This document shows, in pieces, positions 1 to 64,000 of a DNA stretch of 64,000 nucleotides. Position numbers and translations under genes: made by a program. The stretch is taken from positions 6,324,001 to 6,388,000 of the forward strand of contig OZ176053.1 of NCBI GenBank assembly GCA_964247055.1, given 5' to 3'. This DNA is from Paragordius varius (lineage: Eukaryota > Animalia > Nematomorpha). The notes under the pieces are model-generated. The model was not told the origin of the DNA, made no database searches, and was given only the letters and a program-made list of their open reading frames with translations. How positions within the stretch are numbered: the stretch's first letter is position 1; the number at the start of each line of letters is the position of its first letter.

Positions 1-1429
1 TCGTAATCATTTTCAACCGGGACCTAATATGAAATTAAAATAAAAATCATTTATATATATTTATAAAATATTCTGATCTTATAATTCGGCCGATAGATAC
101 AGTTAAGTAGGATAGGATTTATTTTTAAATAACCCTAGGTTATTTTCTCAAATTGTTAATTATTTTCAAACTGTTTGGTGCGGAGTAATTTTCATTGACA
201 CAATATTTATATTAACATTGGTATAATTATATCTGAATCTTAGACAAAATTTATAAAAAAAGAGTCACATAAAAATATAATAATAATAGCAAACTCTTAT
301 CTAAGGAATAAATATATATGTATAATTATATAAAAACAATTACCAAAATTACTAAATGAAAAAAACGCGCGGCCAAGCTGTCATTTTTTTAAAAAAAACA
401 GTGTATATAAATTGAGTTGATAAAGCCAGACTACTGTATTAACAAGAAATTCAATACCCATAGGTTTTTATATATTTGTTAGTGTTATTTGAATTTCAGG
501 TTATGATGGTGATAGTTAGGGCATCCGATTCCTGATATCCTATTACTGCAACATCGCTGTCAACTCTCAGTAGGCTAGTGTTTGGGATCCTTAAAAAATT
601 TAAGTTGTTGCTTATTAGAAATAAGGAAAAAGATACTAAATATATATGTTTTTTAATTTAAATGTTATTAAACAAAACTGTTGTTGTTGTTATAAGCTAG
701 TCATATACTGACTCTTGGCTTTCTCAAAGATTAGTGTTCTCCATTTTAGGAAAACACCGAATTTCACATTTTCACCTGAAAATAGTTTATAATGATAATG
801 AAGATTGTTAGCTTTATAAGAACTTTGTTAAAATTTCTGGCGAAAACTTTTAACTCTTCTATATTTTTATTATGGACGAAATCAATTTTGCGTTTATTGG
901 CTAAAAATAGTTTGAAACAATGTATAAAAGGTAAAAGTTGCATTTAAACCATTAAAGACGAAAAAAATGGTGCCGGGCATGGTTTTTGCGTTTTTGACCA
1001 GGCGTCTAAAGTTGGCTCTAATCTGCTTAGACATTAAATTATAAATTGGTAGATATTAAATCGATATTTATAGATTTTTTAAGCAACTTATTTCCCTTTT
1101 GTGTTTCTTTGCACAGCCGGGTTCATAGCAACTAAAGAAAATTAGGGTTTTTTTAGCAAAATAATTTAGCCAAGATTTTAGGTGTTTTAATTATATTCAA
1201 AGCCACTGCAAACATGGGGGTCTATGGCATAGAAATTTACATCTTAAAAAAATGAATTTTAAAATAAATCCTGAATTGAAATTACTGTTTATTTGGAATT
1301 GAACATTTTCTTTGATAAAAAGTCAAATGTTAATTTGCATTCCAAATCTTGATGATTTATTAAGCATTTAATGCTTTTCTTGACGGTTTTTCATTAATGT
1401 AAAGGAGTTATTGATTTTTTATCTATTAG

Positions 1430-2016
1430 GGTTAATATTCAATGAACAAGCCACGGGTGTTATACCAGAACGATCGCCCGAAAACCCGGTTTGTGATTAC
1501 TATCAAGAAGCTAGAAGAGATTGTCCTCGCATAAGTGGTTATGCGGATATGTCATGCGTTCGTGAAGTAGAAGACAAATTTTTTGCTGTGCAAGACGATG
1601 GATGTAAAAGCTTTTATGGGTGCTTTAAGGGGGCCACGCTCATTAGAAATAGGTTTAATTTTGGTTGTTATGATTTACAATACATAAAAATATGGCATAA
1701 TATTTTTGGAGGGTTATCCAATTTTACCTTAAATGATTAGTTTGCACGATTCTTTTTACTGGATTCTCTTTATTTAGATGGAAAATCATCTTTTATATTA
1801 TTACTTTATTACTTTAGATATAACATTTGGAAATTGCTTACAAATTTCTAAAAATTAATTATTTGTTGATTGACAAAGGTTATTTCATATATTTAAATCA
1901 ATTAATAAACGATATTTATTTTTTATAGCTGCCCTGGTGATTTATTATTTGATGAACGCCTTCAATCCTGTAATTACCCGGATATGGTGAATTGTCGTAA
2001 TTCAAGACGTTTTTAA
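1430..2016 (+). CDS. Small chitin-binding protein (CBM14 / peritrophin-A domain), 5'-incomplete; exons 1430-1652 and 1929-2016
   Basis: Splicing GT 1653 to AG 1928 gives ...DDGCKSFYGCFKGATLIRNS-CPGDLLFDERLQSCNYPDMVNCRNSRRF*, the typical CxxFYxC...CPxxLxFDxxxxxCxxPxxVxC cysteine pattern. AATAAA overlaps the stop. Start/signal-peptide exon not identified. Confidence 0.8.
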
Positions 2017-2312
2017 TAAATTATTTATATCGACAATTTAATATTTAATTATTCCACATATTTTCACTCACCAATTAATAAATTCACCATTTTTATATTC
2101 TTAATTTTTAATAATTTATAAAAAAAAGTTCAGCCAAAAAATTAAAAAATCATACAAAATGGCAACAGTTCAATCGGTTAACAGGTGCAATGTTAAAGAC
2201 TCGATCTTTGAGTTTCCTTATATTTATACCACCGATTACAATTATTTCAAAAATGCCTGACAAACAGCAATTTATGTAACAATAATCAATAATTTATTTT
2301 TACGTTTTAAGT

Positions 2313-5300
2313 CTACCCCCCATTATAATATGAGAAATTATTATTTGGCATTTGCATATGATGCGGATTAAAACTATTTGGATCAACATGATAATTAACG
2401 GTGTTTTGAAAATGAAGGTCCATTGGATTAGGAGGAATGGGAGGTGCCATACCAGGAAATGGTATAGCGTAATTATCATGCGATTGATAATAGTTATAAT
2501 TTGCGTAATTTTGGGACGTGGGAAAATTGTTATGTGGTTGCGGGGGACGACTGGGGGTAAAATTTTGAGGGAAATAATTATACATCTCTCCAGGTTGACT
2601 TTGATAATAGAAGGGCGGAAAAAAATTTGGATTATTATGATTCCAAGGTGGATGATCAGGAGTAGGCATTGGTATTGAATGATCAATGCTTGCTGAGCCT
2701 ACCGGCGGTGGGGGAATCTGGTTTATATTTGGCAGCGGGCCAAAATTTATTTCGTGATTAGTATTTGGATGAGAGGGAACACTTGTTATTGTTTCCTAGA
2801 CAATAAACGATAATTAATAAGTTTTACGATAAATTTTGAATAATAAGCGACCACAAAAATTATTAATCATTTTTAAGCAGGCATATATTGTTTAAAATTG
2901 CAGTTTGAAAATGGGATATCAATAAAATTAACATACCAAAGGAGCGCGATGAAATGGCTGATTGAATGGCACATTGTGATCCAAATGATGTGTCAAAGGG
3001 ACATTTTTTGTTTCATTATTCTGACTTGGAGTTAATACATTTTGTAGAGGTTGAGCTATAAATAATATACTAGTCTATAAAATACTTTTAACGTTAAGAA
3101 CCATGAATTACATTAATCAAGATTATAAATTAATCTTTAATATAATTTTATGAGACATTTAATAGATTTAAGTTTTTAAATATAAGGTATTTAATATAAG
3201 GTATCAAAAGTTAATTGCGATTTTGCTATTACAAAATAAAAAATAGGCATAAGTAAATTTAACAACAATAATATGTCCTAAATTTTGATTGAATTTCTGT
3301 TTCGATGTCATTTCAAGTATATTTATCCATGAAACGCAAAAACTTAAAAACTATTGATGTCAAAATAATGTAAAACATCCATCAATCAAAGGTTATTGCA
3401 AACATATATACTATAAAACTTGTATACCTATTTTAGAAGCAGTTGATGTTACAAGTCTTCCAATACCAACATTTTTATTTGGATAGGTGGTAACAACTTT
3501 AACGCTATTGTTGATTATGGGTTGACAATTTGAAACATTTGGTGGTATAACTGTTGAATGAGTCGGTGGAGGGTGAGATAAAGACATGGTTGAAAAGGCG
3601 GCATTCTGCGTCATTAAAAACGTGGAAAAATCGGTGTTTGCGTTAAAACCTTCGTTGTCAAAGCCCATGCACCTAAGCGCGAAGCGGGCCACATCTATTT
3701 TAGCTAATTTACGGACGGGATTAGATGTCGGTGCAACGAATTTTTTACCCTTCACAGTTACCTACGTGTATATTGATTTGTAAATTATCAAGCAGACCAT
3801 TACATTATTGTCACAAAAAGGATTCAATAACAACTTTGATACAATCAGGAAGAAATTTGTTAGCAAGCAAAATTGAAGCATGTATGATTAAAGATTATCA
3901 ACAAAAAATAGAAATTTACAAGCCTTTCATTTGTAACCTATATCTAGGGGTTACTTTTTGCATAAAATATCCAAATGTTTAGTAGGTAAATATTTGGCAG
4001 AGAAGCCAATTAATAACTAAGATAGTTGTTATGTATTTACAAATTCGATTATAATAACCGTACTTGTAAAATATATGGATTGACTTTCACATCTTTGTAA
4101 ATGGGATCACTCCAACGCATTTTTTGACAAATTTCATTTAAAGCAGAAACTGGGTGCTTAACTGCAATAATAAATAATTTATGAAACTTGGGATAATACT
4201 AAAAAATAGTTTGTAAATAATGATAAAAACGGTAACATACCTAATGTATCCTGAAATCTTGAGTCGAATCCCATTTCCGACAAACTTCTTAAACCTTTAA
4301 AGGAATAAAAAATTGTCATTTGATTATTTTGGTATATATAGTAAGAAAAATTCGAAAATCTATCAATAAAAATTAAAATCATTAAAACATTGTATATTAA
4401 TATGATAAATACAAATTTAACATAAAAAATTTAAAAAAAATTTATCATCTCAAGACACAAGCGTATTACAACTGTATTTTTTTAGAAATCGCGTAAATTA
4501 CCAATTATAAAATTACAAAAATCTGAAAAAAACTAGATTAAATCACCTGATCGATCATATTTTAGTTCCAAATTTAAAATGTCCTCATCTTCATCCAAAT
4601 CTCGTTCGCTTTTCCCCAAAGCCTTTCCCGGTTTCCAACCCATTTTTGTCATGAGTTTTAAGGCTACATCGTTGGGTTTATAATCGTGACGTTTCATAAG
4701 ATAATCCTAAACAGCCACACAAAAAATTATATGCATTAGAATGTAAATAATGTTTTTGGGTGTAAAGCATCCATCACTAGATCCATTAATTTCTGCCAGA
4801 AAATTTTTAGAGTAAAGAGCGATATTATTGGCTTCAATCTAGTGCATATTAAAATAAACATTTTTTGCTTTTTTTATTTAAAACAATACCTTTATTTGTT
4901 GCTGTAAAAGTTATTTTCGATATATTTTATGAAAACTAGCAATGAATGTTTACTGACACTGTATATATACTTAATCAATAACTTTTAAATTAAAATAAAA
5001 CCATTTTTTGATAAAGAGAGGTCAGTAATTTACTTTAAGGATTTTATTTACATATAGCCATTTTTGGTAATCTTTAAGAAATTTTATAGGATATTCGTAT
5101 CTTTTACCACTGGCAAATCCGGAATAAATGCTGGTAATTCTGACATTGAGTTTATCGCATTTTTTGTGTTATTAGTGATATTTTTGGACCACTCTGATAT
5201 CTATGAAAATTAAAATTTGGCTCATGTGAATGAATCAATTAAAAAAGAATAGGCATATATATATATATAATACAGGAAGAGGGTTTGAATGAAATAAAAG

Positions 5301-6856
5301 GAGAGAATTAAACAAGTCTGTTTACTTTATAAAATCCTACATATATCATTTATGATTATTATGTTTCAATTAAAGATCAAAAAAACCTTTATAAAAAATA
5401 GGAAAACAATAAATACAATAGATTTAAAATTCGTTATTTGCGATTATTTATGGTTTAAATGTATTAAAAAATGATTGAAATTTTTAAATTTCGGAACAGG
5501 GCGAAATGTTTTGAAAAAGCGAGGGATTTAAACCTGACAAAGTCTCCGAATCCGAAACCCTACTTCTACTCAACTGATATAAATTTATAAGTTGATCGGT
5601 TTTTATATCGAAAAACACTCCTTTTTACCTTTTTAATTGTAAAACAACATAAAATAGCTATATAATCAAATTTTTAAACCGTAAAACCGGTTGTAAACAA
5701 TTTGATTTATAGACCGTTTCACAAAATTAAAAACTGCTTACTATTAAAATCTAGATAATAATTTAAATTGGGTTAGTGACATCTGCATAAAATAAAAATT
5801 AATATTCCAATATATATAAGCACACAAACCTGTGTTGTAAAATATAAGTGCATGTGTGCAGGCTTTCAAAATGCTTAATCTCAAATTTTGGGAATAATCC
5901 ATGGTAAATCTAAAGCTTTTTCTAATATATATAATATGTAAGCAAATATATCGTTATTGATACATTTACTTAAATATGTATATATATTGATAATTTTCTT
6001 ACTTTATTCAATTACTTATATAATTTCAGTAAAAAATTTTAATCGCCAGGCTTTTAACAATTTATTTGGAGCGATTTAAAGATGTTTAAAAATAACTGTT
6101 TTTTTAACCTCTTGGTCTATTATTTTTAATCTATTGTTTTGATCAGTGGTGGCTTCCGAATTCGACGATTTGATTTGTGCTAAAATATTTGTCCGTTCCA
6201 AAATTAACTGCTGAATTCCTTCAGATTTTGGATTTGTCTAAGATAATCAAAATAAAATTTACTTTATGATCTTTTCCAGATGATGTAGGGAATAATTTAG
6301 ATTTAAAAGCGGTTAAAGGTGTGATGTTACGAACAAATTGATGGTTTTGATTCGCCTTTATATCATTAGATAACAGAATAGAATTCTCTATTTTAGGGGA
6401 GTCATTTGTTAAACTTATAGAATTGGCATCAATTATAGATACATTATCAGCTTTGTTAGAATCGTCATTCAACAAGCCCAAACATTCATCTAAAGATAAA
6501 TAAGCAAGAAAACTTGTAAATTTTAACACATCCTTATTTAATTGGCTTCGCATATTTTTTAGCTTTGAATCCGATATAATTTCCTCTGCAGATTCGCTCC
6601 CGCTACGCCAATCTCTAGGGCGTGTATTCAACCGTTTATTGGATGTGTTGGGACTTCTAGATTTACGATGGTTATAAGAGCTTCTGTAAGATTCTTTCTT
6701 TTTACTTAAAGAAGATGATCGCTTCCGATGACTTCTATCACGTTTGCTAGATATAGACCTTTTTCGAGATTTAGACCTTTTACTGGAATCGGAATTTTTG
6801 CGATAATTATCCCTTTTGCGTGAGATTGACCTGTCTTTTCTTTTACCCTTGCCCAT
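2313..6856 (-). CDS. SON: SON-like splicing cofactor (RS domain, G-patch, dsRNA-binding motif, P/N/Y-rich tail), at least 10 exons
   Basis: Exon 6856-6263 is RS-rich and ends FPTSSGKDHK (SON FPVSSG motif). 6237-6109 GIQQLILERTNIL; 5200-~5108 ISEWSK; ~4705-4547 G-patch LKLMTKMGWKPGKALGK; 4294-4241; 4161-4064 KHPVSALNEICQKMRW and 3761-3428 complete the dsRBD; 3055-2937 and 2795-2313 form the tail. Exon structure between 4705 and 5108 is unresolved, and the start at 6856 is not certain. Confidence 0.85.
6238..6262 (-). other. 25-nt GT-AG intron (first coding intron of SON)
   Basis: GTAAATTTTATTTTGATTATCTTAG. Removal joins GKDHK to TNPKSEGIQQLILER in frame; retention leads to the stop at 6221. 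Confidence 0.8.
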
Positions 6857-8476
6857 CTATCAGATGTTATAATGCTTTTATATCCTCTCAATCAAATTGG
6901 GGTATCTAAATAACCCAAACTATATTTCAGTTAAAATTTTTAGAGAAAATACTGAAAGAAACGGCTCAATTTAAATTTATGCTTCTATCCTAATATAATT
7001 ATATAAAGATGCCGAATAAAAATTTAGTTGTGAAAAAAAGTTCCATATCAAACTACTTCGACCCCATTTTTATTTTCCAACATTTTTGTGATTTTAAAAT
7101 CAAAGCTAATTTATCATTAAAATCAAACTTTGATAGCAGATGTGGGTCATTTAATTCATTTTTTTAAAATTTAGCTAATGGACACATGTCATGTTGACTA
7201 AATTTATGCCTTAAGGTTTTACCTGAAAAAAATAACATCAAGTATTTTTGAATAAACTTTTATATATTTTGGTTCATTAATGTTATAAATGTGGAAATTT
7301 TTGCCATGGTTTCAATTCATTCCATATTTTTTGAATATTTAATTTTAAAGGCCTGGGGTATCGAACTAACCCAAATTGAATCGCCAAGTGATATAAAAGA
7401 TAAAAAATTTTAATCTTGGTTTTTACAAAAAATTGTGCAAAATTCCGAAAAACATTGATACACATAAAAATTATAATGTAAATGCCTAAAGTCACTAACC
7501 CGATGCAACGCGTCTGTCACTTACAGATCACTCACTGGTGTTTGGAAGGGAGGGGTAAGGGAAGTGTACTTTATACTATTTTTGATGTTGGAAACGAAAT
7601 AAAAATGCTTATATTACTTTTTCTATAAATTCTTCATTTTTATCGCTTCAAATTTTAATGTAAAGGTTATTTATTTTCAAATTTTGGTAAATTTTTATAA
7701 AAAACGTGCAAAATCAGAGGGTATAAAAACAAATCCTTGTAAATTTTTTATATCCCGATAAAAATATATCAGGATTACAATGAACTGCGCTATAACAAAA
7801 AATGACAAAATGGCGCACATTGTGTTTTTCCAAATCTTTGATCAAAACTAAATGCTTCATTCCAAAAACATCACTACTATATATTATATATTTCTGTAAA
7901 AAGCAAAACAATTTTTTAAATATATTTTTATTTTAAGCTGTGAGTCACGAACTGAAATTTTTCATTCTTTTAAAATTGAATAGTTTTATAAACGCAAAAA
8001 TGCCGTGATTGCACGATAAAAATTTTCTATGCCATCAAAAAAATATTTTTAAAAATGCATACTTTTAAAAAAATTTTAATTTTTATTGATATTTTGTGGA
8101 AGAGTACCCCATTCTATTTTTAGGCAGGATGAAAACGGTATAAAAACCCCTTCTCTAGATAACCCAATGATGCTTAACATTTCTACGCTTCACAATTATA
8201 TTTTAAAGGGTGGTTCGTCCTGATTATGTCTAATCAAAATTGTGTTTAAAATTAAGATTCTGAAGCGAAGGAAATGTTTAGATCGAATTATATAGAAATA
8301 TATAAGCATTTTTAAACCGTTTCCATCATTACCAAAAATAGTATGAAGTACGCTTCATCAAAATATCTAAAAATTAAATTTTAAAAAGTAATATATTTAT
8401 AAGTATATATTTTTATGCCAAAATTTAGCATGTTTTATTACGATTCCGGAATTTTTGCGTTTATAACGCTGGAAAG

Positions 8477-9010
8477 AACACATTCATTTCATTTTCGATT
8501 TAAATTAGGGTAGTTGGATACCCCCAGCTTTTTTAAAATGAAATTCAATAAATATGGAATAAATTAAACAAATGGCAAAATTTTGCACTTATAAACATCA
8601 TAAACCATAATATAAAAAAATATTTATATACTTGATATTACTTATGAGGCACAATATAAAGGTAAAAATTTAGCCAGCATGACATGTGGGCATAAGCTAA
8701 ATATAAAAATAATGCAAAATATACTACTTTTTATGTTTAGATCAATATTAAATTTTATTATTATAATAAAAAAGTACAATTAATTTTGGCCTTAGAATTA
8801 AATAAACACGATATTTTGCAAAAATGTTGTAAAAAAGGCGGCGAAGTTTGATACGTTCAAAATTAAATTTTTTTAGATATTTTGACCTATTTATATATTT
8901 TTTGGGATAGAAGCATAAATTTAAATGTAAACCGTTACTTTCATTAGTTTTTTAGAAATGTCAATTTAAATATTGTCTGGGGTATTTAGCCCTAATTCGA
9001 ATCGATTAAA
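8477..9010. repeat. Dispersed ~500-bp repeat; second copy 21431-21960 and inverted fragment ~7160-7260
   Basis: Shared blocks AACACATTCATTTCA, TTTGCACTTATA, TACTTGATATTACTTAT, AAAGGTAAAA(A)TTTAG and AATTAAATAAACACG..TATTTTGCAAAAATGTTGTAAA occur in both copies. Confidence 0.65.
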
Positions 9011-10359
9011 AAACAGCTCATATTAAAAGAGTGGAAAAATTTGTGACTTTCGAAGATCGAAAAATAAAAATATTTTATTTTTTTTCCTTTTTATATCTAG
9101 TTTATGATATATTTAGTGATATTTTTTGGAAGCATTTTTTTACCAAATACAAAAATGTGCTCGCCATTTTCGGATATTAAACACCTACCACAAAAGTGTA
9201 TTACATCACGCGTAAGGGCTAAAACAAAAAGCACCATGATAATCTTGATACATATCAGAATATATATATTTCATCAGGTTATTTTTATACCCCTGGATTT
9301 TAGACGCAATGTTATTTTAATCGAAATTCTAAAGTGATAGATATGTTTAGTCTCGAATTATATAGTGTGTTTTAATTACTAACGCGCTTTTACCTTTTCC
9401 ACCATGCTTTAATAAACTTTTAGAGTATGGATTCAGATACCTCCAAAACAGGATTGATACGAACAGCTGATATTAATATAAAAAATTTGTTAGTAAATTG
9501 TAATTAAAAAGCTTTAAAGGTTATATTTTACTCATAATATACATAGCGGTGTTATATTCGCGATTTTAAAAATAAATCAGGCGAAAAAATTTGAGATGTT
9601 TTTAATTTTATTATTTAAAACAAAAAATTTTGCATCATGCGCCTAAAAGGTTAAGGAAGGCTTTTTCAAATTTGGCCCAACGATAAAAATATATTTTAAG
9701 ATAATTAAATTTTAAATGGCCCTGGGATATAAAACTACCCCAAAACTTCAAGAAATGTTGATCAACAATTTGAGATGATAAAATATTATGCATCATCAAA
9801 TTATAAAGGAAAACGTTTTTTAATATCTTAAAGTGTTTCTATATCAATTTCACCATGCTTGAAAATAATATAAAACACGCTTTACCATTTGCTATAAACC
9901 AAGTTTAAATATAGTATATAATGTATTTTAGTGATATTTTTGGGAATAAACATTTAGCTAAAAAGTTTTAATTAGTATAATATTCACAAATTTTGCCATT
10001 TTTTCGATACGAAACAATTAGCACAAAAGTGGTAGTATGCTATCAAATATCTTTAAAGCCTTAGTGAACACTGTGTTCATATTTCTTCATAATATTTGCT
10101 CTCCCGCCAATTCTGCACATAAATTTAGAAATATTACTATCACATTTTAATTAATTACAATAGCTAAAATAATTCTTTAATTATCTACTTATTTCAAGTG
10201 GACCTGAATGCTATTAAAATTTAAAGCTCTGCAATTTTCAAATTTGGTAAAAGCAAAAGTTTCTCTCTATATATCTAATCTTTGATAAAAATTTTTTTAG
10301 TGTAAATTGTTACAAATTTAAGGCTCTGAGTTAATTATCCCAAAATGTATCATTTATAA

Positions 10360-13260
10360 TAATTACATTATATGATATCACTCTTTCGAGCGGTCATATC
10401 CGTGAGAACCCTGTCTAAGGCGTCTTCGCGTTTTAGGTTCAGTTTTGCCATGTCCCTCTTAACTGTATCTATCCATCGCGTTTTAGGGCGCCCTTTTCCC
10501 CTCTTGCCTTTCACAATATAATCATCAATCTTTTGACCAATGTAATTATTATCTCTTCTTTCAACATGTCCGAACCATCTTAAACGATTTACCATCATCT
10601 TTTGCGTTACCGGTTTGATTTCTGCACTTCCTCTTTCTAGACATTCTTCACCTTGTCATTCCTCGTTACACCGCACATCAATCTAAGCATTCTCATTTCA
10701 GTAACCTCAAAGTGCCTCTCTTCTGATTTCTTTATTGCCCATGTCTCTGAGTTGTACATCATTGTTGTTTGTACAACAGCACTGTAAATCTTACCATTTA
10801 CTTTAAAGGTCAATGTTTTTGTCGCACAAAACACTTGAGATCTTTTTATAATTTGCCCAACTATTTCGAATTCTCAAATTAATATCAAGTGTTAAAGAAC
10901 AATCTGCTGCTAATATCGCTCCTAAATATTTGCATTCCTCCTGACCTTTACCACCCTTCTTCTAATTCTATTTCTCGTTTTTTCCCGCCAAAATTTATCA
11001 GTTCCGTTTTTTTTTATTAACTTTTAATCCACATCGTCGTAACACATCAATCCATTTACCCACCAATTCTTTTAATTTATGCAACTCGTCGGACAGCACT
11101 ATTAGGTCGTCTGCTTAAAGAAAATACCAGCCACCATATTGCCCCACTTCTTTTGAGATTTCGTCCATGCATATTATAAATAGTAACGGGCTGATTGAGG
11201 ACCCCTGATAGACCCCTTCGTTTATTTTAATAGGACCTGATATTCCCTGGTGTTTAATTTTGGTTTGGTGTGATTCGTACATGCTTCTTAAAATCTTTAT
11301 TTAACTTTCAGGGACCTCTTCCGTCTTAAGCTCCACCATATTGGGCTCCGAGGTGTTCTGTCAAATGCCTTTTCAATATCAATACAAATACCATGCAACT
11401 CCTTTTTCATTTCTATATGCTTCTCGATTAGACTTCTTACTGCGTGGATCGGATCAATGGTGGATTTTCCTGGAATAAAACCAAATTGATTACCCTCTAT
11501 ACTAACCATTTTTCTTATTCTTTTCTCTAGTACTTTCTCTAATAACTTCATTATATGCGACATCAATCTTATCCCTCTGTAATTATTACAATCATTAAAA
11601 TCTCCTTTACCCTTGAAAATTGGAACAGTGAAATCTCCTTCCATTCGGTGGTATCATACCTGTAATAACTACATTATTAAAAATATCCTTCAAAAATTCA
11701 ATACCTTTCTCTGACATTATTTTCCAACAGTTTATGTTAATATCGTCTGGACCTGCAGCCTTATTTATTGATATCTCTTCTAAACGAGCCTGGACTTCTT
11801 CTTTTTTTATACTTTCAATATGCGCAGATATATAATCTGGTGTTTCGGGTAAACTTGTTTCACTGACGCCCAATTCAAGGTCCTGGAAATTCTTTCCACC
11901 TTTTCATATTTTCGCTTCCTCAACGAGTAATTTGCCGTTTTTATCTTTAATAGCTGTCGCGTAAGGGGGAAAGTCCAGCTTTCTTCTGTGTCTTTGTCGA
12001 ACAATTTTAAAAACTTTGTTTAGACCTTGCTTACTGTTTAACTCTTCATATAATGATGCCGTCTTTTCTTTTTTGACCAATCTTACAAGCCTTTTAAGTT
12101 CCTTATTAATCCTTTTATATTTTTCCTTGTCTTCTGCTTGGTGGGTAAACCTCCACATTTTAAAAGCTTTTCTTTTCTCTCGCGATGAATTATTTTTTCG
12201 TCTTTCAGCCATGCCTCTCTATAAACCTGATTTCTGCCACCTTTCATTGCGCACATCTGAACCCGCCTCTCTTATTTTATTGCCACATGAGACCAAACAC
12301 TTTCTGGATCATTGTTCCTGTCTAGTATGCCTACCGTTTCTACAAATCTTTCTTTACTGTTTCTTAGGGAATCCCATTTTACCTTCGGCGCTATAAGCTT
12401 AGGCTTTTTGGCATTTATTGGTATATCTGTCATATATTTACACATAATTAAATTGTGTTGTGTGCTAATCTGCAGGTTAGGTATCACTTTTCAGTCTAAA
12501 ACAAACTTAAAGACTTTCGTGGTACTAGAATATAATCGATTTGTGACTTCTTATTTCCACTTTCGTAGGTAATTAAGTGGCTATCCCTTTTAGTAAAAAA
12601 AGTATTTGTTATAGCAAAGTTATAAGATTGGGCAAATCTAAATAAACTAGCCCCTTCTTCATTTATAACACCGTAACCTTTTCCGCCGTGAGTAGGCTTA
12701 AAACCTCTCCTATTTTGTCCCACGTGCCCATTGAAATCACCACAAAATAGAATTTCTCTGTCTTTCGTTAATGAAGTCATTTCTGCGTCTAACAAATCAT
12801 AAAATTTATCTTTCTCCAGTTAAGTTAACCCTATCTGGAAGGCATAGACGCTAAAGATAGTAAAAACCCTGTTATTTAACAATAGGTCGTCACATATAAT
12901 TCTACTGTCAGCACGTCTAACCTCAATTACTTGATTGGCAAATCTTGGACACACTATTATGACGACCCCACTGTAACCATCCGTAGAACCTGAATAAAAT
13001 ATATTATAATTACCCTCCAACGTCTTAGTATCATTTCCACGGTGTCTGGTCTCCTGAATGCACAAAAAATTTACTTTTTTTACCCTCATAGTTTCAACTA
13101 AATCATATAACTTACTTTTTAACGAACCGATATTTGTATTGGCAAAACACATTCTACAACCTTCCTTATCCCTATTGGCCCCTACCTCCGTGCAGCGACT
13201 GGCCGGGTCTGGCCTGCACGCCTTACAAAAAAACTCATAAAAAACAAAAATACAATAAAT
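10360..13260 (-). mobile_element. RTE-clade non-LTR retrotransposon (APE + RT), inactivated
   Basis: APE motifs NIGSL, LCIQETR, FCGDFNGHVG, SQIDYIL. RT motifs NYRGIRLMS, QFGFIPGKST, IDIEKAFD, GVYQGSSISPLLF, and YADD mutated to *ADD near 11110. C-terminal RLRWFGHVERR and GKRGKGRPKTRW. Multiple frameshifts and stops. A possible 5' UTR extends to ~13700. Confidence 0.93.
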
Positions 13261-15520
13261 TAGAAGAACAATATAGATGAAAATAAACACTAAAATATAT
13301 AGAACTAATATGTAAATGCAACTAAAAAAGAATCAAAAATTTTAACCAAAAAATAATAATAAAAAAACATATATAAATATATATCAATAAATAAAAATGA
13401 AGTAAAATAAAATACGCATAATAAGAATTTTGATTCGGAATATGTAATATACTTTAAATAAAACTATAAATAGATAAAATATAAGAAAAATATTATAAAG
13501 GTAATTTCGCCCATTTTTGGAATGAATGAGAACTGATAAAAGATATAATATTTGAAAATAAATAGATAACAATAGATAGTTATAATAATTGGTATAAATA
13601 ATAATTTTAATATAAAATTAATAAGAATTTTTCGTTTTTGAAGTTGCGTCAGAATGGGTCGAACGCGCGCGCGTGCAAAATAATCATTCATAAAAAGATA
13701 AAAGGTGATGACTCAATTTTTTGAGACCATTTTAGGCAGTTGACTTAGAGTTTAAATTAATAACTAAAATACATGGGATTTCGGTTAAAGTTAAAATATC
13801 AAATCCATTAAAGTCCACTCTTTCAAAAAATAATTTTGTTAAAGAAATTCTGAAATATTGTCATCATATATATATTTGATTTATAATAATACTTATAAAA
13901 CATTTGGTTAACAAATCGGAAACTCATATTTAAATATTTTATTTTAATTTTATTTTTTGAAAAATTTTATCGCATTAAATGACCTTATATCTAAGAATCA
14001 AATCTTGCATTCAAAAATTATTTTAAACGAGGTGTGAAACTATAAAACATTTTAAGAATTCTGGTATTTGTTTCTGTATTTTTTACAATTTAATTAAACA
14101 TTTTTAATATTGGAGGTTATGAAGCTTTAGGGTTAAAATACGCGTTGGTAGGAGGCCATCATACACATTTTTTTTTTCAGTGTTACAAAATGATGGTGCC
14201 CGCAATACAAAAATTATATGCGGCTGGCGGAATTTGTGAATAGTACCATTAGTTTATATCATCATGGGTTTTATGAAAATTATTTATTCGGGACTTGATT
14301 GAAAAATATGCATCATTCTTAATTTAAAAATTGTATTTTAAACGGTCTAGGAACCGTTTTTTAGAGAATAAAACCAGTTAACCGACCAAAAAACAATAAA
14401 TTCTGATTCTTTCGATTTCGTCGCCAGAACTGGATCGAAAAATGAAATCAGTTCTGACTCTCATAGTAATATTAATAATTTTATTTGAATTTTCAGTTAA
14501 CCTGTTGAATTTTTACCAAAGAAATAGACCATAAGCAAACCAATCTTTTAAAACCACGAAACTTAAAATTGAACGCTTAGTCCGTAATTGGGATTTTGAT
14601 TTGAATAAAGTGCTCGAATATAATGTGCGAATTCATAAATAATTAAAAAATTTGATTCGACCTATCCGTTTCCCGTAAATAAACTGATGGCTTAAATCAA
14701 AAAAGGGCCTTGACTATGCTTTTTTAATTGATGAAAAATATGTGTTATGTTTTCTGGAAAATAGCTTCCAAGTCCAAATTTTTTAAACAATAAGAAAAAT
14801 CCCAATTAAGTAAAATCTGATTATACATTAACGGTGATCTTTTATATTTTCACATCGTAATTTACGGAATCGATATTTTTTGTTTTAACAACAGTTAATC
14901 TCCGCGAAAATAGTCTTATACGATAATTATGCACAAAATTAGTTTAAAATGATAATTAAAATATAACTAAAATTTAACTGAAATTTAAACTAAAAATACT
15001 ATATAATATGCACACTGCAACAATAATCACAGGCTGGTTTTTGTACCTATATCTGGGCTGGAGTAAAAAATAAATTTATATGGAAAGAGGAATGATATAT
15101 TCGTGTTTTTCAATAAACTTAAAATATTTTGTAATTTGTTAAAGTATTCATGCATGGAAAACAAACAAATATATATTAGTAGTTAAAAATTTAAAAGACA
15201 TAAAAACGTTGAAAATGACAAAATTATATTGCCTAATTTTTTTAGCACCATGTGGTAATGCTCTAAATTTAATAGCGAGTTACATAAACAAAATTGAATT
15301 AAACGGATTAATTAGTATAATTTATAAGAATTATTAGCGGATATAGGATATAATTTATCATACAGATGATAGAAAATCAAAAACATTTTCTAGGGATATA
15401 TAATGCGTTTTGAACTGGGAATCTAATAACCAAGATACAAATAACCAAATTTAAACAATAATATGTTAGCATTCCTTTTTTGGCATATTTGATTATTGGT
15501 AGAAAAATTACTTGTATATC

Positions 15521-16026
15521 TACCATTTGTGCACTTAAGTTTGATCATTAAACACTGGTCAGTCCTTCAACTTTTTCAATTTACTTTCAACTTTTATAAA
15601 TCAAACCGTGAATCATCCATAACGTATTCTCTTTATTTAACCAAACTTTTAACATCAACTTTTAATCATTCAAAAACCGTATATCTTAATTAAGTTCTTA
15701 AGAAATATTTTAATTATAAGATTTTAACATATAATCCATAAATGTTTTCTGGGTAATTAATAATTTTTCGTTAAAAACATCTTTAATTGAATAATATTGT
15801 TGAATTGAAAAAAATTACGTAACAAAAAATTGGTTTTTAAACGAAAAACATAAATTTTAAATGAAAAATTTATAATAAGTCGAGAAAATTAGCTTAAAAA
15901 ATGATTTGAAATAAATAAATGCATGCAAAAGTTATGGTTAATGCAAACTAAAGTATAAGGACCCACTTGAAGTCTTCAAGGGCCAACTTGAAGTTTCCAA
16001 GGACACTCTTGAATTGCAATTGTATA
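15521..16026. mobile_element. Degenerate foldback/MITE copy with 21-bp arm repeats
   Basis: Left end TACCATTTG...; right arm AAGGACCCACTTGAAGTCTTCAAGGGCCAACTTGAAGTTTCCAAGGACACTCTTGAATTGCAATTGTATA matches the element at 20487-21170. Confidence 0.6.
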
Positions 16027-16210
16027 CCATCGCATCACCTGATAACATGGCTTTTGTTCAAATACACTCAAAAAGGATTTTAAATTTATTTATTGCTGTT
16101 AATTAAACACATTATGTACATTTATTGTATTTACATATTATGACAGTTATATCCATAAATAAATATTCTGACAATATATCATCTATGGTGGGTCTATCCA
16201 ATTAATATGG

Positions 16211-17422
16211 TTAATTATTATCTTCTTTGTAAAAAGGATTATTTTGAAGGGTCAGTGATTCTGGTGAGTTTAATGCAGGATTGTGGAAAAAATTATTTGC
16301 AAGGTTAATATTGTTATTATTATTAATATTAATTTGTTTATTACAGAGATTGTTGTATTTCATATCGACCATAGCCAATTCTATTCTAGCCTAAAAAATG
16401 GTTAATAATAAGAATAATATGTTTAATCAATGGAAAACTTATTAGTTTAAAATGCGTTAGAGAGTTATAAATGATTAAATAAAAATATTTTATTACTTAA
16501 AATAAATATTCTACTCTTTATACTTAATATTTATATAACTGTACATTAATGAACATTTTGTGTTTATAAAAGTATTTAATATAGATGTGTGACCATGCTA
16601 TATAAAGTAATATGCCAGTTTCGTACTATTATATTATTCAAAAATTATGGATAAGAAGGTCATTCATAATGTTTATTAGCAAGTGTCCGAAAACTAACTT
16701 TGTCCGCAAATAAATACAAAACTCTTCGATGATAATTAATCACTTTTTAACTAATATATGAGTAATAACTACAATCAGTCAAACATGTAAAAATTAATAT
16801 TATAACGATGTATTTTTTAGCCAAAAAATACAGAAAAAAAAATATTATTATATTTAAGATTACTAAGGCATTAAATATGAGAGATTGATAGTTACGGCAA
16901 ATTAATATGTAAAAACATACAGTAAAAAAGGGTAAGAAATATTAAAAAAAATATTTAAAAAATTATAACCTGGGCAAATAGATTTTCTTGCTGTTTTAAT
17001 AGTTCATCTTCAGGAATACCTAATTCTTCCAAACGATTTGATCCACGTTTTTTACGCCGCGAAGCTACTTTCTTTTTACAATCAGTCAATGTGTTAGATG
17101 CATGATCAATATAATCGGTAAAACCCAATTTTTCTAAGGCTAAGAAAGTTATAAAAAAGTAATTACCCAAAATAACATGTTCAGACAACAGAGTTTTCTT
17201 ATTGTTTTCAAGGCATATTTCATGAGTTGTGGTAGATACGTGCTTAATAAATTGGTTACAGCACCATAAAATAAATTCACGGGCCTCACAAGATACTCTT
17301 GTAGAAGGAATTGTTTCCTTAAAAATTTTGTTTAACACAGCTCTTGGTAAAAAAAGATTTCCTCCATCATCCTGAGAGCCCCCCGTTTCCAATTCGAAAT
17401 CTTCATATGGATCGTCACTCAT
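16211..17422 (-). CDS. DR1: Negative cofactor 2 beta (Dr1), histone-fold TBP regulator; exons 17422-17167, 17139-16970, 16390-16211
   Basis: LPRAVLNKIFKETIP..RVSCEARE..EHVIL-ALEKLGF..RRKKRGSNRLEELGIPEDELLKQQENLFAQ-AR matches Dr1/NC2-beta across its length. Confidence 0.92.
17140..17166 (-). other. 27-nt in-frame GT-AG intron (first intron of DR1)
   Basis: GTAATTACTTTTTTATAACTTTCTTAG. Removal converts EHVIL-GNYFFITFL-ALEKLGF into EHVILALEKLGF, colinear with Dr1 EHVIQALESLGF. Confidence 0.8.
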
Positions 17423-17435
17423 ATAAGATAACCAT

Positions 17436-20400
17436 ATGCAAAATATAGCGCATGATTTGAAATTCGCTAAAAATATTTTGGGGGTCCAAATGATCCCAGA
17501 ACCAATTCGAAATCAACTCTTTGACAAAGCAGCTAACCCCATTAATTATAATCAAATTCTCACAAACTTGAAGAAACATCATATTGAAATTAAAGAAAAT
17601 GATCTCTTAAAAGCTCCCGACATAAATTATCCTCATCTGAAAGGGTCTATTAAAGATCATTTTAAAAACATAGGAGAAAAGCAATCGTATTTGTATCGAA
17701 ACCTATGTTTTGATTTTAACAAATCTATTTTACCTCCTTTACCATCAGAATGGAAATTACAAGGTAAGCTTAATTATTAATATTTTAGCTGGTTGGACCC
17801 GATATTCTGAAAACACGTTTGAAAAAGTAATTGTACCGTATGAAGACGCTATGATTTTTGACGTTGAGGTATGCGTGAAAGATCCAGGATTTTTGCCAAC
17901 AATGGCCATAGCTTTAACATCCAAAGCATGGTATATTGTTTGCTTTTAATCATTAAGTAGTACTAAAATTTAAAGCCGCATCTTAGATATTTTAAACCCA
18001 TCCTACTTTTTGTTTGCTACCAAATAGATTTAAACCGTAATATTTTTAATAATATTATTATTAAAAGCGAAGATGATTATCAGATTGAGTCAAATTAAAA
18101 TAAATGATTTTTAAAGTCCAGGAACTTTTACGCTATTTAGACTAATCATTGAGAACTATCAGTTTTTGCGCCGGACGATATATTGAAACTTATTATTGCG
18201 TTTATGCTATTTTGCAGTTATTGGGGCTAAACCGATGGTCAATCAAATAAGGCTGGGCGCCATTAGTTATTTTTAATAGGCCGTATCAATCGTATTCACC
18301 AAAAAATTTAGAAAAGCTGAATAATATATTTTTGTTGCCTTAAAGGTTTTGCAGAATATAAAACCGACAAATTGCTTAGCTTGACATATACAGATAATTA
18401 TACTCGAAAGAAGTACATTAACAATTCAAATAATTTTGGGTCATAAAATCATTTTTAGGGTCGATGAGCACTACTGGCCTATATGTTTCTTAAAAAAATG
18501 AAAGCAGAGGTCCAATGTTACTTAAATAATTTACCATTTAAATGTAATTATTTAGTTTTGTTAATTAATATAAAATCAAAATATTATATTCCAATTTTAG
18601 ATTCTTTATTATATTAATAATAACTACAAACTACTTTTTATATGCAATTTAATGATACGTTTTCATAATAATTTATTAAAATAATAGTTTCAAATCAGAA
18701 ATTAGCATAAGTTTTTATAATAAATCGATACTTACACAACATTTGATAAAAGGAGATTCTTAAAAAAATTTTCCGTTACCATATATAATATTTCAAAAAA
18801 TTAGCTATTTTTTTAAATCAAAAATTAAGCTTATCATTAAAAACTTACGATACTTAAACAACATTTCAAACATATTTTGTTAAAAGCATTTGTGGCCTAT
18901 AATATTTCAAAAATTTAGGCATTTTTTAAATCACAAATTAAGCTTATCATTTAAAACTTACGATACTTAAACAACATTTCAAACATATTTTGTTTCTAAA
19001 GGTATTTGTGGTGTGGACCACAACTTTTTTCCATGTCTTGGACTTCAAGCCCATCCCTCTCAAAATTTATAAACATAAACACGGCAAAAACTTGGAATAA
19101 TGCACGAATCATTATTGGCCATAATGTTGGCTATGATAGATCATGGATAAGGGATGAATATATCTTAAAAAGTATATCAAATAGAATATTTGCAAAAAAA
19201 TCGGCTATCAAATAAATTTTAATTTAGTCGTAAAAATTATTAGTAGGGGTTTTATTAATCCTATGTTATATTATATAATTATTATTTTTTTTTATGAAAT
19301 GATAAATTATTCATTCGGTATTTTTTTATTTATTCACTTCTCTTGAAATTAATAGGGTATATATTTTTAAATTTGTTAAATTTCATTTAGGTATTGAATT
19401 TTTTCGTTGTTATAGTTAACCTCCCTAGTCCCCATTCATAATGAGTTTTCGTTATAATATACAGTGCTATCGTCTATAAACTAAGTAACTCATGCCGTTC
19501 AACTTGCACTTATCCAAAATTTAAATAACTTATTTTTTAATTTTCAAAAAGATTATAATGGAAAAATTTAGCCACATTTCCTACTATTGTAGTCATAATG
19601 GGGCGAGGGGGTCCACTGTTTAAAACAATCTTTAAATGGCGTCTATATATATCTCACTTTTTGATAGAATCAGGGACTAGGTTTATGGATACCATGTCTT
19701 TGCATTTAGCGTGTTCAGGGCTAACCCATCTCCAAAGAATATCTAAAGTTGCAATGAAACAAAACAAAAGCAATATGAATTACTCTTCAAATGAACAAGA
19801 TTATAACATCATTAATAGTTCGTCGGATCTTACAACAATGTCCCCTTACTCCATTTTCGAGGGGGATTGGGAAAGGATTGGCTCCCTCAACAGTTTAGCC
19901 GACATTCATAAACTGTATTGCGCAGCATCAACGCAAAACAAAACAAAGTTTAGTAGTAATGAATCAAATAAAGATGTGCCCTACATCGATTCAGCCATTT
20001 TAAAGGCTGATAAATTGCGGAAATCCAAGGATGACACGAAAGTGACAGGTTAATATGTGCGTATAATTTACACATATAAATTAAAAACAATTTTTTGCGA
20101 TTTTTGACCCACATTTTCAATTTGATTAAGCCTTTATCCGAAAAACATGTATTTTTTTTGCACGTTTAGGTCAATTGATTCAAGTTTCCATATATTTTTT
20201 TTTATTATTCTACTTTTAGGTCAATTTATAAATTCTTTGGACGTTTTTCTAAATGGTACCTTGAATGATGTCAGACAAAATTTTCAAATGTGTGCCAATT
20301 ATTGTGCCAAAGACTGTTTAGCAACATTTGATGTTTTTAAGGTTTCCAAAATTTTAATCAGATTAAATTTTAAAAATTTTTACAATGGAAAACATCTAGA

Positions 20401-23400
20401 TAATAGATAATATTACTAACACAAACTCGTAGAAAAAATTATAATTAGATATATTGCTTTTTAATAAAGTTATATGAAACCTTTAATATACCATTTGCAC
20501 TTCAAGAGTGTCCTTGAACACTTCAAGTTGGTCCTTAAACAGTTCAAGTTGGTCCATGAACAGTTCAAGTTGGTCCTTGAACAATTCAAGTTGGTCCTTA
20601 AAATTATAAATTTTGATTTAACCATATTTTTTGCATTTATTTTTTTATTATTTATAAACCTAATTTAATTTATTTATTATATATTTATTCTTTAAAAATT
20701 AAAAATTTTTATTGAAAAACGTTTTTTTTGTTTCAAACTATTTTTTTTCAATTTAACAAAATTATTGACTTTTAAAGTTTTTAATGAAAAATTTTGATTC
20801 ATAACCTAGAAAACTTATATTTTCATTTCGTGCTAAAATCTTATAAATATCCAAAATTTTTAAGAAATTAATAAAGATATACGGTTTCTCAAAGATTAAA
20901 AGTTGATATCGATTTAAAATTTATGTTAAATAATAGAAAATAGGTTAAAAACAATAAAATAGATGAATTAATTACGATTTGATTGATAAAAGTTAAAAAC
21001 AAAACAAAAATGTCAAAGGACCAACTTGAAATGTTCAAGGACCAACTTGAATTGTTCAAGAACCAACTTGAATTGTTCAAGGACCAACTTGAATTGTTCA
21101 AGGACCAACTTGAACTGTTCAAGGACCAACTTGAACTGTTCAAGGACACTCTTGAAGTGCAAATGGTATAAATAAAATTAATTAATAATTGGTATTAAAG
21201 AATAATTTTAAAACTAGATATTTTGGACCATAATGATCCTTTTCAATCACATAATATATTAATTTTCTGCTATAAATACCTTAATATAAAATACTAAATA
21301 AAAATCACAATAGTTAAAGCAAGAAAAATATGAAAAAAGTAACGAATTGCATTATATAGTAATAAATGGCAAAAGCGCGTATAAATGATTTTTAAAAAAT
21401 AATTAATTAATTTATTTAACACTTGGATACAACACATTCATTTCAGTCCTTCGATTCAATTGGGGTGGCTATCCCAGGCTTGTTTGAAATTAAATATTTG
21501 AAAAATATGGAAGGGATCGAAACCGTGGCCAAAGTTTGCACTTATATAACATAATAAACAGAAATATAAAAAAGGTTTAAAAAATACTTGATATTACTTA
21601 TTTAAAGGTAATATCCAAAGGTAAAATTTAGTCAAATTACCTGTGTGCATTAAAATTTAAAAATTATACAAAATAAACCCTTTCTATTTTTATCAATGTT
21701 AGATGTGATCTAAATAAAAAATTAGCTTTAGTTTTAGCTTTAAAATTAAATAAACACGTATTTTGCAAAAATGTTGTAAAATAAAAATGGCGGCGAAGGA
21801 ATTTAATATGCAACTTTATTTAAAACTAAATTTTTAAATATTTCGGCTTATTTATATAATTTTTGGAAAAAGCATTGAGACCGTTTCTTTCGGTATTTTT
21901 TTAAAAATATCAACTAAATATAGTGTATTTAGATACCCCAATTTATATCGAAGCGTTAATAAATATCCAATTTTCGGTTATATTTTTAAAACCTTTTTCA
22001 GGATGAAGAAAAAATTAAAAAAATACGCGTTTTTGCCATTTATTTTAAAGAGTAATTTTATTTACTTAATAATTTTCACACACTTTTTGCGTTTTATATA
22101 AAATAATTTATTTGTTTAATCAGGTACTGTTTCCAATGTTTTTGGAACGCTTCCCGAACCCCGTAACGTTGGGTGGTATGTTGGAAATGTCGACAGCCTA
22201 TCTCCCAACCACGAAACAAGCTTGGACCAAATTTATTAGCTCATGTGAACAAACTTATACTCAAATCGATCAAGATAATCGTATTTCTTTGGCACGTTTA
22301 GCTAAGGATGCCTGTACATTACTAACTAATGAAAAGTAATTAAGTTTTAATCAGAATAGTTGTTTGCCATTAACATCTAGATTAGTTTAACTTTAAATTA
22401 ACCGGTAAAATGCGTATTATTGAGGAATATTTTGTATTAACACATTTAAGTGAAAATTATTTTGTCATTTGATTGTCTCATGCTAATTATGAGCATAAAT
22501 AGGTTTTCTACTGCACCAACTGAATGATATAATGTTAAAGTTTATTTTAAAACTAATCCTTTTGTCTATTTATGATTCATTTTTATGCCGACCAATGAAA
22601 GTTTTTGTTAATATTTAATTTATAATATTACTTTTTTGGAAAATATTATCAAGGTATCAGTGTATATAAAATAATATTTGGACATTTTTAAATTATAAAT
22701 TGATAACCCAAATCAAATTAACCTATATATGTAAAATAGCAAACATTCAGTTTAAAAATATCCACATATTATTTTCGTAGTCCATAAACAAATTACTATT
22801 TTCTTTCTGTCTTTTTCGGGCATATAGCTACAAAAATGATCCATGGTTGTGTGATTTAGACTGGTCTGTAACAAAACTTCAATTAAATAAACGGAAAAGT
22901 AAAACAACATCACTCAACAATCACCGACAAATTAAAAACAAATTTGATTACAATTATGTGTTGAAAAAATACCAAGAACTAAAGGAGTTAATCATTAGTA
23001 TGGATATAGACCCTAAAACATTGCTTTCATTCGAAGAATTTTCACTCTTTATTGATAATAATTTTGAGGAATGGGATGGAAATTTAAGCGATTTTATCGA
23101 TACTAAAAAACAACAAAATACCTATAATTGCAAAGATGTTGATAAAAATAGCCAGAGCATATTAAGGGATGTATTAGCGACAGCTCAGTTTTTACCTAAG
23201 AATAAGCCTATTCTGGCGGGATATCCATTATGGTATATAAAATTTTTTAAATATATGAAATTTGTTTGATTAAATAATTATATATTGTGCCAAATAATTT
23301 ACTAGGTATAGGGAATTGTGTGAAAAAATGCCAAATCAACAATTGCCCAATACAAAAATAAATACTGATGGACCTCAGCTCTTAAGGCAATTGTAAATTA

Positions 23401-24068
23401 TTTTAAATATTTAGTCAATAAGTATAATGAGTTTCACATTAAATTTTAATTTTTATTTATTGGTTATTTTTTATAACATCTTGAAGCATTTTTTAAAGGT
23501 AACTGCTAAATAAAAAATACATTTCATTTTAAGGGCAATAATATTACAGGTTTTTGATTGACATGTTACATCAGAAAAATAATGAATTTTTAGTAAAAAT
23601 GTTATTAAACTAAATATAAGAAATAAAGTTTCTAAAGTAAACCATTTATTTTAAACCTTAATTTTTTTAAATTATAAAGCATTGTTACTTACGAAATGAG
23701 GAATAGAGATGTGAATTGGTAAGAATTTATTTAACATTTAACAATTGTTTGAGGATAAAATTATATGGTTTCCTTTACAATTATTATTTTTTTATGTATA
23801 ATTCATATTATTACTGTATTTAAGCAAAATTTCATTTATTGTAAGTTTTATTTAAACATAGTAATTATATATTAAAAAAGAAACGATGAAACTTGTAATG
23901 AAACACGGAAACTCGGACCAACTCTCCTTTCCTCTCAAACAAGAATTTCACCCAAACTGTTGCGTTTAACATGGAAGGGTTGGCCTTTGTATTTTCACCC
24001 AAAATATAAATGGGGCTATCTTGTGCCCGGGAATCTTAATAATATGGATAAAGGTAATTTATATCTGT

Positions 24069-24100
<32 letters not shown>

Positions 24101-25116
24101 CGCATATATATCAGTTGATTTCCTTCTTTTACCTTAAAAAACGCATAATACTAGGAACTTCTAAAAACAACGCACCTTTGAAAACTTGGAAAAAAATTTA
24201 TTTTTTATATTTATGGGCTCATTCGTAACCAACACAATAAAAAATTGAACCGTAAAAAACTTTATTTTGAATTATTTGCCCACATAGCAAGATGATATAA
24301 ATCATTTTAAAAAATATGCCTATGTCCGCTTCTATTTTTCAATCATATATTTAGATAACAAAAAACATTTACATGCAATGATACAATTGCCGAAATTTCG
24401 GGAATTCGGTGACATTGTTGAAACACCTGTAATAATTTTGATTATTTTTACCGAATGATTTTGTCATATTGATTTACGAAATTTTACAAAAGTTTAAATT
24501 TCATTAGAATGATATTGTCAATAAATCGCAATTCAACTTTCCGAATTCTGACGGACAGGTTCATTTCGCAGATAGCACGTGGGATGAGGTTATGAATTCA
24601 ACGTTTGAAGGCAATATCGATGATATTAATAAAAATTTTACCAAATTTCTCCAATACGTCAAAAAATTGGATAAATATAAAGAAGCCACTAATGGTAACT
24701 TATATGGATGAATTAATTACTTACACAAGATAAGTTTTTTTAAAATGAGGGCTCACAATTGATTTTTGTTTACCAATTAAGCGAAAAATTTAAATAATGT
24801 AAGCATTGTTTGTTGTAACTTTGAATAATTTGATTATACCATCGTTCAAACGTTTAATTTTTAAGTGTTTTTTGCTTTAAATAATAATTAACAAGATAAC
24901 AAAATTTTTATCCTTAATAATAGAATTCTTTTCGGTTTTATGATAAGTTATTTGGTCCACATTCATTTCAAATAAATATGGGGGATAAGGTAGATATGCA
25001 ATCAATACTCAAAATCATATAATTTATCTGTAAATATCCTTTCCAATTATATTTTCTCCTAATTTGGTGCTTATTATCAGTGCAAACAGCTTGAAGAAAC
25101 ATTTAAATAACTATAA

Positions 25117-25155
<39 letters not shown>

Positions 25156-28100
25156 CTAGCGTAAATCTCGTGCTGCTACGCAGCCCGAGAAAGTCCTTCG
25201 GACTTCTAAGGGGGGGGGGGGGGTGGGGGGCTATTTGAAAACAGGGACAATAAATTGATCCAGATATGTGAATTATTTCGAAACATTATTTGATAGCTAT
25301 GATCTCACAGGAAATTCAAAACGGTGCATTCATACTAATATGTTGTTTACTTGGGCGGAAAATAGATTCAAAAAATTATTTTTTGGACTTTGTTTTTTAA
25401 AAAAAATGGCATTTTACGGGGGGAGCGGGTAAAAAGAGGGCCTATATTAAAAAGGCGAGGCGAAAATGTTCGGCGCAATCGAATATAACTAAACAAAAAT
25501 TATATTTGAATGAATGGTCCAACACGTTCTCCGGAAAATTGTCTCAAATACGCGATTTTGTGGACTTCTGTTTTCAAAAAAAACGCGTTTTTTACACGGG
25601 GTGGGCCTGAACTGGGGGCCTAATTCAAAAAAAGGGCGAAGGTATTGTCGAGGCATTCATTAATGATTATATTTTTTTCATAATTGGATTCGAATGGGTC
25701 TACAGGTTTTCCGGAAACAGATCACAAAGCCAGCATTTTCTATTTTTTATAAATATATAGATTATCTATATTAGGTTATCCCAAAAATGGCGTTAAGAAT
25801 GGAAGTAATAAATTTGAAGTTTTGGAATCAATTGATAATGGATCCGGCTGTGATGATGTGGCAGGATGTTGGTATTTTCCATTACCTCATAAAAGCGGTC
25901 CAAACAATAGAGTATTTACCCCTTCTTTACATTATTTAACAATCAAAAAAAAGACAAAATGTGAAAACTGAAAAAATTTTTGTTAAAAAAAACAGACATA
26001 CTACCCTTTTTAACATTATTTATTATGAGTTATCGTTTTGAATTGCAAAATAAGAATCAGAGATGTAAATTAATAACACCCTTTATTATATAATATTTGA
26101 TAATAGTAATAATCATAAATGTTATAAAAGTCAAGATATAAAAAAGTGTGACTGTCTTAAAAAATTAGTCTTTTAGTTTTCACGTTGGTGTCATACCCAA
26201 TCCTAATTTTATGTTAAAACGAAAAATAGGTGGGTAATCCCTTAAGTAAAGACTTTATCCCCTACATGGAAGATGGAACTCTTAAAGCTTGTTCGGGTCC
26301 CTCGGCTCAAACTGTCCTTAACAATAGTAAAATTATATCGTATTGGAAAAATGCACGAACTCGAATTTTATCTCAATTAGTTGTATACGAAGATTATGAT
26401 AATAATGCTGATGATGGTGATATTAATGGTTCTAACATTGCAAGTTTACTCTACTTATATACCATATTTCTCTGTCATAGTTTTTTTATTACCTAATTAA
26501 ATAATTAACTCATATATGAATCGTATGTAATTAATATGTAAAGCTTAATGTTTAGCCATTAAAAGATCCATATATTGAAAAATTTTGGTATTCGAAACAT
26601 ACAAGTACTTTATATCCTTTTTTTCTATCACACTTTACATAATAACTGATTAACTGTGCCCAACATTTTTTTATTAGTATAAGGCAGTTTTTATTTTATA
26701 TAACAATTTTAGTACACTTTACTTAATTTATAATTAAATTATATTTTATATTAAAAATAAAATTATTTTGCATATATTAGTGCTGCCAAACGATCAAATC
26801 AGTAAAATAAAATCCCGTGATTCAAATTTCATATATGGTGCAATAGTTCCACGTTTAGTTGTTTGTGGTACCGTATCTCGAAGGGCTGTCGAACCCACAT
26901 GGTTAACTGCAAGCAATGCTAGAGTGATTATTTTAAATTTATTTTACATTTTGCGTTTGTTTTATTAAGGAAAATTCTACTGCAATCTCCCCGTGGTGAT
27001 GACTGAATCACCTTTGGTAAACTAACAACTGAGGCCAGGTTTGGATTTGCTGAAAAAATATTTATTTAACAATGAGTTTAGAAAGGGGAATGTGAAAACG
27101 AAAAACCTTAACTCACCGCATTTGACATGAATTTCAATTAAAAATTCTGCACTGTAGTTACATATTATGTAATTTATTGGAAATAAATTGTTTTGTATAA
27201 ATTAAATGCAAAAAGGCACAGGGCCAATCAATCTTATTGCATAAGGTGATTGAATATATAATAGCAAAAAAGATAGCTATTTTAACGGTAATCAAATTTT
27301 ATATGTTATGACTCTATATATTTTTAGATAATGACAGTAAAAATTGAATTTATACAGACAAAATGTAAAATCATAAATACAAATATATTTAAAACACCAC
27401 TCTACTTTTTTAAACTTGATTATTTTAGAATACTATTTATTCATTCAAATTACAAAGTATGAAATAGAGATGTAAATTGGGAACAGGATCAATTATATAT
27501 TTTACAATTTATATGGGAAACATTAATGTTAGAAAAATATAGTTGTCTTTTGAAAAAATATTTGTCTTTATATTTACGATATGTATAATTTTAATTTATC
27601 TGTATATGAGTTGATTGTCAAAATTGATCGCTCGCTTTAAAAGTAAATAAATATATAATAAATAAATTGCTAAACTTTGATTCCAAATATTTTGGTATTT
27701 ATACTCTATAAATTAATTAATTTTTCAGAAATATATAATTATGGTTGTGACAAATCAAAATGAACCAACAATAGTAATTATATCTCACCTTGATTATAAA
27801 AATATTTTAGGCCGACAGATTGGGGAGTGAGCTAAAAGCTATAATTCAATCACCTCCTGGTTATTGCTTTATTGGAGCAGATGTTGATAGCCAGGAATTA
27901 TGGATTGCTTCCATTTTGGGTGATGCAAATAATTTGGCGGCAAAAACGCATGGATCCACTCCATTAGGCTGGATGACTTTGCAAGGTTATAAGTGTTTAT
28001 GTAGAGAGTACATATATTATGTAAAAGACATTTTTCGTATTTCATTATCTTTGATTTTATAAGGATATCCTATCGTTTTGGGTTGTAAAAAGGGGAATGG

Positions 28101-30433
28101 AGATGTGGATTTGTAATACAAATTTTATATTCATATTTGTATAAAATAAATTTTGGATCATTCTATAATTTTTGAATTTCCAATAAATTTAATAGAATTT
28201 TTAATTTTCTGAATAAACTATTGTAGGGAATAAAAAGGATAAAACTGATATGCATAGTAGAACGGCCGAGCTCATCGGAACGTCTCGAGATGAAGCTAAA
28301 GTCCTTAACTATGCTCGTATATATGGGGCTGGACCTAATTTCGCTGCCAGATTAATTAGTAAATTTCAACGACTTAACAAAGAAGAGGCCTTTAAAAAGG
28401 CCAAAGAAATGTATCGAGCAACTAAGGGTAATTATTTTATTCACAGTTTTAACTATTATAACTTCAATAGCTTTTATCTAATTCTCTTTTATTTTATTTA
28501 AAATATTATTTTAGCATGTATCTAAACAGTTTAAATATCATGCCATATTTTATTGTAATTATGGATTATTGACCCAGTAGGTTAAGTTAGTCATTTAAAT
28601 TGAGATCAAATATGGTGTTTTTCTCATGTAATAGTTGGCGTAATTTTTGGTCTTTGCATTGTTTTGTAGTAGGGTACGGTGGCAAGTATTTTATAAAGGC
28701 GCTCCAACTTTTAAAAAATAAGGATTAGTTAAATTTACGCTAAAAATAAAACCCTGTTTTCCAAAAATCTGCAAAATCGATAGTTTTGTCTAATGGATGC
28801 GGAACATACGAAACCCACCCCACAATACAAATTAAAAATGAAGGAATGAAAATTAAATAGGAAATTACTTAAAAAATTCACATTAACCAACCGCTCAAAC
28901 ATTTTTCTAGGAAAATCTAATTTATTATAAATAACTTGACACCCATAAATTATATATATGTATCCGAATAGGTAAACGTGTCTCAGTTCCCATAGAAAAT
29001 TATGTATCCGATTCTTTTAGCTACAATGAACCTGTCCGTAAGTCAATGTGGAAAGATGGTTCAGAATCCGATATGTTTAACATGTTGGAAACAATCGCCA
29101 CCTCAGACAAACCAAAAACACCCTTTCTCGAATCCCGAATTTGTAGGACGCTAGAACCGGCCGCAGTTGGTTCCAATTTTATGACAAGTCGAACTAATTG
29201 GGTAGTTCAAAGTTCAGCCGTCGACTTTTTACATCTTATGTTGGTAAAATATTTAGATACCTCTCTTTTTGTTTTTAAATAAGAAGGCTGCATTGTTTAT
29301 CAACGAAAACCAATTGTTAAAAATATTTTTTGAAAGAATCCTAATATGTATTATATGTATTTCAGCAACATAAATTTTTACAGACATTATATATGTTTAT
29401 TTTAAAATGTGATTAATGACATCTATTTAAATCAATTTATTTGTCCTATTGTATCGCTCGGAAAAATTTTAACAAAGAAGCGAAAAAATATTTAACGGAC
29501 AAATTGTTTCGAAAAATATATTACTATTTATCGTCTAAAACTAATTTGTAGTAAATGTAATTATACATTGTGGGTTGTATTAGGTTTGCATGAAATGGCT
29601 CATGGATGAATATGATATTGAAGGCCGTTTTTCCATTAGCATTCATGATGAAGTGAGATATCTCGTAACAGAAAAAGATAAATACAGGGCAGCTTTAGCA
29701 TTGCAATTAACGAATTTATATACGCGGGCTTTTTTTAGTTATCAACTCGGAATATATGATTTACCCTTGGTAATTTTTTAAATAATTTGAATGGATCTCA
29801 TGAGCTTTTTACAATACGCCGTGCTTATAAACTATTAGTTTATGCTGATCTTTATGCACTTTTTTCCAAAATAAATATTCTTTTAAGTTATAATCGTTCT
29901 AAGTTAACTGTACCTTTTATGATATTTTGGGCCTACTAAAATTGAAATAATTAAATATATCCATGGGATAATTTAATTTAATATCATTAAAAAATGATTA
30001 ATAGCTAAAGGTTAATTAGAAAATTGTTGATATTCCTTATATTTTTTCCACAATTAAGATCAATATGGGAAAAGGGAGAAAGGGCTAAAGTCCACTGTAA
30101 AATTTTTCTCATTTATACTTACTATTAAATACATGTATTAGAATGTGGCCTTTTTCTCAGCCGTTGATATAGATAAATGTTTAAGGAAAGAAGTGGATAC
30201 CGATTGTGTGACACCATCTAATCAAGAAGGCTTGCTCACAAACTATGGGATTGACAAAGGTTTGCAAAATTTTTAATTCTTCTTACAGAAAATACAAAAT
30301 ATGTTATTACAAATTAAAATTTCTGATTAAATTGCTTTTACTTATATTTTAATAATTAATTCATATAGGAGAAGCCCTTAACATTTACGAGATTGTTGAT
30401 AAAACTGGGGGAACATTGTCGTTACACAAATAG
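17436..30433 (+). CDS. POLG: Mitochondrial DNA polymerase gamma catalytic subunit, ~20 exons
   Basis: Exo I FDVEV (17789-17930), Exo [10 protein letters not shown] (19002-19171), Exo [13 protein letters not shown] (20220-20341), [52 protein letters not shown], motif [13 protein letters not shown], motif [17 protein letters not shown], motif [10 protein letters not shown], and [14 protein letters not shown]. Exons join in consistent phase; stop TAG 30431-30433. Confidence 0.97.
17764..17788 (+). other. 25-nt GT-AG intron (first coding intron of POLG)
   Basis: GTAAGCTTAATTATTAATATTTTAG. Removal gives EWKLQAGWTRY, colinear with POLG WAWAEGWTRY; retention gives an in-frame TAA at 17778-17780. 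Confidence 0.85.
18726..19010 (+). repeat. Tandem duplication (~113-122-bp unit, ~2.4 copies) overlapping a POLG splice acceptor
   Basis: CGATACTTA(C/A)ACAACATTT starts at 18726, 18848 and 18961; the last unit runs into exon 3. Confidence 0.85.
20487..21170. mobile_element. Foldback-type non-autonomous DNA transposon with inverted arms of 21-bp tandem repeats (in a POLG intron)
   Basis: Terminal IR TATACCATTTGCACTTCAAGAGTGTCCTTGAAC / GTTCAAGGACACTCTTGAAGTGCAAATGGTATA. Five units on the left and seven on the right of AAGGACCAACTTGAA(C/T)TGTTC. The outer TA may be the TSD. Confidence 0.85.
24072..24100. repeat. (TA)n microsatellite
   Basis: Perfect TA run. Others at ~25123-25155, 53661-53693, ~54136-54172 and ~54590-54610. 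Confidence 0.95.
25156..25761 (-). mobile_element. Non-autonomous Helitron (in a POLG intron)
   Basis: On the minus strand A|TCTATATATTTATAAAAAATAGAAAATGCTGG...CTCGGGCTGCGTAGCAGCACGAGATTTACGCTAG|T: 5' TC, 3' CTAG, subterminal hairpin, AT insertion site, no TSD. Confidence 0.85.
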
Positions 30434-30646
30434 AAAAAAAATAACATCTCAACAATGCATACTCTTATATTTGCTCAAAATTATATATATTAAAATTTAT
30501 TATTTTGATAATCATAATACTTAAGTATTATGATTATCAAATTTCAATTGTAATACTATTATTGTATAAAAATAGATATGAATAAAAACCGGTGTCATCA
30601 TATGATCTATTAAAAAATATTTTTTTTGCATATATCTTTGTGTTTT

Positions 30647-33600
30647 TTAATATTCAATAGTGACTGTTTTGACATTTAACCATTCTTTCAGTGCTTCTTG
30701 ACCTAAAAAATATTAGTATTATATAAAATATCGAAATAATTACGAAGGATAAATCTTAAATAAAATCCTATTTTTGCCATTTTTACAAAATATAACCTCT
30801 AAAATGTTTTTTATGTGTTAAAACAAGGGAAAAAATTATTATTTTATTGATAATAAAACTTGTTTGTATAAAAAGGTCATAAAAATCGGCCATTTTAGTA
30901 TATCTACATAATTTAATATTTATAAATATTGACGATAAACCAGAAATAGTACACATATAAAATTAAGGCTTTTAAATAAATATATACAATTATAATCATA
31001 AAAAAGTTCTCTATTCATATATTAAAAATATAATTTAGCTATATATATAAATACATATATTATGCATACCCAAATCTTTGCCAAAACCACTTTGTTTAAA
31101 GCCACCAAAAGGTGCCGCAACATCCGTTTTATTGTAAGTGTTTATGAAAACCGTTCCAGACTCAATCTTGTCAGCAAATTTGAGGGCTCGTGTAATATTT
31201 TGAGTCAATATGCCTGACGCTAATCCATATTCTGTTCGATTGGCACGATTTATTACGTTGTCATAATCCCTAAGAAAAAATAGTTTAACAGATCCATGAA
31301 ATTAAATAATAATGTCTGCCAATTTCATATTTTATTTGAGCCAAATTAATATTTATTTGAAAGCATCAGGATTATTTACAAATATTAAAATATAGAATAA
31401 TTTGCGTCTTTAAAAATCGTATTATATCTATTGCATTTTAATATAATAATAATATAGTTGTTATTGTAGAATGCTTATAAAATAATCTGCTATTTATCCA
31501 AATTTAATTATACCATTCTGAAGAGTTTAATAAAAAATTGAGTACCCATTTTTAAATTTTGATATAATCATAATGGGTCCAAAAGATTCTTCCTGAGCCA
31601 CATACATCCAATCCTCCACATCTGTAAATATACAAGGTTCGAAATAATATCCAGGACAATCGAGCCTTTTACCACCGTACACTAATCGAGCACCTTCCTT
31701 AACTCCTTTGTCAACGTACTCCAATAATTTTTGTAAGTGCGCTCTGTCAATTCGATTTGAAATAAAAATATATTTTGAATTAGATGATCATGAAACAAAG
31801 GTTATAGATATTAGTAGGCATTTTAAAATAATTGTCATAAATTAAGCATTTATAATAGGATTCTCTTTAATTGAAAATCCTTTCTAGAAAAAATTATATA
31901 AATTTTTTTTGTATGCGATAGCCTATATAAGGTGATATAGTTAATTGATAGGAAATACCAATAACATCAAGAATGTTGCACACGGATAAAATCCATTACC
32001 TTTACAGTATAAAAAGACATCGCTTATTATAACAAATTTAACTAATACGTTATATTAACCCTTCATGTTTTCTGATTTTTTAATTTATGTATGAAACGGT
32101 TGTTGTGGTTTTCTATAATGATTATCTTATTTTCGGCAAAATGTCTTTCATTGCAGACGTGTTCAGAGAGATCTGAAGTGGGTTTGTTTGATCGGATTGA
32201 ATGGTTCACATCAACAAACATCGATTTTACCACTTTTCCCTATAAGGACATTTTCGATGGAGCTTATGAAATATAAGAGACATGAACATTAATCTCAAAC
32301 ATATTTCATCAAAATGGCTAAACTTAAAAACGTTTCTTTCAAATACAACACATATTGCATAAATAGAGCAAAATTTTGTATATACAACAATCTTCCCATA
32401 TATTAACAATGTTACGACCAAAATCGGTATTATACGCAATAGATTTAATCGCACAGAGGATAAACGAAACTTATTTATCCAATCAAATACAAATATTTGA
32501 TGCCCAAATTAAACTACCTGTTATTTTCAAATGTTCACGTTAAAGTGTCTATATTTAGGGTAAAAATATATTCGTTTGTGTAAACATTCCCGATATAACC
32601 GATCAAACTAACACTTCCGTTATCTCTGAACAGGTGTGCAATATTATATTGCAAGCCCAAACTAAGGTCATAAACAAACATAGAAAACCACAACGAGCGT
32701 CTCATACGCGAAGCAATAGATAAAAACTACAATGCATGACTCAATAAGGATGATGGTGCAGTACCTATATGAAACTATATACTAGAACAAAAACAAATTT
32801 ATTATATCAATCCATTACAATTATTACAAAAATCAATGCTCACACACAATCAATTACATCAGATATTTCTATTTATTTTTTAAATATATTTATACACAAA
32901 AGCATAATCGCTTCCCTGATTTGTCGCTTCATATCGAGGCAATATACGAAGTTATAATTAATCTATCGAATGATATTTGTTGTATATTTTTATTTATCAA
33001 TTTTAGTATTATTTGGATAAAGAGAATGTTAGATATTTAAAAAAAAGAAATTTTACAAAAAATTTAAATTGCAAAATGTTACGTCTATAAATATAATCAT
33101 TGTCTTTTGATTTTGCAAAGGTATTTTTTCCAGTATACAAAAGCATGAGGCTCAATTTATTGGTATTATTTTTTCGGGAAAGACTTTTCAATAAAAGTCG
33201 AAAATTAAAAATTTTATATTAAATATTGTATGAAGAAAACTTTTCAGGTCATAAAAAAAATTAAAAAACGAAAAAGTAAAAGAATAAAATAGTCGCATAT
33301 GGTTGATATATGGATTTTAATTGACAACATAATTTTTTTCTATAATTTCAATCACATAGGTTACGAAAAATCAATAATAGTTTTGTTATAAAAAATACTT
33401 TTTGATTCTTTACTAATTAGTTTAGATGTAACAAATATGAAAAATATTAAAACTTACAAATGATTTTGTGGGCCATGATGTACCGATCTATCAAAAGGAT
33501 TACCAATACTTATTTTGGAAACTGATTCAACCTTTTAAACATACATAAATTTTAATATAACAAACTTGGGGAGATAGTGCTATTATTTATATAAATACTT

Positions 33601-36600
33601 TGGACATCGTGAAAGAAGTAAAATAAAAAATGGAACTTAGATTAATAAATAAGCATTTTAGAAAATGTAATTGTAAAGTAATTTGGTACCATAACAAAAA
33701 TAAAGTAAACTAAACAAAATTATAGTTGATATACCAATTTTTCTAACATTGTGTCATATATAGATTCTTCAATAAATATACGACCAGCAGCTATACAATT
33801 TTCACCTTTGTTAAACATGGTACTGCCAATAACCTTATAATGAATAAAAAATATATTAAGCACGGATGCTGGACAAAAATTGTTAAGGTAAAACTATTTA
33901 AATTACTTACGATTTTTACGGCCTTATCAACATCACAATCCGCTAAAACAATGAGAGGGGACTTCCCACCAAGTTCCAAAGAACATTTCTTGATATTATG
34001 TTTCGCACATCTGCATAAATATATTTAATTATAAAAAAGGAGTAAAGGTTATTCAAAATTGTTAATGGTATTAATATATTTTTTTACGTTTCCATAATGT
34101 GTTTTCCAACATCGGTTGAACCAGTGAACCCAATCTTGCGGAGAAATGGATTTGTTAAAATTGCCTCTCCACAAACTCGTCCTATAGAGGTGAGATTTGT
34201 TTAATAAGAATGCTTTTAAATTTAAACAAAATACTATAATTGGGACATATATTCACTAAAAATAATATTATATTGACTAAAAATATTAAATATTTACAAT
34301 AATATAATTTCAATTATTTTAGGGTTCTATAAAAAAAATATAGCGTGTTGGTTTAAACAAAATTATAAAATGATATGAAAATTTTTAAAACCGGAGCCGG
34401 GTAATATGTTTATTACGCCTTTCGGGAATCCCGCTAAGTGACTCAATTCTGCAAATTTCAGGGCTGTTAATGGACTGACCTATTGTTTTAGTAAAAATAA
34501 TAGTTAATACATTATAATAGATATTCCAAAGACAAAACGTCAAAGCTAAAAGGAAATATTTTTTTAAAAAGACAACCATAATTTCCTTGATTTTTTAAAT
34601 ATTATCTTTATGATTACAATATTAACGAATTACAAATCTATTCCCTATTTTGAAACGCAATTTAACAAATTATATTCAAAAAAAATTATAAATTGAATAA
34701 GTATGGTTGTCTTTATAAAAAATATAAGGTTTTTGCTATTTTTACATTTTGTCTCTACAAAATTAACATCATTTTATCAAATTAAAATATAATTAATTAC
34801 CTGGGCAGGTTTAACCACAACAGTATTCCCGGCAGCCAAACATGGTGAAATTTTCCAAGCCAACATCATTAATGGATAATTCCAAGGCGTAATTATCCCA
34901 CACGGACCGATAGCTTCTTTCTTGGTGAATGTCAAATTATTGTTGGGTCTGGCATTGTTTATGGGTATGGTGGAGCCCTTTTGTAATTAAAAAAATGAGA
35001 AATAGTTTTTAAAAATTTCCAATCAATGCAATTTAATCAAGAGATGAACTTTGTTTTAATACAAATTATACTTAAATAATTAGTTTCATAAACATGGGTT
35101 TACCTAACGAAATTTTGAATCAATATCATCATACAAATACCCATTTTAAAGCATTATAACGGATATAATAATTTTTTAACCTTAAACAATAAAATATGTC
35201 GAAACTAACCTTGTATTACTTTTGTAAAATTAATAAAGACTAGAAAAATAATAGATCTAAAAATAATTTACCCTCATAAAAAACCTATATGTAATACCAG
35301 ATTATTCAAAATTTTAACCCAAAATAATGAATAATTATCAAATAAGCTTTATGGTAAATTTATTTTATAGGATAGAAAGGTCAAATCATAAAACTATAAA
35401 TGATATAAAATTTAATTAATGATTCGTTTGAAATAACTTAAATCGAAAAAATATTATTATAATATATAAAATAAGCTCTGTTAAAGCTTGTTTAAAAGAA
35501 AACTGTTTGTAAGCTATTATAAAAACAAATGCAACCATAATTTTAACCCATAAAAAATTAGCCCTTTAATATAAAAATTTAATTACATAAACAATTTTTT
35601 TTACAAACAATTTTTATATCATTAATTTTAACCAAAAATAGTATTATACATATTATTTTTAAAAAATAGCACTACAAAAAAATATAAAATACTTCAATCC
35701 AATATATTTTGTTAAAACAACATATAGATCCATTTATTTTATCAAATATATATATATATTAAATAAATGATCACAATAGCCAACATATAAATCCGCAATT
35801 AAACCGAAAAATATAAGAATCATTTAATGTTACAAACTACTACGACAAAAATGTTAATTAAAAAGTAAAACAAATTATTTACCTCAATCTTATCACACCA
35901 TCCAGCAAAGTATCGTATGGTATCAATACTCATTCCCACGTGCGTTTTCAGAGCCGTCGTATAAACTGCCCCACTATCCAAGCACTCAAGTGTGGCCAAC
36001 TCGTCTTTGTGTTGTTCCAATAAATCGGCCAATTTGAACATAAGAGCGCCTCTATCACGTGCATTCATTTGGGGCCAAGGGCCTTTGACAAAAGCATCCT
36101 ATAAAGTAAATGGCGCAATAATAAGCAAAACTAAAAGACAAAAAATCGCTCAATAAAATTCCCATATAATATAAACTTTTCCCGTGATGTATAAATATTC
36201 GATGCAGTGTGTAATGTTTATAAGTTGTTAAGGCCATAATCTGTCTATTATATTAACTATCATTTTAATTATTATATTTTATATCAAAGGCCTATGACAA
36301 AAGCATCCCACGTATATTTAGTAAATGGCGCAATAATTAAAAAAGACAGATACTTAGTTATAAAGACAAATGCCATATTTTTTACCTTGATTTTGCTTTA
36401 ATAAAAAGTATGGTTGTATATATTTGGAGTAAAGATATTTAGGTTGTGTCAATAGGTTAGCGCAATAACAGTAAAATTAAAATTATAAACACCTGAGTAA
36501 AATCTAAATATCAACCAAAAAACAGGACGATGTTCTTAATCCTTGATTTTGTTTGATATATAACATCGTTTTGGGTTACGAAATAATAATAGATATGTTT

Positions 36601-39600
36601 CGTAAAACACTTAATATGTATTTCACAATGTAAGTTTTTAATCAAAACATCTCATAATGGATCAAAGGCAGGCATAAAACTATAAGACATTGACAAATAA
36701 AGAATATTTTTTTCAAATGCTATTTATCAATTTATTAAACATGTCAAATAAAAAAAATTCCTATTTTAGCCTTAAATAGCTTGTTATTTGATAATAATAA
36801 TGATTAAATTCACGCAATATTAATTACAAAAATTAATATTACATGAGCTGCTTTACAAGCCTTTGCGACATCCTCTTTAGAAGCTTCTGAAACGTAACAA
36901 ATAGTTTGTTCGGATGCCGGGTTAAGGGTCACATATTCGGCTCCATCATATGCATTCACGAATTCACCATTTATATAGAGTTGATGCGGGAATTTGAGAG
37001 ATAAATCATTGCATTCAACAAGCACCTTTTTATAAATATATATATATATATATATGTATTGTAAAAACCTTATGATGACCCACCCTTATAATTATTAAAA
37101 ATCGCTTATATTGAAGCACTCATATGAAGAATCAAAAACGTTGAAAAAATATCTTTTTTAAGATTAATTAAATATTATATATTGTTGGAAAAACCTACTA
37201 TTAATTGAAAATATTCGAATAAATTTTTCTCAAAAAAGGGTCATGTAGTACCAACAGTTCGGGTCATTATGGAAAAAAGAGTCCACAATGTATAGAATAT
37301 ATCTTAACTTTTATTAATATTTTAATGTATTTAAAGATGTGCAAATTATACCGGGTGATACTCAACCTCCAAACTTTTTTTGCTATCATCGGTGTTTTGA
37401 AACTTATGGATCATGAATTTCAAAAACTCTCTGTAAGTTGAATTCATGTAAACACCCTCAGGAGTTAATTCTATGCTCGTTTTATCTTTCATCTCTTCCA
37501 AAAGTCTGTGTAAAATAAAAAAACTCATTGCATGAGAGGACACAAATGCGATAAATTAAATACAGTAATAAAATGAAATTAAAAAGACAAAAACTAAATA
37601 AAACAATTAGTTTTATACACATCATATTTTTCCACCTTAATTTTTTAATATATAACTTATTGATTTCGGTGGCAAAATAAGGAATAAATTAGTAAATTGG
37701 TTACACATAAAATAATAAATTCCGTCATTCTAATCATTTATATTATATAGAAAAATAAGAGTAAAAAATATGGGTGTGTTTACAAAAAAAATTTGTCTTA
37801 TAGTTTTTACATTTTCACTTAATTATTTTTAAATGTATAATAATGTATATAAATTATTAACAACCAAATAATAGGATACCACATTTATCTAATACTAATA
37901 ATTATATTTAAAAATTATTATTATATTATTATTACCTTACAACATCCATTGAATCAGCTCCAAGCGCAAAAAAATCCAACTCAGGAGAAATAAAACTAAC
38001 CACTTCACCATGTGTTTTAGCATTCGTATCTTGTAATATGAGCCCTTTTTGCGTTAAATTCAATATATTATCCCAAGCGGCTATAACATGGTTTGTCAGT
38101 ATGGCAATATCTTCACTACCATTTTGTTTTTCACCTGTGTAGTTTTTTAAAAGTAAAAAATAGAATACAATAACTATCTAGTTTACTCTGCTAATAAACA
38201 GCAAAAAAACAGACATTTTTCAAGGAAAAAAAAGTCTGAAGCCTAAACAAGCGGTCCTGAATTTTTTAACCGCCTGGAAAATGATTACAATATTTAAAGA
38301 GAAAACGTTATGGAACAGCAATTTTTGAACTAAAAGTAGAAAATGTTTTGTAAAAAAAACAAGGGTTTAATTGTTTTTTTGCATCCTTATTTTTATAGAA
38401 ATAGATGATTTAGTATGATAAAATTGAATAATTCATAGAAATGCCTATATTTATCAACTAAAATCATATTTTGACCAAGATTATTTAAGTCAACCTTTTG
38501 TTATTAGTAAATATTATCCTTGTTATAAATATTTTTTATATTAGTAATGAATTAATCCTATAGTCAATGTTTAATCGATTTAAATATGCGTAACAAATAT
38601 CTTCAATAATTAGACAAGTTGATGAGTAAGTAAAGGTTTCCTGGCATTAAGTGACCAAAAAGATAAAGTCAGAGTAGATCAAAGGAAAAGGGAACCCATT
38701 AAGATAATTAATTAATTGGGAAAATGTTTTTATTTAATAAAAAAATATTTCGATTGTTTTGAAAATCATTACGATTGACTGAGAAAATGTTTTTTAGACG
38801 GGACATAGTTGGTCAATTGGCAACACAGTAGTGTATAGAAAAACCGATAAAAAATTAAAATTTTACCTATCTTAAATTATGTTGTCCCTTTAATTATTGT
38901 CAAAAACGCTACTGTATTACATATTGACCAACAATAACATAGTTAGGATAAATGTGCAAACAAAATAAACGATTTAAAATATGTATATGGATCGGAACGT
39001 AGAGGTTGAAGGCAGAAATAAAACACAAAAAAATCATTGATATTTATAAGTATAAATTCCAATAGTTTTTGGAGAAAAATTTATATATAGAAGCCCCCAA
39101 AGGTGTAGCTAGATATATGGAAAAAAGGCAAAACTAAAATAAATTTTTTTATCAATTTAACCGCAGTCGCACATATAGCGCTGAAAGAGGTGGTGTCAAT
39201 TTCGCAATTGCATAACTTTTTATTGTGTGCAATAAAATTCACATCTTTCCTATTTTTGAAATAAATGCGATTATTAATTTTCCACTATTATTTTTAATTT
39301 GTTCTTGTATTCTTAAGCTTTTTTGTGGGTTTTTTTGTTTAATCGAAAAGATAATTGAATTTGGCAACACGAATTAAATCTGTGGAATAGTCAAATCGAT
39401 AAAACAACCATTTTAAATAAATTTAGAGGCATGAAATTCGCCATATTAAAATTATATTAAAGTATATAGATAGAATTTACCATTGCTTGTGTTCAAAGAT
39501 AAATCGCTGTTTTGGGATATAATATCGTCACTAAATAAACCACTATCATGATCAAGCCCATTATCCAAATTGAAATAATCCTTGAGTGTTTTGCTATCCA

Positions 39601-42600
39601 TTAATTTTCCATCAATCGATACTTGTTTGACATTTATCTTGGAATGATAACAAAATATATAACTGGAAAAATAGCCCGACAAATAAAATATTTAAAAGCC
39701 GATTGTCTAAACTTGGACTATAAATATGCCACTTTAATAGTATTTTTTTAAACTATTTTATTTTTGAGGCCTGAAAATCTGCAATTAATTCCGATACATA
39801 CTTGTCACCCTAATCTGAAATTTGATGGTTTTAAAGGGGTGATTTTTATAATTTTTAAGGTTTTTTGGCAAAAAATATGTGAAAAATTATATACATTAAT
39901 AAATTTGGTCATGTCTGGCGTTTTAAGTATTATAGTCAAGTTTCTGTTTTTTTTTTCATTTTTTGTTGAACATTGTTTTTTAACATCTATAGTATAAAAA
40001 TCTGGAGGCTAGTTTATGGTAAAATATATTTTTCTTAGCAGACATTTAAAAATTAACTTATTTTTGATTTTGTTTTTCAAACTCTAGATGCATATATAGC
40101 TCATCATATAATTAACGAATACAATTATTATAGTTGGCATATGCAAAAGACAATTATAAAATCAGAAAAAAACGAAAATATAAATATTTTTTAAAAAAAC
40201 AACCATACTTTTCAAACCTTGATTTTTATTTACAATTCATCGTTTAGGCGTATAAAATAAGGAATTGAGACGTATGTTGGTAACACTCAATTATCTTTTT
40301 CAAAATTGTATTATGCAGAAAAAATCAAGGTTTATAAAAGTATGACTTTCTTAATAAAAAAATGTATTTGTCCCTATTTGTTTTGTCTTTATAATTTTAT
40401 GTCAAACTGCAAAATAAACAAGTGAATGTAGCCAAAGAATTAAATTTACATACCATTTTCCCATCATTTCCAAAAATGATAAGACCATCATCAAATATAA
40501 TACCAGGTTTTGTGCAATTCACAAAATTAATATTATAACCAGTGGGGACACTATGACTCTTCCACATCACCGATGAAAAAAATGTGACTTTCTAGGCATA
40601 AAAAGCAAAAAAGAAAAGATATGTCAATTAGGAACTTACTATTTATTAATATTAACTCAGTTAAATAACAATAAAAAATAGCGGTATTATAAAATTAGCG
40701 GTTCCGAAAAGTTGAAATGATGGATATTAGTTATCCTATTATTCATTCCAGTTTAGGTATAGGGCAGTTAAAAAATTAAGTAAATTTGTGTTTTTCACTC
40801 AAAAATTCCGAATAGACACAATACAAGCAAAAAGTCTTTTTTGATAATAAAGTTATTCAGAAATCTATATGAAATTCAATGATAAAGGAATGTAAATGTG
40901 TTGCTAAACAAAAAAACCAATTTGAAACTCTTCATTATATTACTTTTCCATCGGGATACAATTCATCATTCATGAGATATAAGGCCCAAGCACCAGGTTT
41001 TTTATCATTTCCCCGTATGAAATTATGAATGGTTTGACTGGGTTGATTCCAATCCACACAACATTTTTCAGCTTTATTCCATATGGGATCATAGGTGCCC
41101 TTCTCATGATCTTGTGGAATACAAGGAGCCTGCCCCCTTTCTATCAATTGGACACTTTCCAACTAACGAAAAAAAAGGCAATAAAATATTTGAGGGTTAA
41201 AGCTAATAAAAGGAAAAAAATTGTGGGGGGGGGTATTCTTAATTTTGCTCTTTTACTTTATATAATAAAAAACAGTTGGTTTAAATCAAAATAATTATTT
41301 TACATATCGTATCGAGTAGTTGGTCATTTAAGTATTCTAAAAAACTAAAAGGAGATCTAATTTTTCTGTTGGTATGTAGAGATTTTTTATTTTTGTTACT
41401 TACATATTTATATTGAAATTGTATGAAACAGAGATGCGCAGGTTTGAAATTAAATATCATTTTAGCGATAATTTTAATGTCACTTATGAAAACCGATAAG
41501 TTAAATACCGTTGTAACCAATTAAAAATCAAAATGATTTAATAGATCTCGTTACTGTAGTATAGAATTAAAATTTGCGTATTTATATAATGTGTTCTTGA
41601 TTAAATAATTATTTTTGAAATACAAAAAAAATATTTGGTCGGTTATGACATTTTAAATAAATGTCAAATTTAACAAAAACTCAACTTTAAAAATGGTAAA
41701 TATACATTAATCGTTATACTTGGAGTTTATTTTTAAATTTTTATAAATGAGTAAAATTCAAGTAATTTAAAATAACAATGATATCAAAACTTGTTATTTA
41801 GAATAGACCATAATTTAATTAAGGCAAAGAACTTTTAGGTAAAGCCTTAAACTTTTATGCAAAAACTCTAATTTTATATATTATTGTAATTTTACTGAAA
41901 GAGCAACAATTAATGATCAAAAATTGATAATTTGTTTCCAAACATTCTTTAAACTTCCATTTTTTTATCCGCATATTATGTTTGTCAATAATTGGGCGAT
42001 AAAAACTTTTTTGTTTCGCATCATAAGATTAAAATATATTTGCCAAATTTGCATTATACGATTCAAAATTTATATTTATGAACAAAGAGATTAATAGAAA
42101 AAAATTCTTTCGTAAATTACAATGTTTCAATATACGTGCCTGCCTTATCTTAACGCCCATGTGTTATCGTATATTTTATGCAAAAAAACATACAAGTACG
42201 TTGAACTTCAAATTAAAAACTAACCAAAGATTTAATTCCTTCCGGATATAAATATCGGGAATAGAGAGAATTCACGGTATCATTTGCCTCAACTTCTGTA
42301 GTCTTTTGAAGTAAAATTGGTCCGGTATCTAAACCCTCATCGGCCCAAAATATAGTAAATCCAGCAAGTTTATCGCCAGACATTAGAGTCCAATTTATAG
42401 CTGAAGCACCTCTATGCTTTGGAAGTATTGAGGGATGGTATACAATCGTTTTAAGCCGAGGGAAATTAATAACTTCCATCGGAATATATTGAGAACAAAA
42501 TGGTAAAATGTTTAGATCGGGTTTCGTATTTTGATAAATATTAAATATTTCAGGTATGATTGTTTTACCGTCACGCCATTTTTTAATTTTGTAGCAAGGG

Positions 42601-42796
42601 ATACTCAATAATTTGGCTTCTTTTGCTATAAATTTGTTTGAAAAAAAAAGTTTAAAGATAAAATCCTACCTAAATCGTCTTCTTTTCCATCTTTATCGTC
42701 TATACAAAATACTCCACATATTTCATATCCATTCTGCTTTAATATTTTTGTGGTATCTGCGCTAAATTTGCTTTGTCCGATAATTGCTATGCGCAT
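30647..42796 (-). CDS. ALDH1L1: 10-formyltetrahydrofolate dehydrogenase (hydrolase + carrier + ALDH domains), ~18 exons; no mitochondrial presequence seen
   Basis: [11 protein letters not shown] start; [19 protein letters not shown]; ADEGLDTGP; carrier domain [16 protein letters not shown]; [13 protein letters not shown]; GFTGSTDVG; LELGGKSP; catalytic [10 protein letters not shown]; EESFGP; [15 protein letters not shown]; ends VKTVTIEY* at 30647. Confidence 0.96.
32150..32790 (+). mobile_element. Degraded Penelope-like retroelement remnant in an ALDH1L1 intron
   Basis: Frameshifted fragments LKHI/FHQNG*, VIFKCSR*SVYI*G (GIY-YIG-like), and [23 protein letters not shown], matching the RLIREAI...LNxDxG terminus of Penelope endonucleases. 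Confidence 0.6.
42626..42669 (-). other. 44-nt first intron of ALDH1L1
   Basis: GTAGGATTTT...AAATTTATAG. Removal gives [17 protein letters not shown], colinear with DGKADPLGLEAEKDGVP. Confidence 0.85.
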
Positions 42797-42872
42797 TTTT
42801 TAGGCTTAGTGGCATGCAAATTGAAACATATGTAGTGCCTTGTGGTACCTTACCATAAAAGACTTTTTTCTG

Positions 42873-44623
42873 ATGTTAAAAAATGAAACAGGCCTTGATC
42901 CCAGAGAGTTGATAGATTTTTATACAAAATTAGCGCAGCAAATTTATTTTGAACCATGTTTCACGCAATTTAAAACTGAATTAAAGCGAAAGCTACTACA
43001 GTATTATAATCAAGTGGATTTTCATTATGATGTAACACATATCAAAGATATTGTTGATGATTTACGAAAGAATCCTACATTTAAGGAAAATATTTATGCG
43101 ATTCCTTTGGCCTTTTTAAATTTTTCAATTCAAGATGGATGTTATGATGCTAGAAATATGTATCTCCTGTCAAACATCCTCCAAACCTTAAAATTAAACG
43201 CGATAGCTTTTGAGAAACAAGAGGATGAATTATTATCCCTCATAAATCCTAAGTCAACCGACGAGGAAGCGCCATTCTTTAAGAGCAGTAAATTTAAAAA
43301 GTAATATATTGTCAAATAATTTTTAGGTATTGCAAAATAGCCGGGGCTTCAATAATTGGCGGAACTATAATAGGTCTTACTGGCGGATTGATTGCACCTA
43401 TTTTAGCTGCCAGTTCTGGGATTATTTTTGGCGCATCTGGCGCTACTCTCCTAGGCACTACTGCGGGTATTTCCATAATTGGATCAATATTTGGTTTAAC
43501 CGGTGCAACACTCACCGGCTACAAAATGAACAAAAGGAGTGGTACGATAAAGGAATTTCGATTCGAACCTGTAAATACGATTGTTGGGCAGAAAAATTTA
43601 AAGACTCAATATAAATCTTTGGCCGTTACGATCGCCATCTCAGGTTGGATTACTAAGGAGTGCACCTTTGCCACCCCATGGAGAGATTTAAGAATCACAA
43701 AAGAAATGTATACACTGTGCTGGGAATCAGATTATTTGTTGGAATTCGGACATGGTATAAATTATTTGGTTACTTGGGCCGCTGGAACTGTCGCTCAAGA
43801 AATGTTACAAACCACCATTTTGTCAGCTATTCTGAGTAGTATATCGTGGCCCTTGACCCTTATCTCCTTAGCTTCTTTCATCGATAATCCTTGGGGTGTA
43901 TGTTTTAATCGTTCAGAAGATGTGGGAAAAGAGTTGGCCAACGTTTTACTATCTCGGGTAGCTGGAAAAAGACCCGTTACTTTGATTGGGTTTAGTTTGG
44001 GTGCAAGAGTCATTTACCACGCTTTATCATACCTGGTCAAATTTAATAAGCAACAACACCTAGGAACCAAGGCCCAAAGAACTTCTTTCCACACAAGTTT
44101 CAAACAAACACGCGCAACAAACAGGGAAACAAATAAAATTGTAAAAAACTCTGCGTCGGCAGTTGAATTAAAATCGTGTGATACAAGCAATAACGGTAGC
44201 AGTATCGATAGTAATGATTTCAAAGACATTAAAGGGATAGAAGATGCTTGTGGTATTATTGAAGATGTCATTTTGTTGGGTGCTCCAATCCCAGCCAAAG
44301 ATAATGCCTTATATGGAGAATGGATGGAAATTATTTCTGGTACCTTAACAAATTGTTACTGTAAAACGGATTGGATATTAAAATTTTTGTATCGTACAAG
44401 CTCTGCGCAATACTCTATAGCCGGTCTTGAACCTATTAATTATCAAATTTTGGTGCCTTCTGAAAATGCAGAAAACTCGAACGCAACTTTAATGCAGCAT
44501 CCTCGAATCATTAACATTGATTTAACTTCGGTCGTATCTGGGCACAATGATTACGTTGGGAAAATGCCTGATATATTTAAAACATTGGGATACCATGCCT
44601 TTTTTTACACTACTAGCAAATGA
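42873..44623 (+). CDS. TMCO4: Transmembrane and coiled-coil domain-containing protein 4 (DUF726, alpha/beta-hydrolase-like); exons 42873-43300 and 43327-44623
   Basis: YDAR motif; KYCKIAGASIIGGTIIGLTGGLIAP; IAISGW; LCWESDYL; IDNPW; GKRPVTLIGFSLGARVIY; LLGAP; DWILKFLYR; VSGHNDY. Confidence 0.92.
43301..43326 (+). other. 26-nt GT-AG intron (only intron of TMCO4)
   Basis: GTAATATATTGTCAAATAATTTTTAG. Removal joins SSKFK-K-YCKIAGASIIGG; retention gives an immediate TAA. Confidence 0.85.
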
Positions 44624-45598
44624 CCAAAAAAATGAATTTAAAGTTTTTTTGACCTATAAACGTGTATAATACCGTATATCTTTTGCTCAATATTTATTAT
44701 TAATATTGGACCACATTGCCACGTATTTTATATATTTTTATTTATAAAGTGCCAAATTATAGTATTTCACATATATGATTTATCTACGATGCAATTATAA
44801 TCTTTACATTCATTCTATAACCTATTATTTTCTTTTACATAACCAACGCAACAAAAAATATTAGAAAATCAGTAGAGTCTTCAGGGAATTTTTTAATTTA
44901 TTTTTTTATAGTAGTAATCCCGTTTTATTTAATGTTTGTGTTATTAGACGATGGCAAACAACTATATTTATTGTCACTCCCATAGCTAGCTGTCAAAATT
45001 AGAAAAAAAATAAATTTATTTTTACAAAATTCTAGCAATATATATATATAGGCCAATTATGAAAATTTCATCAATCACTTTTTTTATCATATTGTAACAA
45101 TAAAGCATTGTATTGCTATTATTATTATTATTAATCATTGTATTATCAAATTTAGTAATATGTGATAGAATGAATATCTGATAATATTATAGTTTTAGCT
45201 TATAAATTATTGAACTAGTGTATCAATAAATACAAATTGCTATTCTATATATTTAACTCTCAGTTATTAATAAATTAGACTGACTAAAAATACCCTTTAT
45301 GTGTAAATTATTTTCGTTGTCCTAACATATTTTTCCATCCAGTTCAAACAAAATTATATGTATTTATAGTCCAGTGTGCGAAAAAGGGGGCATGTTGGCT
45401 GAGATATTTTTCGGAAACGTATGGCCCATAACGAATGCTCTGAATATAGTCGGCTCACTTTTTCGAAATAACCCCTGTATTTAGCCGCTCCCCCTGTATA
45501 AAAATATTTATTGCCTTTGAAACTAATTTTTACCCAAATTTTGATACCATATACTTTAAATAATGGCTTCAAAATCTTTAAAAACATTTAGTCATACG

Positions 45599-48500
45599 TA
45601 AGGTGACCAGATTTTTTGAAGGAAAAAGCGGGACAAATCCAGAAGGGGGGTCATTGGGGGGTACAACCAAAATTTTTTATACAATATTTATTTATTTTTA
45701 ACACAAATACATTATAAATATAAAAAAATTTGTACCTTACAGGTTGTTTGTACCTTATTCAATAAATTTACATGTGCACGAACAAAGGGAGTGATTGTAA
45801 TATTCTAGAAAAAAATAATAAAGACGAAATCATCACAAAGTGCGCTGGGTGATGCAAGAAGCGGCACAAAAAATATTTTTAACAATTTAGCGAATAATCT
45901 TAATCAAAACATTATTGGCAGATACACAACGCTATTCAAACAGCTACTGAATTGTTCCCCCTGGATGTGGAAAATATAGATGTTAAAATGCTTGGATATT
46001 GTAGAACTGTGGTTAGCTCTTTTGCCAGCGATTGAAATATTTATAAAAATGTGATCTCCTAGAATCCTATTTTTTATCTCAGGACAAAGGTCAAAATTCC
46101 AAGTCAAAAAAGGTTAGAAAATAATTTTATACCATTACCTAATCGCAATATTATAAAGCATCCATAAAAACAAGGCTCAATGAATAGCCAGATTATAAAA
46201 ATGTTTTATACAAACAGAAACGATTATTTGGAAGACAAGATGGTGCACAATGACAATTTTTTATGGTCTCATTATTAAATAAATATATTGAATGAAAACT
46301 TATATTATGGACAACAGAAAAAAATATGTAGGATAGAAATGGTTAAAATAATCATTTTTAAACATGTTCCATACAATAATATTTTAATTGTAGAATTTGC
46401 ATTATCTTTACCTGAACCACTGCTATTGAACGCGTTTTTTACAGTAAATTAAGTAAGGACACGGAAGCGAATTTAAATGTTAAATAAAAGCCATTTTATG
46501 TGTTCAAATATAATTTGACAAATTATGAAGACTTATACAATATTTTGAGTAATTTTGTTTATTTTTTAACATAAAAACTTTATAAATATAAGCAAATATT
46601 TTATTCTTTGGTATATTTTTTGTTTGAGTGAATGCGTTTTGGCAGATTATCATTTTTTAAAATATTGTAGAAGTCTTCACAAGAAATTGTCAAATCATAT
46701 TTGACAGATAAAACGGCCTTTAAAGTCTCAACATTTAAATTTGATTTTTCCGATGTCCACACCTGATTTACTGTGGAAAAAACGCGCTCAGTAGCAGCGT
46801 TGGTTCCAGATAAAGATAGTGCGAATTCCACAATTTTTAAAATATTATTGTATGTAATATAGGTTGGCTTCAAAATGATGAAATATTTCCAACCATTTTT
46901 TTTCTACTGTATATTTTTCTTTTGTCCATAATTTAAGTTTTTCATTATTAATATATCTTTTAACTAATGATACTTCAGAAAAAAAGATCATTTTCTGAAA
47001 GATTACTTTTTGAGAATTTTTGGGAGCAGATATAATCAAATGATTTTTGAACATCGCACCAATTAAATTATGATTTTAATGTTATCCAATGAAAATGATC
47101 AATTTCATTAAATTGCGTCGTCCAGTCTTCCAATAATCTTTACAGTTTGTATAAAACATTTTTATATGGTACAGGATATCTTGGCGATTTATTAAGCCTT
47201 GTTTTTCTAAATTATTTATATTGCGGATGGTTAATGGTATAAAATTATTTTCTAACCTTTCTTGACATTGGAATTAGGTTCTAACCTAATTGACTAATTC
47301 AATTGCGGAATTTTTGTCACCTTCTATCAATTTAATAACATTTGAAAGAGAGAAGCTTGATTAGTAGGGACTCTAACAATATTTTTGAAGAATCACTTTC
47401 AAAAAACTTTTCCAAAGTTGTAGGACATTTGTCCTGTGATAAAAAATAGGATATTAAAGGATTATACATTTTTAAAATTCTTTCGATAGCTGGCAGAAGA
47501 GCTAACCAACGAGTTTTACAATATCCAAGCCTTTTTTGACATTGAACTTCTGCATTTTCACAGAATTCCTTGGGCGTTTCAACGCGTACCGTATATATAT
47601 AAAAAAATATATATTTTAATAACTAAATTTTCCACATCTAGCGGTAACAAATCAGTAGCTGTTTGAATAGCGTTGTGTAAATGCGCTGTACACCCAACGC
47701 CAATAATGTTTTGATTAAGATTATCTGTAATTTATGAAAAATATTTTTTGTTCCCCTCCTTGCTTTTCCACCGAAGTTCGTAATGGTATCAGCGCAATAT
47801 GCGATGATTTTGTTCTTTTAAATTATTTTTTTCTAGAATATGATTATCGAAGTAAATATTATTTCGGAATTTTCACCGGGTAGAGTATTAAATCTAAAAT
47901 TCTAATTTTTACTCCGGTTTTTGAATCAAAATATCTTATTAAAGTGGGAAATAATTTTGTTTCATGGTGATTTGATGCATCAGAGTATAGAGATATGTAA
48001 TTAATTTTCAGCAAATCTTTTAGTATTTCAGAAAATGCATGTGGCGAAAGGACATTGCATACAATGGTTTCAGCCTTTGTACGGGCACATGTAATTTTTT
48101 TATGGAATAACGTGCGAATAACCTGTGAGGTACAGTCCATAGATCTAAAAGAATGATTGTGATTAACAGCTTGAAAAGATAACACGCCCACAGCTAGTGC
48201 CAAATTCTTTTATTCCTCTCCAAAAGCGGTTTTTCGAAAAAAATCGCTCATTTTGTAAGATGATACCGCCATATCTAAACATTTTTTATGTTTCTGTGTT
48301 TCCACTTTTTAATATCATGCTTGCCGCCATGTGCTAGGGTGATTTCCCCCTCGCATATAAGACATTTAGATGATTCATTCTTCGTTTTTTTGATAAAAGG
48401 AAAATCTTTCATTAATTCCTCGTTGAATTTACAACCTCTTTTTGTGCTCATATTTATAAACTACTATTAGTATAATAAATATTATACTACCCTAATTTTC

Positions 48501-48985
48501 TGGAATAAACGTGTAAGGTACCGATTTGTGGTATCAATTTGTCTTTTAAGCTACAGATTTGTGGTATTTTGGCTTTTTAATAATGTTGGCAAGTAATAAA
48601 AATAAAATGTTAGTATAATAAATATTATATTACCTTAATTTTCTGGAATAAACGTGTAAGGTACCGATTTGTGGTATGAATTTGTCTTCTAATCTAGAGA
48701 TTTGTGGTATTAACTTGGCTTTTTGATAATGATGACAGTACTAGTAGGAAGGAAAGTGTATAAATGATATAAATTCGAAAAAAATAAATATTAATTTAAA
48801 AATAAAAAATTTTAATTTAAAATTTATAATGATAAAAAATTTAAACGGATAAAATTTATTTGTATTAAAAAAAAAATTTTATATAATCGTGAAAAAGCGG
48901 GACATTTTAAAAACGTAGCGGGACGCGGGACAAAGTGTAAAAAAGTGGGACTGTCCCGCCAAAAGCGGGACGTCTGGTCACCTTA
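45599..48985 (-). mobile_element. Full-length hAT DNA transposon
   Basis: Perfect 13-bp TIRs TAAGGTGACCAGA / TCTGGTCACCTTA. Perfect 8-bp TSD GTCATACG (45591-45598 and 48986-48993). Subterminal GCGGGAC motifs. A ~142-bp tandem duplication at 48469-48712. Confidence 0.96.
46601..48451 (-). pseudogene. hAT transposase pseudogene
   Basis: MSTKRGCKFNEEL start; BED-finger CLIC...HGGKHDIKK (frameshifted); SFRSMDCTS...CARTKAE; DASNH (first catalytic Asp); C-terminal dimerisation motif LSLSGTNAATERVFS. Broken into several ORFs. Confidence 0.9.
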
Positions 48986-49527
48986 GTCATACGCTTCTTT
49001 ATTAACTGGCTTCCTCTGTAAAATACGTCATCAAAAATAACGTGGTTTAGGATAAGCCATGAAACCATTTGATTCCAATCATTGTTTTGAGTGTTCCCGT
49101 CTAAAGGTAAAAATTTAGCCCGGCGCTTTTTTAAATCGCCATCAAATAAATATGTGACTTATTAGCTAATTTTCGCATTAACTATGATTCCATATACATT
49201 CCATGTTTTAGCTATTTCCTGTTTCCAGCACCTGGTTTTAGTGTAGTAAAAACGGTTTCACTAGATTTGGTCCCCCTTTCTGAATATGATTAGTTTCGGT
49301 TACATCTTGTTAATATCAAAACTTATTATTAAATTTTTGATTAACGGGAAAGTTTGTAAGGATTTTTTTGACTAAATAGGTGATAGCAAATAGATAAGGA
49401 CATTAACACACTGGTCTAGGCTGTTTAGAAATAATATCAATAATTTTAAATTTTCTCACTTAAGATTTGGATAAATACAGAGAGAAAAGCTGGCAACATC
49501 TACATTACAAAAAAAGTATAGAGCTAA

Positions 49528-50214
49528 TCTATTTATTTATAATGGTGGCTTTGTGATCTGGTACAGGAAAAACGGTAAACCCAATCAAATCCAAACTTCG
49601 AAAAAATATAATCATTAATGAATACCCCGACAATAACTACGCCCTTTTTTTGAAATAGGCCTTCAGTTCGGGCCCACCCCGTGGGAAAAACGGGTTTTTT
49701 TGAAAACAGAAGTCCACGAAAATCGTGTCTTTGAGACAATTTTCTGGAGAACGTGTTGGACCATTCGATTTCAAATATGATTTTTGTTTACTTATTTTCG
49801 ATTGCGCCGAACATAGTCGAGTCACTTTTTTAGTTTAGGCCCTCTTTTTACCCACCACCCCCGTAAAATGCCATTTTTTTCAAAAAACAAAGTCCACCAA
49901 AATAATTTTTTAAATCTATTTTTCGCCCTGAGACCGTAAAATTCAATATGGATTCCACGTATTCCCTGTTAAAAGGCAAAAATTTTAGACAGGTGTTTCT
50001 TTGATGATAGCTGCTGGGCAAGGAGCTACCCGCTAAAAACTGATTCCTCATGTAACTTTGTGATCTGTTTCCGGAAAACCGGTCATTCAAATCCAAATAT
50101 CGAAAAAATATAATCATTAATGAATGCCCCGACAATAGCTTCGCCCTTTTTTGGAATTAGGCCCCAGTTCGAACCCACCCCCTGTGAAAAATGGGTTAAG
50201 TCAATTTACGCTAG
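49528..50214 (+). mobile_element. Non-autonomous Helitron copy lacking the 3' hairpins
   Basis: A|TCTATTTATTTATAATGGTGGCTTTGTGATCTGG...GTCAATTTACGCTAG|T; body matches 62749-63622. Confidence 0.8.
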
Positions 50215-50395
50215 TATAATTATATATTTTTTATTTTAACAGTATTAGTTACCACTTACATTGTGTGCAAAAATGAGGGTTCATTTTTTAACAAAATTTT
50301 TTTTCATGAGATAGCTTATGACCAGCGATTTACCTTAAAAATTTTTATTTGTTGACGACCTAGAATTGGAAATAATGAGAGATATTCAAAATTGA

Positions 50396-52508
50396 GCAAA
50401 AAGTGAAAATTAAGGGTAATTAAAAAAATAATGAAGACCTTGAGATATTAATATGGTTTATTATTATTTTAGTAGATATTTACAATTTATAAATAGCCGA
50501 AAATGATATAGTTAGGGTTTTATAAAAATTCAGTTCAAAAAATCGCGTTTTTCTATTAATGTACTTAAAAGACAAAAAATTTTTTATGAAACTAAATTAA
50601 AATAATTTTACTAGCTAAACTCACAATTAAAATCTTAATGTTCATATTTGTTTCAGTAAAAATAACTTATATATCGAAAGAAAATAAAAAAATATGGTTA
50701 TTTTTTTGTCATCTGGTTTATGAATGTATAAAAAATTTATTGTTTTTTGGAATCTGTTCATATTTGTTTCAGTAAAAATAACTTATATATCGAAAGAAAA
50801 TGAAAAAAATATGGTTATTTTTTTGTCATCTGGTTTATGAATGTATAAAAAATTTATTGTTTTTTGGAATCTTACATGAGTGGGAATAAAGTGTATAAAT
50901 TTATGCAAAATAGGTATAATAGTGGAATATCAACCAACAATCCGTATAAATCTCTTTAACAACTAATATTTTTACTGCGATGTTTACGGATTTTTGAGTG
51001 ATATTCCTCTACTTGTAATTCCTATTTTGTATTAATTTATATAATTTATAACTCCCGCTCATTTAAGATTCCAAAAAACAGTAACTTTTTTGCACACTTA
51101 TAAACCAGATGACAAAAAAATGAAAAAATAAAAAACAATATTTTTTTAGTTTTATTTTGATATATAAGTTTTTTTTACTGGATAAAATACGCTAGACAAC
51201 AAATTTTAACTTTTTTTAACTGCCATTCTTGTAAATTTAAAATTTATTTCATTAAAATACATAATTAGTATGTCTGAAAAAAAAATTGTAGCATGCAAGA
51301 ATTTTATTATATTAGAGTTTATCGATAATTTTTGGCTCCGATTTAACATTAAACTCGAAATTTCGAAAATTAAATGTTTTAGATATGAAGCCATGTATTT
51401 TATATCATTCGAAAGAGCGCAAAAAACTGCATCTTTTAAATGGTAGTAAGTCATTTAAATCAATCGTATGTAAAAGTTATTTGGATTTAAATGGTCGAAA
51501 TTTTTAATCCTTAAATAAGTCAAGAATTTTCACAGACAAATTTGAAAATCATATAAATCATTTTAATATAATTATTAGTGTTATATTAGTAATTAATAAA
51601 GAAGTAAAGCTTTTGGCTTGATTTTTGATAAAAATTATTATTATCATAAATATTTTACCTAGTGGATACTAAAATGCTTAGTTATAACTGTAAATTTATT
51701 ATATAATGGCTATAAAAGATCAAAAATACCTTAAACTTTGTTTTTAAATGAATTAATATTTATGAGATGGTAATTTTTTAAAAACAAAAAACTTAAAAAT
51801 GGCTGTTTCGAGTGACATAAAAGCAATAAAAAATGTTTTAAGCAAAAAATCTTTCTTGTTTTATCTTTTTTGGATATTCATCACCATCTAAACAAAGTTT
51901 GAGCTATTTTCATCAATTAGTTTAAAAATAAAATAATTAAAAAAATGCTCTTACTTCGCGCGTTTGTCGCTCTTTGTGTCCAATATTAACTGTCGATGTA
52001 ATACATATTAGTATGCATTTTATAGAGTTTTTATTAATCTTTCGAATGATATATTACAAGTGGGCACTACTTGTATATTTACAAAGAAAAACATTTTTTA
52101 GTAAAATTTTGATAAAGAGGGCGCATAATCAAAAAAATCAAATTTTACAAAATTCTTCCATCGAGTTATAATTTTTATTTCAGATTTACTGTTAAAATGA
52201 TACTAGATATCAGAAAATGCAAAAAACTTGAATGGAAAAATTTGTTGTCCAGTGATATGAATGTTAAGATTTTAATGGTGAATTTACCTAGTAAATCAAA
52301 AAAAATATTTTAATATAGTTTCATAAAAAAAATTCTTGTTATTTATGTACGTTCATAGTAAAACGCGATTTTTTGTGAATTTTTATAAAAACCCTAACTA
52401 TATGTTAGGCTATTTAACAATTGTAAATATCCAAATAATAATAAACCATAATATCTCAAGTTCTATCATTTTTATTAACCTTAAGTATCCGTAATTTTCA
52501 CTTTTTGC
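50396..52508. mobile_element. ~2.1-kb element with ~250-bp inverted termini and an internal palindrome
   Basis: 50396-50650 is the reverse complement of ~52255-52508 (e.g. GCAAAAAGTGAAAATTA / TAATTTTCACTTTTTGC; TAGTTAGGGTTTTATAAAAATTC / GAATTTTTATAAAAACCCTAACTA). A 118-bp unit is tandemly duplicated at 50639-50874 and mirrored at ~51060-51190. Confidence 0.6.
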
Positions 52509-52511
52509 CAA

Positions 52512-53531
52512 AAGGCTTGTAACCGGTTCGGAGAAATTAAACCTGAACCGGGGTGCTTACTGGACGGTAGAACCGCAACCGGCCTGTTTCTTAAGAAAGT
52601 AAAAATAAAACAGGATTGGTTTCTAAAATTTTGGAATCATTTTGTTGGTTTTTGAGCAATCGGAACCGGTTCAATTTTGGTTCCTGACTTTTTATTAAAT
52701 GTATCAAAATAACATAATATATATACCAAATCAAAATATTTATTACAAAAATACTCAACTGTTTAAGCACCAAGGTAGGTAATAAGTTTATTAGTGTTAA
52801 CTATCGCATCTATGAAGGAAATCTTTTCAAAAATAATTGTACCAAGTATTTCGGTCGTCAGACTACTTCTCATATCTATATATTTGAATTTAGTGTGAAA
52901 AAGCCATAATATATACAGCTAATGTGACTTTACATAGAATGATTTTAATATTTTAAATCTGTGGCCAGAAAAAATCGTTGTAAGACTGATATATCATATG
53001 TCTCATTTTTTTCCGTAAATATCTATAAACCCTATTATTTATGTTTTTCTTATCAGAATCGTTAATTTATAAGGTAATTAAAAAATTTAACTAAATAATT
53101 ATGTTTATGGTTCTCTTTAAGTGTTAGAGGTATATATATTTAAAAAATGTCCACAAAGTAAATTATTTTTAGTATGCGAGAAAAAATGTTATCATATAAT
53201 AGATTTTTTTAAATAATATTTAAACAACATTAAAATTATGATAGTCATTCCGATTTGATGGAAAACTAGAAAAAATGTTCTTTAATATACATAATAAATA
53301 ATTAAACATAAATTCTATTTATTTAGAATAAAACCATATGAAAACTACTTATTTTGGAGGTTGTACCGAAATCTGGCTTATTCATTGTCGTTTGGAACCA
53401 GAACCGGGCTGGTTATTTCGGATTCGTAATGAAACGGGATAGATTCCTGAATAATCTTGTTTTCTGATGAAGTGGAGAAACGGAACCGGTTTCCGCTAAA
53501 CCCCAGAAACTTGGTCCGGTTTGAAGCCCTG
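52512..53531. mobile_element. Possible hAT-type MITE with AACCGG subterminal clusters
   Basis: Left AAGGCTTGTAACCGG, right end reverse complement CAGGGCTTCAAACCGG. AACCG/CCGGTT clusters at 52520-52690 and 53390-53530. No TSD seen. Confidence 0.4.
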
Positions 53532-53656
53532 ATTTATTTTATCTTAACTACCATATAATTAAACATTACCTAATATAACGTGTTTAGTAAATATAACCCC
53601 TTATTTAAAAATATATCTTTTGAAAATTTGCCCCAAAGCGGAATTAGTATAGAACC

Positions 53657-53693
<37 letters not shown>

Positions 53694-53694
<1 letters not shown>

Positions 53695-54130
53695 TAGCGT
53701 AAATCTAGTGATTATACGCAGCCCGAGGAAATCCTCCGAACTTCTGGGGGGGTTTAAAAAAGGGACAATATGATCCACATATGTGGATTATTTCGAAACA
53801 TTATTTAATAGAATTTCAAAATGGTGCATTCATACTAATATATTGTTTACTTGGGCGAAAAATAGATTCAAAAAATTATTTTTGTGAACTTTGTTTTTTG
53901 AAAAAAATGGCATACGGGGGAAGCGGGTAAAAAGAGGGCCTAAATTAAATAAGCCAGATTACTATGTTCGGCGCAATCGAAAATAAGTAAACAAAAATCA
54001 TACTGGGGGCCTAATTTAAAAAAAGGCGAAGCTATAGTCGGGGCATTGAATAATGATTATTTTTTTCGATATTTGGATTTGAATGGGTTTACCGGTTTTC
54101 CGGAAAAAGATCACAAAGCCAGCATTTTCC

Positions 54131-54140
<10 letters not shown>
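53694..54140 (-). mobile_element. Non-autonomous Helitron copy flanked by (TA)n on both sides
   Basis: CTAG at 53694-53697 followed by CGTAAATCT...GCAGCCCGAGG, and family 5' sequence GATCACAAAGCCAGCATTTTCC at 54109-54130. The 5' TC terminus is obscured by the TA run. Confidence 0.8.
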
Positions 54141-54174
<34 letters not shown>

Positions 54175-54611
54175 CTATTCAATTTAATGTGGAAACATCT
54201 ATGATCTCAGTCTTTTATTTAGATAGCCGAGAGTATTTGAATATTATGGTCATTTCGGCTATTGGACCTAGCGTTTGGGCATAAAAACCCTAGATCAAAA
54301 AGTGGATAGATTTTTTTCTGCATCGAATTGTATAAGAATATTTAAAATAATATATATTAAATGTTTCGTAAAAATCATACGCTACTACGGCTGTTCAAAT
54401 CTCCAAAAAAATTTTAAATAATTTTTTAACGCGATATATTGGGTAAACTTAGATAAAAATATTTTTTTTACTGCATATGAAATAAGTTTTATTTAATTTG
54501 GCTCCAAATGATTTTTTAGCTAGTATCCTGTAAATATGTCAAAGTCCGTCAGGAATATTCCAATATTTTCTGTTAGGGATTTTCCTTATAATATATATAT
54601 ATATATATATC

Positions 54612-54873
54612 CAGTAAAAAAAATTATACGGACAAAACGTAAAATAATGACAAATATTTTTTTTTAAAGATAACATTTTTTTAAACCTTAATTTTTCTTA
54701 TTTAAATTATGAAACTACAAAAAAAAAGATTTTACCGATATCCATATCAATTTCGGAGTTTGCAGTTTAAAAACCATGAGTTATATTTAAAAAAAATCAA
54801 GATTCAAAAAGTATGGTTGTCTTTTATAAAAAATATTTGTCTTTATTTTTGTCCGTATAATTTCAGTTTTTAC
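54612..54873. mobile_element. Palindromic MITE, best copy of an abundant intronic family
   Basis: Perfect 17-bp IR AAATTATACGGACAAAA (54621) / TTTTGTCCGTATAATTT (54847-54863). Related copies carrying AAAGTATGGTTGTCTT / AAGACAACCATA at ~25955-26190, 27345-27595, 34515-34770, 37585-37815 and 40150-40400. Confidence 0.65.
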
Positions 54874-55072
54874 TTATATTAATGGAATTTAGTTGGCGGA
54901 TTTCTTTTCTTGAAATATATTTTATTCGATGTGCGATAAAAATGCAATTTTTGATTCATAATCGCAGAAAAATTAATTTTTTTTAAATATTTTATGCGTA
55001 TTATTGCCTATTCATTATCTGACGCTTTCAAATATGTAATTGATAAACAATATTTTTTTCTGAGTACTGTGA

Positions 55073-55371
55073 TATACCATTTACAGTTCAAATTTACCCT
55101 TTCATTTCAAATTCACCCTGATTAAAATTCACCCTTGAACAAATCAAAATCACCCTAAAAATAGATTGTTGAACTAATATACATTATTAATATGAAATTT
55201 ATCAATATGGCATAGTTTATTATCTTAAAAAATATAAAACATAGGTAATTTTTAATCTTATAAAACATTCAATTTTTTTGAGGGTGAATTTGTATTGTTC
55301 GAGAGTGAATTTGAATTGTTCGAGGGTGAACCTGAATTGTTTAAGAGTGAATTTGAATTGTAATTGGTATA
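55073..55371. mobile_element. Foldback element, second subfamily (21-bp unit GAGGGTGAATTTGAATTGTTC)
   Basis: Ends TATACCATTTACAGTTCAAATT / AATTTGAATTGTAATTGGTATA; about four 21-bp units per arm in inverted orientation. Confidence 0.75.
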
Positions 55372-55411
55372 AAAGCATTTGCAAGTTCTAATTTATTTAT
55401 TTAATATCGTA

Positions 55412-56638
55412 TTAAAAGTGTATTTTGTGCAAATATTCAGCCAATGTTAATAAATATTTTTTACAGCTGTTGTATAAATTTTTATCAATCAAAATAAATC
55501 CAACTACCAAAAAACTGTATTCTAATAATTCTACTATAGAAAATACGTTATAATTTGGTGGTATAATAATGCTGTTAACGGTTACAGATTTATGTTTAAA
55601 TAAAAAGAGTGTATCATATACAAATTTTGGCACTATAATTAATATGTAGAAAATCATTAACAATAAAATTAACATTGTTTTTTTAATAGCTTTATCCCAT
55701 ATAGTTAGGGAATGGTTGATACCATTGAAGCAAGTAGTATTTGGTTGAATGTTACTCTTAGGTGCACTTGTAAAAAGTATTGCGTTGAAAACTAAATGTG
55801 TAAGAGTAGTACCTTTTGACATTTGTACTGGTCCGAATTCGTTTGTGCTTTGCGTAGGCTCTTGAAAAAAATGTAGTGAATGGATACCAGGACTTGGGGT
55901 GATGTTTAATGGATTAGAGGATTGCTGATTTGGGTGTACTTGCTGTTGATTAAGTTTTTTCCGTATAAGGACACGAAGGAGTGATATTTTCAAATAAAAG
56001 ACTAAGGAAATGAATGTAGTTATGAGAATGATATTGTAAACCAAAAAATATGTTGCAACATTTGGTATAAAAACAGTTACAAACTCGCAATACTTTTGTC
56101 CAGTTTTGCTACAAACAGATGTAATTTGTCTAAACAACATAATTACCGGTGTATTGAGAACCAAAATAACGAACGTATTAAGGTAAGGGATATATTTATA
56201 GATAGAACTTTCACGCATAATATCGATGGAGTGACATCGTTTGACACATTGCAATCGATCCCAAAAATAGTAAAGTTTACAGAACATATTCATTTTAAAT
56301 ATTGAGGTTATAGCTAAAAACGATATTTTTCTAACATATAAAAAAGCTTGACAGGAACTTAGTGTAATCCATTGAATTGCAATGACGGAATCAAACAAAA
56401 TTATAAAGGAAAATACAAGGAAAGCCCAATTATAGTAGCAAGTCCACTTAAGAAAATAATAGGAATCAATCTTTTTGATGACATTTTGATCCTTTAGTAG
56501 TTTGTAAAATAGGCTTGTAAAAATGAAGCCCATAGTAATGAGAAATAGTTTAATCAAACTGTATATCACAATTAATTTATGTTCATAGGTGCTTAGAATA
56601 TAGGGGGAAGCGCCTGCTATTTGCGAACTATTTGCCAT
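55412..56638 (-). CDS. Intronless 408-aa seven-transmembrane protein, divergent class-A-like orphan GPCR
   Basis: Uninterrupted long ORF in AT-rich DNA with seven hydrophobic segments, Cys at the start of TM3, DR at its end (WDRL), Cys residues in ECL2, a long polar ICL3, and Pro in TM6 (IIVPKF). Confidence 0.75.
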   Translation of the reverse strand: MANSSQIAGASPYILSTYEHKLIVIYSLIKLFLITMGFIFTSLFYKLLKDQNVIKKIDSYYFLKWTCYYNWAFLVFSFIILFDSVIAIQWITLSSCQAFLYVRKISFLAITSIFKMNMFCKLYYFWDRLQCVKRCHSIDIMRESSIYKYIPYLNTFVILVLNTPVIMLFRQITSVCSKTGQKYCEFVTVFIPNVATYFLVYNIILITTFISLVFYLKISLLRVLIRKKLNQQQVHPNQQSSNPLNITPSPGIHSLHFFQEPTQSTNEFGPVQMSKGTTLTHLVFNAILFTSAPKSNIQPNTTCFNGINHSLTIWDKAIKKTMLILLLMIFYILIIVPKFVYDTLFLFKHKSVTVNSIIIPPNYNVFSIVELLEYSFLVVGFILIDKNLYNSCKKYLLTLAEYLHKIHF

Positions 56639-57619
56639 ATTAGATAAAACAAATCAAAATTTAATAATTTTTAAATTGTGAAAATGTTCTGCATCACCCA
56701 TGAATGATGTTAACAAAATTTTATATACATAACAACTAATGATATATTTTAAAATAAACAAATTAATTATTAATGAATCTATTAATAAAATTTTTTTTAT
56801 CACGTTCTCTCCATATATTTCAATGGCCTACCCATTAATTCAATCTATTAATTACCAGTTTTCAGAGTTAACAACTTAGCAATCTAAACTAGAAAATCGG
56901 GAATAATCAAAAATATCCGGACCCTGTTAAACCATAAAATTATTGATTTAGGGCTGACGAATCATTTAAGTTCTATCAAATTTTTTTGCGTTATTTAAAA
57001 TATAAAGTTCTAATTTTAGTTAAATAGCCGAATTCGCTAAAATCTTTTAGTTATTGATTTATACTTAAAGACAAAACAATATTATCTATATGAACTCCAA
57101 AAATCTTACATTTTCGAACGGAAAAATGGGCATTTTTTAAAATAAATGAAAAAAAGGTAAGACACCATAAGATATGCTATCAAAATTATTTCATATAAAA
57201 ATTCATACTTAATATATTAAATGCACATCGTACTATTTAATAAACATCATGATTTCCTCATAATTAGATGCCACTAAAGATTAATGTAACCTCGGATTTT
57301 CCAAATACTTAAAAACTATCCAACAAATATGATAAGTCCTTTCTAGGAAAAATATGTTTTCTGCGATTAAGTCAAAAAACTGGTTAATTTTAACCGGTTC
57401 AAATCTAAAACTTTTGGACTTATCTAAAAATCTATGTTTGTGTAACATAAAAATTAGACAACAACCCAAATGACACATATATTGGTATATAATTAAGTGT
57501 CTAAATATTTAAACAAATTATATTACGACATAGACTATTTATTTACAAACTTGTAAATAATATTCGTGCGGATTATAAGTTTTCAATATCTATATTAAGG
57601 TTTTATTTTTCTAACTATA

Positions 57620-58400
57620 TAATTGTCCACACCTGTAATTTCGATTTCCATTCTTATTTTTGATTGAGGTCTACATCTTTTTGTTAAAAGCTTTTTAAAC
57701 CGTGTTGGATGATCAATTATTTATTTATCGATTCGATTACTTCATTTTTGATCTTTTAGGTCAGATATATCCAACACGCAACCCGCAAAAATTTTGAAAT
57801 CCATAATTTGCAAAAATATGCTAATAAAATCTCACTAAAAATGATATTTCAAAAACAAATTATTAGAATAACTATATCCAATTGGCAACGAACAGAAAAA
57901 ATTGGTTATCTCGTGTTTGCATTTTATCTTCTTATGTTTAAAATGTAATACAATATTTATTGATGTCGTATATTTCAAACGCGGCCCGCCGGATTTTTGA
58001 ATTAAAATACGGTCCGGAAGCCATTTGTGTTGAACACATGTGTTTTTAGGCCATTGTTTTATATGTTTCTGTGACCTATCACCAAGCTTTATAGTATAAT
58101 GGCCTAACTTTCTCAAGTTTGTATTAAATCTTTTACCTAATCTCCTTATAATAATTTCTTTTATTACACACATATTGAGATACAATGGCATCTTCAACTA
58201 TCCTTTTGTGCCCTATTATTTACATTTTAAACTAATTGAATTTGCAATCAAGGTAGAAAATCATTATTCTCCTATAAATATTTTAGAGTCATCTAATGAG
58301 AAGTTGATTATTCTCGTAATAAAATCCATCGAGCTTAGTGATAAATCTAAAAATGATGAACCCAAAGATTGTCATTTATTGTCTTACTGCTTAGCAATAG
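57620..58400 (-). mobile_element. Highly degraded LINE (RTE-like) 3' remnant
   Basis: Faint, frameshifted similarity only: VFNTNGFRTVF (cf. VFERKCLRRIL) and KRCRPQ (cf. KRxRGRP). Confidence 0.3.
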
Positions 58401-60699
58401 ATTAAAAGTCTAGTAGAAAATCAACATTATTGGAATAATAGGCATGGGGGATGACATAATATATAAGAAATGGAACATTATAAATGGTATCAGACAGACA
58501 AAAGAGAGGAAAGAAAAATGAAATATTTAAACTACTTAATATTAAATTTTTTGGATCTATATGTTTGTTACTATTTTAGTTTATACAAATACTATTTTTA
58601 ACAAGTATCGATCGAAATTAATAGATAGACATTAAAAACTATACCAGCAAATTGATTAAAACCATATGTATCAAAATAAAAACCGTAGTGACTAAGTCAC
58701 CGGATCAAATAATTTTTTGTTTGACACCCTTGTTAACATTTTTAAGTCAAATAAATAATGTACGATTTTTGGGAAATAATATATACAAAAATAATTAATA
58801 ATCTCTATATTGGGCCATTCAACATCTATTATCATGATACGCAAGTTTTTTAACCTGATTAAGCACCATTTATTAGAATGATCATTATTACCACTCACCC
58901 TTTGGAGTAATTTTATATCCCAAAGCGATTTATTTGAATAGCTTAAAAAAATTTAAGGTATTACGTCGAATTTAAAAATATACCTTTAGTCTTTAAGGCG
59001 CATTATAAAAAATTCTTCAAAAAAATGTACAATAATTGTAAAAAATCCTCATACATTTTTGCCGCCATTTTTTTCTATTAAATTTTTTAATTCACTAATG
59101 CAACAGCAAATAAATTAATATTATGGTTAGTTGTAAATAATTAAAAAAACTTTTAGGCTACATTTTACCAGCAACTTGAATTTTGAATAACATGCTGTTT
59201 GTTTCCATAGTGTTTTGGAGATCTCCCAATAGACGCTAGAAGTCACAATTCAAATACTAAAAGCCATTTTATCTTATACATGAGAACAATGTGTGATAAT
59301 TAAATTTTAACCTAAATAAATCTCAAAACTGTATTTTCTTCACCAAATTGAGCTCTGAGATAAGAAAAATACCCCAATATGTAAACTAGGACAAAAAATT
59401 GAAGAGGTTATGAAGTGTTAATACTTTATAACCTTTTTTTGTGGACGTTTACGTTTTGAGACAGTTTTATACCATAGAGATAAAATTGGTTAATAAAGTA
59501 CTGTGAAAGTTGTTTTGGTTATAGTTTATTTTTTACAGTTTTCTAACTTAAGTCCCAAATTCAAGTAACTCCACAACGCGATTAAAACATGCAACTGATA
59601 TTAAAATCAATATATGATGCTAAGATGTAATTAAAATTCAAGTTAATTATTTATGTTTTTCAACAACCATAAATACATTTATTTGCCTGTTGTAGTAGCG
59701 TTTTAAAAAATATATATAAAAATGGCGGAAAAAATTGAAATAAGGATTTTTAACAATTTTTTCTGTTTAATTTTTTTAGAGCATGTGCTTAAAAGTTTTA
59801 ATAAAGCATATTTTTAATTTGCAACACTTTAATACATTTTAAAATATATATTTAAATTTAAATAGCTCTGGAGTATAAAACTGACTTAAGAGGAAATGTA
59901 GTGCTAAAATGCATAAAATAATACATAAAATTATTTAATAAATTTAGTTTTAGAAAAAACAAAATTCTGGTGGTTAAATGTTTTTACCTAGTTATTTGTC
60001 AATACCATGAATTTAATAAACACCATTAATAATTAATTATGTAACCCTAATATTAAAGCTATATTTAATTAAAAAAATATATTTTTGGAGGAATGAGATG
60101 GCATTTGATTGCCGCAAGTTTTTCAAAGTGAATCGTATATAAAACATAAAAAATTTATAAGCATGATTAAAAATGTTTATTTTTAAATGTGATAATGAGC
60201 ATTAAATAAACCAAAATATCGCGAATTCGCAGAACTAATCATTTAAATTTTTGTCTTATTAACTATAATACATATATGACACAAATATCACCTTTAAATT
60301 TAAATATAGGTATGCGTGCTCCGATTTTCTATCGGTTTTAAATTCATTAGCTACGATAATGTACAGTATATAAAATTCTTTACCATGCTTTAAAAGAATT
60401 AATTTTTGAATATTTTCAGGAATCGCAAAACTGCTTTTCAAAGTTATTGTTTAAAACGTAAAGGGTTTAGTGTATTATAATCGCAGAAATCAGATAAGAA
60501 ATAAATTTATTTGAGTGTATTATCTAAACAGTAGTTTAATCGTGTAAAATATTTTTACCATAAATTTGGAAAAATAATACCTGGAGTTATCTTATAAGCT
60601 CGTTTCTCATTAAATTTGATGAGGCTATTTCAGCGTAAATCCCAAAATTATTTTCACATATTTTATAAATATAATAAAATGAAATTTATAACTGTTTTA

Positions 60700-61250
60700 G
60701 ATATTTCTTGCGGAATTGCAGACTTTTAATGAACCACGGATGAAATTTGTTTTTGACCCGGACACTCGACCACCAATTTTTACCTTTTACAGTCTGTAAC
60801 TCTACCTTAATACCATAGGGTTAATTTAAAAATAATTTTTGCCAGTATAATTTCTCCTCAGATAAAGTTGGGCTTTCACCGTAAATATATTCAAGGCAAA
60901 CGGTGAAGTGACATTCCCGATTTCCCAATAAGTATATATCGCTATTTGCTAAATGATTCACAAAAAGCCGATTGGCAAAGGTGACAAACGGGGTCGTTTT
61001 TCAACACGAGAAAAAATGCTTATTTACAGTTTTCCTTTGACAAAGCGTTTCAACCATTGTTAATATAATAATACGGAACAATACCTTTTTACACTCATCA
61101 AAGAAATCAATTCGGATTGACGTCCGCCTTTTCTAAGATTTATAGACACACCTTTGTGATTAATGCTGTTAGTGTTGTTATTTGGATGATGTTATAGTCT
61201 AAGGTCCTAGAGTGGTACATAATTAGATACTGAAGGTTGGTTAAAGCAGG
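60700..61250 (-). mobile_element. Highly degraded LINE reverse-transcriptase remnant
   Basis: INLRKGGRQSELISL resembles the RT motif KGVRQGDxISP, followed by HLANSDIYL (cf. HLRFADDIVL). Confidence 0.35.
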
Positions 61251-62748
61251 TTACAAAAAGCTGTTTTGGATTGCACAAATATATACTGTTAGCAATTAAT
61301 TTATTATGTAGGTAATGAAACATTCAATGATAAATTAGAACACAAAAATGTCTCGTACATTTAAATAAAATCATTTGATAAATAAATAATTTTGATTATT
61401 TTTTTAAATTTTAACCCAGATCTTAGTAACTTAAAGTTAAGCGCGCAGAAATTTGCTTAGTAGTGTACACACGTGAGAATAAATTCAGAGAAGCAAAAGT
61501 TTATCGAGCCCCAGATATTGATGCCTATAATAATCGGCCTAAATATCAATATAGATGCCTTTAACAAGGGGTTGAACAATATATCGCTGAAATATGTAAG
61601 GGAAAGCGCTCAATTTTTTACATTTTACTAAAGTGTTCACTAGCTGCAAAGTGTTTTAAATCGGAAAATTATACTCATGCACGTGCACAGTGCACAAAAT
61701 CGGGAGGGGGGAGTATAAAAAATTTCTAATGAAATATAAATATTTTGACAGATAAGTGTATCAGTATTTTCATGCTGCTTTTAGTTTTGATCTACTAGTG
61801 ATATAGGAAAATATTTATACTGTTAACTGCCCCATTTTGAAATGTAAACTTTGAGCCTATTATGCTAATTTTTTGATGAAAGCTAAATGCTTTATTCCAA
61901 AAAATATTAATATATATCAAAAAGTCAAACCAATATTTTTAATTGTAAATTTAAAATGTGGCAAGGTCTCAAATTTTGGCCTCCTCAGATTTAAATAACC
62001 CAAAAAGCCGTAATTTTAAGGTAAAATTTATTTGGGTTTAATTATGACATCAAAAAAATTTTGTAAAAACGAATCTGTTAAAAAAAATTTAACAAAATTT
62101 TGATAATCGTATTTTATGGTATTTTGGAGCATAGTAAAAACGGTAGAAAAACACTTTAATACATTAATAACACTTTTCTATATTATTCAATGACGTAAAT
62201 TCTATTACCTCAAAATTTTGAATAAAACATTGGTTCGTCTAAAACAGGTCTTTATCTTAAAAATTACGATGGCCGCATTCTAAATATCTATGGATTTTCA
62301 TAAAAAATTTATTACATTTCAAACATAAGACATCAAAAAGAAAACGGAATGCAACATTTTTTCTCGTTCTTGCTGTTTGGAGAGATTTATGTAGAAAAAA
62401 TTGTCTAGGGAATATTAATTTTATCAATATTAACACATTCTTGCAAATTATTGACTCCAAATTTTACGCGGGCAGCGAGAAAGTCTTGGAGGGCGGCGTG
62501 TAAGCCACCTCTGGTCTAGAAAAATAAGAACTTTTTTTGTGATTTTCACATATAACTAAATGAAGTCGGAAAAATCATTTATTTTAAATTTTGAGGTGAT
62601 TAAGCACTATAAAATTATATGGCAAATTGTTTATCTTACGTTAACGTTTGGGGTAGTGCACCCCAGAGCAATCGAAAATTTGAACTTATAAAATATTAAG
62701 GCATTGGGTCGAATTCTATTACATGCTTTTACCTTTTTAGGCGCATAA

Positions 62749-63622
62749 TCTATATATTTATAAAAATGGAAAATGCTGGCTTTGTGATCTGGTACAGGAA
62801 AACCGGTAGACCCAATCAAATCCAAATATCGAAAAAATATAATCATTAATAAATGTCCCGACAATAGCTTCGCCCTTTTTTTTAAATAGGCCCCAGTTCG
62901 GGCCCACCCCGTATGAAAAACGGGTTTTTTTTGAAAACAGAAGTCCACAAAAATCGTGTCTTTGAGACAATTTTCTGGAGAACATGTTGGACCATTCAAT
63001 TTCAAATATAATTTTTGTTTACTTATTTTCGATTGCGCCGAACATAGTCGAGCCACTTTTTTGATTTAGGCCCTCTTTTTACCCGCTACCCCCGTAAAAT
63101 GCCATTTTTTTCAAAAAACAAAGTCCACAAAAATAATTTTTCGCCCTAGGTATGAGACCGTAAAAATTCAATATGGATTCCACGTCCAGTCAAGCGTTTC
63201 TATGATGATAGCTGCAGGGTAAGGAGCTACCCGCTAAAAACTGATTTTTCATGTAACTTTGTGATCTGTTTCCGGAAAACCGGTGAACCCAATCAAATTC
63301 AAATATCGAAAAAATATAATCATTAATGAATGCCCCGACAATAGCTTCGCCCTTTTTTGGAATTAGGTCCCCAGTTCGGGCCCACCCCGTGCGAAAAATG
63401 GGTTAAGTCAATTTTCCGGAGAACATGTTGGACCATTCAACTTCAAATATGATTTTTGTTTACTTATTTTTGATCGCGCCGAACATAGTCGTCTCGCTTT
63501 TTTAATTTAGTCCCACTTTTTGCCCGCTCTCCCCGTAAAATGCCATTACCCCCCCCCCCCCCCCCCCCCCAGAAGTCCGAAGGACTTCCTCGGGCTGCGT
63601 AGCAGCACAAGATTTACGCTAG
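62749..63622 (+). mobile_element. Non-autonomous Helitron, longest copy
   Basis: A|TCTATATATTTATAAAAATGGAAAATGCTGG ... poly-C, GAAGTCCGAAGGACTTC, CTCGGGCTGCGTAGCAGCACAAG, ATTTACGCTAG|T. The internal module is repeated with a ~479-bp period. Confidence 0.88.
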
Positions 63623-64000
63623 TTTAAAATAAATCGCATAAAAAAATATAAAATTTTATAAAAATGCTCATTAACTTTTCACGGCGGCCATTACAACAGG
63701 CATATAAATGTATATTATGATAAAAAAATGTAAATATTTAACTTTTTAAGCTCACTTATGGCATTTTACCAGCTAATTATTTAATCAGCTGTTTGATTCA
63801 ATTATACTGTGGTATTCCAATTCGGAACTCCTGAGGTTAAGAAATGTAAAAAATATAAATTTATTAATTGAAATATAGGAGAACAATATTTGATAATTAA
63901 ATTGTGATCACCACCTATAAAACAGTAGTTAATTTACAAGTTGCTCGGTGGTACAAACTACCCCGAAATGAAATTGTCTTCTTGTAAAGGTAATGAAGTT

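What the first reader, a model, noticed from the sequence alone, without database searches (positions are those of the whole stretch)
17420..17468. DR1 and POLG start codons are only 13 bp apart head-to-head, and POLG lacks room for its mitochondrial presequence
Seen: DR1 ATG (minus, 17422) and POLG ATG (plus, 17436) are separated by ATAAGATAACCAT, with an in-frame TAA at 17424-17426 upstream of POLG. POLG reaches its first conserved block ([10 protein letters not shown]) after only 8 residues. Established: POLG needs an N-terminal targeting peptide, normally tens of residues before this block. Inference: either both transcription starts and 5' UTRs lie inside the partner's coding exon, or POLG has an upstream targeting-peptide exon spliced to AG 17427 or 17448 from within or beyond the DR1 gene (antisense overlap), or it is imported by a non-canonical signal.
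Basis: partly seen in the sequence, partly recalled or inferred. Interest (0 to 1): 0.7.

Follow-up and report, generated by a model that had tools for sequence, protein, structure and literature searches.

The report
Abutting DR1 and POLG gene starts
In a very AT-rich worm genome (most likely a horsehair worm) the genes for the transcription regulator DR1 and the mitochondrial DNA polymerase POLG point away from each other with start codons only 13 bases apart; the missing mitochondrial address tag of POLG may be encoded by a small upstream exon lying on the opposite strand of DR1's own coding exon, but no RNA data could be reached to prove it.

Summary
The DR1/NC2-beta ATG (minus, 17422) and the first POLG ATG (plus, 17436) are 13 bp apart, with an in-frame TAA at 17424-17426. 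With that ATG, the conserved POLG block (VQM) sits at residue 17. In eight full-N-terminus homologues it sits at residue 37-74.

The genome looks like a hairworm's: 27% GC, 25-27-nt introns, best hit Gordionus. This scan has already logged about 69 tight head-to-head start pairs elsewhere in the same genome, so the spacing itself is a genome habit.

A plus-strand ATG at 17177 opens an acid-free, basic 18-codon ORF (MFRQQSFLIVFKAYFMSC). It ends at a phase-1 donor (GTAGAT, 17232) that fits the acceptor TATAG at 17448. The ORF lies codon-for-codon antisense to DR1 codons 64-82.

Support for this exon:
- It is the only such ORF in 1.4 kb upstream (chance about 0.09).
- Its splice scores are typical of real sites here.
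- It resembles arthropod POLG N-termini.
- It has a TATA box at -27, like DR1's at -25.

All of this is circumstantial. My estimates: about 50% upstream antisense exon, about 33% true short N-terminus with near-leaderless mRNAs.

The parts
17167..17422 (-). DR1/NC2-beta exon 1 (ATG at 17422; codons 1-85 plus one base)
   Evidence: ORF; Pfam histone-fold hit; alignment to human NC2-beta; codon list.
17140..17166 (-). DR1 27-nt in-frame microintron (GTAATT...CTTAG)
   Evidence: The 9 extra residues GNYFFITFL are absent from human NC2-beta in the alignment. GT/AG boundaries were read. The intron is in the splice-site training set.
16955..17139 (-). DR1 exon 2 (open to the stop at 16955-16957; a possible further donor at 16969 is not resolved)
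   Evidence: the alignment to NC2-beta runs through LGIPEDELLKQQENLFAQ.
17423..17435 (.). 13-nt spacer between the two ATGs; it contains the in-frame TAA (17424-17426) and, on the minus strand, an out-of-frame ATG (A at 17435)
17436..17763 (+).
   Evidence: The Dinothrombium POLG aligns from its residue 23 starting at base 17439.
17764..17788 (+). POLG 25-nt phase-1 microintron (GTAAGC...TTTAG)
   Evidence: One search gives this as the only frame-compatible GT-AG solution. It restores KLQ-A-GWTRY.
17789..17930 (+). POLG exon 2 (Exo I motif FDVEVC)
19002..30261 (+). Remaining POLG exons (about 14) with introns of 171-1791 nt
   Evidence: tblastn tiling; splice solutions.
17177..17231 (+). Candidate POLG exon 0 (ATG 17177; MFRQQSFLIVFKAYFMSC plus one base), codon-aligned antisense to DR1 codons 64-82. 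Inferred, not shown.
   Evidence: frame-compatible joins; chance about 0.09 per 260 nt; only such ORF in 16000-17436; N-terminal similarity rank 1-14 of 675; no acidic residue.
17232..17448 (+). Candidate POLG intron 0 (217 nt, GTAGAT...TATAG, phase 1). It would contain the DR1 start codon and the upstream ATG at 17407. Inferred.
   Evidence: donor score 4.3 (87th percentile of all GT sites) and acceptor score 2.9 (77th percentile of all AG sites). Both lie inside the leave-one-out range of 12 real introns.
17150..17159 (+). TATAAAAAAG, 27 nt upstream of ATG 17177, lying inside the DR1 microintron
   Evidence: A TATAWWW motif at -30 to -23 precedes only 6.4% of all ATGs in the window.
17440..17447 (-). 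TATATTTT, 25 nt upstream of the DR1 ATG. The same bases are the AAAATATA tract of the candidate acceptor at 17448.
17407..17448 (+). Out-of-frame 13-codon upstream ORF (ATG 17407) that overlaps ATG 17436

Best explanation
DR1 and POLG are a collapsed divergent gene pair whose 5' ends interdigitate.

DR1: it is translated from ATG 17422 on an mRNA with a leader of at most about 12 nt. A TATA element lies 25 nt upstream of that ATG.

POLG: it does not start at ATG 17436. Transcription starts about 260 nt further upstream, inside the DR1 gene on the opposite strand, downstream of a TATA box that lies in DR1's 27-nt intron. Translation starts at ATG 17177. Exon 0 (17177-17231) encodes an acid-free, basic 18-residue peptide. 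A 217-nt intron (17232-17448) removes DR1's start region, the spacer, ATG 17436 and the harmful upstream ATG at 17407. The splice gives ...[18 protein letters not shown], so the conserved block moves to residue 31, close to the 37-45 seen in most homologues. The added peptide would serve as the mitochondrial presequence. About 55 nt would then code on both strands: the DR1 histone fold on one, the POLG presequence on the other.

Shown: gene identities, coordinates, reading frames, phase compatibility and splice-site scores. Inferred: use of the exon, the transcription starts and the targeting function.
For: 1. Every POLG homologue with a complete N-terminus has 36-73 residues before the IQM block, and those residues are acid-poor and basic. 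The ATG-17436 model has 16.
2. One search lists every ATG-to-GT-to-AG join within 400 nt that runs stop-free into the POLG frame. ATG 17177 is the only one giving more than 6 added residues.
3. ORFs of this kind (15 or more codons, no D/E, at least 2 K/R, phase-1 GT[AG] donor) occur 0.36 times per kb per strand. That gives P of about 0.09 for one within 260 nt, and this is the only one between 16000 and 17436.
4; donor 17232 and acceptor 17449 score within the range of 12 real introns of this window. The acceptor at 17428 does not stand out.
5; the peptide's start resembles the POLG N-termini of the springtail Orchesella (MFRQRAIF) and the mite Dinothrombium (MFSKKSF). It ranks 1st to 14th among 675 ATG-ORFs of the window.
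6. TATAAAAAAG lies at -27 of ATG 17177. That matches DR1 (-25) and the SR-rich gene at 6856 (-26), against a 6.4% background. ATG 17436 has no such element.
7; the splice removes the out-of-frame upstream ATG at 17407.
8; the three Leu codons and one Ser codon of DR1 in the overlap all avoid TTA, CTA and TCA, which would be antisense stops. Elsewhere in the exon 3 of 6 Leu codons are TTA (weak, p about 0.15).
Against:
- All statistics were set up after the candidate was seen.
- An in-frame ATG (17436) sits three codons after a stop and directly before the homologous residues IAH. If that stretch were intron, this would be about a 0.12 coincidence.
- Abutting ATGs are a genome-wide habit here, so ATG 17436 fits an established pattern.
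- The peptide has only one Arg, and much of its F/L/I/V content is an automatic by-product of being antisense to Lys/Glu/Asn codons. Its first two residues (MF) are forced by the conserved Glu-His of DR1.
- Presequences are not normally conserved between phyla, so the N-terminal resemblance may be luck.
- TATA-like strings are common at 27% GC, and this one is simply the pyrimidine tract of the DR1 intron read backwards.
Confidence: 0.5

Rival explanations
1. ATG 17436 is the true POLG start. Both genes fire from a shared, extremely compact bidirectional core, giving mRNAs with leaders of zero to a few bases (POLG at most 28 nt, DR1 at most 12 nt). The hairworm POLG has lost a classical cleavable presequence and enters mitochondria through its short amphipathic N-terminus ([16 protein letters not shown]), through internal signals, or bound to a partner.
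For: The in-frame ATG lies directly after a stop and directly before the residues that align with the mite POLG (IAH.KF.KN). About 69 notes record abutting divergent ATGs in the same genome, some only 1-2 bp apart, and a second pair in this window is 76 bp apart. Upstream-ATG positions independently force a leader of 12 nt or less on DR1, so near-leaderless mRNAs must exist here anyway. The 11-residue hydrophobic moment of the N-terminus is moderate (0.41-0.44). Eukaryotic ribosomes can translate leaderless or very short-leader mRNAs (PMC5124965, PMC2518114).
Against: All eight homologues with complete N-termini carry 36 or more residues before the block. The first 20 residues include an Asp, have only 2 K/R and no S/T. 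Ordinary presequences are reported for other proteins of this genome (notes, e.g. NDUFB2), so import looks conventional. There is no properly spaced TATA element before ATG 17436.
Confidence: 0.33
2. POLG gains its 5' end in another way. Either a more distant upstream exon beyond DR1 is spliced to the AG at 17427 or 17448, with DR1 nested in a long first intron, or a spliced leader is trans-spliced at one of these AGs.
For: Introns up to 1.8 kb occur in this gene. The AG at 17448 is an average-quality acceptor. Nematodes, the sister phylum, trans-splice (my own knowledge).
Against: Scans of 9000-17420 found no convincing basic, acid-free ATG exon with a good phase-1 donor. The best ones lie antisense in a LINE 7 kb away or have poor donors, and their number is at or below the background rate. 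A spliced leader cannot supply a presequence. Rfam found no SL RNA or any other RNA family in the window. DR1 has no AG within 44 nt of its ATG, and the leader from that AG would contain two upstream ATGs.
Confidence: 0.12
3. The junction is an assembly artefact (collapse or mis-join) that brought two unrelated gene starts together.
For: It could not be tested without reads. A 13-nt exact direct repeat (17389-17401 and 17502-17514) brackets the junction.
Against: Both reading frames are intact up to their ATGs, and homology runs to within a few codons of the junction on both sides. The same architecture recurs at many independent loci of the genome and at 42796/42873 in this window.
Confidence: 0.03

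Closest known systems
Bidirectional (divergent) promoter gene pairs of animals, including pairs whose first exons overlap antisense such as TP53/WRAP53 (own knowledge)
   Same: The orientation is head-to-head, both are housekeeping-type genes, and the control region is shared and very short. In the favoured model the first exons overlap on opposite strands.
   Different: Mammalian pairs usually keep 100-1000 bp between transcription starts, and the overlaps involve untranslated exons. Here the start codons are 13 bp apart, and the proposed overlap would be protein-coding on both strands (about 55 nt).
Very short-leader and leaderless eukaryotic mRNAs: Giardia and similar compact protists, and mammalian TISU genes (PMC5124965, PMC2518114)
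   Same: Upstream-ATG positions limit the DR1 leader to 12 nt or less. TATA-like elements lie 25-27 nt before three ATGs in the window, which would place transcription starts at or next to the start codon.
   Different: The TISU consensus (SAASATGGCGGC) is absent; the contexts here are CCATATGCAA and TTATATGAGT. This is an animal genome with kb-long introns, not a compact protist genome. No transcription start has been mapped.
POLG / Mip1 N-terminal mitochondrial presequence
   Same: The candidate exon 0 would restore an acid-free, basic N-terminal extension and a normal distance to the first conserved block.
   Different: It is shorter and poorer in arginine than usual, has no obvious R-2/R-3 cleavage motif, and is encoded on its own mini-exon antisense to another gene.
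Tight divergent gene pairs noted elsewhere in this same genome by this scan (e.g. s1-261361, s1-248878, s1-310067, s1-257589)
   Same: The architecture and the genome are the same. Several of those pairs also involve mitochondrial proteins said to lack presequences.
   Different: For this pair a specific upstream antisense exon can be proposed. Whether the same applies to the other pairs is untested.

Membership tests
NC2-beta / DR1 | Histone-fold domain of the NF-YB/NC2-beta type | tested here: met
   PF00808, E=8.4e-14, residues 24-84.
NC2-beta / DR1 | Similarity to NC2-beta beyond the histone fold, including the C-terminal LGIPE.ELL..QQ.LFA segment, and a better score than for NF-YB | tested here: met
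   1jfi_B scores E=6e-31 over residues 18-151. NF-YB chains score only about 1e-5 to 1e-6.
DNA polymerase gamma catalytic subunit (POLG) | Pol-gamma-specific exonuclease domain plus family-A polymerase domain in one gene | tested here: met
   PF18136 hits on three exons. tblastn of three POLG proteins covers their residues about 23-1081 in collinear exon blocks from 17439 to 30261.
DNA polymerase gamma catalytic subunit (POLG) | N-terminal mitochondrial presequence ahead of the first conserved block | tested here: inconclusive
   Not met for the ATG-17436 model: 16 residues before the block, one of them acidic. It could be met by the candidate exon 0, but no RNA or import data exist.
Bidirectional promoter pair | Head-to-head genes with less than 1 kb between their starts | tested here: met
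   13 bp between the ATGs.
Bidirectional promoter pair | Mapped divergent transcription starts from one nucleosome-free region | not testable with these tools
TISU-type short-leader genes | SAASATGGCGGC element around the start codon | tested here: not met
   The contexts read do not match the consensus.
Spliced-leader trans-spliced genes | SL RNA genes and an SL sequence on the mRNA 5' ends | tested here: inconclusive
   No Rfam family matched in the window. No transcripts were available. The absence of an SL gene in 64 kb says little.

The most novel reading that the evidence does not exclude
The mitochondrial presequence of POLG is encoded on the antisense strand of the conserved histone-fold exon of DR1, with about 55 nt coding on both strands. 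It is transcribed from a TATA box that sits inside DR1's 27-nt microintron. DR1's own TATA box doubles as the acceptor tract of POLG's first intron. More widely, hairworm genes would use a TATA box about 26 nt before the ATG and make nearly leaderless mRNAs. That would explain the many abutting divergent start codons, and some 'presequence-less' mitochondrial genes in tight pairs would hide similar antisense mini-exons.
Probability: 0.35. Interest if true: 0.75.

Novelty: new variant of a known kind. Interest (0 to 1): 0.55.

Why it matters
Divergent gene pairs are common, but start codons 13 bp apart in an animal with kb-long introns leave no room for two conventional promoters and leaders.

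If the starts are real, hairworms would be an animal lineage that relies on near-leaderless mRNAs. POLG would then enter mitochondria without a classical presequence. That is of interest because hairworm mtDNA is unusually rich in hairpins (PMC6649704).

If the antisense exon is real, it is a rare animal case of two proteins encoded on opposite strands of the same bases. It would also warn that automatic annotation of this genome will cut off the N-termini of genes in tight pairs. One stranded long-read cDNA data set would decide between these outcomes.

Tried and rejected
- Close relatives: the word search with POLG exon 1 and with the DR1 ORF gave no hits. The exhaustive search with POLG exon 4 gave only 20 weak hits and no hairworm POLG. 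The Gordionus TMCO4-like protein and the Heterobilharzia POLG were not on record for locus retrieval. The DR1-POLG arrangement in a related worm therefore could not be examined.
- Other POLG loci: the monogenean Cichlidogyrus POLG has a divergent neighbour 356 bp away with no histone-fold hit, so the pairing is not shared there. The metagenome locus L001 was uninformative.
- Read-through of the TAA at 17424: rejected. A second in-frame stop (TGA, 17373-17375) follows upstream, and that frame has no ATG.
- A 35-nt microintron from ATG 17407 (GT at 17414 to AG at 17448): rejected as a source of a presequence. It gives only MDP-HDL..., and its donor scores at the 19th percentile.
- Acceptor at 17427: average to poor (47th percentile).
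- Stricter scans for distant presequence exons: nothing above background.
- The sigma-70 promoter and terminator scan does not apply to a eukaryote.
- Rfam: no hits.
- The joined exon-0/exon-1 and full spliced POLG models were deliberately not sent to any search or folding tool. Exons were searched one by one, by reference.
Full report
**What is there**

The sequence shows CAT at 17420-17422, a 13-nt spacer (17423-17435) and ATG at 17436-17438. TAA at 17424-17426 is in the frame of that ATG (rechecked).

The minus-strand ORF 16955-17422 is DR1/NC2-beta.
- It has a Pfam histone-fold hit.
- It aligns with human NC2-beta at E=6e-31 over residues 18-151.
- That alignment shows nine extra residues, which are a 27-nt in-frame intron (17140-17166).

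The plus-strand ORF is the first exon of POLG.
- The pol-gamma exonuclease domain hits three exons.
- Three POLG homologues tile collinearly from 17439 to 30261 in about 16 exon blocks.
- Frame-compatible GT-AG solutions give introns from 25 nt (17764-17788) to about 1.8 kb.

**Whose genome**

- GC is 24-35% along the window, mostly about 27%.
- A 411-residue TMCO4-like exon has as clearly best hit a Gordionus (horsehair worm) protein: 488 bits, 52% identity over 99% of the query. The next named relatives score about 297 bits.
- The Gordionus assembly has 26.93% GC (10.1101/2023.06.26.546503).
- Earlier notes of this scan reached the same reading and also report 22-29-nt introns.

I treat 'hairworm or close relative' as likely, not proven. 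No protein or transcript of this species itself turned up in any search.

**Is the POLG N-terminus really too short?**

With ATG 17436, residue 13 aligns with human POLG residue about 71 and with residue 15 of a yeast Mip1 construct.

The exhaustive search with exon 4 found 20 weak relatives. The named ones come from a monogenean, a schistosomatid, a mite, a millipede and a springtail. In the eight with complete N-termini the IQM-type block starts at residue 37-74. Here V17-Q18-M19 starts at 17.

The homologues' first 20 residues carry 2-5 K/R and, in seven of eight, no acidic residue. The worm's [20 protein letters not shown] has 2 K/R, one Asp and no Ser/Thr.

No extension in the same exon is possible. 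Only three codons separate the TAA from the ATG, and a second in-frame stop lies at 17373.

Other proteins of this genome are noted to have ordinary presequences (not checked by me).

**Limits on the leaders**

Upstream ATGs were listed.

Plus strand:
- The nearest upstream ATG (17407, 29 nt before ATG 17436) is out of frame. Its 13-codon ORF runs across the POLG ATG.
- Further upstream ATGs are at 17222 and 17177.

Minus strand:
- Out-of-frame ATGs sit 13 and 31 nt before the DR1 ATG. The first is the CAT of the spacer.
- Both of their ORFs end 5 nt past the DR1 ATG, so they overlap it.

Under ordinary scanning this has two consequences.
- The DR1 mRNA should start no more than 12 nt before its ATG.
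- An unspliced POLG mRNA should start no more than 28 nt before ATG 17436.

This is an inference.

**A concrete upstream exon**

I listed every ATG-to-GT-to-AG combination within 400 nt that runs without a stop into the POLG frame. One stands out.

- Exon: ATG 17177 opens MFRQQSFLIVFKAYFMSC plus one base.
- Splice sites: the donor GTAGAT at 17232 is in phase 1, the phase needed by the acceptor TATAG|C at 17448/17449.
- Product: ...[18 protein letters not shown], which puts the conserved block at residue 31.

The exon is codon-aligned antisense to DR1 codons 64-82, the conserved HEICLENNKKTLLSEH part of the histone fold.

Support:
- Rarity: ORFs of this kind occur 0.36 times per kb per strand, giving P of about 0.09 within 260 nt. 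This is the only one between 16000 and 17436.
- Splice sites: a small weight matrix from 12 real introns of the window scores the donor at 4.3 and the acceptor at 2.9. Both are inside the leave-one-out range of the real sites, at the 87th and 77th percentile of all GT and AG sites. The AG at 17427 scores -0.3.
- N-terminal resemblance: the peptide's start resembles the POLG N-termini of Orchesella (MFRQRAIF) and Dinothrombium (MFSKKSF). It ranks 1st, 5th and 14th of 675 ATG-ORFs for the first 8, 12 and 18 residues.
- TATA spacing: TATAAAAAAG lies 27 nt before ATG 17177. DR1 has TATATTTT at -25 and the SR-rich gene at 6856 has TATAAAAG at -26. Only 6.4% of all ATGs in the window have such a motif at -30 to -23, and ATG 17436 has none.
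- Upstream ATG: the splice would remove the harmful upstream ATG at 17407.
- Codon choice: the DR1 Leu and Ser codons in the overlap avoid the synonymous codons that would be antisense stops (0 of 4). Outside it 3 of 6 Leu codons are TTA. This is weak, p about 0.15.

**Why I stop at about 50%**

- Every one of these tests was designed after I had seen the candidate.
- MF is forced by DR1's conserved Glu-His. The F/L/I/V richness is automatic opposite Lys/Glu/Asn codons.
- Presequences are rarely conserved between phyla.
- The TATA box is simply the pyrimidine tract of DR1's intron read backwards.
- Against the exon stands a real coincidence. An in-frame ATG lies three codons after a stop and directly before residues (IAH) that align with the mite protein. 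I estimate this at about 0.12 if that stretch were intron.
- Abutting divergent ATGs are a documented habit of this genome: about 69 notes, some pairs 1-2 bp apart. A second pair in this window is 76 bp apart.

The main rival is that ATG 17436 is real, both mRNAs are nearly leaderless, and POLG is imported without a classical presequence. It keeps about one third. Eukaryotic ribosomes can use leaderless or very short leaders (PMC5124965; TISU, PMC2518114), although the TISU consensus is absent here.

A distant upstream exon or trans-splicing gets about 0.12. Scans found nothing above background, Rfam found no SL RNA, and a spliced leader cannot supply a presequence.

An assembly artefact gets about 0.03. 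It could not be tested, but it is hard to square with intact frames and the recurrence of the pattern.

**What could not be done**

- The locus of a related hairworm could not be fetched.
- The joined spliced models (exon 0 plus exon 1, and the full POLG) were not submitted to any search or fold. Exons were searched singly, by reference.

**Verdict**

The spacing is one more instance of a genome-wide hairworm feature that this scan has already seen many times on other windows.

The POLG presequence may be a mini-exon antisense to DR1's coding exon. If so, the apparent 13-bp gap between start codons reflects a mis-called POLG start rather than a true inter-start distance.

I class it as a new variant of a known kind (divergent, overlapping gene pairs). 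One stranded long-read cDNA data set would settle it.

Noticed in passing
window 17764-17788, 17140-17166, 42626-42669: Very short spliceosomal introns of 25, 27 and 44 nt sit next to introns of 0.2-1.8 kb in the same genes (POLG, DR1, ALDH1L).
   Followed up: partly
window 42796-42873: A second tight divergent pair. The ATG of a formyl-THF dehydrogenase (ALDH1L-type, minus strand, 42796) and the first in-frame ATG of a TMCO4/DUF726 gene (plus strand, 42873) are 76 bp apart. The spacer holds two small plus-strand upstream ORFs (ATG 42815 and 42830).
   Followed up: partly
window 17440-17447 (minus), 6878-6885 (minus, approximate), 17150-17159 (plus): TATA-like elements start 25-27 nt before three ATGs: DR1, the SR-rich ORF at 6856, and the candidate POLG exon 0. 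The background is 6.4% of ATGs. This would place transcription starts at or next to the start codon. The sample is far too small, so it needs a genome-wide count.
   Followed up: partly
window 17389-17401 and 17502-17514: An exact 13-nt direct repeat (CCAATTCGAAATC) brackets the start-codon junction, 113 nt from start to start. One copy is in DR1 codons 8-12 (antisense), the other in the conserved POLG block (PIRNQ). About 0.02 such matches are expected by chance in 500 nt. Unexplained.
   Followed up: no
window 20470-21175: There are tandem repeats of about 21 nt, seen as reiterated NLNCSRT / QFKLVLE units in the ORF translations. They lie inside the 1.8-kb POLG intron between 20342 and 22123.
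   Followed up: no
window 10368-13290 (minus): A non-LTR retrotransposon remnant is present, with endonuclease-like and reverse-transcriptase-like ORFs and a C-terminal RWFGHVERR...GRPKTRW motif. It lies 4 kb upstream of the DR1 3' end.
   Followed up: no
window 46601-48203 (minus): A hAT-type transposase remnant is present (hAT dimerisation domain, E=7e-5).
   Followed up: no
window 55412-56638 (minus): An intron-less 408-residue ORF with many hydrophobic segments looks like a seven-helix receptor but has no Pfam hit.
   Followed up: no
L002 9078-11646 (Cichlidogyrus casuarinus contig): The monogenean POLG also has a divergent neighbour, 356 bp away. That neighbour has no recorded Pfam domain, so it is not DR1.
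   Followed up: no
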